Assembly (NCBI GenBank): GCA_949287685.1
Contig: CASEHF010000001.1
Location: 880 to 64,879, forward strand
From: an uncultured Christensenella sp.
Lineage (GTDB): Bacteria; Bacillota; Clostridia; Christensenellales; UBA1242
Direction: 5' to 3'
Length of the DNA: 64,000 nt
This document shows positions 1 to 64,000 of this stretch, piece by piece. The position numbers were made by a program, and so were the translations under genes. The notes beneath the pieces were generated by a model. That model was not told the origin of the DNA, ran no database searches, and saw only the letters and a program-made list of their open reading frames with translations. Numbering within the stretch: position 1 is the first letter of the stretch; every line of letters starts with the position of its first letter.

Positions 1-2
1 CC

Positions 3-380
3 GATGCAAACCTAAATAGCAACATTATTGAACTAACAGGCTACATTTGTAAAGAGCCGATTTACCGTACGACTCCCTTTAAACGCGAGATTTGCGACTG
101 TTTAATCGCTGTAAACCGTGCCTATAACAAATCGGACTATTTGCCTTGTATAGCGTGGGGGCGGAATGCCAGATTTGTTAGCGGACTAAGTGTCGGGGAC
201 AAACTCTACCTAACAGGCAGGATTCAGAGCCGCGAGTACCAAAAGCGCTTGGAAAACGACACTCTAGAGACTCGCACCGCCTACGAGGTGTCCGTTTCAA
301 AGATTTCAGACCGCGACAATGTCGACTACATTTTAAATCCAGTAGACTTTCCCGAGGACCTCGCAAAAGCATCAAATTAA
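3..380 (+). CDS. single-stranded DNA-binding (OB-fold, SSB-like) protein, 5' end cut by window edge
   Basis: The frame is open from base 3. The translation DANLNSNIIELTGYICKEPIYRTTPF..CLIAVNRAY..CIAWGRNARFVSGLSVGDKLYLTGRIQSREYQ follows the bacterial SSB pattern (LAVNR ... W...A ... G....L.GR.Q.R.Y). Track ORF 141..380 is only the part from an internal Met. Confidence 0.55.
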   Translation, partial: DANLNSNIIELTGYICKEPIYRTTPFKREICDCLIAVNRAYNKSDYLPCIAWGRNARFVSGLSVGDKLYLTGRIQSREYQKRLENDTLETRTAYEVSVSKISDRDNVDYILNPVDFPEDLAKASN

Positions 381-518
381 TTAAACTTTGTGGTAGTAGA
401 ATTTGTAAAACTTAAATCCAAAGCAGAGCGTTAATTGGGTATACAGGTGAGTGTATGATTTCAGTATAGTTGAGTTTGTAAATTAACTACTTAAAAAAGC
501 ATAAGTAATTGATTTTGA

Positions 519-559
519 ATTACACTTCAAAAGTACTTAACTTTTGAAGTGTAATTTTT
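519..559 (+). terminator. rho-independent terminator after the SSB-like gene
   Basis: Perfect 15-bp stem ATTACACTTCAAAAG / CTTTTGAAGTGTAAT with a 7-nt loop, followed by TTTTTA. Confidence 0.6.
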
Positions 560-562
560 AAT

Positions 563-750
563 ATCATCCTCATCCTCGACCCTGTAAGAGTAGTTAGTTG
601 TATGTTCCGTTATAATAAAAGCCTAGGCTGGTGCAAAACTATTCGTTTCTTACTATACTAAGTACTCTTGCGCCAGACTTCCTGCAAGCAGGAAGGCATC
701 CTGAGTGTCGACCCGCGTAAGCCTTCAGACGAAGGATCTATTCCTCTTAA
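563..750 (+). repeat. mosaic intergenic repeat cluster R1 (modules V + A + Y, somewhat degenerate)
   Basis: Contains CATCCT..CGACCC..GTTAGTTGT..TTCCGTTATAAT, then AGGCTGGTGCA..TGCGCCAGACTTCCTGCAAGCAGGAAGGCATCCTGAG, then ..CAGACGAAGGATCTATTCCTCTTAA. It is homologous to the clusters at 23.3, 29.3, 36 and 61 kb. Confidence 0.8.
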
Positions 751-843
751 AACAACTCCATACAAAAAAATCAGCCTATCCATACAAATTATCTAATATT
801 TTTACAAAAATATCACAAAATACGCAATATATTTTTATAAGTA

Positions 844-872
844 TTGACTAATAAACCCAAAAATGGTATAAT
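844..872 (+). promoter_or_regulatory. sigma-70-type promoter for the LRR protein gene
   Basis: TTGACT (844-849), a 17-nt spacer ending in TGG (extended -10), then TATAAT (867-872). It lies about 37 nt upstream of the ATG at 909. Confidence 0.5.
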
Positions 873-908
873 ATAACTATAAAAAAACGATAAATAGGAG
901 ATTGTATT

Positions 909-2747
909 ATGCCAGAAAATCAAAACACAGAGAACCGTAGACAGCGCACAACCCGCGCTATGGGTAATGCTGTCGTAGGTGGTAGCCGTGCTGTTGCCGA
1001 CCTTGCTACACTTGGCGGACATGTTAGGCGCTACAACATTGATAATAGCTTTACCGAGTTTGACAAAATTCCAGAATCGAGGAGGCGCTATGTCACTCGA
1101 ATTATGATGAACGCAAATTTAAAGAGTATCGGTCCCGACTTTGCAAATGGTGCAACGCACTTGCGCGAGGTGAGATTTACTCCCGACCCAGACAGAGACA
1201 GACTAAACCCTGATGACCCAATCGGTGAAAAGGAAGTATCTCTAATTACAGTTATCCCGACCAACGCGTTTAGTGGATGTATACACCTAAATGTAGTCGA
1301 CTGGGAGAGTCTTGTGAGCCTAGCGCGAATCGAGGCAGGTGCTTTTTCGAATACTGCTATTCGTGAGGTAGCGCTTCTACCTAATTTGACATACATCGGC
1401 GAGGGTGCGTTTAATGAATGCTCGAAACTTCGCCATGTGTACCTTTCGGATGATGTAAAATACATCGGGCCGAACGCTTTTGCAGGCTGTACCAGACTTG
1501 TAAATAATGACAAGGCAATTTTTGGTGGCCGTGGCGTGTTTGAGTTGCCAAAAAATCTTGAGTTTTTGGGTGAGGGTGCGTTCGCTGGTTGTAAACGCAT
1601 AAAGAAGGTTAAATTCCCCGAGTCTATTCGCGAAGTTTCAGGTAATCCATTCCTAAACGCATCCTGCTACAAGGAAAATGATAAGTTAAAACTTACTGCT
1701 CGCTGGAGATTATGGCGTACTCAAATTGAAATTCCGGGAATCGAGAGACACCCAATTCGTGCAAAGGAACTTAAAAAGATTGAGACAAGTCTCGATGGCT
1801 TGCGCCATGTTCAATTAAATGAGGAGCACTATATCGAGACCGAACCTGGGAAGTTTACTCAAGTGTCTGCCGAAAATTATGAAAAATGGCTCAAATCACG
1901 CAATGACCAACTTCAAGCATTCCAGGTTACTCCCGAGGCGTTCCGCGAGTACTGTATGGCTACTTGGGGTAAAGAGATTGATATCGAGAATATTCCTCAG
2001 TGGAAACTCGATGCTTGGCTAAACGGTGTTGCACTCGATGATGAAATTAGCATTACTTTTGGCGTGGGCGACAGCGTGACCATTTCTCCCGAGAAATTAA
2101 AGAAAGCAATCTACGAAATGCAGAAAAATAGGGAAAGCGTAAAAGAGGAGCCAAATCCAAAACCTACCGAAGCCGAAGAGGAAAGGGTTAGCGAAAGTAC
2201 TGGTCCAGCTCCCGAGGCAATTGTTGAGGAACCTACCGTACCAACTCCTGAAACTCCCGAAGTAGTTATTGAGGATACTGGGACCCCGACTGTTTCAACC
2301 CCAGAGGATGACTTTGACTACGAAAAGTATAGACAAGAGTGCGCAAGCCAAAATGTGCCTGATGCTGTACTAAGGCAAATGGTAGAGGAAAATGTAGATA
2401 TTACGAAGAGTGAAGCAATTGAAAAATTCTTTACAGATGAGAAAAATCAAGAATTTATTCAAAATGCTTATAACGAAATGATTGCACCATATGCTGAAGC
2501 GCAGGGCGATACGATTACACCCGAGGCGGAAGTTGAGGCTGAGCAAGGTAATCCTATAACATTAGAGGCATCAAAATTGAGAAAATTTATATTAGAGAAA
2601 AAATTGTCTCCCGAATATATTAAAGAAAAATACCAAGAGGGCGTTAATGTTTATAATTTAGAGGAGTTACAAGCCGCTGTGGCGGCAGATGAAGCCGCAA
2701 TGGCAGCACAAGCAAACACAGCGACAGAACGAGAGAGAGGAATGTAA
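909..2747 (+). CDS. BspA-type leucine-rich-repeat (LRR_5-like) protein with an acidic/Pro-rich C-terminal half; no signal peptide seen
   Basis: AGGAGA RBS precedes the start. Repeated units such as IEAGAFSNTAIREVALLPNLTYIGEGAFNECSKLRHVYLSDDVKYIGPNAFAGCTRL are typical of BspA-like LRRs. The C-terminal half is rich in E, P and T. Confidence 0.75.
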   Translation: MPENQNTENRRQRTTRAMGNAVVGGSRAVADLATLGGHVRRYNIDNSFTEFDKIPESRRRYVTRIMMNANLKSIGPDFANGATHLREVRFTPDPDRDRLNPDDPIGEKEVSLITVIPTNAFSGCIHLNVVDWESLVSLARIEAGAFSNTAIREVALLPNLTYIGEGAFNECSKLRHVYLSDDVKYIGPNAFAGCTRLVNNDKAIFGGRGVFELPKNLEFLGEGAFAGCKRIKKVKFPESIREVSGNPFLNASCYKENDKLKLTARWRLWRTQIEIPGIERHPIRAKELKKIETSLDGLRHVQLNEEHYIETEPGKFTQVSAENYEKWLKSRNDQLQAFQVTPEAFREYCMATWGKEIDIENIPQWKLDAWLNGVALDDEISITFGVGDSVTISPEKLKKAIYEMQKNRESVKEEPNPKPTEAEEERVSESTGPAPEAIVEEPTVPTPETPEVVIEDTGTPTVSTPEDDFDYEKYRQECASQNVPDAVLRQMVEENVDITKSEAIEKFFTDEKNQEFIQNAYNEMIAPYAEAQGDTITPEAEVEAEQGNPITLEASKLRKFILEKKLSPEYIKEKYQEGVNVYNLEELQAAVAADEAAMAAQANTATERERGM

Positions 2748-2832
2748 ATATAACCCCCAAATTTAGATTAACACATCTTTTAAATCAACAAACAAAGCGC
2801 TTGGTTCTTTAAGAGCTAGCGGACAAATAAAA

Positions 2833-2862
2833 AACCTAAACTAATCATAGTTTAGGTTTTTT
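2833..2862 (+). terminator. rho-independent terminator
   Basis: Stem AACCTAAACT / AGTTTAGGTT, loop AATCAT, followed by a T-run. Confidence 0.6.
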
Positions 2863-3034
2863 ACTTATAAACTTCCAGTTGTATTAGGTTTTATTTGTAA
2901 TGTTTAAAAATCAGTCTCATTCCTTAATTAAAAACAAGAAATTGTTTTAAATTAAAAATAAAAAAATTTCATAGTTATTATTTGACTAAAATAAATTAAT
3001 ATAGTATCATAAAATAAAACTTAAGGAGGAATTT

Positions 3035-3535
3035 ATGGGTTTTTTAGGTTGGTTGTTCAGTGTTCCTAGTAGGCATTATAGGGATATGCGTAGATATGAA
3101 AAAGGTGGCATTGGCGCTAGGGTTTTTTCAATTATCATTTCAATGCTTTTTATCGGTGCTGCATTAGGGCTTGAATATTGGTTTTTCTCATCGCTTATGA
3201 CAGGCGGTTCACTTGGTGGAGGAATTGCAAAAGTTGTTGCACTAATTTTTATAGGTATTTTCTTTGTAGCGACATTTATTGCAGCACTCGAATTTTGCGG
3301 AGTCTATGCTTTTACCGCTTTTGCAATGGCAACGCTAGGATTAGTTTATTCTGCGCAAAAGAAAAAAGCGATTTTAGAGAAAAACCAAAAGAAAATCGAG
3401 AATTTAGAGGCGGAACTTGAAACAACTCCAAGCCTAAAATATAAAAAACTGGACATATTTGTTGGAATTTTTCAAATACTATTGGCGTTAGGGCTTTTTG
3501 CTGGCGTTATTGCTGTTGCAGTTTTGACAATTTAG
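3035..3535 (+). CDS. small integral membrane protein (about 4 TM segments and a central coiled-coil-like linker)
   Basis: AAGGAGG RBS. Several long hydrophobic stretches flank a KKKAILEKNQKKIENLEAELE segment. No family recognised. Confidence 0.65.
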   Translation: MGFLGWLFSVPSRHYRDMRRYEKGGIGARVFSIIISMLFIGAALGLEYWFFSSLMTGGSLGGGIAKVVALIFIGIFFVATFIAALEFCGVYAFTAFAMATLGLVYSAQKKKAILEKNQKKIENLEAELETTPSLKYKKLDIFVGIFQILLALGLFAGVIAVAVLTI

Positions 3536-3649
3536 AAAATTTGTTCAATTTGCTTGTGATATTATTTATTTAATGCTATACTAATATAGTTATATGTTTC
3601 CATTTTTCACAAACAACTTTTTATACGCGTATAACGGAAAGGAGGATTT

Positions 3650-5014
3650 ATGAAAAAGAAAATTTTAAGTTTTTGTCTTGCTTTTGCACTAATTGTTCCT
3701 GCTGCATTTTTATTAAGCGCTTGCGGTGATAAAAAAGTTCAATCAATAACAGTCGACGACCTTTTTATTAGTAATTTTGCGGAATTCGAATATGGGACCA
3801 ATATTGAGGATATCTATTCTCTTGACAATATGAAGGTGACTGCAACCTATAATGATAATTCTACAAAAGTTTTAAATTCTAATGAATACACCATTAAGTT
3901 TAGCAAAAATTCAAGTTCCATAGAGGAAATCAAAAGTATTCCAGATGTTGGTTATTATGAAATCTATGTTTCTTATGAGGGATTTGGACAAGGTGGTTCC
4001 TTTAGCATAATCCCCAGTGAGACTCCATACTACACAATAGCTTTATCTCATATGTCTTGGACTTATGGAGAGGATAATAATTTCCCAACTGTAACTTTAG
4101 AAAATTATCAGTTACAGGAGGGGGATAGCGTTTCATACTATTATATTGAAAAATCCAAATATGATGCTTTGAATGAGGGAGCAAGTATTTTTTCAGAAGC
4201 ATATAATTGGGAATATGTTGTAGAAAAACAAACTATTCTTGATGCAGGACAATATTATGTGTTTGCATATATCACTTTTGCGAATGAATCTAACTATACA
4301 GGGCTTACGGTTATAGATAATAATACACTTATTACAGTTAACAAAAAGAATGTTGTGGTTACACCCGATGATGCGATTGGAGTTAGTGCATTGAAATTTG
4401 ATTATAACAATTCTTATAACATTCCACATGGACAATCTGATGGTGGTTATCTTATTGGAGACCTCGCTTTAAAACATGTTACATTAGATGGTACTTCTGC
4501 AACTATTTCTGGCGTTGAAGGATATTTTGATTGGAAAAATCCTAATCAAACCTTAAACTCTACTAACAATGGTGACTCTTATCCAATTATATTTATTCCG
4601 AATTCAAGTCAAAATTATAATGTAATCTATAACGAAGGTGAAATAACCTTGCCAGTTTCCATTGAAAAAGGAGTAATTGATAATAAAAGCACTTTGGACA
4701 TATACTTTGTGAATTCTGAAGGACAGGCTAAAACAATAACATATGATGGAAAAGCACACAGCCTTTTACTAGACAACTTTGAAATATTCAATGCTGGCGG
4801 TATTTTGAAAAATACTGTAACATTTACACAAAATGGAGAAAGTGTTGTTGTTCGCGAAGAAACTTCGGAATATGGATTAGTTGATTATTATGTTGATGGA
4901 CTCAAAGAAGTGGGGACTTATACATTCATTGTCTCTATACTTGATAAAATAAATTATTGTTGGTCTGATGGATCGGTAGATGATGTGATATTTACAGTGG
5001 AAATAGTACAATGA
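3650..5014 (+). CDS. putative lipoprotein with repeated Ig-like/MBG-like modules
   Basis: AAGGAGG RBS. Signal peptide with lipobox (FLLSAC-GDKK). Internal segments such as ITVNKKNVVVTPDD and KTITYDGKAHS resemble MBG/Ig-like repeat motifs. The domain call is from memory. Confidence 0.7.
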   Translation: MKKKILSFCLAFALIVPAAFLLSACGDKKVQSITVDDLFISNFAEFEYGTNIEDIYSLDNMKVTATYNDNSTKVLNSNEYTIKFSKNSSSIEEIKSIPDVGYYEIYVSYEGFGQGGSFSIIPSETPYYTIALSHMSWTYGEDNNFPTVTLENYQLQEGDSVSYYYIEKSKYDALNEGASIFSEAYNWEYVVEKQTILDAGQYYVFAYITFANESNYTGLTVIDNNTLITVNKKNVVVTPDDAIGVSALKFDYNNSYNIPHGQSDGGYLIGDLALKHVTLDGTSATISGVEGYFDWKNPNQTLNSTNNGDSYPIIFIPNSSQNYNVIYNEGEITLPVSIEKGVIDNKSTLDIYFVNSEGQAKTITYDGKAHSLLLDNFEIFNAGGILKNTVTFTQNGESVVVREETSEYGLVDYYVDGLKEVGTYTFIVSILDKINYCWSDGSVDDVIFTVEIVQ

Positions 5015-5119
5015 TAAAATAATAAAAATTAAAGGAAATCTCTTTAATGATGGGGCACTCTCAAATTAAAGGGATTTTTTATTATCGTATTTTACTTACG
5101 ACCATCACTAAATAACATA

Positions 5120-5159
5120 AAAAGGGTATAAGTTAGTTTAATCTAAAATATACCCTTTT
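5120..5159. terminator. bidirectional terminator between convergent genes
   Basis: Stem AAAAGGGTATA / TATACCCTTTT with T-runs on both strands. It lies between the stops at 5014 (+) and 5228 (-). Confidence 0.55.
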
Positions 5160-5227
5160 ATTATTTAAAAACCGAAATAAACGGTTTTGTGTCGTATCGA
5201 TGCGTGTGGTCGTATTTTACTAGAATA

Positions 5228-6949
5228 TTATACCGTTTTGTTTTCGCGGCGTTTTTTATTGTTTAGACTAATTACAATCGCAATAATTATCGCCAAAATC
5301 AATGATAAAATCATCAAAACAATACCTATAATTTGTGTGATTGTTAGCGTACCATCGTTTACAAAACTTTGCGACACATATCCCTGTTTAATTTCGCCGT
5401 TTATTAGATATTGAATTTTGCATATTCCGTTAGTTGTCTCTAGCACGGTGATACTGAACCCTTTTTCTAGCGTGTCTTGCTCGGTGCTAAGCCCCTCATC
5501 GGCATATACGATAGTTTCGGCGCGGGTGCTAGCATTGCTCACAATCGTGTTATCAATAGCAGTGTCGAATTCCACACCTACAGCAGTACGGCTGTCTATA
5601 TAGTATACATTGCCCTCAAATTTCACCGCTATAAAGTTAGTCCCAGAGCAATCACTAGGGAAAGTAGGCGCCTCCACAGTGTCTAGAGTTGTGCCATAAT
5701 CCACGCGTGCGCCAAATGGAGCGAATGCGGTTTCATCTTTCTTTACACTGAATGGGAGGTTGTATAATTTTGTTTGTTTCACGACCACGCGCACTTGTTG
5801 ACTCGAAATTGCGATAGATTGAATAGCAGAGTCGCTTTTTAGAATGTAGCCCAGTTTGTATGTGCCACTAAGATTGCTATCTAGCACATAGTAGAAGTGT
5901 TCGCTACTATTCTGGAGTAGTATTACGCTTTTTGAGTCGGAATAGGTGATGCTCGGCGAATTGAGACTTTGGTATTCGTAAAGTTTGGTGCCAGCATCCA
6001 CCCTCAAGACATCAACGACCTCTGATTTTTGTGTATAATTATACAAATCAATCGGCGCCTCAATCTCGCTATATGTGGTGATAAAATTCCCGAGTTCGCT
6101 TGTGATAGCGAATTTTTCAATCGTGTTTTGCTGTGCTAGGTAGCACGCCCCAGTTGTGTAGTCTAGCGTAAATTTCGAGTATCCTATACCAACTTCAACA
6201 GACTCGACAATTTCACTAATCTTATATAGAGTACTCCCGCTATAGCAGTAGACAATTTCCAAACTGTCCACACATATATCTAAAATATTTTGCGTTATTT
6301 CGGTTGAAATTTGTGTGATTTCATATGTTTTTAAGTTAATTTTATATAAATTTTCATCAATATTGAAATATCCAAAGGTTCCAAACTCGTTTACAGCAAA
6401 ATTTCCCACAGTAAATTCTAGCGGCATTTCCTCAAAAATCAACTCACAAACTTGATTTAGAATTAAGTCATTTGTGGTTTCATCATGGGTAACTTTTGCT
6501 AGTGTATTTCCGCTAATCAAGTAAATTTCCCCTGTAGCGCTTGCGGCAATCGCTCTGTTTTGAGTAGGAAAGGGCTCCACTGTGTTTTCATTTTTGTATA
6601 TGCTTATTTCTCGTGCTTCGCTTAAATTATCCAAGTCCAAAATGTATAAATATAAATTTTCTTTTATAAATATTAATTTATTATCAGCGGCATCTAGTGC
6701 TGTGATAATGCCCGTTGGGCTAGTGTATAATAGGTCGCCCGTTGTATTAAAAATATCTGTGCCATCAGTAAAATATAAGTTATTTTCATATAGCACTAAA
6801 TCGTTTATGTTAGATACATCACTTATGTCTAAATCAAGCGTGGTTTTGTTTATATTATAGGAAGTCGCAAACACTGGCGAAATATATAATATAGCCAGCA
6901 GCATAAAAAGCAATGCTATTCCATTTAAGATTACTTTTGTTTTCCTCAT
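5228..6949 (-). CDS. type-I membrane/secreted protein with C-terminal SH3b-like modules and a C-terminal TM anchor
   Basis: The track ORF extends to 7000 on a TTG. I prefer the ATG at 6949 (MRKTKVILNGIALLFMLLAILYISPVFA, a signal peptide). The C-terminus has SH3b-like segments (..GFSITVLETTNGICKIQYLINGEIKQGYV..), then a TM segment and a basic tail (NNKKRRENKTV). Confidence 0.7.
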   Translation of the reverse strand: MRKTKVILNGIALLFMLLAILYISPVFATSYNINKTTLDLDISDVSNINDLVLYENNLYFTDGTDIFNTTGDLLYTSPTGIITALDAADNKLIFIKENLYLYILDLDNLSEAREISIYKNENTVEPFPTQNRAIAASATGEIYLISGNTLAKVTHDETTNDLILNQVCELIFEEMPLEFTVGNFAVNEFGTFGYFNIDENLYKINLKTYEITQISTEITQNILDICVDSLEIVYCYSGSTLYKISEIVESVEVGIGYSKFTLDYTTGACYLAQQNTIEKFAITSELGNFITTYSEIEAPIDLYNYTQKSEVVDVLRVDAGTKLYEYQSLNSPSITYSDSKSVILLQNSSEHFYYVLDSNLSGTYKLGYILKSDSAIQSIAISSQQVRVVVKQTKLYNLPFSVKKDETAFAPFGARVDYGTTLDTVEAPTFPSDCSGTNFIAVKFEGNVYYIDSRTAVGVEFDTAIDNTIVSNASTRAETIVYADEGLSTEQDTLEKGFSITVLETTNGICKIQYLINGEIKQGYVSQSFVNDGTLTITQIIGIVLMILSLILAIIIAIVISLNNKKRRENKTV

Positions 6950-7159
6950 TTTCTTTATCCTTTTTAATATTATACCACAAATACCAATTAAAAAAAACAA
7001 AATAAATAAAAAAAGTTTAACATTTTTATAAATTTGTATGTTAGGTGTCAGTATTTTATATTTATAATACGAACATATGTTCTAAAACATTAAGAACACA
7101 ACATTTTTAAAAACAATAGAAAAAATTTGCAAAAATTTCGAAAAGTGTGGCGCGGGATA

Positions 7160-7189
7160 TTGACAAATGGTTTTTCTATAGGTTATGAT
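7160..7189 (+). promoter_or_regulatory. possible promoter of the sigma-like regulator gene
   Basis: TTGACA (7160-7165), an 18-nt spacer, then TATGAT (7184-7189). Confidence 0.3.
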
Positions 7190-7252
7190 TGAAGTCGAAA
7201 ATACGCATTTTGTGTAATTTTACAAATTTTTTATAAAAAAAGGAGAAAAAAT

Positions 7253-7804
7253 ATGAAGAGTTTTATTTGGGCAAAAACGCTTTTTGAGGCGTATAAATAT
7301 CTAGGTAGGGTGATAAAGAGCATTGATAGATTAGTCCTATCGAGTGGTGTGCATAGTTATTCTTTACACCAATATGGTGAAAATACATTAGGAAAAATGG
7401 AGGCGATTATCGACCTTATTCAACGAAAAAAGCGGCTAGTGTTTATCAAGTTGATTATCGAGGAAGGAGTTAAAAACTTAGACTCCGAGGATGGAAAACT
7501 TTTAATTAGATATTATTTCGATAACATACCTACGGCACGCATAGCCGAGGAGTTAAATAGACCTAGGCGTACAATTCAGAGAAATATAAATGATGCGTTA
7601 GAAAACTTTATGCTAAAACTTCTAGAGCTCGGTTATAACACCGCTACAATAGAACAACTTTTAGAAAATGAAAGTTGGATACTCGGTGTATATAATAGTT
7701 ATGTTGCGAAATATCAAAACAAGGATAAAACGCTCGCTCCACTAACAATTCCAAAACTAAACCGAAATGACAAATTGATAAATTCCGTATATTGTGGTTT
7801 TTAA
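7253..7804 (+). CDS. sigma-70 region-4-like HTH protein (putative phage late-gene activator)
   Basis: AGGAGA RBS. The segment LLIRYYFDNIPTARIAEELNRPRRTIQRNINDALENF looks like a sigma region 4 / ArpU-RinA-type HTH. The gene sits just upstream of the terminase gene. Confidence 0.6.
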   Translation: MKSFIWAKTLFEAYKYLGRVIKSIDRLVLSSGVHSYSLHQYGENTLGKMEAIIDLIQRKKRLVFIKLIIEEGVKNLDSEDGKLLIRYYFDNIPTARIAEELNRPRRTIQRNINDALENFMLKLLELGYNTATIEQLLENESWILGVYNSYVAKYQNKDKTLAPLTIPKLNRNDKLINSVYCGF

Positions 7805-7861
7805 AAAATGCGAAAATGACTGCATAGTACCTAAAAAACGATAAAAATTTGCGATTTTTTA

Positions 7862-8677
7862 TTAAAAATCAAAGTTTTTATCATCTTTGCTTTCTGGGAG
7901 TGAGAGTCTGTTGAGATTCGCAATTTGCCTTGCTGCTACTTTTTTGTGCTTTCGTTTACTTGGCCTAAACACTAATAGCAGTAAAATTATAGCAGGTATT
8001 GTGAGTCCTAAAATGAGTAGCCAGTTGCTTCCGTTTTGCAATTCAGGTGCTATTACGGTACCACCATTTACTGCTTCGCTAGGTTCTGTTTCCACGATTT
8101 CAGTGTTGGGCAAAATTTCAGTTAAGTTGGTTGTCAGTGGCGCATAGACATAGCCGGTTAGTATCCCTTGCTCAAAACTTTTGTACCTGCAAAAATACCA
8201 AACATCCGTTAGTTCTGGGTTGACAAATTCACCCTTAACTTGCCCGAAGTATTCTATATCGGTTGCGTTAAACGGAATAGTCCCGATGTATTCGCTCGTA
8301 GTGTTTGGCTCACTGCGAATGACTAGATTCGCGACACCCTGCACACCGAAGGTTATGTTCTCGAGATATGGTGTTACTGGTGTCGAGTACACTCTCTCCA
8401 CATTATCGCGCAGTACATAACCGCTAAATTCGCGATAGGTGACATTTAAAAAAATTTCATCATACTCGCTATTGAATATTACAAAATACGAGGTCGGTAG
8501 CACAAAGTAAACATTGCTCGCTTCCTCTGAGTTTACTGGGGTGCGATATAGTATTGTATTCTCACTTGTGACACGATAATATGTGACTTCATCGGCTTTT
8601 GTAATAGGTAAATTACAAAAATCGGTCAAACAGAAAATGCATAAAAATGCAGTTAAAATGTATAAATATGCGCGCAT
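7862..8677 (-). CDS. type-I membrane protein with two SH3b-like domains
   Basis: AGGAGTG RBS and a signal peptide (MRAYLYILTAFLCIFCLTDFC). Two SH3b-like segments are present (..YYRVTSENTILYRTP.. and ..ANLVIRSEPNTTSEYIGTI..GYVYAPL), followed by a TM segment and a basic tail (RPSKRKHKK). Confidence 0.7.
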   Translation of the reverse strand: MRAYLYILTAFLCIFCLTDFCNLPITKADEVTYYRVTSENTILYRTPVNSEEASNVYFVLPTSYFVIFNSEYDEIFLNVTYREFSGYVLRDNVERVYSTPVTPYLENITFGVQGVANLVIRSEPNTTSEYIGTIPFNATDIEYFGQVKGEFVNPELTDVWYFCRYKSFEQGILTGYVYAPLTTNLTEILPNTEIVETEPSEAVNGGTVIAPELQNGSNWLLILGLTIPAIILLLLVFRPSKRKHKKVAARQIANLNRLSLPESKDDKNFDF

Positions 8678-8797
8678 AATTCACTCCTAATATATTTTAC
8701 CAAACAATGATTGTATTTCCATTTGCAATTATTGTTTTTTTTGCGAATTTTAAACCTAATGTTGGCATATTTTAGAAAATTTAGTTGATTTGGTGGT

Positions 8798-10243
8798 GTG
8801 ATGGATAACGAATTGTTAAATAAACTGTTACAAATTGATAATGAAATTAAACGGCGGCAGCGGAATAATAAGTTAGCCGAGTATAACAAAACCAAGGTTC
8901 ATAAAAAGCAAATGGCATTTCATAAATGTGACAAACGGAATCGTTGGGTGTTTGGTGGCAATAGAAGTGGGAAATCGCAATGCGGAGCGGTGGAGGCGGT
9001 GTGGTTGGCTCGAGGGATTCATCCCTTTCGCCCGAATAAAACTTGCGATGGGTGGGTGGTGAGTTTAAGTCAGCAGGTACAGCGTGATGTTGCTCAAAGC
9101 AAAATTTTATATTACCTTAATCCAGATTGGATAGTTGACATTATTATGCTGACAGGTCGCAAAGATTCCGCACAAAACGGGGTGATTGACTATATTTTGG
9201 TGAAAAATGTATTCGGTGAAGTGAGTAAAATCGGTTTTAAAACTTGTGATCAGGGCCGTGAAAAATTTCAAGGGACCAGTCTCGACTGGGTGTGGTTCGA
9301 TGAGGAGCCGCCGTTTGACATATATCTCGAGTGCCGTATGCGCGTGCTTGACCGCGAAGGTATTATTTTTGGCACGATGACTCCGTTAAAAGGGTTGACT
9401 TGGGTGTACGATAAAATTTATTTAAACGAGAGTGCCGACCCAGATGTATGGTATATCGAAATGGAGTGGGCGGACAATCCATATTTATCCAAGGCGGAGA
9501 TTGATGCGCTATCGCGGTCGCTTAGTAGCGATGAATTGAAAAGTCGCCGCTACGGGAAATTTATCACTAGAGGTGGGCTTGTTTATAGTGAATTTGATGC
9601 GAATGTGCATATAGTTGAGCCATTTTCGGTCCCGAAAGATTGGTATGATAACATTAGTATTGACCCGGGGCTGCACAATCCCCTAAGTGCGCATTGGTAC
9701 GCGGTCGATTATGATGGAAATATTTATGTCATCGCTGAGCACTATATGGCGGAGCAAACTATTGAGTTTCATGCGAATGCCATAATTGAAAAGTGTAAGA
9801 GCCTCGACTGGCCGACTGGCTTTGATATGAGATACTCAGCGCTAATAGATTCGGCGGCTAATCAAAAAACTTTGTCCTCGCCCAAAAGCGTGAGTGAAAT
9901 GTTTTACGACTATGGTGTAAATGTGAACACTAATGTAAATAAAGACCTCTTTTCGGGCATTTCCCGCGTAAAAAGTTACTTAAAAAACGCAAAAGGTGAG
10001 GCAAAATTGTTTATTTTCTCGACTTGTGTCAATATGATTCGCGAAATCAAAGGGTATTGGTGGGGGGAGGCTGATGTCCCGATTAAAAAAGATGACCACG
10101 CAATGGATGAACTGAGGTACTACATTATGTCGAGGCCCGAGCCGCACGAACCCGAAAAACCCGCTTTAAATGAAATTCAACTTCACAAAGAAAAATTGAT
10201 TTCGCAAAATAAACGCAGGCGACTGTTGTCAAGGAGATGGTAG
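8798..10243 (+). CDS. terL: phage terminase large subunit
   Basis: Walker A FGGNRSGKS, Walker B LDWVWFDEE, and C-terminal nuclease-type motifs (SIDPGLHNP, KKDDHAMDELRYY). The ATG at 8801 is the likely true start, because 8798 is GTG. Confidence 0.9.
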   Translation: MMDNELLNKLLQIDNEIKRRQRNNKLAEYNKTKVHKKQMAFHKCDKRNRWVFGGNRSGKSQCGAVEAVWLARGIHPFRPNKTCDGWVVSLSQQVQRDVAQSKILYYLNPDWIVDIIMLTGRKDSAQNGVIDYILVKNVFGEVSKIGFKTCDQGREKFQGTSLDWVWFDEEPPFDIYLECRMRVLDREGIIFGTMTPLKGLTWVYDKIYLNESADPDVWYIEMEWADNPYLSKAEIDALSRSLSSDELKSRRYGKFITRGGLVYSEFDANVHIVEPFSVPKDWYDNISIDPGLHNPLSAHWYAVDYDGNIYVIAEHYMAEQTIEFHANAIIEKCKSLDWPTGFDMRYSALIDSAANQKTLSSPKSVSEMFYDYGVNVNTNVNKDLFSGISRVKSYLKNAKGEAKLFIFSTCVNMIREIKGYWWGEADVPIKKDDHAMDELRYYIMSRPEPHEPEKPALNEIQLHKEKLISQNKRRRLLSRRW

Positions 10244-10244
10244 A

Positions 10245-10565
10245 TTGGATGCAGAAAAAGAAAGTGAAAAATTAACAAAATCGTTATTAAAAAAGGCTAT
10301 GGGTTACACGGTTGATGAAGTTGTTGAGGAGTATGTGAGTGAGGAGGATGAATTAAAACTTGTGAAAAAGAAAGTTACTAAAAAACACATTCCTCCTGAT
10401 ATAAACGCAGCGCGGGCTTTGCTGGAAAAGTGTTTTGATAATCAATTTAACAACTTGGCAGAACTATCAGATGCGGAGTTATCTAGCCTCCGCGAGCAGG
10501 TTCTAAACGAAATAAAAGAGCAGGAGCAGCAAAATGGAAATACAAAAAGCAAACCGAAAGTATAA
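10245..10565 (+). CDS. small acidic phage protein, possibly related to the C-terminal part of a terminase small subunit
   Basis: Starts 1 nt after the terL stop. The segment KKAMGYTVDEVVEEY..LKLVKKKVTKKHIPPDINAARALLE resembles a motif I recall from Firmicute phage TerS proteins (GYEYEE...K.V.K..PPD..A...L). That assignment is weak. Confidence 0.45.
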   Translation: MDAEKESEKLTKSLLKKAMGYTVDEVVEEYVSEEDELKLVKKKVTKKHIPPDINAARALLEKCFDNQFNNLAELSDAELSSLREQVLNEIKEQEQQNGNTKSKPKV

Positions 10566-10728
10566 ATGTGCGGGTGAGGTACTATGCAATGAAAAAGTCG
10601 AATTTTGCATTAAATTTAGTAAAAAAACCGTAAATTTATGCGAAAAATGCGCGCGAAATCTATTTCAACAACTTGGTACACATTTAGTCCCAAAGTCGAT
10701 TAAAAACAAATTTAATTACAAGGAGTAA
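10534..10728 (+). CDS. small Cys-rich (zinc-ribbon-like) phage protein
   Basis: An AGGAGC RBS precedes the ATG. Cys pairs occur at CAGEVLC and CEKC. The gene overlaps the upstream ORF and ends 3 nt before the portal gene. Confidence 0.45.
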   Translation: MEIQKANRKYKCAGEVLCNEKVEFCIKFSKKTVNLCEKCARNLFQQLGTHLVPKSIKNKFNYKE

Positions 10729-10731
10729 AAA

Positions 10732-12675
10732 ATGCAAAATAAAACAAAGAACACAACGAAGTCAAAAGACACTCGAGAGCGCGAATTAGTAAGCGAGATT
10801 CGCGAGGATTTTGAGCGTAGGCGCGAGGAGCGGAGACCCTTTGATGCGCAGTGGCAACTCAATATGAATTTCGTAATGGGTAACCAGTATTGCGGAATCA
10901 ATGCAAACGATACGCTTGATGATTTTGATAAGCAGTATTTTTGGCAAGAGCGCGAAGTGTATAATCACATCGCACCGATTGTCGAGATACGACTATCCAA
11001 ACTCGCTAAAGTTCGCCCCACTATGACAGTGTTGCCTGCTAGTGGCGATGAGGATGATATCAGCAATGCTCATGTTTGCAAAAACATTCTTCAATCGGTC
11101 ACCAGCAAACTCGAATTAAGTGAAAAAATAGCACAAGCCACTTATTGGAGCGAAATCTGTGGCACAGCGTTCTATAAAATTGTTTGGAATGACAGCGCGG
11201 GTGCTTTGCTCGGAATGACAACGGTTGGTGAGCGTATATATGAGGGCGATGTGGATATTGTCGTATGTTCGCCTTTCGAAATTTACCCCGACAGCAATTC
11301 GTGCGAGGATTTGGAAAGTTGCCGTAGCCTCATTCACGCCCGCGCCTATAATGTCGATGCCATTAAAAAGCATTGGGGAGTTGAGGTGAAAGGTGAGGAT
11401 ATCGATACCTATAATCTCGCCAATTCGCAAGTGGCAGGCGGGCTTGGGTATGTGACCCGCTCCGCAAAAATTGCGAAAACGACCAAGCACAATCAGGCTA
11501 TGGTCATAGAGCGCTATGAAATGCCAAATGATGAGTACCCCGATGGTAGGCTGGTGATAATTGCTGGCGACAAACTGCTTTACGATGGCATTTTGCCTTA
11601 TCAAAATTTGCACAACGGTGCTCGCGGTTTTCCCTTTATTCGACAAATTAGTATTACACAGCCCTCACTTTTTTGGGGTACGACAGTAGTAGAGCGCACG
11701 ATTCCTGTCCAACGCGCGTACAACGCTGTAAAAAATCGCAAGCACGAGTTTATAAATCGCCTCAGTATGGGGATTATGAGCGTAGAGGATGGTTCAGTCG
11801 ATGTCGAAAATCTCGAGGAGGAGGGGTTAAGTCCAGGCAAGATTTTAATTTATCGCCAGGGTGCGCGCGCTCCTCAAATTTTGCAAACACAAAGTTTGCC
11901 AGTTGATTTTCGCGATGAGGAGGAGAGGTTGCTAAACGAATTCTATACCGTGAGTGGCACTAGCGACTTGTTTAGTTCTAATACCTCGGCACTCGCGAGT
12001 CTCAGTGGGGTTGCGCTTCAGTTAATACTTGAGCAAGAGGATATGCGAATTTCGACAAGCGGCGAGTTCATAAAAAATGCAATAAAGGAAATCGGTCGCC
12101 ATATTTTGCGTATGTACAAGCAGTTTGCTACCTCTCAGCGTATGAATAAAATCGTGGGCGAAAATGGCAATAGTCGTCTGTTCTATTGGGACAATAGCGC
12201 GATTACTTCGGATGATATCGTTTTTGAGACCGAAACTGAACTCGGAGAAACGGTCGCCCAAAAACGCAGTATGGTATTTGATTTATTACAGGCAGGGTTA
12301 TTGCACGATGAAAATGGCAAATTGTCAAACGCTATGCGACTAAAAATTCTCGAATTACTCGGTTTCGGTATTTGGGAGGAGGCACTCGATAATAACAATT
12401 TGCAAGTCGAAAAAGCAAAACGCGAAAACATTGAGTTTATCGAGGGTAAAAATCCAGAAGTATCCGAGATACACGACCACGATTTGCATATATCGAGCCA
12501 CATAGCCTTTATGTTGAGTGGTGAATTTGACAATTATGCAAAAAATCGCAAAGATTTGCGCGAAAAAATGTTAGCACACATCCGCACACACAAGAAATTT
12601 AAAAAACTTTCGCAAATGGCGGAGTCCGTTTCATTAAGTGCGACACAAAATCAAGACACAGCACAGGAGGCATAG
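10732..12675 (+). CDS. phage portal protein
   Basis: A 647-aa protein encoded between the terminase and the scaffold/capsid genes. The N-terminal RRPFDAQWQLNMNFVMGNQY motif is portal-like. The call rests on size, position and this motif. Confidence 0.8.
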   Translation: MQNKTKNTTKSKDTRERELVSEIREDFERRREERRPFDAQWQLNMNFVMGNQYCGINANDTLDDFDKQYFWQEREVYNHIAPIVEIRLSKLAKVRPTMTVLPASGDEDDISNAHVCKNILQSVTSKLELSEKIAQATYWSEICGTAFYKIVWNDSAGALLGMTTVGERIYEGDVDIVVCSPFEIYPDSNSCEDLESCRSLIHARAYNVDAIKKHWGVEVKGEDIDTYNLANSQVAGGLGYVTRSAKIAKTTKHNQAMVIERYEMPNDEYPDGRLVIIAGDKLLYDGILPYQNLHNGARGFPFIRQISITQPSLFWGTTVVERTIPVQRAYNAVKNRKHEFINRLSMGIMSVEDGSVDVENLEEEGLSPGKILIYRQGARAPQILQTQSLPVDFRDEEERLLNEFYTVSGTSDLFSSNTSALASLSGVALQLILEQEDMRISTSGEFIKNAIKEIGRHILRMYKQFATSQRMNKIVGENGNSRLFYWDNSAITSDDIVFETETELGETVAQKRSMVFDLLQAGLLHDENGKLSNAMRLKILELLGFGIWEEALDNNNLQVEKAKRENIEFIEGKNPEVSEIHDHDLHISSHIAFMLSGEFDNYAKNRKDLREKMLAHIRTHKKFKKLSQMAESVSLSATQNQDTAQEA

Positions 12676-12676
12676 A

Positions 12677-13486
12677 ATGATAGAAAATCTACCATTTAGT
12701 TTACCTGAGTTTAACCTCGAGGAAATAAAAGATGATGGCTCGACTGATTTGGGGACTTTCAAGTCGGTAAAGACTTTAAAGGAGGCATATGACAGCTTGC
12801 GTAGTTGTTTTACAAAAAACGCGATGGAATTGGCAGAAATTAAGAAAAATATGTCTCAAAATGCGGATAATACACAAAATACCGAAAATAACGCCGAACT
12901 ATTCGCAAAACAAGACCAAAACGCCACAAAAGCGCCTCAAAATAACGAAAATTTGAGCAAACAGGCTGATTTAAATGAGATGAGAGCCGAGATTAATGAA
13001 AGCGATGATATTAGCCCCGTACAGTCAGACAAGGCACAGACCCCTGACACTACGATTACTTCGGACAAGGCAACAGCCCCCGAAAAACCGAACTTTTTGG
13101 ATAATGCAGATTGGTCCAAAAAGGCGGAAAAATTTTTTGAAACATACCCGATAGCGCGTGAGCATACAAAGGAACTTGCCGAAGCTTTGGCGAAAGACAA
13201 GAATTTTGTAAATAACGAAAATTCCCTTTTGGCTGCTTGGGTAAAAGTGCTAGAGCAAAATCGGTACAATGTCGAACTAACTGATGATTTTATCGAAAAA
13301 AACATTGTAAATAATCAAAAAATTAAAGATTTGATTATCAAAAACTATTTAAACGATATCAAAACTTTACGGTCTGCACCGCCAGTTATCGCTTCTAGTC
13401 AGGGAGTTTCCGCACAAGGAACGACTCATATTCGCGCAAACGATATGCAAGAAGCGAAAGAATTGGCAAAAAAACTATTTGAATAG
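12677..13486 (+). CDS. putative capsid scaffolding protein
   Basis: The preferred start is the ATG at 12677 (RBS AGGAGGCA), not the track start at 12638, which lies inside the portal gene. The protein is acidic, low-complexity and helical, and is encoded directly before the capsid genes. Confidence 0.55.
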   Translation: MIENLPFSLPEFNLEEIKDDGSTDLGTFKSVKTLKEAYDSLRSCFTKNAMELAEIKKNMSQNADNTQNTENNAELFAKQDQNATKAPQNNENLSKQADLNEMRAEINESDDISPVQSDKAQTPDTTITSDKATAPEKPNFLDNADWSKKAEKFFETYPIAREHTKELAEALAKDKNFVNNENSLLAAWVKVLEQNRYNVELTDDFIEKNIVNNQKIKDLIIKNYLNDIKTLRSAPPVIASSQGVSAQGTTHIRANDMQEAKELAKKLFE

Positions 13487-13496
13487 GAGATGAAGT

Positions 13497-14675
13497 ATGA
13501 TTACATTACAGACTGCACAAAACGCCTTGAAAACTATTTATCTCGAGGCGATTAGCAATCAGTTAAATTCGTGCGTGGACCCTGTGTTTAATATGATTAA
13601 GCAGAGTACCGCCGATGTTTATGGTAGAAATATCGTAAAACTTGTCCCGTTCGGACTAAATGGCGGGATTGGCGCTGGTGATGAAACTGGTGCACTACCC
13701 GCAGGGGCTGACAGCCATTATGTGAATTTTACCACAACATTGAAAAATTTGTATGGAATGATTGAAATTTCGGATAAAGCAATTCGCTCCTCTGCGAACG
13801 ATGAGGGCGCTTTTGTAAATCTGCTGACTGCGGAAATGGATGGACTACTGCAGTCGAGCAAGTTCAACCTTAGTCGTATGTTTTACGGAGATGGAAGTGG
13901 AAATTTAATTAAATCTATCAGCGCTATCGACACAACGAACAAAGCAATGACAGTCGACAACTCGTATGCATTTGCGGAAGGTATGCTGCTTGACTTTTAT
14001 ATGTCCAATGTTCTTGATGCGAATATGAAAGGGGTCGAGGTGCTGAAAGTTGATCACGCTAACAAAAAAGTTTACTTAAGCACTGTGTCCTCGAACTTTA
14101 CCGACACGAATAAGACCAAATACACCGTTTGTGTTCAGGGTAGCAAGGACAAGGAACTCACAGGACTTGGTGCGTTGTTTGATTCTGATGCTACTACACT
14201 CTATGGTATTACTAGGGCAAACTATGCGTACTTGATGCCGTTGACATATACAAAACAAAGTACTGACACTTTTAATGAAAAGTTTATCCAAAAATATATA
14301 GATTTGCTCGAGGTTAGGTCTGGTTATCAGCCTGACATTATCGTTTGTGGTGGTGACACGCTTTACGACATTATGGATATGTTGGCAGGTTATGCGACTA
14401 ATATCGATGCGGCAAACCTGACAGGCGGATACACCAGCGTATCATTCTGTGGGGTGCCTTTGATTAGAAATCGCTTTGACTCTGCTGACAACTTAATGAT
14501 GCTAAATACGACACAGTTTACCTTGCATCAACTTTGCGATTGGGAGTGGCTCACTCACAACGATGGCTCAATTTTAAAACAAAAAGAAGGTTATGCGACA
14601 TATTCCGCAACTCTAGTAAAATACGCGGATTTAATATGTGACAGACCAAATGCGCAAGCATTAATTACATTATAG
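13497..14675 (+). CDS. phage major capsid protein, paralog 1
   Basis: A 392-aa protein with a GGAG RBS, encoded right after the scaffold gene. It is alignable end to end with the next gene. An HK97-type fold is inferred from size and position only. Confidence 0.75.
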   Translation: MITLQTAQNALKTIYLEAISNQLNSCVDPVFNMIKQSTADVYGRNIVKLVPFGLNGGIGAGDETGALPAGADSHYVNFTTTLKNLYGMIEISDKAIRSSANDEGAFVNLLTAEMDGLLQSSKFNLSRMFYGDGSGNLIKSISAIDTTNKAMTVDNSYAFAEGMLLDFYMSNVLDANMKGVEVLKVDHANKKVYLSTVSSNFTDTNKTKYTVCVQGSKDKELTGLGALFDSDATTLYGITRANYAYLMPLTYTKQSTDTFNEKFIQKYIDLLEVRSGYQPDIIVCGGDTLYDIMDMLAGYATNIDAANLTGGYTSVSFCGVPLIRNRFDSADNLMMLNTTQFTLHQLCDWEWLTHNDGSILKQKEGYATYSATLVKYADLICDRPNAQALITL

Positions 14676-14687
14676 GGAGGTTAGAAA

Positions 14688-15854
14688 ATGATATCTTTAA
14701 CTACAGCGGATAGCGCTTTGAAAAATGTTTATCTTGATGTGATTACAAACCAGTTAAACAACAAACTCGACCCTTTTTATGCAAAAATCGATAAAACTAC
14801 TCAAGATGTAGCGGGAAATGAGGTCAAAAAATTGGTAGCTCTAGGCATCAATGGTGGTATCGGGGCAGGTTCTGAAATCGGTTCGCTGCCAACATCGCAT
14901 GAGAATAACTACCTAGCCCTTACCTCCAAACTAAAAAACCTTTATGGCACAATCGAAATCTCGGACAAGGCTTTGCGCGCGAGTCGCAGTGAGGCTGGTG
15001 CGTTTTTGAATTTGCTCAATGCGGAAATGGAGAATTTGATTGAGTCAAGCCGATTTAATTTTAGGCGTATGCTGTATGGTGATGGCTCGGGGTATTTGGG
15101 TAGTGTAAATGATGATGTTGCTGGTAGCAATGTGTACGAGGTGACAGACCCATACCGTTTTGTGGTTGGGATGCGACTTGATGGATATACCGAGGAGGGA
15201 ACTCCACTGGAAACATACCAAAATCAAACCGTACTCGATGTAAACTACGAGGAGTCCACCATAACTCTACCAATAGCGGTCACCGAGGAACTTGAACTTG
15301 AGCCGATTCGCCTTTATTTTGCAGGGTCAAGGGACAAGGAATTTATAGGTTTAGAGGGAGTATGCAATGCCAATATTAAAGAAATTTATGGTATTGACCG
15401 TACAAATATCTCAGCTCTAAATGCTCTAAATGAAAGTTATGGAACATTGACTATAACTGCGCTAATGAAAACATTGGATAATTTAAAACTAAACTCAAAC
15501 TCTACTAGCGACTTTATTATCAGTAGTTATCACTTTAGGCAGAAATTGCAAGAGGTTTTAAAACAAAAAAGTATGAATACAGACATCACAATGCTGGAGG
15601 GGGGATTTAGGTCGATTACTTTCAATGGTATGCCTGTTTATACTGTACAATTTGTAGAAGATGGATGTGCTTACATACTTGATTCCTCTGTTTGGCATAT
15701 GCACCAGCTCTGTGACTGGACTTGGTTAACCAACAACAAGGGCGAAGTGCTACACCAGCGTGAGGGATATCCTACACATGTTGCGACTTTGGTTAAATAC
15801 TGTGATTTAATTTGCAATCGCCCAAACACAATTGCTAAGGTAAAATCAATTTAA
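14688..15854 (+). CDS. phage major capsid protein, paralog 2 (possible vertex/penton specialist)
   Basis: A 388-aa protein with a GGGAGG RBS. It shares blocks with paralog 1: L/INGGIGAG, LKNLYG.IEISDKA.R.S, M.YGDGSG, HQLCDW.WLT.N.G and ATLVKY.DLIC.RPN. Confidence 0.75.
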   Translation: MISLTTADSALKNVYLDVITNQLNNKLDPFYAKIDKTTQDVAGNEVKKLVALGINGGIGAGSEIGSLPTSHENNYLALTSKLKNLYGTIEISDKALRASRSEAGAFLNLLNAEMENLIESSRFNFRRMLYGDGSGYLGSVNDDVAGSNVYEVTDPYRFVVGMRLDGYTEEGTPLETYQNQTVLDVNYEESTITLPIAVTEELELEPIRLYFAGSRDKEFIGLEGVCNANIKEIYGIDRTNISALNALNESYGTLTITALMKTLDNLKLNSNSTSDFIISSYHFRQKLQEVLKQKSMNTDITMLEGGFRSITFNGMPVYTVQFVEDGCAYILDSSVWHMHQLCDWTWLTNNKGEVLHQREGYPTHVATLVKYCDLICNRPNTIAKVKSI

Positions 15855-15855
15855 A

Positions 15856-16236
15856 ATGGCTTTAATTAGCATAAAAAATGATGTTTTTAACATTTGCGAG
15901 CGTATAAAGCGCATAAATCCGCATTATTTTGTAGTGTACAATACAGACAGACATCAATACGAAGTGCATAATTCTAAACAATTTGCTAATACATTCTGCA
16001 TTTCTTGCGAAAATGGGTTAAATTATAGTGTTATTTCAAAATTAAGAAAGACAAAAATCGAAAATATAGACAAAATTGTGAAAGAAATAGATGAAATTAA
16101 CGAAAAAATTGAAAAAAACACAAAAAAAGAGATAATGGATGTCGCAAGTGTAAAAGCACAAGAAATGTTTAATTACGCCAAAACTAAAATTGATGATTGC
16201 AATTTTGATGATAGTTATATAACTAAATGGGTTTAA
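15856..16236 (+). CDS. phage hypothetical protein (Lys/Glu-rich C-terminal half)
   Basis: Starts 1 nt after the capsid gene stop and fits the operon packing. No family recognised. Confidence 0.55.
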   Translation: MALISIKNDVFNICERIKRINPHYFVVYNTDRHQYEVHNSKQFANTFCISCENGLNYSVISKLRKTKIENIDKIVKEIDEINEKIEKNTKKEIMDVASVKAQEMFNYAKTKIDDCNFDDSYITKWV

Positions 16237-16247
16237 AAGGAGGAAAT

Positions 16248-16817
16248 ATGACAGCAAAAGATGTTATAAAGCATTCGGTAATGTACTTAGGCGAGGGAAA
16301 TCTTGCTTCGACTACCTCGTTAGGTGGCACGGAAGTGCCCGATGACCAGCAAACCGAAAAACTAAATATTTTGCTAACTTGCGTAAATGATGTTGTAGAA
16401 ACACTTGCTTTAATGTATTTTCCCTTAAAATATGAGGAAAAAGTGCAAAATGATACTGGTTTTGTTAGTTTTTCCGAATTAAGCAAAGATTTAGTGGATT
16501 TATTAAAAGTCGTTGATAAATACGGCTATGAATTAGGTTTTAATGCATTTCCTACATATTTCGAGGCGCCAAAAGGCGAGATTACCGTTGTTTATAACTA
16601 TGCGCCGACTGAAGTCGATGATTTTACGGATACTTTGGAGATTGCCGAGGGAAATGTTACCTTGAGGATGCTGAGCATTGGCGTTGTGAGCAGGTACTAC
16701 TTGATTACAGGTATGTACAACGATGCTGAAGCGTGGCAAAATATGTTTGAACGCGCAGTTTTAGTAGCAAAACGCCCAAAAACTGCTAAATTTATTAAAA
16801 AAAGAAGGTGGTTTTAG
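16248..16817 (+). CDS. phage hypothetical protein, possible head-tail adaptor
   Basis: The preferred start is 16248 (RBS AAGGAGGAAATATG), whereas the track start is 16227. The adaptor role is suggested only by position after the capsid genes. Confidence 0.5.
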   Translation: MTAKDVIKHSVMYLGEGNLASTTSLGGTEVPDDQQTEKLNILLTCVNDVVETLALMYFPLKYEEKVQNDTGFVSFSELSKDLVDLLKVVDKYGYELGFNAFPTYFEAPKGEITVVYNYAPTEVDDFTDTLEIAEGNVTLRMLSIGVVSRYYLITGMYNDAEAWQNMFERAVLVAKRPKTAKFIKKRRWF

Positions 16818-18298
16818 TGTTTTATACTGAAAATGTACCCAATATTAGCAAAAATAACTTGCGCGTAAAGTTTAGCGACTTCTCAAAAGGAATCAACACA
16901 AATATTGCCGAAAACATTTTACCTCTAAATTACGCAGTTAATGCGTTTAATTACGATTTTAATTCTGGCGCACTGACTCCGGGGCTTGGATTAAAAGAGT
17001 TGGAGATTTATAACGGTAGTACTACTAAAAATATGTTTATGCCAGAAGTCGGTGTTAGCATTAAAAAATTTTGGCATTTTAGGCGCTACGACCACAGTTT
17101 AAATCAATTTTCACCGCTTTTAATGGTGTATACTGATAATGAAAAAATATTTATGGGCAGATTAATGACTCAAGACTATTTTTTCTACGACACAGGTAAG
17201 ACCTTTGATACCGAGCCTACAGGCATAAATTATAGAATCGATGACACTGATTGCTTTTTATGTTGTTCCCCTAATGAAATTACTGTATTTAACGGAACTA
17301 CTACTCCCACGACTTATTCAAATAATGTCCCTGATATAACTTCGGTTGCGCTGCACGCAGGTAGATTGTTTGCGACTACAGGCGGCGACCAGAGTCAACT
17401 TTGGTTTAGTGATGACTTAAATCCGACCAACTGGAATGTTAGCGCTTTCGAGGGTGGTTACATCGAACTCACTGATGAGCGCGGTACGCTAAAAAAGGTC
17501 ATTGAGTCAAATAATTATCTCTATGTGATTAGAGAGTATGGCATCACGCGTGTATCGGGTTGGGGGCTACAGGATGAGTTCACCGTGACCAACTTGTATC
17601 TTACGACTGGCAAACTTTATCACAATAGTGCCGTGTTGTGTGGTGGTGTAATTATGATGCTTTGTCGTGATGGAATTTATTATTTTACTGGCTCCACTAT
17701 GCAAAAACTTGAGTTAGGACTAGATAAATACTTCAAAAATGTCGACAATAGCAACGCAATTGGTGCTTTTTTAGATGGAAAGTACTATTTGGCGTGTCGA
17801 CTGAATTTTGATGATGCTACAATCGGCTGCGAAAGTGCGACTTATGTAAATAATGCCTTAATAGAGTATGATTTGGAAAACGGTAACATAAACATTTTGA
17901 GAGGCGTTGATATTTGTAGTTTGACACCTTTCCAAACTGAATGGTTTAGTAAATTGGTGGTTTGCCGCCGCGATGCTGAGACCAATAAATTGAGTGAGGT
18001 AACGCATGATGGCTTGATTTATAACACGCCAACGAAAAAAGTCTGGACCAGCGCAATGACTGATATCGGTTACCCTGCATATAAAAAAGCTATTCGCTCG
18101 TTATGTTTAAATACTACAAAAGATGTGGAAATAACTATCAAAACGGATGAAAAAGCGTATAATTTTAATGTAAAAGGCTCAAATTCTCCCGTAAAAGTAC
18201 CAATAAATCTAATCACTAAAAAATTTAGTGTTACTTTTTCGAGTAATACTGCTGATTGCGAAATATCAAATCCCGAACTTGAGGTGTCGCTATGTTAA
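16808..18298 (+). CDS. phage structural protein of unknown role (496 aa, beta-rich)
   Basis: GTG start overlapping the previous gene. This is the largest ORF of the distal part and a candidate tail/nozzle or receptor-binding component. No family recognised. Confidence 0.6.
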   Translation: MVLVFYTENVPNISKNNLRVKFSDFSKGINTNIAENILPLNYAVNAFNYDFNSGALTPGLGLKELEIYNGSTTKNMFMPEVGVSIKKFWHFRRYDHSLNQFSPLLMVYTDNEKIFMGRLMTQDYFFYDTGKTFDTEPTGINYRIDDTDCFLCCSPNEITVFNGTTTPTTYSNNVPDITSVALHAGRLFATTGGDQSQLWFSDDLNPTNWNVSAFEGGYIELTDERGTLKKVIESNNYLYVIREYGITRVSGWGLQDEFTVTNLYLTTGKLYHNSAVLCGGVIMMLCRDGIYYFTGSTMQKLELGLDKYFKNVDNSNAIGAFLDGKYYLACRLNFDDATIGCESATYVNNALIEYDLENGNINILRGVDICSLTPFQTEWFSKLVVCRRDAETNKLSEVTHDGLIYNTPTKKVWTSAMTDIGYPAYKKAIRSLCLNTTKDVEITIKTDEKAYNFNVKGSNSPVKVPINLITKKFSVTFSSNTADCEISNPELEVSLC

Positions 18299-18771
18299 GT
18301 AAATTCGTAACACCACAAGACAATTTGGCAAAAATCGAGGATTTGGAGCAGAAAGTAGATTATTTGCTTGAGCAATTAAAAATTCTCAAAAATACCGATA
18401 TAAAGCCTAATTTCATCACTTCATATTCGGCGACAACTCATACAATAAGCGCCGAAGGAATTGGTACAGGCTCGATACCTTTGTTGAATTTTAGTGGTCA
18501 GGCTAATAAAAAAGGCTTTGGGATAGTGAATGCAATCTTTAATACGGACACGGCGCATAATATAATGGCATCATTGAGTTTTTCAAGTAATTTACAACTG
18601 AATACTTTTAATTTACCCGCCGGCAATACTCCTATAACACTCTGTATTGAAATTAATTTAGGGGAAAACTTGATTGGAAATTTAAACATACTAGCAGGTG
18701 AGGCGGATGTAAAGGTATCAAACATCAGCGTTTTAGTGATAGGGGAAAATGTCATAGAAACATCTACATAA
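18292..18771 (+). CDS. phage hypothetical protein (N-terminal coiled-coil, beta-rich C-terminus)
   Basis: Overlaps the upstream stop by 7 nt. The IEDLEQKVDYLLEQLKILK helix is followed by a beta-rich region, which is fiber/spike-like in style only. Confidence 0.5.
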   Translation: MLSKFVTPQDNLAKIEDLEQKVDYLLEQLKILKNTDIKPNFITSYSATTHTISAEGIGTGSIPLLNFSGQANKKGFGIVNAIFNTDTAHNIMASLSFSSNLQLNTFNLPAGNTPITLCIEINLGENLIGNLNILAGEADVKVSNISVLVIGENVIETST

Positions 18772-18935
18772 AAGTTGCAGCAATGTTTATTGTTATTAAA
18801 CTAATGCATAGTACTATAAAAATTGTGTAAAAAAGGTGATAAAAATGCAAAAAATAAATTATACAAGCAAAATTAAAGTAATAAAATTAATTAAAAAGAT
18901 AAAAAAAGAAAAATATTTAAGAAACGGAGGTTTTT

Positions 18936-19925
18936 ATGCAAACGGAAGTTTTAGATGATGAAAAAAGAAAAAATGAAGAGACTGAGAGTAAAATCAGTGA
19001 AGCGCAAAATGTCTCAACTCAAGACAGTTCACAGGTTGGTGATATTGAAAATTCTGGTTCTGTAGCGGTCGGTAATTCTAGCAATGCGCCATTAACTGCT
19101 GGTGTTGACATCGATGCAGTTAAGGACCACTTGCAAGAAATTGAGGATGAGTTTGCTTCGCAATATCCTGTATTTAACGAATCGATTTACGAAGGGCTAG
19201 ATTACAAGAGGGTCGAAATGCCTACGGCTGAAACTATCGAACGAGAGGCACAGAGTGATCTTAGTGGATATAGACAGAGCAATATCGAGAATATACAAAT
19301 TGATTATTTGGCGGATGTCAACTCGTTAAAAAACAAGGAAAATGCGGTGCAGAGCGATTTGGATGCCACTCAAAGCGAACTTGGGGCGGAGCGAGTAACT
19401 GGGCTTGCGGAGCAGCAGGCGCAAAATATTTCACAAGGGATTGAGCGCTCGAGCATAGCGGGCAACCGTGCTGCTGCTTTTAATGCCGCGATTGACAAAG
19501 AACTCGAGGCGGCGCTTAATCAGGCAAACACTGAAATGGCAGAAATTTCCTTGAAGCGTGAAATTGCAGAAAGCGAATTTAGACAAGCATTGGAAAATTT
19601 TGATATTACCTATGCTAACAAGTTGGAAAATCGCATTTCGGAGTTGACAAAAGAGTATTCGAAAAAGCAAGCCGAAGCTGTGGAGTACAACGAACGCATT
19701 CAAAAGCAGCGTGAAAGAGTGTATAACGAGTGGAAGCGCTGGGCTGACACCTATACTTCACAACTAGATTCTCAAAAAGGTATGCAAAAAGCGTACTATG
19801 TCATCGACCAGATCAAGGATATGTCTCGCCGCGATGCTAAGGAATTTTTGAAAGATGGAGACATCGTAAAAGCACTTGGTATTTGGTACAACGCTGTACT
19901 TGACTATGTGGACAGAGTCCTATAA
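18936..19925 (+). CDS. phage hypothetical acidic coiled-coil protein
   Basis: GGAGG RBS. Long helical Q/E/A-rich segments. No family recognised. Confidence 0.55.
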   Translation: MQTEVLDDEKRKNEETESKISEAQNVSTQDSSQVGDIENSGSVAVGNSSNAPLTAGVDIDAVKDHLQEIEDEFASQYPVFNESIYEGLDYKRVEMPTAETIEREAQSDLSGYRQSNIENIQIDYLADVNSLKNKENAVQSDLDATQSELGAERVTGLAEQQAQNISQGIERSSIAGNRAAAFNAAIDKELEAALNQANTEMAEISLKREIAESEFRQALENFDITYANKLENRISELTKEYSKKQAEAVEYNERIQKQRERVYNEWKRWADTYTSQLDSQKGMQKAYYVIDQIKDMSRRDAKEFLKDGDIVKALGIWYNAVLDYVDRVL

Positions 19926-19937
19926 AGAGGTAATATA

Positions 19938-20762
19938 ATGAGTCAAAGCTTAAAAAACAGGCTCAAAAGTTACAGTTTTTGGGTGTCACTAGCAAGTGCG
20001 GTATTGCTGCTTGTCCAAGCAATCGGAAAGCCTCTGGGGCTAGTTATCAATGAGGAGATATATATGTCGATTGTCAACAGTGTGCTTGGGGTGTTTGTCG
20101 TGCTCGGTATCATTTCGCATCCTGCGCAAAATTTACTAAGCAACAAGGACAATCAAAGTGCAACGGTTACGGATAGTACGACTACAGATGGGGCTCTAGA
20201 GGTAAAAACTCAAGATATTGTCGCAAAAAGTGCTAAAAATTCAACGAAAAACGAAGTTTTTTCTCAAAATTTAAATAGTTCAACTACTAATACACGCGTT
20301 TTGAAGGAGGAAAACTCAAGCGGTTTAAGCTTAAATTTAAATGATTTGCAAAGTAGCATTGGGCTGACCGTTAATGAAAATTGCAGCAATGCTGATACAT
20401 ATGGCAATACCAGTATAAACGATGATGTTGCTTTGAGTGACATAAATATTAATAAGGCATACACAAACGATACGAGCACTAGGTCATTGAGTTTGGGCAA
20501 CAACATATTAAATAATAGTAGTAATGGAGAATTTGGTGGCACTAATTACATGAATGGAAGTCCTATTCAAAAAGAGATAGGCAATTCTATTCAAAGTGGT
20601 AAAATAAGTAATTTCGATAATCAAAGTCAAGTAGCAAGTTCGACCGTAAATACACCTCATATAATAAACGGTGTCGAAGTAAAAAATTACTTAAGCGGCG
20701 AGATTAAAAACAGTTCGGGTGGTGTAGAACAGGACAATAAAAGCGATAGTGCAGATAGTTAG
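19938..20762 (+). CDS. holin-like protein (phi LC3-family-like N-terminus) with a long S/N/T-rich C-terminal extension
   Basis: The N-terminus LKNRLKSYSFWVSLASAVLLLVQAIGKPLGLVI...VNSVLGVFVVLGIISHP matches my recollection of phi LC3-type holins (W..R.KNKTFW.ALIPA.LLLVQAV...VVNA.F.VL..LGIV.DP). The remaining roughly 200 aa are low complexity. Confidence 0.6.
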   Translation: MSQSLKNRLKSYSFWVSLASAVLLLVQAIGKPLGLVINEEIYMSIVNSVLGVFVVLGIISHPAQNLLSNKDNQSATVTDSTTTDGALEVKTQDIVAKSAKNSTKNEVFSQNLNSSTTNTRVLKEENSSGLSLNLNDLQSSIGLTVNENCSNADTYGNTSINDDVALSDININKAYTNDTSTRSLSLGNNILNNSSNGEFGGTNYMNGSPIQKEIGNSIQSGKISNFDNQSQVASSTVNTPHIINGVEVKNYLSGEIKNSSGGVEQDNKSDSADS

Positions 20763-21322
20763 GATTATTCTGCTACTGCTAAAACTAATTACCTAATTTG
20801 TATGATTTTTATAGTACTGGGAAGGAGGGTGAAAATGCCCTCTTTCTTTTTTATAAATTTTTTACCATGTGTAAAATTAAATAATTATACTTGTATTTTT
20901 TTTTAAAAATAGATAAAAATCAGCATATTTAATCAAAAATATAGTGCTATGCAATAATCTTTAATATTGCATAGTGCTGTAAATTATAAAATTTTTATCA
21001 AACAAAAATTTTTGCTAACCTCGGGGTTTGGGTATTTAAAGTTTACTAAATATTGCTTGATTTGTAAGTGATTATTTTAATGTTACGAGGCAAATTATTG
21101 TATTATTTTTCGATGACAAATGATGTTTTTAGGGCTTAATTTTTGATCTAAACACTTAATATTTTGTATAGGTGTTTTTAGTAAATATTTTCTAAACCAT
21201 GTGAGTTTGATATTCCCAATCAAGTGTGAGGTCTGTTGTTTTTTGCTGTAAAAAACTGTAAATTTAAAAATAAAAAAAGATTGTTAACCTAATTTATAAA
21301 ATAGGCTACAATCTATTTAATC

Positions 21323-21652
21323 TCAATGAGTGGGTAACACTTGCGGATGTCCGCGCGGTTTTGTGTCCTCGGTTAACCCAAGCGCCTCACGCTGGCGCTC
21401 TTGGGTATATTCCTGTAATGCCCTTGCTAGTTGCTCAGGGCAACTGGTACCGTTTTTACATTTTATTCCATCACAGAGGTCTATGACTTCGGCTATTGGT
21501 TTTCCTACAGCGAAGCGCACGAGCGCTTGCAACGCCCCTACGCAACCTCCTAGGAATTTTAAATCTGTGAGAATACCATTGTCATCGACCTCGAATAAAA
21601 TTTGTCTTGAGCAAGTACCTTGCGGTCTGTATGCTTCCATAATTTCCTCCAA
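21323..21652 (-). CDS. TSCPD-domain protein (TIGR03905-like, 4-Cys)
   Basis: The sequence YRPQGTCSRQILFEVDDNGILTDLKFLGGCVGALQALVRFAVGKPIAEVIDLCDGIKCKNGTSCPEQLARAL fits the TIGR03905 pattern as I remember it. Confidence 0.75.
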   Translation of the reverse strand: MEEIMEAYRPQGTCSRQILFEVDDNGILTDLKFLGGCVGALQALVRFAVGKPIAEVIDLCDGIKCKNGTSCPEQLARALQEYTQERQREALGLTEDTKPRGHPQVLPTH

Positions 21653-21655
21653 TTT

Positions 21656-22198
21656 TTAGCCGAGCAGGTTTGTGTACACAAACTCGTAAAAACTCGGCGC
21701 TTTATCTGTCCAAATTTCCACGGCCTTGACAGCATCGGCGCGTGTTTGGAAATTGATTTTGATTTCAAACATCGGTTCGCTGCTGGCGGTCTCAATGATT
21801 TTGAGTGTCACCATATATGTGCCATCGCTGTTTTTGTGAAAATCAGCGACATACTCCTGCAAACGCTTGAAGTACATACGATTAGTCTTGCAAAACTCGC
21901 TAATTTCCTCGCGTGTTTTTTCGGGAACCTCCTCATAGTAGATGCTGAGCCCACTGCGCCCCTTTGCGGTAAGGGTGTAGCGGCAGCGTTTGTTGTCCTG
22001 TGAATCGGGCGTATAGATAAAGCCATCGCGTAGGAGGTCGTGAAAAACCGACACGCACTCCATGTAGTTTATCCAATCGTTTCTAGTCGTGCAGATATCG
22101 AGAATGAACTGCTCGGTGAGCGGAATCTCGATTTGCTCTAGCATATATAGTAGCATTAATTTTGTTTGAAAATCATCGTTGCTAAACTCTAACTTCAC
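21656..22198 (-). CDS. DUF4364-family protein
   Basis: The N-terminus TKLMLLYMLEQIEIPLTEQFILDI...NYMECVSVFHDLLRDGFI and the overall length match the DUF4364 architecture. The gene is encoded immediately upstream of the TSCPD gene on the same strand. Confidence 0.65.
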   Translation of the reverse strand: MKLEFSNDDFQTKLMLLYMLEQIEIPLTEQFILDICTTRNDWINYMECVSVFHDLLRDGFIYTPDSQDNKRCRYTLTAKGRSGLSIYYEEVPEKTREEISEFCKTNRMYFKRLQEYVADFHKNSDGTYMVTLKIIETASSEPMFEIKINFQTRADAVKAVEIWTDKAPSFYEFVYTNLLG

Positions 22199-22363
22199 TT
22201 TTGACCACTCCTCAAATTAAAACATATATATTGTAGCACACGCAAGGAATTAAGGCAAACAAAACAATATGATTTTTTGTAGTAAAATGCCGAAAAATCG
22301 TTTTTATTTTTTAATTAAATATGCTATAATATGTATAATTATTCATAAATCAGGTGGTAAAAA

Positions 22364-23131
22364 GTGGAATTAAACGAGCAGTACGAGGCATTTTGTAATG
22401 CGTGTGATGACTTAAGGGCATCAAAAATCATATTAGCGGATGCAAAAGTTAGTAAAATTTTGAGGAGTGTCGTGTCATGTCCGAGTTTGGTCGAAATTAT
22501 CGGCGATGCGCTGGTAGGGTATAATTATGCGAACGAACTTGGCAAATGCACGACCACCGACCTCGAGGGGAATAAGCACATCAATCTGCCGCCCGAGCCG
22601 TATCGGGTGATTGCGCTGGTGTTCAGTATTCTCACCGAGTTTGATACGCGCAGACTTGACTTGCAGGAGTTTGTGGAGCAGTATTTCCACGCGGACACGA
22701 TTCAGGAGTCTTTTGTGAGATTTTGTGAGGAAATGGTCGTGCCTTTCTGTAACTTTTTGTGCGAATGGGTGGGCTACAAAACGGGTAAAAAGGAGGAGAC
22801 TGTGAGCGAAAACGAGGAAGTCGTAGATATGAGAGAGGACACTAATGAGTGCGGAATCGATAGTGCCGAGGCGCTGTTTGCTGATTTAAAAATTATTTTG
22901 AATCAAATCAAAGAGACCGTGAACCTAGACACAAAAATCAAGGCAGACCGCCTCGATGACTTAAATATCACACTGGATGCATTGCAGGAGAGTTTGGAAT
23001 TAAAGAATTTCAAAATTCTAAACGCCCTGTTAATTAGTCTCAACAATATGTTAAGCCCGATAAAATCGGTCAGATTTTACAATATGGAATTGCAGAACCG
23101 TTTGGCAAAATTTTACGACAGTTATCTATAA
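22364..23131 (+). CDS. hypothetical protein (255 aa, helical, acidic linker)
   Basis: GTG start with an AGGTGG RBS and a clean ORF followed by a terminator. No family recognised. Confidence 0.6.
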   Translation: MELNEQYEAFCNACDDLRASKIILADAKVSKILRSVVSCPSLVEIIGDALVGYNYANELGKCTTTDLEGNKHINLPPEPYRVIALVFSILTEFDTRRLDLQEFVEQYFHADTIQESFVRFCEEMVVPFCNFLCEWVGYKTGKKEETVSENEEVVDMREDTNECGIDSAEALFADLKIILNQIKETVNLDTKIKADRLDDLNITLDALQESLELKNFKILNALLISLNNMLSPIKSVRFYNMELQNRLAKFYDSYL

Positions 23132-23138
23132 AAAATTG

Positions 23139-23165
23139 GATGCGATACCCGCATCTTTTTGTTTT
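23139..23165 (+). terminator. rho-independent terminator
   Basis: Stem GATGCG / CGCATC with a 5-nt loop, then TTTTTGTTTTT. Confidence 0.55.
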
Positions 23166-23280
23166 TATTCATTATACGAAGTATATCATCATAAAACATT
23201 CTTGGGTTAGTACGAGGGTAACATATCAAAAGTGTACCATTATACACTTCAACTATACCGCAGGATTTGTAGTAAAGTCA

Positions 23281-23697
23281 AGCGGAATAGATTCTTCGTC
23301 TCAGGCTCTGTAAGCAGGAAGGCATTCTGAACCCGCCCCGCGTAAGCCCTTTGTAACTCAGCGTAAAGTGAAAGGTACCATTAGGAACACTTAGTAATAC
23401 GCTGCTCGAAGGATCTATTCCTCTTAAAAATCACCAAACTAACTGCAAACAACTATTCAAAGTGCGTAGTCTTATTTAATATGTATGTATTGCGTGTGCG
23501 GCTACGCACCGAAGGATCTATTCCGCTTAAAAAATCCTTGGGTTACAACTAAAAAAATAAGAGGATGATGCTGGGCTGGCGCGAGAGTATGCTTTTCTAA
23601 TTGTAATAAACACTTGCGCGCCAGACTTCCCGCAAGCGGGAAGGCATCCTGAGCGCTCCCTGCGTTAGCCCTTAGACGAAGGATCTATTCCGCTTAA
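23281..23697. repeat. mosaic intergenic repeat cluster R2 (inverted Y, then Z, W, P, A and Y modules)
   Basis: Starts with AAGCGGAATAGATTCTTCGTCTCAGG and ends with AGACGAAGGATCTATTCCGCTTAA, so the ends are inverted. Three forward copies of GAAGGATCTATTCC(G/T)CTTAA lie at 23408, 23511 and 23678. Confidence 0.85.
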
Positions 23698-23739
23698 GTT
23701 GTATTGTTTACCAGTGCATTGGTATTAATGTCTAATTTA

Positions 23740-24165
23740 TCAGTATTCACTTCTGCCTATTAAATAATCAAGACTGACATTTAAGTATTTTGCGATATCA
23801 ACCAGAGTCGAGAAATAGGGAGTGGCTCCTCTTTTCCAACGCGTAAAAGCATCACTAGAAAGATTCAAATCTTTCAGAAATTTATTTTTGCTAATTTGTT
23901 GCTGCTCCAAAATCTCGTTTAAGTTATCGTAAAACTTAATTGTGTAGTTTGTCAATATAGTGTTTTCATTTTCGGGTAAATCTGCGAGATAATCAAGAGA
24001 AACATTCAAGCAATCAGCTATTTTTAAAATATTTGTGAGGCTTGGGGTAAATTTGTCAAGTTCATTAATTGCATTTTTACCGATACCTGCCATTTTGCAA
24101 AATTCACCAATGCTTAGGTTTTTATCTTGCAAAAATTCTAAAATTCTATCTTTTATTGTTTCCAT
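23740..24165 (-). CDS. tandem double XRE-family helix-turn-helix protein
   Basis: Two Cro/C1-type HTH units are present: LSIGEFCKMAGIGKNAINELDK..LKIADCLNVSLDYL and ISKNKFLKDLNLSSDAFTRWKRG..LVDIAKYLNVSLDYLIGRSE. Confidence 0.8.
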   Translation of the reverse strand: METIKDRILEFLQDKNLSIGEFCKMAGIGKNAINELDKFTPSLTNILKIADCLNVSLDYLADLPENENTILTNYTIKFYDNLNEILEQQQISKNKFLKDLNLSSDAFTRWKRGATPYFSTLVDIAKYLNVSLDYLIGRSEY

Positions 24166-24284
24166 AATTCTCTGTTCCGTTGTTTTTTCTAAATTTTATA
24201 AAAATTTTTTATAAAAACGCTTTATTCCCAACAGAACAAGGTATATAATATATAAAAGATTTTTTATATAAAAGGAGAAAATAT

Positions 24285-24824
24285 ATGGAAAGTTGCTGTT
24301 TTTGTGGATTTAAACAATTAAATTTAAAGGAAACGAGCAAAATTGAGGATAAGCTAAGAATTATAATTTGTAGTTTGATTGAGAAGGGTGTGAATACTTT
24401 TTTATTTGGATTGGGTGGGAGACTCGAGCATATTGCGTGGGGAATAGTCACCTCACTAAAGATTGGTGGGCGATATTCAAACCTTGAGCGCGTGCTGTAT
24501 CTAAACACGAAAGACTATGCACTTTTTGAAAGTTACGATTTACTGGCGCATAAATACAGCGTGGAGCATAAGACCGAGGTCGATGCTTTTGAAAAAGTTT
24601 TGGAGTATGAGCCCGATTTGGAAAATATGGAATACTCTGAGTTAGAGAATGTTGCTTTTATGTTGTGTAAGGCTGATGTTTATGTTTGCTATCTCGATAC
24701 TTCTAAAACTATTAGGGACATAGACATAGATAATTTTGAAACTAGAGAAATTGGCGAATACGCAAATTATCTAAATGCTAAAAAATTAAATAAACGCATA
24801 ATTAACCTTTTCTACTATTATTGA
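24285..24824 (+). CDS. divergent SLOG/DUF1273-like protein (tentative)
   Basis: AAGGAGA RBS. The layout CCFCGFKQL..IEKGVNTFLFGLGGRLEHIAWGIVTSLK..RVLYLN..CKADVYVCYLD parallels DUF1273 (ITGHR..G...FI.GGALG.D.WAAE.VL.LK..). The match is loose. Confidence 0.4.
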   Translation: MESCCFCGFKQLNLKETSKIEDKLRIIICSLIEKGVNTFLFGLGGRLEHIAWGIVTSLKIGGRYSNLERVLYLNTKDYALFESYDLLAHKYSVEHKTEVDAFEKVLEYEPDLENMEYSELENVAFMLCKADVYVCYLDTSKTIRDIDIDNFETREIGEYANYLNAKKLNKRIINLFYYY

Positions 24825-24863
24825 TAATCTCCAGCGCCTAATAAAAGCCAATATGAGCGTTCT

Positions 24864-24915
24864 CAGCAGTGCGTAGTCGGTGCGTAGGCGTACCAAAGGA
24901 TCTATTCTGCTTTAA
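24864..24915 (+). repeat. single degenerate W-type repeat unit (cluster R3)
   Basis: CAGCAGTGCGTAGTCGGTGCGTAGGCGTACCAAAGGATCTATTCTGCTTTAA, lying between convergent genes and ending 1 nt before the ylbJ stop. Confidence 0.6.
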
Positions 24916-24916
24916 A

Positions 24917-25909
24917 CTACATAAACACCAGTACGAGCAATAGACAAACTAGCCCCGAAATTACACTTTGCGTGAACTTTTGTAGAAAAAACACAGACTT
25001 TTTCACACCACACTTTGATAAAAAGGTGAGGGCTTGGAAATGAATACTGATTCCGCCCCACGAGATGAGCGCGCACGCAATCGGGGTCAAAATGCGCAAA
25101 TCAACCCCAGAGGTGGCAAGGTCGAGACATCCACGCGTTACCTCAAAAATACCGCTAGAAATCCCCACACTTAAACTTTCAGGCAACCCAACCATACCGA
25201 AAATCGCCCCCAACGCATTTGACAAGGCGGACAAAATGCCAAAATTTCCCAAAACATCGATTAGTATGAAAAATATAGCAATATAGCCACCGACTAGCAA
25301 AATTGAAATAATGGAATCATACATAGTTTTGGATAGAATGTCTTGCGTGTCTTGATTGAGGGTGTATGCGCGGTCGAGGCGCTCGCGCTTGTAACCGTAG
25401 TTGCGGTAAAGTATACCGTTTAATAGCGCACCTATATAGTGCGAAAACAGCATAATTAGCCCAGCCGTGTGGCTAATAAACATCGACACTCCCACAGCCC
25501 CCACAATGAACAGAGGCCCCGAGGTCGAGGCAAAGGCGTTTATTCGCATAATTTGCGCTTTGGTGAGTGCTCCGTTTAGATACATTTCGCTAGTTATCTT
25601 TGCGCCCACAGGGTACCCCGAAATTATCGAGAGTAGGTAAACAATGCCGCTGCTCCCAGGGCAGTGGAAAAGGCTTTGCGTGAACTTGCCAAAATGCGCG
25701 CCGAGGCGGTCTACTACTCGTAGTTTTATTAGCAACCCCGAGAAAAAGAAAAAAGGGAAAAGGGCAGGGAGTACGCTATTTAGCCACACAATTAGCCCGT
25801 TTGTGACCGATTGCATATAGGCGCTAGGGTTTAATACCAGAGCCGCCATAAAGAATAAAATCAGTCCGATTAGGGCTATGTACCTCAGCCGAATAAACAA
25901 AATTCTCAT
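24917..25909 (-). CDS. ylbJ: YlbJ-like sporulation integral membrane protein (nucleoside-recognition/Gate domain family)
   Basis: The sequence VTNGLIVWLNSVLPALFPFFFFSGLLIKL..CPGSSGIVYLLSIISGYPVGAKITSEMY..INAFASTSGPLFIVGAVGVSMF parallels B. subtilis YlbJ block by block. Confidence 0.75.
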   Translation of the reverse strand: MRILFIRLRYIALIGLILFFMAALVLNPSAYMQSVTNGLIVWLNSVLPALFPFFFFSGLLIKLRVVDRLGAHFGKFTQSLFHCPGSSGIVYLLSIISGYPVGAKITSEMYLNGALTKAQIMRINAFASTSGPLFIVGAVGVSMFISHTAGLIMLFSHYIGALLNGILYRNYGYKRERLDRAYTLNQDTQDILSKTMYDSIISILLVGGYIAIFFILIDVLGNFGILSALSNALGAIFGMVGLPESLSVGISSGIFEVTRGCLDLATSGVDLRILTPIACALISWGGISIHFQALTFLSKCGVKKSVFFLQKFTQSVISGLVCLLLVLVFM

Positions 25910-25966
25910 AGTTTATTTTATTACGCGCGCGCGACAATTATAACGAGTATAACAAAAAGCACGGTA

Positions 25967-26045
25967 AGTGGAATAGAGTACATGACTGGCGCTGAAACGC
26001 TTAGCAACGATTAAGAGTGTTTACATGCGCGCCAGCCCAGTGTCC
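25967..26045 (-). repeat. degenerate reverse-oriented A-type repeat unit (cluster R4)
   Basis: The reverse complement reads GGGCTGGCGCGCATGTAAACACTCTTAATCG..CAGCGCCAGTCATGTACTCTATTCCACTT, which resembles module A plus the terminal motif. Confidence 0.45.
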
Positions 26046-26248
26046 ACTTAAAAACACTCTGCGGGTCGATATTTAGGATAACCTCTCTTTTCATATAGAT
26101 ATTCTATATTCTTTACAACATTTGCCAAAAAGTTAAAAAATTATCCAAAAAAGGCTAAAAAGATTTGCAAAAAATAATTAAAATTGCTAAAATTAACTTG
26201 TTCAAAATATTGCTAATCGAATTTAATAACATAACAAGCGAGGTTTTT

Positions 26249-28261
26249 ATGAAAAAAATTTCAAAAGGAAAAACAGGACTACTGATTGCTTGCTTAGGCG
26301 TTTTTGCTTTGGCGATGATTTTGCCTGCATTTTTGTTTAGTTCTAGAGCGGCAGTCGATGCCTTTACGAGCGTGAGTAGTTCAAACGCAGTCGAGGTCGG
26401 TCAACTGTGGGACAGCACAAACAAGACCTTTGAAATAGGCACTATGAGGACACTGCTTAGTTACATATCGACCGATGGCACTCTCGAGAGAATCAACACT
26501 AATAACCAAAATGCCGAAAATATTCGCGGTTACACATTTGGCGGTAAAATAAACGGACAAGCAGTGGTTGTTAACCTCGGTGGCTACAAGTGGCAGGTAG
26601 TGTACCTCACAAAAGACAATTATGGTAACCGTATCGCCACCCTCTTAATGACAAATAACGATGGCACTACAACCTACGGTAATAGCAGCTCAAATTATGG
26701 TGGTAGTAGTTTTACTAGTGGTTTTCCTACCAGTATGTATGGTACTAGCCACATTCGAGCAGTTACTCTAAACAATGGTGGGGCATATGTAAATATTACG
26801 AGTAATAGTTCAAACCCCAGTTCTGTAACTAATGCAGGTAGTCCTTCTACTTCACATCAATACGCACTCTATACAGCCCCTTCGTTGGGCTTAACTCAGT
26901 ATTTGGTGCAGCCTAATAATGTATGGTATCAAAAAGAGCCTCAATTGCTCGGCGCTGATAACCCAATAGGCTATACCCTAAACAACGAATCTCTATCTAC
27001 TAATATAACAACTGGCTGGAACAGTGATAACCCCTCACAGTACTCATACCAAACCAAAGCGTACTATACCCAATGGGGCGCAGACTACCTTTGGTTGCCT
27101 AGTATTTCGGAAACTGGTACCAGTGACTCAGATGCAGGGTTATGGGGACTATCATCTACCGAGCGCTCCGCTTCCTCTATTTGGTGGTCCCGTTCCGGTA
27201 ATTACCTTTCTTCGTACTATGTCTACTACCTGAATTCTAGCGGTTCCGGCTATGCTTACAACAGTGTGAACTATAGCTACGGCGTCCGCCCCGCGCTTCA
27301 CTTAAATCTTGACTCTGCCGCGCTCCGCGCGGCTCAAGATGCGGTCTCCACAACCTTGGATGGGAATGTGTCAGTGACCGCCACATACTCAAGTAATGAA
27401 AATGGGGCAGAGGATGTAGTTACTCTAACATTTAGTCCAAAAAACCCGAATGTTTCAAAAATCAGTCTAGCAATTGACTCGAACCCTATAATAATTAGCG
27501 CGAGCGAAGCGAGCGCTCAAATATTTATCAATGCAGACAATAAGTACCAATACAAGTGTTATAATGATGAAAATGGCTCAATCGTGCTAATTATTCGCGC
27601 GATTATGCAAGATATAAATGTCACAGCCACGAGCGTGGGGGTAAATGCCTCCGTTGCGGGCGGTAGCGGCACGATTGAATCATATAGAGAGGGTGATGTA
27701 CTGTATGTGATTGCGCACCCCGCAACAGGACAGTATGTAAACACTATTACAATCGACAATGCGACCATTACACCGACTTATTACAAGGCGCAAATTTACG
27801 GCGCTGGAAATGCCATAAATGTGCGTTATACTGCTATGGATGCCTCGAATTTGTTCGTACTGGAGTTTGAAAAACTGTTTGCTAGCACGACCGTAGTCTT
27901 TAACCTCTCTACGGTGCTGCCTGACTACGAGGTGCCGCCTACTGTTAATGGCGGCGGCGGAGTGGGGATAGTCGGTACAGTGGCGGCTGCGACCTCTGGA
28001 GGCGAGGTGCGTATGGTCGGTAACGACATTGCAAACGGCGCCGACACGGACACGGTTACCTTTATCGCGGTAGCGTATTCGGGGTACCGTTTTGTAGGTT
28101 GGGTCAATGCAAATGATGAGGATGAGAGTTTTGGGAATTCGGACACTATCAGCCTCACAAAAGAGCAGGTAAACGGCAAGGTTATCAAAGCCGTGTTTGA
28201 AAAAACCGATACCGAATACACCACAAATGGCGAGACAAATAACCAAGATGAAATAGTGTAA
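26249..28261 (+). CDS. large secreted/anchored surface protein (DUF6273-like central motif, C-terminal InlB-B-repeat-like modules)
   Basis: The preferred start is 26249 (GAGGT RBS; MKKISKGKTGLLIACLGVFALAMILPAFLF is a signal/anchor), whereas the track start is 26165. The segment WWSRSGN...YGVRPALHLNL resembles DUF6273. The C-terminus ...VAYSGYRFVGWVN...KVIKAVFEK is B-repeat-like. Confidence 0.75.
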   Translation: MKKISKGKTGLLIACLGVFALAMILPAFLFSSRAAVDAFTSVSSSNAVEVGQLWDSTNKTFEIGTMRTLLSYISTDGTLERINTNNQNAENIRGYTFGGKINGQAVVVNLGGYKWQVVYLTKDNYGNRIATLLMTNNDGTTTYGNSSSNYGGSSFTSGFPTSMYGTSHIRAVTLNNGGAYVNITSNSSNPSSVTNAGSPSTSHQYALYTAPSLGLTQYLVQPNNVWYQKEPQLLGADNPIGYTLNNESLSTNITTGWNSDNPSQYSYQTKAYYTQWGADYLWLPSISETGTSDSDAGLWGLSSTERSASSIWWSRSGNYLSSYYVYYLNSSGSGYAYNSVNYSYGVRPALHLNLDSAALRAAQDAVSTTLDGNVSVTATYSSNENGAEDVVTLTFSPKNPNVSKISLAIDSNPIIISASEASAQIFINADNKYQYKCYNDENGSIVLIIRAIMQDINVTATSVGVNASVAGGSGTIESYREGDVLYVIAHPATGQYVNTITIDNATITPTYYKAQIYGAGNAINVRYTAMDASNLFVLEFEKLFASTTVVFNLSTVLPDYEVPPTVNGGGGVGIVGTVAAATSGGEVRMVGNDIANGADTDTVTFIAVAYSGYRFVGWVNANDEDESFGNSDTISLTKEQVNGKVIKAVFEKTDTEYTTNGETNNQDEIV

Positions 28262-28266
28262 ATATA

Positions 28267-28410
28267 AAGAGGAATAGATCCTTCGTCTAAAGGCTCCGTA
28301 AGCAGGGCTCAGGATGACCAGTGCTTTAAAAGTACGGCGTTTACGACTATGCACTACTTATCGGCCGTGCGCCTTCGCACTGTCTACGCGCCGCATCTAT
28401 TCCGCTTTAA
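28267..28410. repeat. mosaic repeat cluster R5 (inverted Y unit plus forward W-like unit)
   Basis: AAGAGGAATAGATCCTTCGTCTAAAGGCTCCGTAAGCAGGGCTCAGGATGAC ... GTGCGCCTTCGCACTGTCTACGCGCCGCATCTATTCCGCTTTAA. It begins 6 nt after the stop at 28261. Confidence 0.75.
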
Positions 28411-28591
28411 TCATTAAATTAGATATATTTAGACAAAATCAACTATAATTTAGATATAAAAAAGCCGAGTTTAGCATTATTAGCCCTCAAAACATTTGCT
28501 AAATCTCGGTTTTTCCTTTATAATATAACTTATCGTAAATATTTCCGCTCACACGCAACTACTTCGCGAGGGCGGAGCGATACTATTCAAC

Positions 28592-29275
28592 TTGGAGGAA
28601 CGGCTCTTGGGTATTCTAAATATATTTTTTTCTAATCTCGATGCGGCGCATATCTTTATACTGCTGGGCGCGTGGCTAATTGCGATTGTGGTGGCGATTG
28701 TGTGCCACGAGTGCGCACATAGTTTTGTAGCGGTGAAAATGGGCGATATGACCCCGAAATACGCGGGGAGGCTTTCGCTCAATCCCGCCAGACACTTCGA
28801 TGCGCTGGGGTTTGTGTTTTTGGTTATTCTAGGATTCGGCTGGGCAAAGCCAGTCCCCATAAACCCTAACAACTTCCGTAATGTAAAAAAAGGCGAGATA
28901 CTCGTGTCCCTTGCGGGAATTGTGACAAACTTTATACTGTGCATTATCTTTACCGTTTGTGCTGCGCTCTGCTTTTTGTACCTCGATAGCAGCGTGCTAT
29001 TCTATTACTTCTTGCAGTATGTTTTCTACTTTTTAGCGGCGACAAACTTGTGTTTTGCGGTGTTTAATCTGCTGCCGCTTTACCCGCTAGATGGCTTCAA
29101 CCTAATTCGTGCTTTCTGCCGCTATGACAACAAATTTATTCAATTTATGTACAAGTGGAGTTTCCTCATTATGCTAGTTTTGTTGATTTCGGGCTTGTTT
29201 GGTTGGATAATTTCATTGTTTACCGATGCTGTAATTGGTGGAATTTTCGGTCTGTTTAACATTAATCTAATTTGA
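28592..29275 (+). CDS. site-2 protease family (M50) membrane metalloprotease
   Basis: The HExxH motif lies in a TM segment (IVCHECAHSFVAVKMGD), followed by NPARHFD and a downstream NLLPLYPLDGF motif. TTG start as in the track. Confidence 0.85.
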   Translation: MEERLLGILNIFFSNLDAAHIFILLGAWLIAIVVAIVCHECAHSFVAVKMGDMTPKYAGRLSLNPARHFDALGFVFLVILGFGWAKPVPINPNNFRNVKKGEILVSLAGIVTNFILCIIFTVCAALCFLYLDSSVLFYYFLQYVFYFLAATNLCFAVFNLLPLYPLDGFNLIRAFCRYDNKFIQFMYKWSFLIMLVLLISGLFGWIISLFTDAVIGGIFGLFNINLI

Positions 29276-29302
29276 ATGCCCTAATATAAGTGGCAAAGAG
29301 TA

Positions 29303-29575
29303 CTGGGCTGGCGCGGTGCGAAGCCGCACACGCAATAAGAAAGTGCAAGTCATACCAACAATAAAATAGTACAAAGCCGTACCTGCAGTACTTTAAAAGT
29401 CTGTCATCCTGAGCGCTCCCCGCGCAAGCCCCTTGACGAAGGATCTATTCCGCTTAAAACATTCTAGACTAACCATAGACAATCATTCAAAGTGCTTAGA
29501 TTATTTAATATGTATCTTATCGGGAGTGCGCCCACGCACCGCCTTCGCACTGCACCTATGCACCGCGCCACTTAA
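29303..29575 (+). repeat. mosaic repeat cluster R6
   Basis: GGGCTGGCGCG.. (start of module A), ..TTTAAAAGTCTGTCATCCTGAGCGCTCCCCGCGCAAGCCCCTTGACGAAGGATCTATTCCGCTTAA (Y), then a W-like ..TATCGGGAGTGCGCCCACGCACCGCCTTCGCACTGCACC.. Confidence 0.8.
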
Positions 29576-29599
29576 CAAAAAACCAAAAAAGGAGTACAA

Positions 29600-30442
29600 A
29601 TGGAAAAGGAAAATCTCGACCTCGGAGACTTTGAGGGGGTGAAAGAGAACCTCGACCTCGAGGGACTTACTCAAGATGATGTGTCTGAAGTCAGCGAAAT
29701 GGTCTTTTACTTCGACAACCACGAGGGTCCGCTCGATGTATTGTGGCGGCTCGTAAAATCGACCAAACTCGACATAAAGGATGTCAAAATCGCGGACATC
29801 ACGGGACAGTATCTCGAATATGTGCGCACGCTAAAAAATATCGATATGGAGTCTATGAGTTGGTTTATTCGCGAGGCGGCGAAGTTGCTGGAAATCAAGT
29901 CTACGAGCCTACTGCCAAAGCCCGAGACCGATGATGACACCGAGGAAATCGATATGGAGGCTCTCTACAAGCGCCGTATGGAACTATATAGACTCTTTAA
30001 AGAGACCAGTGAGAACTTAGCGACATATGAGAATACGGATAGGTTCTACAAAGAGCCCGACAAGTCCGCAAACGACTATCGCATAGTATTAAAAAATATG
30101 AATATGCAGAATCTAGTCGATGCATTTAGCAAACTGCTTATGCGAATTGAGCAGAAAGCGGCGCCCATTCAGGAGCGCAAGATTCAAAAGGACCGCTTTA
30201 CTGTCCACGATTGTTTTGAGAATATTCAGCACAAACTCGATACCAACAAAAAAATGCACTTTAAGGAGTTGTTTGCTAGCGACTTTACGCGTAGCGAGAT
30301 AATTAACACCTTTTTGGCGCTATTGGAATTACTAAAGCGCCAGTTTGTGACTGTCGAGCAGGATACGATTTTCGGGGACATTTGTATCGAGAAAAAAGAG
30401 GGAGGTGAGGTAAGTGGAGATGAATTTACCGAGTATAATTGA
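29600..30442 (+). CDS. scpA: segregation and condensation protein A
   Basis: GPLDVLWRLVKSTKLDIKDVKIADITGQYLEYV is the canonical ScpA N-terminal motif. The gene is followed by scpB. Confidence 0.9.
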   Translation: MEKENLDLGDFEGVKENLDLEGLTQDDVSEVSEMVFYFDNHEGPLDVLWRLVKSTKLDIKDVKIADITGQYLEYVRTLKNIDMESMSWFIREAAKLLEIKSTSLLPKPETDDDTEEIDMEALYKRRMELYRLFKETSENLATYENTDRFYKEPDKSANDYRIVLKNMNMQNLVDAFSKLLMRIEQKAAPIQERKIQKDRFTVHDCFENIQHKLDTNKKMHFKELFASDFTRSEIINTFLALLELLKRQFVTVEQDTIFGDICIEKKEGGEVSGDEFTEYN

Positions 30443-31049
30443 GGGTATACTATTTGTAGCGGGGAATGGCGTGAGTGTCGCCGAAATCGCCGAAAAACTC
30501 GAGGTTTCTGAGGATGCCGTTATGGAGGCGTTTAACACCCTAAAGGAGACTAAGTACAATGAGGCTAGTGGAATAAACCTCATTCATTACAAAGACAAGA
30601 TTCAACTCTGCTCCAACCCCGAGATTTCGGAGGATATCGCGGTTGTTCTTAACCCGATTCGCGAGAGAGCGCTAACTAAAACGGCGCTCGAGACCGTGGC
30701 AATTATTGCCTATCAGCAGCCTATTACGAGGCTCGAGATTGAGAACATACGCGGGGTGAGTAGCGACTACGCGATTCAACTCCTGCTCACGCACAACTTA
30801 ATCGAGGTCGTGGGGCGAAAAGATGTCGTGGGCAAGCCCTTGCTATTTGGCACGACTGAAGAGTTTTTAAAGCGGTTTGAACTCGAGAGCCTCGACCAAC
30901 TACCAAAGTACGAGGAGTTGCTCGCGCAAATCAAAGTGCTAAACGAGGGTATGGATAACGAATCTATCTACAACGAATTTGAGGTGGTCCCTTTGGATGA
31001 GGAGGGCGATGCCGAGGCGGAACTCCTCAAACAGCAGGCCGCCGAGTAA
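30414..31049 (+). CDS. scpB: segregation and condensation protein B
   Basis: IIEGILFVAG..VSVAEIAEKL... LETVAIIAYQQPITRLEIENIRGV..LIEVVGRKDVVGKPLLFGTTEEFLKRF is canonical ScpB. Confidence 0.9.
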   Translation: MEMNLPSIIEGILFVAGNGVSVAEIAEKLEVSEDAVMEAFNTLKETKYNEASGINLIHYKDKIQLCSNPEISEDIAVVLNPIRERALTKTALETVAIIAYQQPITRLEIENIRGVSSDYAIQLLLTHNLIEVVGRKDVVGKPLLFGTTEEFLKRFELESLDQLPKYEELLAQIKVLNEGMDNESIYNEFEVVPLDEEGDAEAELLKQQAAE

Positions 31050-31155
31050 AAATAAAAAAGGGAATAATTCATTCCTTTTTATTTTTTACGCACAAACTTA
31101 GTAAAAAGTTGTAAAATGTGCGTATTTTTTTATTTTTTTCTCAAATAATAGGCGT

Positions 31156-31743
31156 ATGCAAGCCATATTTACCCTTATTATAATCGCGGGGGCGGTGGTG
31201 CTATTCCTGCTACTCCCGATATTTTTTAGTGTCAGTATCTACATCAATGCGCTAGAAAATACGGGGGTCGTGCTACTTTCCGCCTTTGGTATCACGCTAG
31301 TATGTTTTAGAGTGAAACTAAACAAAACGGCACTAACTATCATTAGGCGCAAAGGCAAGGAAAAGGACATTCCGCTAAACCCGATTGACAAACACGCGTT
31401 GTTTTTCGAGTATTTTATTAAGTGTATGTTCCGTTATACGATTTTTCGCCACATTACGCTTTTTCTGTCCCTCGGGCGCAAAAACGATGCGACTGCTACA
31501 GCGCTAATGTGCGGAATAGGTGTTTCGGCAGTCGATAGCATTTTTGCGGCGTTGCTAACTAAAAAAGGAGCAGTGCGTGGGTACGCTAGTGTCGAGCCAG
31601 AATTTAATTGTGACACATTTTCTGGTATCGGCAAGACTAGCGTTGTGTTTAACTTGCTAATTATTTTATCTAGCCTAATCAGGGCAAAACGATTAACAAA
31701 GAGGTGGTTATATGTCTATGAAAGATTTGGAAAACGAGCCTAA
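31156..31743 (+). CDS. YtfI-like (DUF2953) membrane protein
   Basis: N-terminal TM segment, size and position directly upstream of (and overlapping) ytfJ, as in the ytfI-ytfJ pair of spore formers. The family call rests mainly on context. Confidence 0.45.
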   Translation: MQAIFTLIIIAGAVVLFLLLPIFFSVSIYINALENTGVVLLSAFGITLVCFRVKLNKTALTIIRRKGKEKDIPLNPIDKHALFFEYFIKCMFRYTIFRHITLFLSLGRKNDATATALMCGIGVSAVDSIFAALLTKKGAVRGYASVEPEFNCDTFSGIGKTSVVFNLLIILSSLIRAKRLTKRWLYVYERFGKRA

Positions 31744-32143
31744 CCCAATCGCTGGGTTGGTATCTGAGGCAATGCAGAGTATCAAGACTATGGTCGATAT
31801 GGATACAATTGTCGGCAGCGCCTTGGAAATGGGGAATGGGGTCGTGTGTTACCCTATTATAAAAATAACTATAGGCATAGTCTCAGGGGGTGGACAGTAC
31901 GCAAATAAAATGATTGTCCGCAAACTGAATGGCAATTACCCCTTCGCTGGGGGATTAGGTACTGGCTTTACGGCGGAGCCTATGGGCTTTTTGATTGTAA
32001 ACAACGGCGAGCATCAGTTAATTACCATTCAAAATAAAAACGCGTGGGCAAATGTTATGGAAAAGGTGGGTGACTCCCTGGGTGAGTATCTCAAAAATAT
32101 CAGTAAAAAGGAATTAAAAAAGAGCAAAGAGAGGGAAAAATGA
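31712..32143 (+). CDS. ytfJ: GerW/YtfJ-family sporulation protein
   Basis: GAGGTGG RBS. The sequence IKTMVDMDTIVGSALEMGNGVVCYPIIKITIGIVSGGGQY...FAGGLGTGFTAEPMGFLIV matches the YtfJ/GerW pattern. Confidence 0.8.
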   Translation: MSMKDLENEPNPIAGLVSEAMQSIKTMVDMDTIVGSALEMGNGVVCYPIIKITIGIVSGGGQYANKMIVRKLNGNYPFAGGLGTGFTAEPMGFLIVNNGEHQLITIQNKNAWANVMEKVGDSLGEYLKNISKKELKKSKEREK

Positions 32144-33297
32144 GAAAAATTTTCTTTTTGTCAATGTTTGTGCTATGTGTAGCGCTGATGAGTTTTTTTA
32201 GGAGCGATTTGAATGTCTCAGCGATTGCGGACACGCTCCCCGATGCTTCGATTCCTGCGACCACGAGCGCTGCGAGTGCGTATGTATTCGATGCAGGGAG
32301 CGGGAGGGTGTTTTTCGAGAAAAATGCCGACACTGAGCGCCCTATGGCTAGTACTACTAAAATCGCCACCGCTATTACCGTAATAGATAATTGCCAGGAC
32401 CTCGACAGTATCGTTAAGATAGACAAGCGCGCAGTCGGTATCGAGGGTACGAGTATATATCTGCGCACGGGCGAGGAACTAACTGTTCGCGAACTGTTGT
32501 ATGGCTTAATGCTCCGCAGTGGAAACGATGCTGCGGTTGCTCTAGCACTGTATACCGCTGGTAGCATTGAGGACTTTGCCGCCCTTATGAATGAAACGGC
32601 GAAAAAGGCAGGGGCAGAGCATACGAATTTTAAAAACCCGCACGGACTCGATGACCCCGAGCATTACACGACCGCAAAGGACCTCGCCAAAATCACCGCT
32701 TACGCCCTAGAAAACGAGGACTTTAAACAAATTGTGTCGACCAAGAATATAAAGATTAATGGGGTCGAGGGCGAGCGCTTTTTGGCGAATAAAAATCGCC
32801 TCCTTTCGAGTTTTGATGGTTGTATCGGTGTAAAGACTGGATATACTAGCAAGGCTGGTAGGTGCCTAGTCAGTGCCGCTGAGCGTGATAATCTCCGCGT
32901 GGTGTGTGTAGTCCTAAACTGCGGGCCTATGTTTGAGGAAAGCGCCGCAATGCTCGCTTCGGTTTACGAAAATTATGCAAGTTATGAGATTTTAGCGCCA
33001 TATCAGTACATTCGCGATATACCAGTTGAGAATGGCGAGGTGCCTAGCATTGAGGTGTACTCCCGCACGGGGCTAAGACTCACCCTCACAAATGAGGAGC
33101 ACGCAGGCATAAATATCGAGTATGATTTGCCCGAAAAGTTGACTGCACCCGTAAAATCGAACGAAGTTGTGGGAGAAGTCAAAGTTTATAGTGGTAAACA
33201 CTTGATTTTTAGTGAAAAAATATATACAATTAATGAGATAGACTCCAAATTGTTAAAAGACAAGGTCAAGGACATTATCGACCGCTGGGGTGTATGA
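32140..33297 (+). CDS. D-alanyl-D-alanine carboxypeptidase (S11, PBP5/DacB-type)
   Basis: Signal peptide plus the SxxK (ASTTK), SxN (RSGND) and KTG (VKTGYT) active-site motifs. Confidence 0.9.
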   Translation: MRKIFFLSMFVLCVALMSFFRSDLNVSAIADTLPDASIPATTSAASAYVFDAGSGRVFFEKNADTERPMASTTKIATAITVIDNCQDLDSIVKIDKRAVGIEGTSIYLRTGEELTVRELLYGLMLRSGNDAAVALALYTAGSIEDFAALMNETAKKAGAEHTNFKNPHGLDDPEHYTTAKDLAKITAYALENEDFKQIVSTKNIKINGVEGERFLANKNRLLSSFDGCIGVKTGYTSKAGRCLVSAAERDNLRVVCVVLNCGPMFEESAAMLASVYENYASYEILAPYQYIRDIPVENGEVPSIEVYSRTGLRLTLTNEEHAGINIEYDLPEKLTAPVKSNEVVGEVKVYSGKHLIFSEKIYTINEIDSKLLKDKVKDIIDRWGV

Positions 33298-33317
33298 CTT
33301 ACAGAAGGACAAGTTTT

Positions 33318-34025
33318 ATGAGATTAAACAAGTTTATGGCAATGTCGGGCGTGGACAGCAGGCGCAAGTGCGATGAGATTATCGCGAGCGGGCGCGTGCG
33401 TGTAAATGCACGGGTTGTCAAAAAATTAGGCACACAAGTAAATCCAAATCGCGATATCGTAACGGTGGATAATAAACCTATTCGCATTAAAGGTGGCTTT
33501 GTCTACTTAATGCTAAATAAACCCCTAGGTACTGTTACGACCCTACGCGACCCTCAGCACAGGCGCACCGTAATGGACTGTCTGCCACGGTTAAACCAAC
33601 GCGTTTACCCAGTCGGGAGACTAGACTATAACACGAGTGGGCTTTTGCTGTTTACAAACGATGGCGATACCGCGCAGAAATTGATTCACCCGAGTTTTGA
33701 GATTGACAAGAAGTATTTAGTCACCATTTCAGGCGCTCTCAGTGATAGGGAAATTAGTACATTGTGCAGTGGTGTCGACATTGGCGGTTTTGTCACTAGC
33801 CCCGCCACCGTTACACTACATAGTACCGCACACGGTCAGGTTACCTATGAGGTAGTGATTCACGAGGGCAAGAATAGACAAATCCGCAAGATGTTCGATA
33901 GCATTAACAGACCCGTGATTGCGCTAAAACGCATTGAGTTCGGCAAACTATTCCTTGGAGATTTGCCCGTTGGGCATACTCGCGCACTCACAAAAGATGA
34001 AATAAAATACATCACCTCATTATAG
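33318..34025 (+). CDS. rluB: pseudouridine synthase, RluB/RsuA family
   Basis: The preferred start is 33318 (MRLNKFMAMSGVDSRRKCDEII.., an S4 domain). The catalytic motif is GRLDYNTSGLLLFTNDG. The track start is 33294. Confidence 0.85.
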   Translation: MRLNKFMAMSGVDSRRKCDEIIASGRVRVNARVVKKLGTQVNPNRDIVTVDNKPIRIKGGFVYLMLNKPLGTVTTLRDPQHRRTVMDCLPRLNQRVYPVGRLDYNTSGLLLFTNDGDTAQKLIHPSFEIDKKYLVTISGALSDREISTLCSGVDIGGFVTSPATVTLHSTAHGQVTYEVVIHEGKNRQIRKMFDSINRPVIALKRIEFGKLFLGDLPVGHTRALTKDEIKYITSL

Positions 34026-34033
34026 GAGGCATT

Positions 34034-34918
34034 ATGACTGTTTTTTATAGAATACTATGGTGCATTGTCGCACCCTTTGTGCGCCTGCTTTTCCCTACAC
34101 GCGTAATCGGGAGGGAGAATGTACCAAAAGACAAGGCAATACTTGTATGCAATCACCGCTCCGCTATGGATATCGTGCTGATTGACTGCTGTAGAGTCAA
34201 GCGCCCCTATGTCTTAGCAAAGCATACACTCTTTAAGGGGAAGGTCGCTAGCGCGTTTTTTAAATCGCTCGGCGCGATTCCTGTAAATAGGCAGGAGGTT
34301 AGTACGAAGACTATTCGTACGGCGCTTAAAATTCTCGAGGAGGACAACCACCTTATTCTTTTCCCCGAAGGCACTAGAAAAGCTTCACTCGATGAAACGG
34401 CAGCCCTAAAGAACGGTATGGCGTTGTTTGCGTTAAAGGCTAACGCGCCAATTGTGCCTATGTATCTAGCGAAAAAGCCAGTGCCATTTGTGTTTAATAA
34501 ACTTTTTATCGGTTCGCCCCTCTATTTTAGCGAGTATGCGGGTAAACGCCACACAAAGGATACTTTAGCCGAGGTTAGCGCTATGGTTTTGGATGCAATG
34601 CAGAGGTTGCGCACCGATTATGAGGCGAGTCTAACCCCGAAACAGCGCGAAAGACTGGAGAAAAAGACCAAGCGTGAGATTGAAAAGGACAAAGTTCGCC
34701 TCGCAAAAAAGTTCGAAAAAACTGGTATACCTGTTTTCGAGGTGGAGAAAAAGTCCGAGCTTTTGGAAACCTTGGCTGAAATGGAGGAGCGCAAGGAGCG
34801 CGAGGAATTATTAAATACCGCTGCATCCGCGGGGGCGGGTGTTAGTGCGGAAAAATTGCCAAATTCACCATTTGTACGCTCGAGTTTTATCTCGACAGAT
34901 AAGGAAACAAGTGAATAA
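34034..34918 (+). CDS. plsC: 1-acyl-sn-glycerol-3-phosphate acyltransferase with a charged C-terminal extension
   Basis: HX4D motif (CNHRSAMD) and FPEGTR motif. The last roughly 90 aa are a Lys/Glu-rich tail. Confidence 0.8.
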   Translation: MTVFYRILWCIVAPFVRLLFPTRVIGRENVPKDKAILVCNHRSAMDIVLIDCCRVKRPYVLAKHTLFKGKVASAFFKSLGAIPVNRQEVSTKTIRTALKILEEDNHLILFPEGTRKASLDETAALKNGMALFALKANAPIVPMYLAKKPVPFVFNKLFIGSPLYFSEYAGKRHTKDTLAEVSAMVLDAMQRLRTDYEASLTPKQRERLEKKTKREIEKDKVRLAKKFEKTGIPVFEVEKKSELLETLAEMEERKEREELLNTAASAGAGVSAEKLPNSPFVRSSFISTDKETSE

Positions 34919-35004
34919 GAATAAAAGTGCTTAAATTTTATATAATTATAGGGCCGCATATTATAAAACCCTATATGTATGGCTAATAGATTTATAAAAA
35001 TCAG

Positions 35005-35033
35005 TTGAAAAATAATTTCATTTATGGTAATAT
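35005..35033 (+). promoter_or_regulatory. promoter of tRNA-Thr
   Basis: TTGAAA (35005-35010), a 17-nt spacer ending TGG, then TAATAT (35028-35033). It lies about 30 nt upstream of the tRNA. Confidence 0.5.
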
Positions 35034-35063
35034 ATATTCACAACTAAAAACATATTACCATAT

Positions 35064-35139
35064 GCTACTGTGGCTCAGTTGGGAGAGCAGTTGATTCGTA
35101 ATCAACAGGTCGCGGGTTCGAGTCCCGCCAGTAGCTCCA
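35064..35139 (+). tRNA. tRNA-Thr (anticodon CGU), CCA encoded
   Basis: Cloverleaf by hand: acceptor GCTACTG/CAGTAGC, D arm GCTC-AGTTGGG-AGAGC, anticodon stem GTTGA/TCAAC with loop TTCGTAA, T arm GCGGG-TTCGAGT-CCCGC, then TCCA. Confidence 0.9.
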
Positions 35140-35160
35140 ATAAAAGTAATTTATATTCTA

Positions 35161-35313
35161 CCAACTGGCTCAGTTGGCGCGACGCGTTAAGAAAACAGCA
35201 CGGGCGTGCTGTTTTTAGCCAAAGCGGACAAGGCGACTAGCCTTGGCGGGGAGAGCAGTTGATTCGTAATCAACAGGTCGCGGGTTCGAGTCCCGCCAGT
35301 AGCTCCAATAAAA
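35161..35313 (+). pseudogene. decayed partial duplicate of tRNA-Thr (5' part diverged and interrupted; 3' 65 bp identical)
   Basis: 35249-35313 is identical to 35081-35145 (D-arm 3' side through CCA plus AATAAAA). The 5' piece CCAACTGGCTCAGTTGG (35161-35177) is separated from it by about 70 nt containing the terminator. Its acceptor 5' strand cannot pair with CAGTAGC. Confidence 0.6.
35192..35216 (+). terminator. rho-independent terminator after tRNA-Thr
   Basis: 10-bp stem AAAACAGCAC / GTGCTGTTTT with loop GGGC and a T-rich 3' side. Confidence 0.6.
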
Positions 35314-35368
35314 TAAAATCGTGTATAACTATAGTAACTATTTTTTATTTGTAAAATGGGGGATGAAT

Positions 35369-35893
35369 ATGAATATAGGTAATATCATCGCTATAGTAAT
35401 TATTGCATTGTTTATTCCTGTGGTTTTTGTCTTACTTCAAAAAGATATTGTACTTAAAAAAGAGTTTAAAGACTCATTTATTATAGATTACAAAAATATG
35501 TTGAAATTTATCATTGTTATTTTTGTAATTACTGCATTGGTTTCGATAATGCTCATAATTGCTGCGCCCATGCCGTTTTGGGCATATATAATACTTGTCG
35601 TTTGTAACCTTGTGTATATATTTTTTATAGTTATAATCTCTAGATATAAACTTATAATAAGTAGTGATGAAATTACTTATACTTCATTTTTTGCAAAGAC
35701 AAAGTGCTATAATTTTAATGATATAACTTTAATAAAAGTGCGTAAGCTTAATTATGGGATATTAAATTATCAAGTGTTTATAGGGGACAAACGCATTTTT
35801 TCGCTTTCGAATATGAACAAAAATATTCAAGAGTTTATAAACAAAGCGCGCTCTTATAACATCAAATTTGAGGACAAGTCATCAGCACATTAA
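35369..35893 (+). CDS. hypothetical membrane protein (3 N-terminal TM segments plus a small C-terminal domain)
   Basis: The preferred ATG is 35369, 6 nt after GGGGG, whereas the track start 35321 is GTG. Hydrophobic N-terminal half. No family recognised. Confidence 0.6.
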   Translation: MNIGNIIAIVIIALFIPVVFVLLQKDIVLKKEFKDSFIIDYKNMLKFIIVIFVITALVSIMLIIAAPMPFWAYIILVVCNLVYIFFIVIISRYKLIISSDEITYTSFFAKTKCYNFNDITLIKVRKLNYGILNYQVFIGDKRIFSLSNMNKNIQEFINKARSYNIKFEDKSSAH

Positions 35894-35938
35894 ATAACAA
35901 AACTGTCAAAACTGTCTTATATCCTATTTAAATACTTG

Positions 35939-36658
35939 GTCATCCTGAGTGTCGACCTCGGTGCGTGGGCGCAGTGCGAAGGCGCACACCCGATAGATAA
36001 AAGTAAACTACTCGCTTTGTATGATTGTTTACGGTTTGCTTAGAGTTGTTTTTAAGCGGAATAGATTCTTCGTCTCAGGCTCCGTAAGCAGGGCTCAGAA
36101 TGACATTGCTTTAAAAGTACCGCGGGTACAGCAGACTACTTTTCCTAGGCTGGTTAAAAGTGTGTAGCAGTTTATTTGTCTAACAAATAAAAGTCTGTCA
36201 TCCTGAGTGTCGACCCGCGAAGCCTTCAGACGAAGGATCTATTCCGCTTAAGACAACCTCCAATAAATCACGAGTTAACATTAAAAGTGAGTAGTCGTAC
36301 TATATTTATCTATCGGGAGTGCGCCTACGCACCGAAGGATCTATTCCGCTTAAAAAATTCTCGGGTTACAACTAAAAAATAAGAGGATGATGCTGGGCTG
36401 GCGCGGGAGTATACTTTTCTAATTGTGATAATCATTCACGCGCCAGACTTCCCGCAAGCGGGAAGGCATCCTGAGCCTCGACCCGCGGTGCGAAGGCGCA
36501 CTCCCGATAAATAGTACAAGGCCGTATTCCCAAACGATACTAATAAAAGTCTGTCATCCTGAGACCTGCTTACGAAGCCTTCGTAACTCAGCGTAGAGTG
36601 AAAGGTAACATTAGGAATACTTAGCAATACGCTGCCCGAAGGATCTCATCCGCTATAA
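35939..36658. repeat. largest mosaic repeat cluster R7 (about 720 bp, units in both orientations)
   Basis: Contains Y, inverted W, inverted Y, Y, W, P, A and Z modules. Forward terminal motifs lie at 36232, 36334 and 36638 and an inverted one at 36052. The cluster lies between a protein gene and the rRNA promoter. Confidence 0.9.
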
Positions 36659-36861
36659 GCTATAATATTATATATGGATAGGGAGGGACAACTTACAAAT
36701 CCCATAAATTTTATTTAAATTTCAAGGCCGAATTTTTTCGAATTTGGTCTTTTTTTATATCAAACACAGCAAACACGCGGGTGGGTTTATAGCGTTTTTT
36801 GCAAAAATGGCGAAATTTTGCGAAAAAATCAAATTTTTTTATTTTTTTTCGAAAAAAGTTG

Positions 36862-36890
36862 TTGACATTATTAAATACTACTGGTATAAT
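36862..36890 (+). promoter_or_regulatory. 16S rRNA promoter with an A/T-rich UP-like region
   Basis: TTGACA (36862-36867), a 17-nt spacer ending TGG, then TATAAT (36885-36890), preceded by long A/T tracts. It lies about 165 nt upstream of mature 16S. Confidence 0.65.
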
Positions 36891-36928
36891 GGACATCGTT
36901 ATCACCCGTTGTGGAGATAACAACCAGT

Positions 36929-36951
36929 ACCTTGACAATTGAATAGTTTTT
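36929..36951 (+). other. 5' arm of the 16S precursor processing helix (pairs with 38728-38750)
   Basis: ACCTTGACAATTGAATAGTTTTT is complementary to AAAAACTATTCAGTTGTTAAGGT over 23 nt with two G-U pairs. This is the typical RNase III-type stem enclosing 16S. Confidence 0.6.
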
Positions 36952-37054
36952 AAATAAGGTTTTTTGAGTTCTTGTCAATTCTGTACACAGTACATTAATT
37001 AACAACTTTTCAAAATCTCAAATTACGCAAGTGATTTGGTTTTGAGTCATAATT

Positions 37055-38569
<1,515 letters not shown>

Positions 38570-38727
38570 TAAGGAAACGGTTCAGAGCCGTATTTCCAAG
38601 GTCGATTTCGCAAGTCTATGCAACAGTTTGCATAGTGTGTGCATCTATACACTGCTTGCTTTTGGAGCCTCGCTTGGTTCCGAGAGCGAGTTATTTGCGA
38701 ATATCTTAAAACAAGATTAAAAAACTT

Positions 38728-38750
38728 AAAAACTATTCAGTTGTTAAGGT
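38728..38750 (+). other. 3' arm of the 16S precursor processing helix
   Basis: Complementary to 36929-36951 (see that feature). Confidence 0.6.
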
Positions 38751-38759
38751 TCAAATAAG

Positions 38760-38790
38760 AGAACGAAGTTTTCACTTCGTTCTTTTTTTG
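38760..38790 (+). terminator. rho-independent terminator directly after the 16S gene
   Basis: 10-bp stem AGAACGAAGT / ACTTCGTTCT, loop TTTC, followed by TTTTTTG. It lies about 190 nt after the 16S 3' end. Confidence 0.7.
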
Positions 38791-39092
38791 TTATTTAAAA
38801 GTAGGTATGAATTTCGTGACTTTTGGGTTTTGTAATCTCGTTTTAGTGGTGGGGCAATTATCACATATTATCTCGCAGCACAAAGTGAGCAAAAGACAGA
38901 AAATATTAAATTTGTCGCTTAACTAATTTGGGGCGGCATACAATTTACTTCAATAACGAAGAGTAGTATGTTAGTAAATTTGATAGAAGGTAAACGAAAC
39001 TAGCATTTGTTGTGCGAGGTGCTAGGTATATATGGTACAAGATTTAAAATGTTGCATATAGATAAAAACGAGAAATAAATTTTTAATTATAC

Positions 39093-39121
39093 TTGACAGC
39101 GTGCTAATGGTATGGTATTAT
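39093..39121 (+). promoter_or_regulatory. strong sigma-70-type promoter
   Basis: TTGACA (39093-39098), a 17-nt spacer ending TGG, then TATTAT (39116-39121). Confidence 0.55.
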
Positions 39122-39147
39122 ATGAAAAATTGCCAAGGAGGAGTAAA

Positions 39148-39282
39148 ATGGAAAATTTTGATGTTGAAAAGTACCGCGAAGAAGGTGACAAAATGGCTGA
39201 GCAGATTATAAAAAAGTATTACGAGAAAAAGCAAACTCAATTAAAGGAAAAGGCACAAGAAAATGACTCCATTCAGCGCTAG
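39148..39282 (+). CDS. small Lys/Glu-rich ORF (44 aa), possibly the 5' part of a frameshifted gene
   Basis: Not in the track (<60 aa). A strong AAGGAGGAG RBS lies 5-7 nt before the ATG. Translation: MENFDVEKYREEGDKMAEQIIKKYYEKKQTQLKEKAQENDSIQR. It overlaps the next ORF by 20 nt in another frame. Confidence 0.35.
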   Translation: MENFDVEKYREEGDKMAEQIIKKYYEKKQTQLKEKAQENDSIQR

Positions 39283-39517
39283 TAGAGAAAACGCCAAGCA
39301 GGGCGATGAAAATACAGAGGTAGCGGCACTAAAGCAAACAGTGGATAGCCTCAAAGCGGAGATTAGTCTACTCAATAGTCGTATGGCAAAATTAGAAAAT
39401 CAAGTCACTGAATTAAAGGAAGTGGTTGCTTTTCAGCACCGCAGCCTTGAAATCCAAAAGAAAGCAATTGAGGATGTCAAATCGAGTTCAATTGATATGC
39501 TAATTTCAAAATTATGA
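39263..39517 (+). CDS. small coiled-coil protein (84 aa)
   Basis: Track ORF with heptad-like LKQTVDSLKAEISLLNSRMAKLENQVTELKEV. It has no convincing RBS of its own and is followed by a terminator. Confidence 0.4.
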   Translation: MTPFSASRENAKQGDENTEVAALKQTVDSLKAEISLLNSRMAKLENQVTELKEVVAFQHRSLEIQKKAIEDVKSSSIDMLISKL

Positions 39518-39560
39518 CACGCGAAATCGAGTGGGAGACAAGGAGTAAGCATTTATATAG

Positions 39561-39581
39561 CACGCTCGTAGCGTGTTTTTC
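39561..39581 (+). terminator. rho-independent terminator
   Basis: Stem CACGCT / AGCGTG, a 3-nt loop, then TTTTTCTTTT. Confidence 0.5.
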
Positions 39582-39597
39582 TTTTAAAAAGGCTTTG

Positions 39598-39626
39598 TTG
39601 ACAAAATAACGACTTTGTAGTATAAT
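39598..39626 (+). promoter_or_regulatory. consensus sigma-70-type promoter of the HAD gene
   Basis: TTGACA (39598-39603), a 17-nt spacer, then TATAAT (39621-39626). Confidence 0.55.
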
Positions 39627-39642
39627 ATCTGCGGAGAAAATT

Positions 39643-40596
39643 ATGGAAACAAACAATTTAACAATCGCTATTAATGTCGATGATATTTTATTAAATCGGT
39701 ATGGTAAATTACAGCCCGAGGCGCTAAAAATGTTTGTGCATTTAGAGGATAAGGCAAATTTTATTTTTTTGACTAATGGTAGTGCAAATGTTGCTTTTAG
39801 TGCTTTAGCGCAAATCAACGAGAAATTAAACAAACAACTGTTTGCGTGGGTAATTGCGAATGGTGGTAGTCAAATTTTTACGCCAAACAATAGACTTTTG
39901 GATAGTCAGTCTTTTGATGTGCTAAAACTTTGGAGATTAATTTCTTATTTGCGTGCTTACGATAATGATTGTATGCTGCAATATTGCACCGAAAATGGGA
40001 ATTTTGTGGATATTCGTGATAATTTTATAAATAATTTGCGCTTTTATTATTTTAAAAAGCGTGACTTGTTGTTGGGGAATGCAAAGTTAGATGTAAATCG
40101 CGTAGAGGGTATGCGTGAAAATCGTAATATGAAAGCAATTGAGAATGAAATTGGCCCGATAAATCAGTTGGTGGTGCAAGGTTCTGATAAAAAGAAGTAT
40201 TCTAGCCTCCGTTATGTGCTTAGGAATAATTCAAAACTTTTCGATTATTACGAAAGAGATGAAAGGTTTTTTGTGCCAGCGCGAAATAAATTATCGGCAT
40301 TACAAACATTGCTAGAAAGTGCAAAGTCTGTAAAAACCACAGCAATGTCAGAAAAAGAGAAAACCTCTGTTACGGGACTGCCTAGCGAAGTATCAAAAAT
40401 AATTTATATTGGGAACAGTGTTAGTGATGTGGAATGTTTGCGTGCCTGTGATATTAGCGTGGCGCACAAATCTCGTGCTTGTAGCCAAGCCTGCGATTCT
40501 GCAAAGTATTCTGTTGAGCATTTGGGAGAGTTTATCGATTATATTGTTGATAATAATCACTTGGTACCAAACGAGCAGTTGGAGGAGAGTAGATAG
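39643..40596 (+). CDS. Cof-type (HAD-IIB-like) hydrolase homolog with substituted catalytic Asp positions
   Basis: Overall Cof-like layout. Motif I reads AINVDDILLN (consensus hhhDxDxT) and motif IV reads YIGNSVSDVECL (consensus GDxxND). See findings. Confidence 0.6.
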   Translation: METNNLTIAINVDDILLNRYGKLQPEALKMFVHLEDKANFIFLTNGSANVAFSALAQINEKLNKQLFAWVIANGGSQIFTPNNRLLDSQSFDVLKLWRLISYLRAYDNDCMLQYCTENGNFVDIRDNFINNLRFYYFKKRDLLLGNAKLDVNRVEGMRENRNMKAIENEIGPINQLVVQGSDKKKYSSLRYVLRNNSKLFDYYERDERFFVPARNKLSALQTLLESAKSVKTTAMSEKEKTSVTGLPSEVSKIIYIGNSVSDVECLRACDISVAHKSRACSQACDSAKYSVEHLGEFIDYIVDNNHLVPNEQLEESR

Positions 40597-40645
40597 AAAA
40601 AACATATTGTATAACTAATTTTGGTTAGTATACAATATGTTTTTT
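40597..40645. terminator. bidirectional terminator between convergent genes
   Basis: 17-bp stem AAAAAACATATTGTATA / TATACAATATGTTTTTT. Confidence 0.65.
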
Positions 40646-40674
40646 AATTTAAATAGCGTTGAAGTTTGTAGGAT

Positions 40675-41130
40675 TTAACTCCAATCGCACCTAAATTCAA
40701 TTAAAGGGCGGTCAAGTTCGGCGCCATATGTTTCCAAGTCTTGTAAAAGTTGCTCGCAAACTTCGTGCGGCACGAGGTTTACCGCTTTCAAGTCTTTAAT
40801 TGGCACGATTGCAGGTTCAAATGTCCCGTATTTTGAGGTGTCACAAGTGTACTCCTCGGCATCTGTTTTGTGGATTTCTCCTGATATCCATTTTGCCACA
40901 AAAAATCCCTGAATGGTGCTTTTTTGCTCAATGCGGTAAATTAATCTTATAGGCTCGACCTCGATACCAAACTCCTCACGCAGTTCGCGTTGGCAGCATT
41001 GCTCTGGGGTCTCGCTTCCCTCTAGTCCGCCGCCAGGTATGACCGCATAATCTCTACCTTGTCTGTTTCGTTTCATTACCAAAATTTTGTCCTCAACGAT
41101 TATAATTGCCCTATAACGCTCATTTCTCAT
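40675..41130 (-). CDS. NUDIX hydrolase
   Basis: Nudix box GGGLEGSETPEQCCQRELREEFGIE (GX5EX7REUXEEXGU). Confidence 0.85.
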   Translation of the reverse strand: MRNERYRAIIIVEDKILVMKRNRQGRDYAVIPGGGLEGSETPEQCCQRELREEFGIEVEPIRLIYRIEQKSTIQGFFVAKWISGEIHKTDAEEYTCDTSKYGTFEPAIVPIKDLKAVNLVPHEVCEQLLQDLETYGAELDRPLIEFRCDWS

Positions 41131-41349
41131 AATATTCTCCCAAATCGAATTAGTGTTTTTATTAGGTATTCTACATTATAAAAAATTTTCAAACTCTTGT
41201 CAAATCATTGACAGCATACCCACCTTGTTATATACTAATAAAAAATTAGGGTTTATTGATGTTAATTTGGGGGAGGAGTGTATTAATGCAAAAATACTCA
41301 ACTTGCTAAAAATTTAATTTAACATAGTAAAATCGACTAGGGGTGAAGT

Positions 41350-42279
41350 ATGAATTTTAATGAATTTAAGCAAAGCGTACAGCGCAAGCAAGAATTAGAG
41401 AACTTTTTGAATTTAAGCATTCCTGCACTTTACAGGAGGTATGGTAAAGTTTGCTTAAATGCAGATTTTAACTCAGTCATAAATCTTGAGAGCGAGCATA
41501 AAAGCGTTTGCGAGCAAGTTGAAAGGTTTAAAACTGAACTGGTTAATGAATTTGGACCACTTAATCCGCAAGACCCCGATATTAAATGGATATTTCGCAA
41601 GCCCGAAAGACAATGGTACGAATTCTCAGTTTTCGATGTAATAAAGCATCTTGATACATATCTAGCGCAAAATAATTGCAAAAAATCTTATGACATTTAT
41701 AGTATAGAGCAAGATGGCACAAGTTATATGAGTATGAATATTACAAGCTATCTACGAATTGATGTAAATTTCAAAAATGATTATATAGAGAATACAATCA
41801 CTTTTTTGATAGCAAATCAAGATTTTCACAACCTGAGAGAATTTCCCGATGTCTCTTATAAAAAAGTAGGCTCAGTCATAAAGTATTTTACTGATAGATT
41901 GATTCCCGAAGACGATTTATATTTTGATACTAATCTTTCAACAAACGAATTTAGCCCGCTTTGTTTTGAATATCCGGCCTTACCTAAAATTTTTATTGAA
42001 GGGAATTCGCTTCCAAAAGGAAATTCGCTATTTTATCGCGGTATAAGGGGAATTCCGTGGCAAATTATGCACGATAATATATTAGGACTTATAGATAGAA
42101 AAATTGAGCAAAATCAAGAGATTTTGAATGAATTGAGAAAAACAAAAAGTAAAATCAACCCATTGGTAAAAGAGCAGGAGAAAAAGATTTTAGAAATTGC
42201 AGCGCGTAAATCCGAACTTTTCCCTAACGAATTTCAACCAAAAAAGGAGCATTTTGCTCCTGAAATGGTTATAAGTTAA
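41350..42279 (+). CDS. hypothetical protein (309 aa)
   Basis: Clean ORF with a GGGGTG RBS-like sequence and a terminator downstream. No family recognised. Confidence 0.6.
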   Translation: MNFNEFKQSVQRKQELENFLNLSIPALYRRYGKVCLNADFNSVINLESEHKSVCEQVERFKTELVNEFGPLNPQDPDIKWIFRKPERQWYEFSVFDVIKHLDTYLAQNNCKKSYDIYSIEQDGTSYMSMNITSYLRIDVNFKNDYIENTITFLIANQDFHNLREFPDVSYKKVGSVIKYFTDRLIPEDDLYFDTNLSTNEFSPLCFEYPALPKIFIEGNSLPKGNSLFYRGIRGIPWQIMHDNILGLIDRKIEQNQEILNELRKTKSKINPLVKEQEKKILEIAARKSELFPNEFQPKKEHFAPEMVIS

Positions 42280-42421
42280 AGTATAGTTTGAGAGTAATGC
42301 ATTTAACTATTTCTTGCGACAACAATTAAATCGAGTAGGTTCGCCCGCGAAAATAAAAAATAAATTGATAAATATGAACTGAACTCCATTTGGGGTACTA
42401 GAGAAAAAACTTTTTATGATT

Positions 42422-42454
42422 AATACACTCCTAAATGCTAAGGAGTGTATTTTT
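42422..42454. terminator. bidirectional terminator between convergent genes
   Basis: 11-bp stem AATACACTCCT / AGGAGTGTATT with an 8-nt loop and a T-run. Confidence 0.6.
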
Positions 42455-42481
42455 ATCACAGGCAATAGGCAAAGTTTACTT

Positions 42482-42943
42482 TTATGATAAATTTTCATCT
42501 AATACACAAATCGTATAATACGCCTCTTTGGTGTTTATGTCATATTTGTAGCGAAAGAAAAATTTATTGTCTTCAAAATAACCGTGATTTCTAAATTCGC
42601 CTTGTACTCGCGCGGTCAGAGTTTCGAGCCCTTCACCCGAAAAAGTCACAAATCCCGCATTATCTACCGAGTAGTTAAGCGTATAGGTTATGCTGTATGT
42701 CGAGATTTTTGCAACATTGTCATCACTGAAAACGATATCTATAGGGTAGGTGAACTTCGCAGCTGTTTCACTGGCACTGGCATCAATGTTGTCGTTTTGT
42801 GCATCAGTAATGCGGACACCAAAGTATTCGTAAGTCCCGAAATTTATCTCGTATTGACCACAACCAATAAGCAAAATCGTAGAAAATACTAACAAAATCA
42901 CCCCAAAAGTATAAATTTCCATCTTTTTTGTACTAAAATTCAT
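42482..42943 (-). CDS. small lipoprotein
   Basis: Signal peptide with lipobox (ILLIGC-GQYE). No family recognised. Confidence 0.65.
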   Translation of the reverse strand: MNFSTKKMEIYTFGVILLVFSTILLIGCGQYEINFGTYEYFGVRITDAQNDNIDASASETAAKFTYPIDIVFSDDNVAKISTYSITYTLNYSVDNAGFVTFSGEGLETLTARVQGEFRNHGYFEDNKFFFRYKYDINTKEAYYTICVLDENLS

Positions 42944-43429
42944 TGTTTTCTCCCAAAGTAACCCTTTTGTAATTTATTATAACTAAAACTTTATAACCAA
43001 GTCAATAAAATCATAGCACGCAGTGCAAAATTACTTATTTTACAAATTTTTCAATTTTCATTTTAATTATTTTAATAAAATGTATATCAAAAGAACATAA
43101 ATGATAATAAATTTAAATAACCCTTGCCATTGTTACAAACTATTATAGTATGAGTATGGCGCAAGATTATAGTAGCGTTAATAGAGAGAGTGCGCGTAAT
43201 AATATATTAAATAAAAATTTTTCATCCTTATTAACTATAGAAAAACATAGAACAAAGGCAAAAGAGGATATAATAGATGAAAAGGTGCGGCTTTTTAGAG
43301 TAGTGGGGTGGGGTATGGGATATGTAATTAATAATCGATAAATTCAAAAAATAAATATATGAATGATTATCAACCACCCACAATTAGTTACCTGCCTTTG
43401 TTAGTCTAAGTAAGGTATGGAGTACATTC

Positions 43430-43553
43430 TACTACGAGCGAAGCAAGTAGTTAGCTCATTTTGCTTGCGCATAGAGTGTGTTGAGCGATTGTTTACAAGC
43501 GCGTAAACACAAACTCAGCAAGGTTTGCGTTAGCAAACGAAAATTTTTAAAAA
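43430..43553 (+). repeat. copy 1 of a second, about 125-bp direct repeat family upstream of the S10 operon
   Basis: CTACGAGCGAAGCAAGTAG...TTGAGCGATTGTTTACAAGCGCGTAAACA...AAGGTTTGCGTTAGCAAACGAAAATTTTT, with three internal hairpins. Confidence 0.7.
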
Positions 43554-43830
43554 TATTTAATGTAAATTGAATCAATCACTTTATTTTCAGCCTATTTAGC
43601 GGGATAAGAGTATGTGGCAGGTATTGCCTGCGAGCGAAGTGAGCAGCCAATAAAAAATTAGCAAATGAGGGAGGACTTGCGAGGAATACTTGTATTTTGA
43701 GCAAAGGCTTTAGAATTTGCGCCGCGTGAGCGGAGAAAGTTTTTCGAATTTTTCGAAAAATTTTTAACTCCTAGTAGAATACAAAGCCTAATAATAGTTA
43801 AGTGCAATTCTAGTGCCCAAGTCGGTATTG

Positions 43831-43957
43831 ACTACGAGCGAAGCGAAGTAGCCAACCCATCATTGCTTATGAAGAGAATGTTTGAGCGATTGCTTGCAAG
43901 CGAGCAAACATGAACGAAATAAGGTTTGCGTAGCAAACGAAAATTTTTTAAAAAACT
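43831..43957 (+). repeat. copy 2 of the about 125-bp direct repeat
   Basis: ACTACGAGCGAAGCGAAGTAG...TTGAGCGATTGCTTGCAAGCGAGCAAACA...AAGGTTTGCGTAGCAAACGAAAATTTTTT, with the same module order as copy 1. Confidence 0.7.
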
Positions 43958-43979
43958 TAAAAATTTTGTAATAAATGGG

Positions 43980-44008
43980 TTGACAATATTACCACTTTGT
44001 TATATAAT
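43980..44008 (+). promoter_or_regulatory. consensus promoter of the S10 ribosomal protein operon
   Basis: TTGACA (43980-43985), a 17-nt spacer, then TATAAT (44003-44008). Confidence 0.6.
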
Positions 44009-44318
44009 TACACCACTGTTAGTCTGGGTAGAAACTCAAAGTTACCTTAAAATAACTAGGTTTTGAGGAGAATTTGAGCGTACAAGTGGTGCAAAAGCAC
44101 TGCGTCTGAGCACTTAAACTTTTATTTTTATTTTTTTGACTTACAGTATGACACACCCGGAAGTGTGTTCATGTGCGCGTGACATATTAATTAAAAGTCA
44201 TACGGCATATGAAAAATTTTGGTGTGTTGCCTGTCGGTATAAAACGCTAGAGGTTTGCGATGGGCGAGGGATTTCCCTTAGTGCTTGGAGGAGTTTTACA
44301 TAATTTGGAGGTCGTACA
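44009..44318 (+). promoter_or_regulatory. about 300-nt S10-operon leader (candidate autoregulatory/attenuator region)
   Basis: Long untranslated region between the promoter and rpsJ. It contains a T-rich tract (TTTTATTTTTATTTTTTT at about 44130) and several short hairpins. The function is inferred by analogy with L4-regulated S10 leaders. Confidence 0.35.
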
Positions 44319-44627
44319 ATGAGTACACAAAAAATCAGGATTAAGTTAAAATCATTTGATCACCGCTTAATCGATGAAGCTGCCGCTCGCATTGTTGATG
44401 CAGCTACAAAGTCTGGTTGCAAGATTTCGGGACCAATTCCGCTACCAACCGACAAGGAAATTATTACTATCCTGCGTTCACCACATGTAAACAAGGATAG
44501 TCGTGAGCAATTTGAGTTGCGCACACACAAGCGTTTGATTGATATCTTTAGCGCAAGTAGTAAGACTGTAGACCAGTTGTCTAAGTTGGACTTGCCCGCT
44601 GGTGTAGATATCAACATCAAATTATAG
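44319..44627 (+). CDS. rpsJ: 30S ribosomal protein S10
   Basis: [54 protein letters not shown] is canonical S10. Confidence 0.97.
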
Positions 44628-44652
44628 GCAAACAACATAAGGAGAATGAGTT

Positions 44653-45282
44653 ATGAACAAAGCAATTTTAGGTAAGAAACTTGGCATGACACAAGTTTTT
44701 GCTACCAATGGCCTAGTTATTCCTGTAACCGTAGTTGAAGCCGAACCCAATGTAATCGTGCAGATTAAGAACGAGGACAAGGATGGTTACAATGCGCTAG
44801 TTGTTGCCTATGGTAGTATTCGTAAGGACTTGGTCAACAAGCCAAGACTTGGGACTTTTGAAAAGGCTGGCGTGGAGCCGAGGCGCATTTTGCGCGAATT
44901 CCGCGTAGATGATGTGTCTAGCTACGCAGTTGGACAAGAGATTAAATGCGATGTGTTCAGTGAGGGCGAAAAGGTCGATGTAATCGGTACTTCTCGCGGT
45001 CACGGATTTACTGGTATCATAAAGCGCTGGAATATGCGCCACCAGGACAACACACACGGTGGAAACAAGGTTCACCGCCACCAATCACTAGGTAGTGGTC
45101 CAGGAATTGCCAAGGTATTTAAGGGCAAGAAAATGGCTGGGCGTTACGGTGGCACTCGTACAACTGTACAAAATCTTGAGGTCGTAAGGGTCGATTGCGA
45201 CAGAAATCTAATTTTGGTTAAGGGCGCAATTCCAGGCCCACGCAATGGTGTGGTAATGGTTAGAAACGCGGTCAAGGCCTAG
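44653..45282 (+). CDS. rplC: 50S ribosomal protein L3
   Basis: ILGKKLGMTQVF..GHGFTG.IKRWN is canonical L3; operon order supports it. Confidence 0.97.
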   Translation: MNKAILGKKLGMTQVFATNGLVIPVTVVEAEPNVIVQIKNEDKDGYNALVVAYGSIRKDLVNKPRLGTFEKAGVEPRRILREFRVDDVSSYAVGQEIKCDVFSEGEKVDVIGTSRGHGFTGIIKRWNMRHQDNTHGGNKVHRHQSLGSGPGIAKVFKGKKMAGRYGGTRTTVQNLEVVRVDCDRNLILVKGAIPGPRNGVVMVRNAVKA

Positions 45283-45294
45283 GAGGAGTGAATT

Positions 45295-45921
45295 ATGGCT
45301 ACAACTAAAGTATATAATTTACAAGCAGTAGAAGTCGGTAATGTAAAGCTCGATGACAAGGTGTTTGGCGCTGAGTATAACGAGGCTTTGATTCACCAGG
45401 TAGTAGTGGCTTACTTAAACAATCAACGCCAGGGCACAAAGGCAACTCTTAGCCGCAGCGAAGTCCGCGGTCGCGCTAAAAAACCTTGGCGCCAAAAAGG
45501 TACAGGTCACGCTAGACAAGGTAGTCGTAGAGGCCCTCAATGGACCAAAGGTGGCTTGGCATTCGCTATAAAGCCAAGAGACTTTAGCCAAAAGGTGAAC
45601 AAGACTGCAAAGCGCGTTGCTTTCCGTAGCGCGATTAGTGCAAAGCTAAACAAGGGCGATGTGTTTGTCGTGGAGGACTTTAACCTAAAGGACCACAAGA
45701 CAAAGAATATGCAGGCAGTTTTGGATGCATTTAAGTTTAATAAGTCCGTGCTAGTTGTACTTGACCAAGTAAACGAGAATGTACTAAAGGCTAGCGGAAA
45801 CATCGCTAGAGTGTTGGTAGAGAACTACACACTTTTAAATGTGTACCAAATTGTTAGTGCCGACAAAATACTTATCACAAAACAGGCAATCAAATCTATA
45901 GAGGAGGCTTATACTGAATAA
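45295..45921 (+). CDS. rplD: 50S ribosomal protein L4
   Basis: RQGT.ATL.RSEVRG...KPWRQKGTG.ARQGS is canonical L4. Confidence 0.97.
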   Translation: MATTKVYNLQAVEVGNVKLDDKVFGAEYNEALIHQVVVAYLNNQRQGTKATLSRSEVRGRAKKPWRQKGTGHARQGSRRGPQWTKGGLAFAIKPRDFSQKVNKTAKRVAFRSAISAKLNKGDVFVVEDFNLKDHKTKNMQAVLDAFKFNKSVLVVLDQVNENVLKASGNIARVLVENYTLLNVYQIVSADKILITKQAIKSIEEAYTE

Positions 45922-46214
45922 TGGAAGCAAACAAGATTATTATTAAACCGCTTTTATCAGAAAAAAGTTATGCCGATATAGCAAAGAAACGCTACTGGTT
46001 CGTGGTGGACAAGTCGGCTACAAAGACTCAGATTAAGAGCGCAGTTGAGGAAATGTTCAATGTCGATGTTGAATCTGTAAATACCCTCATCACTTCAAAA
46101 AAACCCAGAAAAAGACAAGGTAGAACGACTGGTTACACTCCAGCCAAGAAAAAGGCTGTCGTAACCCTTAAAAAGGATAGCAAGCCTATCGCGTTCTTCG
46201 AAAGCTTGTCGTAA
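45921..46214 (+). CDS. rplW: 50S ribosomal protein L23
   Basis: IIKPLLSEKS...YWFVVDKSATKTQIKSAVEEMFNV.V.SVNT is canonical L23. Confidence 0.95.
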   Translation: MEANKIIIKPLLSEKSYADIAKKRYWFVVDKSATKTQIKSAVEEMFNVDVESVNTLITSKKPRKRQGRTTGYTPAKKKAVVTLKKDSKPIAFFESLS

Positions 46215-46236
46215 TTAAGCACAGGAGGAATTAGTA

Positions 46237-47064
46237 ATGTCAGTTAAAAGATTTAGACCTACAACCCCTACATTGCGTGGCACAATTCGCCCGACATTCG
46301 AGGAAATCACAAAGACTACTCCAGAGAAGTCACTCCTCAAGCCGGTCAAGAAAAATGCAGGCCGCAATATGTACGGCAGAATCACTGTGCGTCACCAAGG
46401 CGGCGGTACAAAGAGACAATACCGCGTCATCGACTTCAAGCGCAACAAGGATGGTATTCCTGCAAAAGTTAAATCAATCGAGTACGACCCAAACCGCAGT
46501 GCATACATCGCTTTACTTGCGTACGCTGATGGTGAAAAGCGCTACATCTTGGCCCCTCTAGGACTTACCGTTGGTGAGATTGTTATGAGCGGTGAGGGTA
46601 GTGAAATTAAGGTGGGTAACGCAATGCCAATGGCTAGTATGCCTGTAGGTACTGTTATTCACAATATCGAAATGCAACCAGGCAAGGGCGGACAAATGGC
46701 CCGCAGTGCTGGTGATTCAGCGCGTTTGGTCGCTAAAGAGGGGACTAGAGCAACTCTAAAACTTCCTAGCGGTGAAATGCGTATGGTATCGGCAAAGTGC
46801 CGTGCCACAATTGGACAGGTCGGCAATGTTGACCACGAACTCGTGAAATGGGGTAAGGCTGGTAACACTCGTTATCGCGGCATTAGACCAACTGTTCGTG
46901 GTAGTGTTATGAACCCTATCGACCACCCTCATGGTGGTGGTGAGTCAAAGGCTCCTATCGGTTTGCCTGGCCCTCGCACCCCTTGGGGTAAACCTGCTCT
47001 CGGTAAGAAGACACGTAACAAGCACAAGCCAAGCAGTAGTATGATTTTAAAAAGAGTTAATTAG
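46237..47064 (+). CDS. rplB: 50S ribosomal protein L2
   Basis: [23 protein letters not shown] and [12 protein letters not shown] are canonical L2 motifs. Confidence 0.97.
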
Positions 47065-47075
47065 GAGTAAGCATT

Positions 47076-47354
47076 ATGAGTAGAAGTTTGAAGAAAATGC
47101 CGTTCGTTGAAAAGCGCTTGATGAAACGCGTGCAAGAGCTCAATGCTAAGAACGAGAAAAAGCCTATCAAGACTTGGTCCCGTTCCAGCACTATCTACCC
47201 TGAATTTGTAGGGCACACAATCGCTGTTCACAACGGTCGTAAACACATTCCTGTTTATTGTACTGCTGAAATGGTAGGACATAAACTCGGCGAGTTTGCT
47301 CCGACAAGAACATTTAAAGGCCACAGCGGTTCTAAAATCGCTGATAAGAAATAA
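47076..47354 (+). CDS. rpsS: 30S ribosomal protein S19
   Basis: [10 protein letters not shown]...[28 protein letters not shown] is canonical S19. Confidence 0.97.
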
Positions 47355-47370
47355 GAGTGAGGTATAATGT

Positions 47371-47988
47371 ATGGCAAAGAGAATGAGAGAAAAAGCATTA
47401 GCTCGCGCACAAAATGCTGACCGCCGCCCACAGGCGACCGTGAAGTTCGTGCGTATCAGCCCTAGCAAAGTCCGCATTGTCCTCGACATTATTCGTGGCA
47501 AAGACTATAACGAAGCAATGGCTATCCTAGAGGGTACTCCAAAGGCCGCTAGCGAGATTTTAGTCAAGTTGCTCGCTTCAGCTGGAGCAAATGCAGAATT
47601 TAAAAATTATTCAAAGGAAGACCTTTACATTGCAGAAGCATACGCAAACGAAGGTCCTACTTACAAGCGTTGGTGGCCCCGTTCACACGGTAGCGCTGAC
47701 CAAATCTTAAAGCGCACCAGTCACATCACAATTATTCTCGATGAGAAAAAGATGGATTTGGGCGCTACAAAGCCCGCAAGAGCGCAGGCTACCGCTACTA
47801 CAGCAGTGAATGTAGCAGATGAGGCTAAGGAACAGGTTAAAGAGGATGTTGTAAAGGCAAAGGAGACCGCTAAAAAGGCTCCCGCAAAAAAGACAACCGC
47901 TACTAAATCTACAGCCGCAAAAAAGACAACAACAAAAAAGACAACAGCCGCTAAATCGGCAAGTACGACAAAAGGAGGCGCGAAGTAA
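47371..47988 (+). CDS. rplV: 50S ribosomal protein L22 with a roughly 70-aa Lys/Ala/Thr-rich C-terminal tail
   Basis: The L22 core ([18 protein letters not shown]....A..IL..TPK.A...) ends near HITIILDEK. It is followed by ...[39 protein letters not shown]. Confidence 0.95.
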
Positions 47989-47990
47989 TT

Positions 47991-48662
47991 ATGGGTCAGA
48001 AAGTCAATCCTCACGGATTTAGAGTAGGTATTGTTAAAGACTGGGATGCGAGTTGGTACGCTGACAAGGTGCAATTTGCAAAACTACTTAAAGAAGACAA
48101 TACTATCCGCGAGTTTATTAAAAAGAAATATCACGACGCATTAATTTCCCGTGTTTCTATTGAGCGCGCACAGGGCGCACAAGGCAAGATTGTCGTAAAC
48201 ATTTTAACAGGTAGACCAGGTTTGGTGATTGGTCAAAAGGGTGCTGGCATCGAGCAATTGAGAAAGGAACTTGCTAAACTCGTTGATGGAAAGCAAATTT
48301 CCATTAACATTAAGGAAGTAAAGAACCTTGATACCGATGCAAATGTCGTAGCACAAAGTATCGCAGCACAGATTGAAAAGCGTGTGTTAGTAAAGCGCGC
48401 TATGAAGTCTAGTATGCAACGCGTTATGAAGGCAGGAGTCCAAGGTTGCAAAATCGCAGTCGCTGGCCGTATTAATGGTGCCGAAATCGCTCGTACTGAG
48501 CAGTATGCTCAAGGGTCGATTCCGCTACACACATTGCGCGCAGATATCGACTACGGTTTTGCAGAGGCACACACTACATACGGTGTGCTAGGCGTAAAGG
48601 TCTGGATTTACAAGGGTGAAATCCTGGCAAACAAGACTCCCAAACAAGGGGGTGAGCAATAA
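47991..48662 (+). CDS. rpsC: 30S ribosomal protein S3
   Basis: [21 protein letters not shown] is canonical S3, with KH and C-terminal domains. Confidence 0.97.
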
Positions 48663-49150
48663 TGTTGATGCCAAAGAGAACAAAACACCGTAAGGTGCAG
48701 AAGGGCCGTATGAAAGGTCAGGCGCTTAGAGGCAATCGTATCACTTACGGTGACTACGGACTTGTTGCTCTAGAGCCATGCTGGGTGAAATCAGTGCAGA
48801 TTGAGGCCGCTCGTGTCGCAATGACTCGTTATATGAAGAGGGTTGGTAAAGTTTGGATTAAGATTTTCCCAGACAAACCATACTCACAAAAGCCACTCGG
48901 TACTCGTATGGGTAAAGGTAAAGGTAACCTCGAGGGTTGGGTCGCTGTAGTTAGACCTGGTAGAGTGTTGTTTGAGATTAATGGTGTTAGCGAAGAGGTC
49001 GCTCGTGAGGCGCTTCGACTTGCATCACACAAACTTCCACTTGCTACTAAGTTCTACTCAAAGGCCGAGCTTGACCGCGTTGTCGATGCCAAGTTGAATG
49101 GCGAAAAGAAAGAAAATGTGACCAAGGAGGAGGCAGGCAATGAAGAGTAA
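48662..49150 (+). CDS. rplP: 50S ribosomal protein L16
   Basis: [23 protein letters not shown]...GDYGL is canonical L16. It carries about 25 extra acidic C-terminal residues. Confidence 0.96.
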
Positions 49151-49349
49151 AGAATTTAGAGATATGACCACAGAAGAACTGCAGGACAAACTCAAAAGTC
49201 TAAAGAGCGAACACTTTAACCTGCGCTTCTCACACGCAACTGGTCAGTTAACAAATCCAATGATGCTAAACACAATTCGCAAGGACATAGCACGCGTTAT
49301 GACAATCCTTCGCGAGCGCGAATTAGCACAGGGAAAAAAGGATAATTAG
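49140..49349 (+). CDS. rpmC: 50S ribosomal protein L29
   Basis: LR.MT.EEL...L..LK.E.FNLRF..ATGQL.N is canonical L29. Confidence 0.95.
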
Positions 49350-49363
49350 GGTGGAGGTAAATT

Positions 49364-49627
49364 ATGGAAAACCAAGTTAGAAACAGTCGTAAACAGCGTA
49401 TTGGTGTAGTTGTTAGCAACCTTATGGACAAGACTTGTGTCGTTGCTATTGTAAATAATGTTCGCCACCCACTATACAAGAAAATCGTTAAAAAGACCGT
49501 AAAGTTCTTTGTTGACGACCCTAAAAATGAGTGCTCAATAGGCGATAAGGTCGTAATCGCTGAGACTCGACCACTTTCTAAAAACAAGCATTTTAGATTG
49601 GTTAAAATCATTGAAAAAGCGAAATAG
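49364..49627 (+). CDS. rpsQ: 30S ribosomal protein S17
   Basis: RK.R.G.VVS..MDKT.VV.V......HP.YKK.V....K...HD..N....GD.V.I.E.RPLSK is the S17 pattern. Confidence 0.96.
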
Positions 49628-49645
49628 AGAAAGGAGTGAACTATT

Positions 49646-50014
49646 ATGATAATGCCACAAAGTAAATTAAAAGTAGCCGACAACACTGGCGCAAAAGAAT
49701 TAATGTGTATTCGTGTGCTAGGCGGTTCTTTTAGAAAAACAGCAAACATTGGCGACATAATCGTTGGTACTGTAAAGAGCGCTATCCCAGGTGGTAGCGT
49801 AAAGAAGGGTGATGTCGTAAAGGCAGTCATCGTTCGTAGTAAGCGCGGCGTTCGTAGACCTGATGGTAGTTCGATTCGTTTTGATGACAACGCAGTCGTT
49901 ATCATTGATAAGGATAAACAACCAAAGGGTACCCGTGTGTTTGGACCTATCGCTAGGGAACTCCGTGAGCGCGACTTTATGAAAATTATTTCGCTTGCAA
50001 ATGAAGTACTATAG
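49646..50014 (+). CDS. rplN: 50S ribosomal protein L14
   Basis: [20 protein letters not shown]....A.IGD.IV..VK.A.PGG.VKKG.V..AVIVR is canonical L14. Confidence 0.97.
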
Positions 50015-50027
50015 GAGGATAATCTCG

Positions 50028-50555
50028 ATGAACAGCAATTTAAGAACAGGCGATATGGTTACCGTAATCGCTGGTAAAGATAAGGGTAAAACTGGTAAGA
50101 TTTTGTCCTCCGATGGGCAAAAGGGTAGAGTAGTTGTCGAAGGTGTAAATATCGTTCACAAGCACACAAAACCTCGTTCCCAAAAGGACAGGGGCGGAAT
50201 CAAGAAAACAGAGGCAAGTATTGATGTTTCAAATGTAATGATTATCTGCCCTAGTTGCGGTAAGGCAACTCGCATAGGTCACGCGTTTGATGACAAAGGC
50301 GTAAAGCACCGCGCTTGCAAGAAGTGTGGCGCATTTATGGATGGCGAAAAGAAGGCTCGCGCCAAGAAAGAGACTAAAAAGTCAAAAGAGCCTGCAACTA
50401 AAAAGGTCGAAAAATCGGAAGAGGTAAAAGAGACTAAAAAGCCTGCTCCAAAGAAAACCGCTCCCAAAACCACAAAATCAACTGTAGACACCGCAGACAA
50501 GACCGCTAGCACAACTAAGCGCCGCGCTCCTGCTGCAAAGTCTCAGGGCAAGTAA
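50028..50555 (+). CDS. rplX: 50S ribosomal protein L24, 4-Cys variant with a Lys-rich C-terminal tail
   Basis: The preferred start is 50028 (RBS AGGAGGA; MNSNLRTGDMVTVIAGKDKGKTGKIL, a KOW motif), whereas the track start is 49995. The protein contains CPSCGKATRIGHAFDDKGVKHRACKKCGAF followed by a roughly 65-aa K/E/T/A-rich tail. Confidence 0.95.
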   Translation: MNSNLRTGDMVTVIAGKDKGKTGKILSSDGQKGRVVVEGVNIVHKHTKPRSQKDRGGIKKTEASIDVSNVMIICPSCGKATRIGHAFDDKGVKHRACKKCGAFMDGEKKARAKKETKKSKEPATKKVEKSEEVKETKKPAPKKTAPKTTKSTVDTADKTASTTKRRAPAAKSQGK

Positions 50556-50570
50556 TTAACGGAGGAATAA

Positions 50571-51179
50571 ATGAGTAAAGAAATTGATCAGGTTGCTAAA
50601 GCATCTGCAACCGACAAGAAAGCATCTAGCAAGGCAAAACCTCGTTTGCAAACGAAGTACGAGCAAGTTGTAGTACCTGCTCTTGAAAAAGAATTGGGCT
50701 ACAAGAACATTAATCAAGTTCCGCGTATTGAGAAAATTGTGGTAAATGCAGGTCTTGGTGATGTCAAGGACAACGCAAAGAGTTTTAATATGGCTGTTGA
50801 TGAGTTAGGACTTATCACAGGACAAAAGCCCCTTGTGACAACCGCTAAAAAGGCTGTCGCAAACTTCAAACTCCGTGAGGGGATGAAAATTGGTGCAAAG
50901 ATTACTTTGCGTGGCGAGAAAATGTGGGAGTTTTTAGACAGACTTATCTCTGTAGCACTTCCTCGTGTCCGCGATTTTAGGGGAATTTCACCAAAGTCAT
51001 TTGATGGCAAGGGTAACTACTCTATGGGTATCAAAGAGCAACTTGTTTTCCCTGAAATCGACTACGACAAAATAGAAAAAGTAAGAGGCTTCGATGTCTG
51101 CATCGTTACGACTGCAAATACCGACAGCGAGGCAAAGGCACTCTTAGATAAACTCGGAATGCCTTTCAAAAAAGCGTAA
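50571..51179 (+). CDS. rplE: 50S ribosomal protein L5
   Basis: PRL...Y.......L..EL.Y.N..QVPR.EKIV.N.G.G is canonical L5. It has about 20 extra N-terminal residues. Confidence 0.96.
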
Positions 51180-51189
51180 GGAGTAAAAA

Positions 51190-51375
51190 ATGGCAAGAAA
51201 AAGTATGGTTCTAAAGGCTAAAAAGCCTCAAAAGTTTTCAACTCGTGAATACACGCGTTGCTCAATTTGCGGCCGTCCTCACGCAGTTTTGAAAAAGTAC
51301 GGAATTTGCCGTATCTGTTTTAGAGAAATGGCTTACCGTGGCGAAATTCCGGGCGTAAAAAAGGCAAGTTGGTAG
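51190..51375 (+). CDS. rpsN: 30S ribosomal protein S14, short zinc-binding type (type Z)
   Basis: A 61-aa protein with [23 protein letters not shown] (CxxC...CxxC). Confidence 0.96.
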
Positions 51376-51384
51376 GAGGGAATT

Positions 51385-51783
51385 ATGGCAGTTACAGATG
51401 TTATATCAGATATGCTCACTCGCATTCGTAATGCGATTGGCGCAAAGCACGCCACAGTTGATGTGCCTACCAGCAAGGTAAAACTTGCAATTGCTAAGAT
51501 TTTAAAGGATGAGGGTTACATTGCAGACTTCGCTGAGAAGGGCGAGGGCGTAAACAAAGTAATCAACATCACCCTAAAGGTAGACAACTCTGGCAAGTAT
51601 GTAATCACTGGTTTAAAGAGAATTTCAAAGCCAGGTTTGCGTATTTATGCAAGCGTTGACAAACTCCCTCGAGTTATCAATGGCTTGGGTATTGCGATCA
51701 TTTCGACAAGCAAAGGAATTATGACAGACAAGCAGGCTCGCGCTCTCAAAGAGGGTGGCGAAGTACTCGCATATGTTTGGTAG
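51385..51783 (+). CDS. rpsH: 30S ribosomal protein S8
   Basis: [13 protein letters not shown]......V.VP.SK....A.ILK.EGYI is canonical S8. Confidence 0.97.
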
Positions 51784-51793
51784 GAGGTAAGTT

Positions 51794-52339
51794 ATGTCAA
51801 GAATAGGTAAGAAACCCATTGAGCTTCCTGCAGGCGTGGACTTTGCAGTGTCTAATAACAATGTAGTTACAGTTTCAGGTAAACTCGGCAAACTTGAGCA
51901 ACAAGTTAGCAAACTTTTGAAAGTGGAACTCGTTGATGGAAAAATCTATGTGACAGCATTAAACAACTCTAGAGAAGCAAATGCTGCACACGGTCTTTAC
52001 CGTACGCTGATCGCAAATATGGTAGAGGGCGTTACAAACGGCTTCACAAAAAACCTCATTATCAACGGTGTAGGTTACAAAGTATTTGATAGAAATGGTG
52101 CTATTGAATTTAAGATTGGCTACAGTCACCCTGTTATTTTCAACGCACCAGAGGGCATTACGCTAAGTTGCCCCAGCCAGACCGAAATAAAGGTGTTTGG
52201 CTACGATAAACAAAAGGTCGGTCAAGTCGCTGCAACAATTCGCGATATTCAAAAGGTTGAGCCTTACCACGCATACGGCATTCGTTACGCTGATGAAGTT
52301 GTCGTAAAGAAAGAGGGTAAGACCGCCGCTAAGAAGTAA
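51794..52339 (+). CDS. rplF: 50S ribosomal protein L6
   Basis: [15 protein letters not shown] is canonical L6 with its two-domain length. Confidence 0.97.
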
Positions 52340-52353
52340 GGGAGAGTAGTACT

Positions 52354-52722
52354 ATGATTAACAAAATCGATAAGAATAAAGAGCGCGCTCGCCGTCACGC
52401 ACGCGTGCGCAAGAACTTAAGTGGTACTATGGAGCGCCCTAGACTCGTAGTTTACCGCAGTTTATCAAATATCTATGCCCAAATTATCGATGACAGCAAG
52501 GGTGTTACACTCGTTTCTGCTGGCACGGTAGAAAAGGCGCTCGAGAGCGCTCTAAAGGGCAAGACAAAGCAGGAGCAGGCGTACATAATCGGTGAAACGA
52601 TTGCAAAACGCGCTCTTGAGAAAAAAATTTCGCAGGTCGTTTTTGACCGTGGCGGATACATTTACACAGGTCGAGTAAAAAATCTTTCTGATGGCGCTAG
52701 AGCCGCAGGATTGAAGTTCTAG
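52354..52722 (+). CDS. rplR: 50S ribosomal protein L18
   Basis: RRHARVRK...GT.ERPRL.VYRS...[12 protein letters not shown] is canonical L18. Confidence 0.97.
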
Positions 52723-52731
52723 GAGGAAATT

Positions 52732-53283
52732 ATGGCAGAAGTTAATAAAAACGAAAAGCGTCGCTCCGACAACAAATCTCGTGGCAAGCGTGAGGACCGC
52801 AAGCCCGTTGATGATGGGCTAGACAAGGTGAGAGTTGATATCCGCCCTGTACAAAAGGTAATAAAGGGTGGCCGTACACTTAGTTACAGCGCTTTGTGTG
52901 TCGTAGGCGACCGCAAGGGTAGAGTAGGTATCGGTACAGGTAAGGCTCGCGAAGTAGCCAGCGCTACAGAAAAGGCCTTTAACGCTGCTAAGAAGAATAT
53001 GATTCATGTAAACTTGGCAGGTACCACCATTCCTCATGAGATTACAATGAAGTATGGTGCAAGTATTGTAAAACTTATGCCTGCAAAGCAAGGTACAGGT
53101 GTCATCGCTGGTGGTGCTGCTCGCCCAGTACTCGAACTTGCTGGTATCAAGGACATCACTGCGAAAAACCACCGCAGTAATAACAAAATTAACACCGTTC
53201 GCGCTACATTTGAGGCACTAAAGACTTTGCAGACTGCAGAGCAGGTTGCCGAGAACCGTGGCAAGAAGTCGGAAGATTTGTAG
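52732..53283 (+). CDS. rpsE: 30S ribosomal protein S5
   Basis: V..RPVQKV.KGGR..S..AL.VVGD..GRVG.G.GKA.EV is canonical S5. Confidence 0.97.
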
Positions 53284-53293
53284 GAGGCGCGTT

Positions 53294-53500
53294 ATGGAAA
53301 AGAAAGAAACAAAGCCTGCTACGGCTAATCAAATCAAAATTAAACTTATTCACAGTGCAATTTGTACTACCCCAAAACAGCGCAAAACTTTGCGCGCTCT
53401 GGGGCTGACCAAAATCAATCAGGTAAAGGTTATGCCTGACAATGCCGCTATCCGCGGTATGATTAAGGTCGTTAGTCACCTTGTACAGGTTGAGCAATAG
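53294..53500 (+). CDS. rpmD: 50S ribosomal protein L30
   Basis: The preferred start is 53294 (RBS AGGAGG), whereas the track start 53246 overlaps rpsE. The I.LI.S.I...PKQR.TL.ALGL.KIN pattern is L30. Confidence 0.94.
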
Positions 53501-53509
53501 GAGGATATT

Positions 53510-53956
53510 ATGGAATTACACAATTTATCTCCTGCACCTAATTCAAAGCACCGCCTCCGCCGTGTCGGTAGAGGTAAGGGCTCTGGATTAGGTAAGACCT
53601 CTGGCCGTGGTGAAAACGGTCAAAACAAGCGCTCTGGCGGCGGTGTACGCCCTCTATTTGAGGGTGGTCAAATGCCTTTGATGCTACACCTAGGCAAGCG
53701 CGGATTCACAAATGGAAAGTTTAAATCAGTTTACTCAATTGTCAACATTGGACAGCTTGATTGCTTTGATGAGGGTACGGTGGTTACTGCCGAACTTTTA
53801 AAGCAAAAAGGAATCATTAGTAAGATCGAAAAAGATGGCCTAAAGGTTTTAGGCGATGGTAAAATTACCAAAGCATTAACCGTTAAGGCTGACAAATTTA
53901 CCCAAACAGCGATCAAAAAGATTCAAAAGGCTGGCGGGACAGTTGAGGAGGCGTAA
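53510..53956 (+). CDS. rplO: 50S ribosomal protein L15
   Basis: L..L.PAP.S....RRVGRG.GSG.GKTSGRG..GQ is canonical L15. Confidence 0.97.
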   Translation: MELHNLSPAPNSKHRLRRVGRGKGSGLGKTSGRGENGQNKRSGGGVRPLFEGGQMPLMLHLGKRGFTNGKFKSVYSIVNIGQLDCFDEGTVVTAELLKQKGIISKIEKDGLKVLGDGKITKALTVKADKFTQTAIKKIQKAGGTVEEA

Positions 53957-55278
53957 TGTTTAAAACTTTAGTCAATGCTTTTAAGCAGAAAGACATTCGC
54001 AAGAAGTTGCTCATAATTTTGGGCATTATTCTTGTTTATAGAATAGGATGTTGGATACCTATTCCAGGGCTTGAGGCTGGTGCCTTTAGTTCTATCGCTG
54101 GAAATGAGACAGGGTTTTTAGATTTGCTAAGTAGTGTGTCTGGTGGCGCATTAGCCAATGGCTCACTACTCGCACTCGGTGTCGTGCCGTATATTTCCGC
54201 ATCAATTATTATGCAGTTACTCACAGTTGCCATTCCCGCACTCGAGAGATTGAGTAAGAGCGGCGAGGATGGGCGCAAGAAAATTGCACTCTACACCCGT
54301 ATTGCAGCCTTAGTTTTCTCGATTATGCAGGCTGTGGCAATCGTTGTCGCATTTTATGGCGATGGCGGTGATAACTGCGTGATTAATCTCGATGCATTCG
54401 GCGCTGGCACTCCCGTGTGGATTGTGCCTACTATAATATGTCTTATCTTGGTCGCTGGTGGTATGTTCACCCTATGGCTTGGTGAAAAGATTACCGACCA
54501 GGGTATAGGAAACGGCGTTTCACTTCTAATTTTTGTAGGTATCCTATCCAGTGCAGGTTCTGCACTTCTAAACGCATTCCAAGGCGTGTTCAGTTCAGAT
54601 ATTGACCAACTTTGGAACATTCTAATCTTTGTGGCAATCTTAATTGTAGTGTTTGCACTTATGGTATTTATCGACTCTTCCGAGCGTAAAATCCCAGTGC
54701 AATATGCAAAGCAGGTTAAGGGTCGTAAAATGTATGGTGGACAGTCAACTATGATTCCTATCAAGGTTAATAGTAATGGCGTACTTCCAATCATTTTCGC
54801 AACCGCTTTGGTTACATTCCCTCAACTGCTTACACAAATGTTCTGGCCCGAGAGCGCATTCTACGCTTGGTGGTCAAACTGGTTGGGTACAGGTACTCCA
54901 TTGTACTTTGTATTTAACGCAATATTCATATTCTTTTTCTCGTACTTTTATGCACAGATTAGCTTTAATCCCGAGGATGTCAGCCGCAACCTACAGCAAA
55001 ACGGTGGATTCATTCCAGGTATCCGCGCTGGTAGACCTACGACCGATTATCTAAAGAAAATCAATAGCCGTATTACATTGTTCGGCGCAACTTACTTGGC
55101 AGTAATTTTCATTGTGCCTACACTAATTTTCTCATTAGTACAAGGTCCAAACACTACCTCTCTTATGACCGCGTTTAGTGTAACTGGTATGCTAATCGTA
55201 GTTAGCGTAGCATTAGAGTTTGACAAGCAGTTAGATGCGCAAATGCTAATGAAAAACTACCGCGGGTTCTTGAAGTAA
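53956..55278 (+). CDS. secY: preprotein translocase subunit SecY
   Basis: A 440-aa, 10-TM protein with conserved SecY blocks (LGV.PYI.ASII.QLL, GEKIT..GIGNG.SL.IF.GI). It sits in the canonical position after rplO. Confidence 0.97.
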   Translation: MFKTLVNAFKQKDIRKKLLIILGIILVYRIGCWIPIPGLEAGAFSSIAGNETGFLDLLSSVSGGALANGSLLALGVVPYISASIIMQLLTVAIPALERLSKSGEDGRKKIALYTRIAALVFSIMQAVAIVVAFYGDGGDNCVINLDAFGAGTPVWIVPTIICLILVAGGMFTLWLGEKITDQGIGNGVSLLIFVGILSSAGSALLNAFQGVFSSDIDQLWNILIFVAILIVVFALMVFIDSSERKIPVQYAKQVKGRKMYGGQSTMIPIKVNSNGVLPIIFATALVTFPQLLTQMFWPESAFYAWWSNWLGTGTPLYFVFNAIFIFFFSYFYAQISFNPEDVSRNLQQNGGFIPGIRAGRPTTDYLKKINSRITLFGATYLAVIFIVPTLIFSLVQGPNTTSLMTAFSVTGMLIVVSVALEFDKQLDAQMLMKNYRGFLK

Positions 55279-55334
55279 AATTAAATGTCAATTAAAATAC
55301 AAAAGCAGTCTAAACATAAAATTGGGGGGAATTT

Positions 55335-55979
55335 ATGAAATTAGTTGTTCTAGGACCTCCAGGAAGTGGAAAGGGACAGAATACAGGAAAAATTGCAAAT
55401 AGATACCACTTAAAGCACATCGTGGTAGGCGACATTGTAAAAGCCGAAATCCGCAACAAAACTGAGGTCGGCAAGATAATGTACGAATATACGAGTGTGG
55501 GTAGATTTGTGCCAAGTGATATCGTTATGCAAGTGCTAAATTCACAATTGGCGGACATTAGCGGTTACGCAGGTTACATTATCGATACGGCGCCTATAAA
55601 TATGGACCAGTACGAGAAAATGAATACTGATGATATTGATGCCGCAATCTCACTCGAGGTTGAGGATAAAAATATCTTGCGTACCCGTACCCTTAACCGT
55701 TTAATTTGCCCAAATTGTCGTAGTGTCACGAGCGTGTTTGAGTCGCCAGACAATATTTGTCGAGTTTGTGGCTCCAAACTTGAGCACCGATATGATGACA
55801 ATTTGGAAACAGTCAATTTCCGCCTCGCTCAGTACGAGCGTGAAACCGTGCCCGTAATAAATGCTTTTGAGGCGCTCGGAAAACTTATCCGAATCGACTC
55901 ATCAGGCACAAAAGAGCAGGTTTTTGACCAAATTTGTAAAAAAATTGATGACTTTTTTGCTAAAAAGCCTTTAAAGTAA
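55335..55979 (+). CDS. adk: adenylate kinase homolog (divergent NMP-site residues, 4-Cys lid)
   Basis: P-loop GPPGSGKG, lid CPNCRS...CRVCGSKLEHRYDD, and canonical position after secY. See findings for the substitutions. Confidence 0.85.
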   Translation: MKLVVLGPPGSGKGQNTGKIANRYHLKHIVVGDIVKAEIRNKTEVGKIMYEYTSVGRFVPSDIVMQVLNSQLADISGYAGYIIDTAPINMDQYEKMNTDDIDAAISLEVEDKNILRTRTLNRLICPNCRSVTSVFESPDNICRVCGSKLEHRYDDNLETVNFRLAQYERETVPVINAFEALGKLIRIDSSGTKEQVFDQICKKIDDFFAKKPLK

Positions 55980-56004
55980 TTAAAAGGTATGGTATAATTA
56001 CTCT

Positions 56005-56790
56005 ATGAGAGAAATTAAAACGCTGACAAATCATCAAATCGAATTAATGCGACAAAGTGGTGAAGTTATGAAGGCTATCTTTGTAGGGCTTCGTGACTTT
56101 ATCAAGGCGGGAATCTCAACTAAAGATATCGATGCTTGGGTATATGACTTTATCATATCCCACAGGTGCAAACCCTCGTGTCTAGGTTATATGGGCTATC
56201 CCGCATCGGCTTGCCTCGAGGTAAACGATGTAGTGGTCCATGGTATACCTAGCGGGAATGTAATTATCGAGGAGGGCGACATCGTGGGTGTCGATATCTG
56301 CGTGAACTACAAGGGTATTCACACGGATGCTTGCCGTACTTACGCGGTGGGCAAAATCAGTCCCGAGGCGCAGCGCCTCATCGATGTTACAAAGGAATCA
56401 TTCTTTGCGGCATTAAAAAACCTCAAGGCTGGTAGCACGACTGGCGACATTGGCGAGGCAGTGCAAAATTATGTCGAAAGCCGTGGATACAGTATCGTTC
56501 GCGAACTACAAGGCCATGGCATCGGCACTACCATTCACGAGGAGCCAGGTATTCCAAACTTTGGAAAGGCTGGTACTGGCACGAAGCTAAAGGAAAATAT
56601 GGCTATTTGTATCGAGCCTATGGTCAATATGGGGTCTCGGCATGTTGTCTTTGAAAAAGATGGGTGGACATGTAGGACCCGTGATGGCAAGTGGTCGGCT
56701 CATTATGAGAACACTATTCTTATTAAAAAAGATGGGGTTGAAATCCTCACATTAGAGGATGATGATGAGTATGCAAAACACCCCCTTTAG
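56005..56790 (+). CDS. map: type I methionine aminopeptidase
   Basis: Metal-ligand blocks VVHGIP, GDIVGVDI, H.DA, GHGIG...HE.P and EPM.. ...E.T are present. Confidence 0.95.
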   Translation: MREIKTLTNHQIELMRQSGEVMKAIFVGLRDFIKAGISTKDIDAWVYDFIISHRCKPSCLGYMGYPASACLEVNDVVVHGIPSGNVIIEEGDIVGVDICVNYKGIHTDACRTYAVGKISPEAQRLIDVTKESFFAALKNLKAGSTTGDIGEAVQNYVESRGYSIVRELQGHGIGTTIHEEPGIPNFGKAGTGTKLKENMAICIEPMVNMGSRHVVFEKDGWTCRTRDGKWSAHYENTILIKKDGVEILTLEDDDEYAKHPL

Positions 56791-57052
56791 CCTAGGGCAA
56801 ATTGTCCTATCCACCCAGGGGCATGACAAGGGCAGTCGGTATGTTGTGGTTAAAATAAATGGCGAGAGAATTTCTGTTGCTGATGGCGAGTTGAAATCTA
56901 TCAAATCACCGAAGCAGAAAAATCGCCGCCATTTGCTTGGCACAAAGTTTATCGATGCCGAAATAAGTAGCAAGCTAAAAGATGGACTAGAAGTTAATGA
57001 CCAAATGATATATCACACTTTACTTAAATTCAAAAAGTCGAATAAGGAGTAA
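56759..57052 (+). CDS. KOW-domain RNA-binding protein
   Basis: SLGQIVLSTQGHDKGSRYVVVKI is a KOW-like motif. The gene sits between map and infA as in many Clostridia. The exact start among four N-terminal Met codons is uncertain. Confidence 0.7.
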   Translation: MMMSMQNTPFSLGQIVLSTQGHDKGSRYVVVKINGERISVADGELKSIKSPKQKNRRHLLGTKFIDAEISSKLKDGLEVNDQMIYHTLLKFKKSNKE

Positions 57053-57057
57053 GTAGT

Positions 57058-57315
57058 ATGGCTAATGATGATTCAATCAAGGCAGAAGGAATTGTTATTG
57101 AGGCACTTCCGGGTGCGAACTTCAAGGTACAATTACCCAACGGCTACATCGTAAACGCTTACATGGCGGGAAAGGTATACAAGTCTCGCACCCGCGTGCT
57201 AGTAGGCGACCGCGTTACAGTCGTGCTGTCGCCATACGACCTATCTCACGGGCGAATTGTATGGCGTACCGATGTGCGCAAATCGTCTGCCAATCCGTCT
57301 AACGACGAAAACTAA
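57058..57315 (+). CDS. infA: translation initiation factor IF-1
   Basis: I..EG.V.EALP.A.F.V.L.NG..V.A...GK......R.L.GDRV.V.LSPYDL..GRI..R is canonical IF-1. It has a roughly 12-aa C-terminal extension. Confidence 0.95.
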   Translation: MANDDSIKAEGIVIEALPGANFKVQLPNGYIVNAYMAGKVYKSRTRVLVGDRVTVVLSPYDLSHGRIVWRTDVRKSSANPSNDEN

Positions 57316-57336
57316 CATAAACAAGGAGAAAACAAA

Positions 57337-57450
57337 ATGAAAGTAAGACCATCTGTTAAACCTATGTGCGACAAGTGTAAAGTAATTCGTCGTGAAGGCA
57401 AGGTTATGGTAATTTGTAAAAACAAGAAACACAAGCAAGTGCAAGGTTAA
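57337..57450 (+). CDS. rpmJ: 50S ribosomal protein L36
   Basis: Not in the track (<60 aa). The hand translation [37 protein letters not shown] is canonical zinc-type L36, preceded by a GGAGAA RBS. Confidence 0.95.
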
Positions 57451-57546
57451 TGCTTGCTTTACTTTGAAAACTATCGAGGTAGCCTCCGCGGCAAATCGGG
57501 CGCCTCGTGATTATAAAACTCAAACTAATTTTTGGAGGAATTTCGA

Positions 57547-57936
57547 ATGGCTCGTATAGCTGGTGTTGACTTACCGAAGGAAAAGAGAGTAGAAATAGGT
57601 CTAACCTATATTTACGGTATCGGCAAGGTAAAGTCAAATGAAATCTTAAAGAATGTGGGTATCAACCCCGACACGCGCGTAAAAGACCTCACCGAGCAGG
57701 AAGTCGCAAAAATCCGTGACTACATTGACAAGAGTGGCTTGCTCGTAGAGGGTGATTTGCGCCGTGAGACAAACTTGAATATCAAGCGTTTGATGGAAAT
57801 CGGTTGCAACCGTGGTATCCGTCACCGCCGTAATTTACCCGTACACGGTCAGCGTACAAAGACCAATGCGCGTACACGCAAAGGCCCTCGCAAGACAGTA
57901 TCTCGTGGTAAGGCCAAAGTAGGCAAAAAAGGTTAA
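57547..57936 (+). CDS. rpsM: 30S ribosomal protein S13
   Basis: The preferred start is 57547 ([26 protein letters not shown]), whereas the track start is 57532. Confidence 0.96.
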
Positions 57937-57959
57937 TAAATAAGGAGTAGTTCTATATT

Positions 57960-58343
57960 ATGGAAAAACCAACAAGAAAAAAGAGAGCGACTAAAAACTT
58001 AGGCACTGGTGCCGTACACATTAAGTCATCATTTAACAACAACCTAGTTACGATTACTGACCAGGCTGGTAATGTAGTGGCATGGTGCAGTAGTGGTGCG
58101 CTAAAGTTCCGCGGTGGTCGTAAAGACACCCCATATGCAGCCCAACTAGTTGCTGAGACTGCTGGGAAAAAGGCTAAGGATATGGGTATAAATCAAGTCG
58201 CAGTTTATGTAAAGGGTGCAGGTGCTGGTCGTGAGGCTGCAATTCGCGCACTCGCAAATGTGGGGTTGGAGGTTACATCGATTAAGGATGTATCAGGTAT
58301 TCCATTCAATGGCTGCCGCCCTTCAAAACCTCGTAGAATTTAA
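57960..58343 (+). CDS. rpsK: 30S ribosomal protein S11
   Basis: G..HI.SSFNN..VTITD..GN...W.S.G...F.G.RK.TP.AAQ is canonical S11. Confidence 0.97.
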
Positions 58344-58368
58344 TTTTTAAAAGTAAGGAGTAAAAACA

Positions 58369-58995
58369 ATGGCTAAATATACAGGTGCCAGCTGCAAGTT
58401 GTGCAGGCGCGAAGGTTGCAAGTTGTTCCTAAAGGGTGACCGTTGTGTTACTGGTAAGTGTGCGCTTGACCGCAGACCTACCGTTCCAGGTCAGCATGGC
58501 GAGGAATCTCTGCGCAAAAAGCCTACGGGCTACGGAATGCAGTTGCGTGAAAAACAAAAAGTTAAGCGTGCATATGGCTTGCTCGAGACCCAGTTTAAGA
58601 AGTATTATCTCGAGGCAAAGCGCCAAAAGGGTGCTACTGGTGAGGTTATGCTCTCGTTGCTCGAGCGCAGACTTGACAATGTCGTTTATCGCCTCGGTTT
58701 CGGCGTGTCTCGTACTCAGTGCCGCCAGATTGTAAATCACAGACACATTACCGTTAATGGTAAGATTGTAAACCTTCCTTCGTACCAAGTTAAAGTTGGT
58801 GATGTTATCGCTGTAAAGCAGTCTAGCTTGGATTCACCTTTGTTTAAGGAGTTAAAGGGTAGTAAAATCATCGCTCCTAAGTGGTTGGAGGTTGACTCAA
58901 ACACCCTGACTGGAAAGGTTATTGCAAACCCTGCTCGCGATGATATCGACTTAAATATCAGTGAACACTTAATCATTGAGTTGTATTCAAGATAA
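58369..58995 (+). CDS. rpsD: 30S ribosomal protein S4
   Basis: [22 protein letters not shown] is canonical S4, with an S4 domain ([14 protein letters not shown]). Confidence 0.97.
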
Positions 58996-59014
58996 TAAGG
59001 GAGGGAATTATTAT

Positions 59015-59968
59015 ATGATGCAAATTGACAAGCCGACTATACAGTATGAGGAGTCTCACCGCGGCGCGGTAGCAAACTTTACTGTCGAGCCACTAGAGCG
59101 TGGCTTTGGTACGACTTTGGGTAACGCTATGCGTAGGGTGCTACTAGGTAGCCTACCGGGTGTTGCTCCAGTCGCTATCCGTATTCAAGGCGTGCAACAC
59201 GAGTTTAGTGCAGTCCCAGGGGTGGACCTCGATGTCGCTGATATCGTGCTGAATATCAAGTCTTTGATTATCCGCACTACGAATACAGAGCCCGACTTTA
59301 CCGCGACTCTCAACATTCGCGTAAAAGGTCCATGCACCGTTACTGGTGGCGATATTATCACCCCAGAGAGCGTGGATGTCGTAAACACGGATATGGAAAT
59401 TTGTCGCGTGGCTGCTGGTGCTACTCTCGATATGGAGATTATTGTAGCAAAAGGCAGAGGCTATGTGTTGGCAAAGGATAACAAGAATTATTGCGAGTCA
59501 ATCGGTTTTATCGCCGTAGACAGTATTTTTTCGCCAGTAAAATCGGTCGAGTACCATGTAGAAAGTGCCCGCGTGGGTCAAAACATTAATTTTGACAAAC
59601 TCACTATGGAAATCACTACTAATGGTGCTATCACAGCAAAAGAAGTGACCAGTATGGCGGCGCGCCTATTGAATGAGCATCTCGATTTGTTTATAGATTT
59701 GATTGAGAATATGAAGGGGCAGAACTTCCTCATAGCGAAGGAGGAGGATGACCAAAAGCGCATTCTCGACCTATCAATTGCAGACCTAGACCTCAGCGTG
59801 CGCAGTACAAACTGCTTAAAGCGCGCTAGCATTAACACAGTCGGCGACCTCACAAACAAAACGCACAAGGAATTGGCAAAAGTGCGCAACTTGGGAAACA
59901 AGTCCCTAGAGGAAATTATTCACAAGATTGAGCAAGTTGGCCTCAGCCTTAAAAACGATGATGAATAA
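59015..59968 (+). CDS. rpoA: DNA-directed RNA polymerase alpha subunit
   Basis: The preferred start is 59015 (RBS AAGGGAGGG), whereas the track start is 58976. The N-terminal FTVEPLERGFGTTLGNAMRRVLL and the C-terminal-domain LDLSVRSTNCLKRA.I.TVGDL are canonical. Confidence 0.97.
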   Translation: MMQIDKPTIQYEESHRGAVANFTVEPLERGFGTTLGNAMRRVLLGSLPGVAPVAIRIQGVQHEFSAVPGVDLDVADIVLNIKSLIIRTTNTEPDFTATLNIRVKGPCTVTGGDIITPESVDVVNTDMEICRVAAGATLDMEIIVAKGRGYVLAKDNKNYCESIGFIAVDSIFSPVKSVEYHVESARVGQNINFDKLTMEITTNGAITAKEVTSMAARLLNEHLDLFIDLIENMKGQNFLIAKEEDDQKRILDLSIADLDLSVRSTNCLKRASINTVGDLTNKTHKELAKVRNLGNKSLEEIIHKIEQVGLSLKNDDE

Positions 59969-59986
59969 GTATAAGGAGTAACTATA

Positions 59987-60499
59987 ATGGCAGGAAACCT
60001 AAAATTGAGCAAGCGCCCTTCGATTCGCGATGGACTCATCCGCAATCAAGTGACCACTCTACTATGGACTGGTAAGGTTGAGACCACACTAGCGCGTGCC
60101 AAAGCCGTTAGTCGTGTAGCAGAGAAGTTGTTAACCAAGGCTATCAATACATACACCGACACTGTCAAAGTGGAAAAGGATGTAATCGTTGATGGCGTAA
60201 CTACCAAAAAGCAAGTTATGAACGATGGCCCCAAGAAACTCGCTGCTCGCCGTGCAATAATGGCTAATGTGTACGATATTCAAGAGCAACGCGCGCCAAA
60301 AGAGTCAAAGGCAGATTACATTGCTCGTACAAAGGATATCAAGCACCCCTTGATTGAGAAAATCTTTAATGTGTATGCTCCAAAGTATGCACAGCGCAAG
60401 GAAGAATTGGGTCAGGGCGGTGGCTACACTCGCATTGTGAAGTGTGGACCTCGCCGTGGCGATGCCGCTGAAAAGGTAATTATTTCTCTAGTTGACTAA
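59987..60499 (+). CDS. rplQ: 50S ribosomal protein L17 (long form with internal insertions)
   Basis: N-terminal L.RN....L...G.VETT...AK......EKL.T.A and C-terminal GGYTRI.K.GPRRGD.A are L17. The protein is 170 aa. Confidence 0.95.
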   Translation: MAGNLKLSKRPSIRDGLIRNQVTTLLWTGKVETTLARAKAVSRVAEKLLTKAINTYTDTVKVEKDVIVDGVTTKKQVMNDGPKKLAARRAIMANVYDIQEQRAPKESKADYIARTKDIKHPLIEKIFNVYAPKYAQRKEELGQGGGYTRIVKCGPRRGDAAEKVIISLVD

Positions 60500-60820
60500 T
60501 TGTAGTCGCGTGATAAGGAGTGCTATGCTGCCCATTTTGTATGGGTGGTAGGAGTATGCTTTAAATTGTAATTAGCGACTAAAACTAGATAAAATACTAA
60601 ATTAACACTTGCAAATTTAAAAGTCCTCTTGAGACTGAGGTGAACCTTTTGAAGTTGTCTAACTTCGGGGGAGACTTCAATCCAAAGCGGGCTTTTTTGT
60701 TTTTTTCACCAAGCGAATTTTTAAACAAGAAAATTGCTACCTACTAGGCTAGCTTATTTATATAATCTAAAATGATTTAAAAAATTACGGTAGGTGCGAA
60801 AGAATATTAATAAATAATTA

Positions 60821-61368
60821 GTCATCCTGAGCGCTCCCCGCGCAAGCCTTCAGACGAAGGATTTATTCCGCTTAAAAATTCTTGGGCTATAACTTAAAAA
60901 ATAAGAGGCAGAGGGGCTGGCGCGAGAGTATGCGTTTCTAATTGAAGTACTCATTCACGCGCCAGACTTCCCGCGAGCGGGAAGGCATCCTGAGTGTCGA
61001 CCCGAAAAGTGTGGTTAGTTGTGCATTCCGCTATAATTAAAGTATTGTCATCCTGAGCGCTCCCCGCGTAAGCCCTTTGATGAAGAATCTATTCCTCTAA
61101 AAAATCTCGGGATACAACTTTGAATAATAAGAGGCAGAGGGGCTGGCGCGAGAGTATGCGTTTCTAATTGAAGTACTCACTTACGCGCCAGACTTCCCGC
61201 AAGCGGGAAGGCATCCTGAGCGCTCCCCGCGCAAGCCCCTTGTAACTCAGCGTAAAGTGAAAGGCACCATTAGGAACACCTAGTAATACGCTGCCCGAAG
61301 GATCTATTCCGCTTAATTACTTTTATTGAGCTGAGCACTCTCCGCGCCGAATAATCTATTCTTCTTAA
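60821..61368 (+). repeat. mosaic repeat cluster R8 (Y, P, A, V, Y, P, A, Z and a degenerate Y; all forward)
   Basis: Two tandem P+A units (60876-60994 and 61100-61220). Terminal motifs lie at 60855, 61082 and 61297, with a degenerate one at about 61345. Confidence 0.9.
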
Positions 61369-61820
61369 AACTTTGATCTTTAAAAGCAAATAATCGTAAA
61401 AATTGCGAATTATTTAGGTAAAAATTGGAAATTTTTGTAAAAAACTTACATAAATATTATGAAAATAAAAAAATTTTAAAAAATATTTTCTATTTTCAAT
61501 TTAAAAAGTTGACTTTTATTGTCGATTTTTAGATAATTATTGCGTATAAATATCGAAAATTGCAATATTTTTTTACAAAATGTAGTTATTTTTAGATAAA
61601 ATGACCACACTATTAGTGCTTTTAAGTAATAAAATTCGTTTGGCTCAAATGAACTTATTTCGTTTAATAAGATGCTTCTTTGTATTCAAATCTACTTTAT
61701 TTACTTTTTGACTATTTAAATATATTGCATTACAAAAATAGTCCCACGAGCTAGATGACTAAAGATTAAAAAATTGAATTGCTTTATAAATTTATTTTTT
61801 CGTTAATTTAGGAGGGAAAT

Positions 61821-63419
61821 ATGCAAAAATTGGGTAAAAAGTCGGTAATTTCGATAGTTTTAGCCTCTATTTTTACAGTCGCTACTATTCTCACTTGTTG
61901 TCTATTATTCATTCCCACCAGTCCCGTCAGCCTCAACCCCGATACCGCTCCCGACTCCACAATCACCACCAGCGGACTAAATTACTCCTACGATGACTCT
62001 AAGACTGACACCTCAATAGCACAAATTGTCGATGACTCTGGTAATGTTACTGGTGAATATGTTTTTGAAGTTACATATTCTACCAAATATATTGAAGGTG
62101 TACTAGGTGGTTGGACTTCATATAGTACCGGAATTTTATCATCTGAGCGTGGTTATTTTTTTAATATACAATTAAAGATAGGTTTGAATTACCCAACGAC
62201 CAATAATATTGTTTGTAACTATATATATAATAATGAAGATTCATACCATCATAATGGTTCATGGACTTTTAGTTACAATACAAAAGTTAATGCATATTTC
62301 GTACAATTGGAAAGTGGCAGTCCTTATAGAAGGGTTAGAATCATTCTACCCCAAATTCATCCTACAACCACGCTTACATTTTACGCAAATAATGGTACTG
62401 AAGCAACAGAACAAACCGTGACTTGCGGTAATCAAATCGGTAGCGCAATGCCAGCAAACCCAACACGCGATGGTTACACCTTTATGGGGTGGTTCGTGGA
62501 TGGCGAGCAAATTATTAGCAATACATATTATATGTGGGACTCTCCAAAAACCGCCTTCGCTCAGTGGGAGCGTAACACTGTGGCATCAAGTAACTACACG
62601 CTGTCTAGTTCGGTAAATAATTCGAGTTACGGCACCATAATCGGGGCAAGTGCTTCGTACCCAGCAAATACAATGGTGGCAGTTAGTGCTGTGCCTACCG
62701 CTGATTACGAGTTTAGTTATTGGACCATAAACAATTCCTACATTTCGACTGCTAACCCGCTTCAGTTCAGTATATCAGCCAATACCACCATACAGGCAGT
62801 TTTCGAGCCTAATTCGCTTTCAAATTTTACTGTAAATTTTTCGGGCGGAGGGGGTACTTACACGGTAGAGCAAACGGACAATAACTACGCCCTAATTACA
62901 ATTACGCCCGAGTCAGGGCAGTACATCGACTCAATTAGTTTCGACAATGGACTTTCCACAAAAATTGAGTACTACAACGGTGCTATTGTAAACTGCGGCT
63001 CAAATGTCTTGTACGCAACCTATCTAACTAATAACAACGACAACAAGAATGTACTAAAACTTTCTCTTTACTACATTTCAGGCAACAGCACAATTAATGT
63101 ATTAACAACTACCAATCCTCCGACACTTGAGGAAAACACTGGCGGCGGAGTGAATATTGATGGCATTGCTCTTAAATCTACTGAGGGCGGTGAGGCGCGC
63201 GTAGTAGGTAGTGGCGAGAGTACCGTGCTAGTGGCCGTAAACTACGCGGGCTACCAGTTTTTGTACTGGGAAGGCTCCAAAAGTGGCGAGATTTCTAGCG
63301 ATATGAGTTATGCAATTAATGAGGAGGACTACGCAGGCGAAATAATTACCGCCGTATTTGCTCCCACCAATTCAAATGGGCTTAACTTTGACACTGACTC
63401 TAATTCCGATGACTTTTAA
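61821..63419 (+). CDS. surface protein with Listeria/Bacteroides-type (InlB B-repeat-like) repeats; C-terminus paralogous to 26249..28261
   Basis: AGGAGGG RBS and an N-terminal signal/anchor. PTRDGYTFMGWFVDGEQI..TAFAQWE is the classic repeat. Further GY.F..W units follow, plus a shared C-terminal module (see findings). Confidence 0.8.
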   Translation: MQKLGKKSVISIVLASIFTVATILTCCLLFIPTSPVSLNPDTAPDSTITTSGLNYSYDDSKTDTSIAQIVDDSGNVTGEYVFEVTYSTKYIEGVLGGWTSYSTGILSSERGYFFNIQLKIGLNYPTTNNIVCNYIYNNEDSYHHNGSWTFSYNTKVNAYFVQLESGSPYRRVRIILPQIHPTTTLTFYANNGTEATEQTVTCGNQIGSAMPANPTRDGYTFMGWFVDGEQIISNTYYMWDSPKTAFAQWERNTVASSNYTLSSSVNNSSYGTIIGASASYPANTMVAVSAVPTADYEFSYWTINNSYISTANPLQFSISANTTIQAVFEPNSLSNFTVNFSGGGGTYTVEQTDNNYALITITPESGQYIDSISFDNGLSTKIEYYNGAIVNCGSNVLYATYLTNNNDNKNVLKLSLYYISGNSTINVLTTTNPPTLEENTGGGVNIDGIALKSTEGGEARVVGSGESTVLVAVNYAGYQFLYWEGSKSGEISSDMSYAINEEDYAGEIITAVFAPTNSNGLNFDTDSNSDDF

Positions 63420-63425
63420 TATACT

Positions 63426-63452
63426 AAAAAGGGCTGAGCCCCTTTTCTTTTT
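63426..63452 (+). terminator. rho-independent terminator
   Basis: AAAAAGGGCTGAGCCCCTTTTCTTTTTT: a short GC stem (GGGC/GCCC) flanked by an A-run and a T-run. Confidence 0.5.
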
Positions 63453-63803
63453 TCTCTAAAATTTGTTTATTTTTGACATAAAAAGCGTTAAATCTACAAA
63501 AAATAATTTAACCTAAAATTAGAGTTGGAGGCAATGAAAACGCACAAAAAAGCGAAATTTTTGCTAAAAATCAATGCTTGTGGATGGATTTTGTGAGTTT
63601 TTTGGAAATAGATGTGTTAAACGAATTTATCGAGGTAATTTTGTATTAAAAAAGTATCAATGTTTTGCGATAGTATACTAATTTGCTTGCTAAAACTAGT
63701 TAAATTTTATATAATTGATTATATGCAGAAATTGTTTTTTCTTGTAAAGTAAACTTGAATTTTGTAATAAATTTTTAGACAATTTTAAAAATAGGGGGAT
63801 AAT

Positions 63804-64000
63804 ATGTCTAAAACAGCAAAAATCGTGATTTCCGTGGTTGTGATAGTCGTGTTAATTGGCTTGATACTCGGACTCATTTTTATATTTCAGGAACCTCCGC
63901 GAAAGAATAATTCGCTCACTTCTAGGCTTGATGCGCCTACAAATGTGCGCGTTGACCTCGAAAATCGGGTACTGACATTCGACCCTGTCGAGAATGCTGA
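63804..64000 (+). CDS. membrane-anchored hypothetical protein, 3' end beyond the window
   Basis: GGGGGA RBS. MSKTAKIVISVVVIVVLIGLILGLIFIF is an N-terminal TM anchor. The frame stays open to the window end. Confidence 0.5.
   Translation, partial: MSKTAKIVISVVVIVVLIGLILGLIFIFQEPPRKNNSLTSRLDAPTNVRVDLENRVLTFDPVENA

Follow-up and report, generated by a model that had tools for sequence, protein, structure and literature searches.

Module A, which occurs five times in a 64,000-nucleotide stretch of DNA from an uncultured Christensenella sp. (hereafter the window), is a real repeat of about 100 bases with two palindromic stems. We take it to be a cassette within an intergenic mosaic DNA repeat that is modular in build and restricted to a lineage of uncultured Clostridia, a reading to which we assign a probability of roughly 55%; a structured RNA gene it probably is not.

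Module A is a repeat with two palindromic stems

Five matches to the hairpin CTTCCCG-CAAG-CGGGAAG (CTTCCCGCAAGCGGGAAG, up to two mismatches) were found on the + strand of the 64-kb window, where 0.03 would be expected by chance. They coincide with the five copies named in the original prediction (at 625, 23573, 36395, 60914 and 61140), all of them on the + strand. The copies align with one another over ~116 nt, the corresponding repeat family (D1) spanning 23556-23671, and the start formerly placed at 23573 is too late, the repeat beginning ~17 nt further upstream, at 23556, with a ..TAAGAGG.. leader. Twenty-one further full copies were retrieved from the genome of uncultured Clostridia bacterium BRZ_PQ__bin18 (hereafter the MAG), the sole other carrier in a scan of one genome per species across 185,579 species using a pattern in which most of the hairpin was unconstrained. 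A leader of the form ..T(T/A)AAGAGG-N5-9-GGGCTGG lies ahead of every copy in both genomes, and at its 3′ end module A merges directly, with no break, into the next module. The parts of the copy at 23573, and the related elements of the window, are as follows.

23556-23572, + strand: 5′ leader of module A, AATAAGAGGATGATGCT, a part of the repeat outside the coordinates first reported
23576-23583, + strand: 5′ arm of the outer palindrome, CTGGCGCG, part of the shared connector GGGCTGGCGCG
23584-23616, + strand: 33-nt interior, with the invariant core TTTCTAATT at 23594-23602
23617-23624, + strand: 3′ arm of the outer palindrome, CGCGCCAG
23626-23643, + strand: 18-nt palindrome CTTCCCG-CAAG-CGGGAAG, readable as a 7-bp hairpin or as 8-nt arms around AA
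23644-23653, + strand: invariant unpaired tail GCATCCTGAG, whose bases from the second on (23645, CATCCTGAG) also open the next module, U
23645-23697, + strand: U unit joined to module A, CATCCTGAG-(GC-rich 23 nt)-CGAAGGATCT-ATTCCGCTTAA
625-705, + strand: diverged copy of module A, with two compensated pairs and one wobble
36395-36475, + strand: copy of module A within the cluster at 35934-36660, upstream of the 16S promoter
60914-60994, + strand: copy of module A with loop CGAG
61140-61220, + strand: copy of module A 226 nt past the previous one, in a direct U-A-U-A-U array
25986-26040, minus strand: diverged module A-like element, GGGCTGGCGCG-(34 nt, different interior)-GCGCCAG, without the hairpin

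A small-peptide reading of AAGAGG-ATGATG...TAA was rejected, the ATG being missing from the copies at 60914 and 61140 and from all MAG copies. An assembly artefact was likewise dismissed, independent assemblies carrying identical clusters; in same-strain ENA and Logan contigs the repeats were identical and showed no insertion polymorphism. A variable patch at 27200-27279, at a contig end, is probably an assembly or paralogue effect.

The two helices that had been proposed are borne out by folding: the outer helix CTGGCGCG/CGCGCCAG and the hairpin at 23626-23643 make up both the minimum-energy and the centroid structure in 5/5 copies, and both helices are predicted for the RNA, for the DNA of either strand, and within a context of 231 nt. 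Folding z-scores were modest (-2.0 to -3.1), with similar values on the minus strand, so that neither strand folds better than the other. The copy at 625 does carry the hairpin CTTCCTG/CAGGAAG, a C:G to T:A change, and its outer helix CTGGTGCA/TGCGCCAG still pairs with one T.G wobble, as had been noted; besides the wobble, this helix holds a second compensated pair, G:C to A:T. The copy at 60914 differs in nothing but its loop, CGAG, again as first described, and in the MAG copy L011 the loop is inverted from CAAG to CTTG. An inner 4-bp extension, GAGU/ACUC, offered by RNAfold was discarded, 16/26 cells being unpaired at pair 18-42.

A stable predicted two-helix fold present in many copies could be that of an independent small RNA gene or of a riboswitch-like element, a reading that we regard as highly improbable. 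Module A has neither a promoter of its own nor a U-tract terminator, its tail reading GCAUCCUGAG; it is continuous with the neighbouring modules, and its positions differ between genomes. No Rfam 15 family matched the whole window at the gathering threshold or three of the clusters at E-values up to 10, the latter, permissive search returning chance matches only (≤15 bits). The hairpin is followed by GCATCCTGAG and not by the run of U or T of an intrinsic terminator, and it was not called in a terminator scan of one region.

Conservation of sequence outweighs conservation of pairing

Covariation was assessed on the 26 full copies, which are near-identical and come from two genomes (5 from the window and 21 from the MAG). 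Part of the 3′ half of these copies was fixed by the search pattern, and a covariance-model search suggests that little was lost in this way: the model, for which the 26 copies served as input, added a single, truncated copy (22 MAG copies in total) from the whole of the fetched DNA, and decayed copies were almost absent. Two statements of the original prediction did not survive the alignment. The enclosed 35-40 nt, said to vary freely, are an interior of exactly 33 nt with zero indels in 26/26 full copies, within which the core TTTCT.A.T is invariant (TTTCT, A30 and T32) and a scan of all column pairs found no base-pair-like covariation. Nor is pairing preserved rather than sequence. Divergence among the 26 copies amounts to 0.5-2% in the stems, 0% in the unpaired tail, 10% in the loop and 18% in the interior, the tail GCATCCTGAG showing 0 differences in 260 cells, a figure partly fixed by the search pattern; 50/83 positions of module A are identical in the two species. 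Since the stems and the unpaired tail are both near-invariant, sequence is conserved regardless of pairing.

In the 15-pair model of the original prediction, 99% of cells are paired. Both sides had changed in 2 pairs against 0.2 expected (4/500 shuffles), both pairs being those of the copy at 625; taken alone, this copy has 2 complete pairs from 5 changes in 30 stem positions, for which simple combinatorics gives p ~0.02. The signal was lost when the 4-bp inner extension was added to the 15 pairs (54/500 shuffles). Adding instead a pair formed by the loop ends gave 2/500 for both-side changes and 0/500 for both cells and covariation score. Indeed, the top covariation of the whole module lies between the first and last bases of the loop, which change from C..G to T..A in 4 MAG copies; such a pair would leave a loop of 2 nt and cannot form in a hairpin, and its covariation suits a DNA palindrome with 8-nt arms rather than an RNA hairpin. 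The remaining stem changes, 8 in number, affect one side and are all transitions, read on the + strand as 4 G.U (L011, the copy at 625, L002 and L014) and 4 C.A or A.C (L006, L005, L008 and L011), so that neither strand is favoured. A small excess of symmetric double changes stands beside single-side changes that, on the + strand, are disruptive as often as they preserve a wobble. Evidence for compensatory change is thin, and the stems are kept mainly by conservation of sequence. Palindromic repeats, we would caution, can mimic a conserved RNA structure.

Module A belongs to a mosaic of alternative cassettes

Module A was never found alone. It is always fused to a CATCCTGAG...CGAAGGATCT U unit within mosaic clusters, which in the window lie at about 560-754, 23280-23700, 28267-28410, 29303-29463, 35934-36660 and 60821-61373. 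Two of them are singled out here.

23280-23700, + strand: mosaic cluster holding the copy first reported, in the order inverted U, long U, another unit, module A, U
60821-61373, + strand: mosaic cluster with the rplQ terminator on one side and the promoter of a Flg_new surface-protein gene on the other

The U unit is laid out as CATCCTGAG-(21-24 or about 73 nt)-CGAAGGATCT-ATTCCGCTTAA, and about 65 units starting with CATCCTGAG are present in the sampled DNA in both orientations. Ahead of ATCCT, the U unit adjoining module A bears TGTC in the window or GGTC in the MAG. The ends of the U units covary between ATCCT/AGGAT and ATTCT/AGAAT (42 C-G, 15 T-A, 7 T.G and 5 C.A), and the insert of the long U has just an invariant CAGCG/CGCTG and weak covariation. 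The connector GGGCTGGCGCG leads into the interior of module A in 27 cases and into another module (GTGCGAAGTCGCAC...) in 10; correspondingly, in 10 cases the 5′ arm GGCTGGCGCG precedes some other module and is followed by no 3′ arm. In the truncated copy, at L008:441-521, the 3′ arm of the hairpin has been replaced. The sequences CATCCTGAG, CGAAGGATCT-ATTCCGCTTAA and GGCTGGCGCG (the last within GGGCTGGCGCG) thus recur as joints, between which alternative cassettes are set. All 27 copies of module A are single or directly oriented, with no inverted dimers among them, and neither a target-site duplication nor an exact element boundary could be defined, the flanks running into other modules.

The hairpin of the copy at 625, CCTG-CAAG-CAGG, resembles the centre of an inverted U subfamily, CTCTG-TAAG-CAGGG, and the junction GTAAGCAGG|AAGGCATTCTGA is present at 23298-23330. 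In view of this likeness and this junction, the "compensatory" pair of the copy at 625 may reflect a swapped hairpin instead of two point mutations.

The family is patchily distributed and occupies non-orthologous positions

Beyond the two carrier genomes, JGI metagenome contigs yielded 13 matches to TTTCTNATT-N40-42-GGCATCCTGAG, a pattern anchored on unpaired motifs only, and all 13 proved to be chance matches by covariance-model check; viral contigs yielded zero matches to module A. Homologues of L17 delineate a graded series of relatives among uncultured Clostridia, none of the fetched L17 contigs coming from BRZ_PQ__bin18. Neither module A nor the diagnostic U-start, connector or tail motifs occur in 238 kb around rplQ from six related species whose L17 is 82-94% identical, a sample of only about 20 kb per genome that does not imply absence genome-wide. 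In the sister species (L039-L041, L17 94% identical), the synteny from rplQ to Flg_new is kept, along with a terminator that is homologous and a promoter region that can be aligned, and the orthologous spacer is without the 560-nt cluster found at 60821-61373 of the window, thus providing an empty-site comparison. For the genes beside module A in the window, no homologue is present at the 20 MAG loci that bear it. Mean identity of the copies was 0.90 and 0.87 within genomes and 0.86 between them, nearly as high across the two genomes as inside each. Together, the patchy presence, the non-orthologous positions and the empty site indicate mobile or recombining DNA rather than a vertically conserved RNA gene.

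Copies are intergenic and oriented with their neighbouring genes

Every copy of module A is intergenic. In line with one of the checks originally proposed, both flanking genes are co-oriented with the copy in 14/14 tandem contexts (p about 6e-5), and in 24/25 cases the gene upstream runs the same way as the copy. Convergent contexts number 7, and no more than 1 is divergent. The + strand of the window is G-rich throughout, so that orientation to transcription is inseparable from orientation to replication, and local GC skew at the MAG loci was uninformative. Some clusters start 10-64 nt past a stop codon and are then followed by a terminator (L007, L009, L018, L017 and L019). At least 8 copies (those at 625, 60914 and 61140, and L002, L006, L014, L015 and L016) lie beyond a terminator-like hairpin and T run, placements that were read from the sequence, the terminator tool having been run on one region, where it did not call the rplQ terminator. 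These post-terminator clusters precede the next promoter, and their copies are still co-oriented with the genes.

This arrangement bears on the possibility that module A acts in cis as RNA within the 3′ UTR of the upstream gene, where its stems would block 3′ exonucleases or where it would provide a processing or protein-binding site. Roles of this kind, whether in mRNA protection, processing or protein binding, have been proposed for REP, BOX and bcr1 elements in 3′ UTRs. The co-orientation, the clusters that begin shortly after a stop codon and ahead of a terminator, helices predicted to be stable in context, the two compensated pairs of the copy at 625 and the strong conservation of copies with almost no decayed ones are all consistent with such a role. 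We nevertheless judge it somewhat unlikely. The copies located after a terminator-like hairpin keep their orientation all the same, single-side changes are split 4 to 4 between wobble and mismatch on the + strand, and the covariation at the loop ends is impossible in an RNA hairpin; the unpaired tail is more strongly conserved than the stems, the 5′ arm is partnerless in 10 units, and the family was not found in the sampled DNA of close relatives that have the same genes. A role in 3′ UTRs and an origin as mobile DNA are compatible and can coexist.

As to the genes themselves, a Flg_new, DUF6273 or BspA-LRR surface-protein gene immediately follows 8/27 copies, and among the proteins encoded in the sampled DNA only the Flg_new/DUF6273 surface proteins form a multi-copy family. 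Most copies adjoin housekeeping genes, such as dnaN, ftsW and a signal peptidase gene. A further possibility is that some dimeric protein, be it a nucleoid-associated factor, a regulator or a recombinase, binds module A as double-stranded DNA, and that NIME-like arrays of such sites would promote recombination and variation of the adjacent surface-protein genes. The symmetric changes of the arms, loop ends included, would fit such a site, as would the invariance of the unpaired TTTCT.A.T and GCATCCTGAG and the position of nearly a third of the copies ahead of the one multi-copy family; NIME offers a precedent (PMC1797815). Against this, the sampled DNA revealed neither a candidate binding protein nor a recombinase, housekeeping genes are the more usual neighbours, and the enrichment at surface-protein genes is confounded by the long upstream spacers of those genes. 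We consider this interpretation quite unlikely.

No transposase or recombinase, and no multi-copy enzyme family, was found in 214 kb of sampled DNA, and a phmmer search of 500 ORFs with an approximate IS200 TnpA sequence as query gave no match.

Module A resembles, and differs from, known intergenic repeats

We class module A as a new intergenic palindromic mosaic repeat of the REP/NIME/BOX kind and as a member of no named family. A search of the literature by sequence words returned primers only, and the family appears to be undescribed.

In the neisserial intergenic mosaic elements (NIME), dRS3 inverted repeats (ATTCCC-N8-GGGAAT; 20 bp, ATTCCCNNNNNNNNGGGAAT) flank RS cassettes, and conserved short repeats set apart many alternative cassettes of 50-150 bp near surface-antigen genes (PMC1797815). 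The present arrays have this layout, with CATCCTGAG, CGAAGGATCT and GGCTGGCGCG as joints. As in NIME, the joints are short, conserved GC-rich palindromes with many alternative, AT-richer cassettes between them; the clusters are intergenic and often beside surface-protein genes; the arrays are dynamic; and the hairpin of module A, CTTCCC-GCAAGC-GGGAAG, nearly has the arm sequence of dRS3. It is not a dRS3 element, however, its palindrome measuring 18 nt (N6 spacer) instead of 20 and ending in C/G instead of A/T. Moreover, the host belongs to the Clostridia and not to Neisseria, and module A always takes one orientation. We know of no phage or recombinase that targets its palindrome.

REPs lie downstream of coding regions, where the ORFs on either side are unidirectional or convergent (PMC3733652). 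Module A is similarly placed (14 unidirectional, 7 convergent and at most 1 divergent), and shares with REP and BIME the assembly of small GC-rich palindromes into mosaic clusters. Its partner, the U unit, begins (T/G)GTC-AT.. and ends ..AT-C, like a TGTC-tagged REP. Module A itself, in contrast, carries no GTAG/CGTC (TGTC/CCTC) tag, the flanks of its hairpin being ..CCAGA on the + strand and ..GGATGC on the minus strand. In REPs the stem, 8-9 bp long, opens with two A-T pairs, the loop has 4-5 nt and a short CCA-like tail follows (PMC3733652), whereas module A has a stem of 7 bp starting C-G, T-A, a loop of 4 nt and the tail GCA. REP units are mostly inverted head-to-head dimers, and the cognate RAYT gene, encoding a Y1 HUH transposase, is flanked by the repeats (PMC3733652); module A is never arranged head-to-head, and no RAYT gene was seen in the 214 kb. 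The five phyla from which CGTC repeats have been reported do not include the Firmicutes (Di Nocera et al. 2013, PMC3733652).

The same modular build, stable predicted fold, intergenic location and transcription with neighbours can be recognized in other Firmicutes elements. Pneumococcal BOX (boxA-boxB(n)-boxC) and Bacillus cereus bcr1 are noncoding intergenic repeats of Firmicutes that are thought to be mobile. The order of parts is fixed in BOX, unlike in the present modules, which recombine freely at their joints. No sequence similarity of module A to BOX or bcr1 is expected. Finally, the palindrome-associated elements (PATEs) derived from IS200/IS605, with their single-strand hairpin recognition, are marked by different subterminal hairpins at the left and right ends, by conserved cleavage motifs and by a tnpA gene in the genome. 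With them module A has in common end-proximal hairpins, a noncoding nature and a strong orientation bias compatible with single-stranded transposition on the lagging-strand template. Unlike in PATEs, no tnpA/tnpB was seen in the sampled DNA, and neither a left and a right end nor a conserved motif for cleavage or targeting could be made out, the flanks of module A running into other modules.

Discussion

On the reading that we favour, namely that of a mosaic DNA repeat, module A sits as a cassette between the GGGCTGGCGCG joint and the CATCCTGAG unit, in a family that would spread and reshuffle at the level of DNA. Two routes may be envisaged. A trans-acting HUH/RAYT-like transposase or a site-specific recombinase might recognize the hairpins on single-stranded DNA, or recombination might take place at the joints. 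The palindromes of module A would then be features of the DNA, whether hairpins, cruciforms or a symmetric binding site, and the few symmetric double changes would have their source in the swapping of whole hairpins, in intrastrand template switching or in selection for the palindrome, and not in selection on one RNA strand. The equal folding of both strands, the 4 to 4 split of single-side changes, the covariation of the loop ends and the inverted loop of L011 all speak for such symmetry at the level of DNA. A cluster located between a stop codon and a terminator would be transcribed, and may incidentally serve as a 3′ UTR stem-loop.

The original prediction of a folded nucleic acid under selection thus stands in part: its helices are real, and its argument that pairing is preserved over sequence does not hold. 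The DNA hairpin recognized by a transposase, which it also proposed, is closer to the evidence, with the proviso that such an enzyme was not found in the 214 kb. The near-absence of decayed copies and the identity across two species could equally reflect purifying selection on a function, and the strict co-orientation with genes also fits an RNA role. We consider it unlikely that the clusters are a Firmicutes counterpart of NIME, mosaic arrays promoting recombination that a dedicated hairpin-recognizing enzyme would build and use to vary the adjacent surface-protein genes of gut Clostridia, or else that module A is a truly selected structured element, RNA or single-stranded DNA, for such an enzyme. 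A selected element recognized by an enzyme would explain both the 50/83 identical positions and the missing decayed copies.

Repeats of this intergenic mosaic kind shape the plasticity of genomes and cause breaks in metagenome assemblies, and they can affect how neighbouring genes vary or are expressed. Here, the carriers are uncultured Clostridia with small genomes, in which the arrays often stand in front of surface-protein genes. At present, the value of the finding is that of a useful annotation of an intergenic repeat family; if a mobilizing enzyme or a role in recombination holds true, it would extend the REP/NIME paradigm to gut Firmicutes.

Terminal covariation in the U unit

The ends of the U unit, the repeat module fused to the 3' side of module A, covary between CATCCT...AGGATC and CATTCT...AGAATC, with the variable position occupied by C-G in 42 cases, T-A in 15, T.G in seven and C.A in five. 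Beyond this stem lie a conserved tandem G.A/A.G and a G-C pair. U units occur throughout the sampled DNA, for instance at window positions 29405-29446, 36199-36240 and 60823-60864 and in the module A-bearing loci (L001-L020) of the uncultured Clostridia MAG BRZ_PQ__bin18. Given these stem features and a (T/G)GTC-AT start, the U unit resembles the CGTC/TGTC-tagged REPs, its loop being enlarged.

Genomic settings of the repeats

Two composite units (28267-28410 and 29303-29463) lie in inverted orientation, one on each side of an M50 peptidase gene, an arrangement like that of a bracketing inverted pair. Both run from the connector, the shared joint holding the 5' arm of the module A outer palindrome, through the GTGCGAAGGCGCAC hairpin and an AT-rich leader to U.

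28592-29275, M50 peptidase gene

In MAG locus L019 (~2266-2310 and downstream, minus strand), a repeat cluster seems to separate the halves of a hairpin-like sequence, GGGTTGGAATAAA ... TTTATTCCAA, after which comes a T-rich terminator. This arrangement suggests that the cluster was inserted into or beside a terminator stem.

Repeat clusters also flank a prophage-like block (window 3000-22200), at ~600-750 on one side and at 23280-23700 on the other. Within the block are the following genes.

8798-10243, terminase large subunit
10732-12675, P22-like portal
18936-19925, DUF7934
19938-20762, holin

tRNA, rRNA and ribosomal protein genes

35064-35139, tRNA-Thr
37055-38569, complete 16S rRNA gene, with its own promoter at ~36863-36891
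47371-47988, ORF 3' of rpsS (205 aa), identified by operon order as rplV (L22)

A 65-nt stretch located 168 nt past tRNA-Thr (35249-35313) is 100% identical to the 3' part of that gene (35081-35145) and yields a second, weak tRNA-like call (33.6 bits with Rfam; a 100-nt 'tRNA-Ala' with ARAGORN). This second sequence may be either what an integration event left behind at the tRNA gene or a pseudo-tRNA of chimeric origin. Since neither 23S nor 5S follows the 16S gene in the remaining 25 kb of the window, the rRNA genes are apparently unlinked. The 3' part of rplV contains short tandem AAAAAGAC-rich repeats (47762-47957) encoding a low-complexity C-terminal extension; the L24 protein of relatives is likewise long, at about 175 aa.

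Surface-protein genes

26165-28261, DUF6273/Flg_new_2 gene

The window and the ENA contig of this strain show 30 differences, about 25 of which lie in an 80-nt patch of this gene (27200-27279), within 124 nt of the contig's end. The patch probably arose as an assembly-end chimera involving a paralogue; gene conversion among surface-protein paralogues is a possible alternative. Upstream of the promoter of a Flg_new surface-protein gene lies the palindromic motif TCGTAAAAATT(A/G)CGA (~61385-61412), present once in the window and three to four times in the sister species (L039, ~10700-11050), which may serve as an operator.
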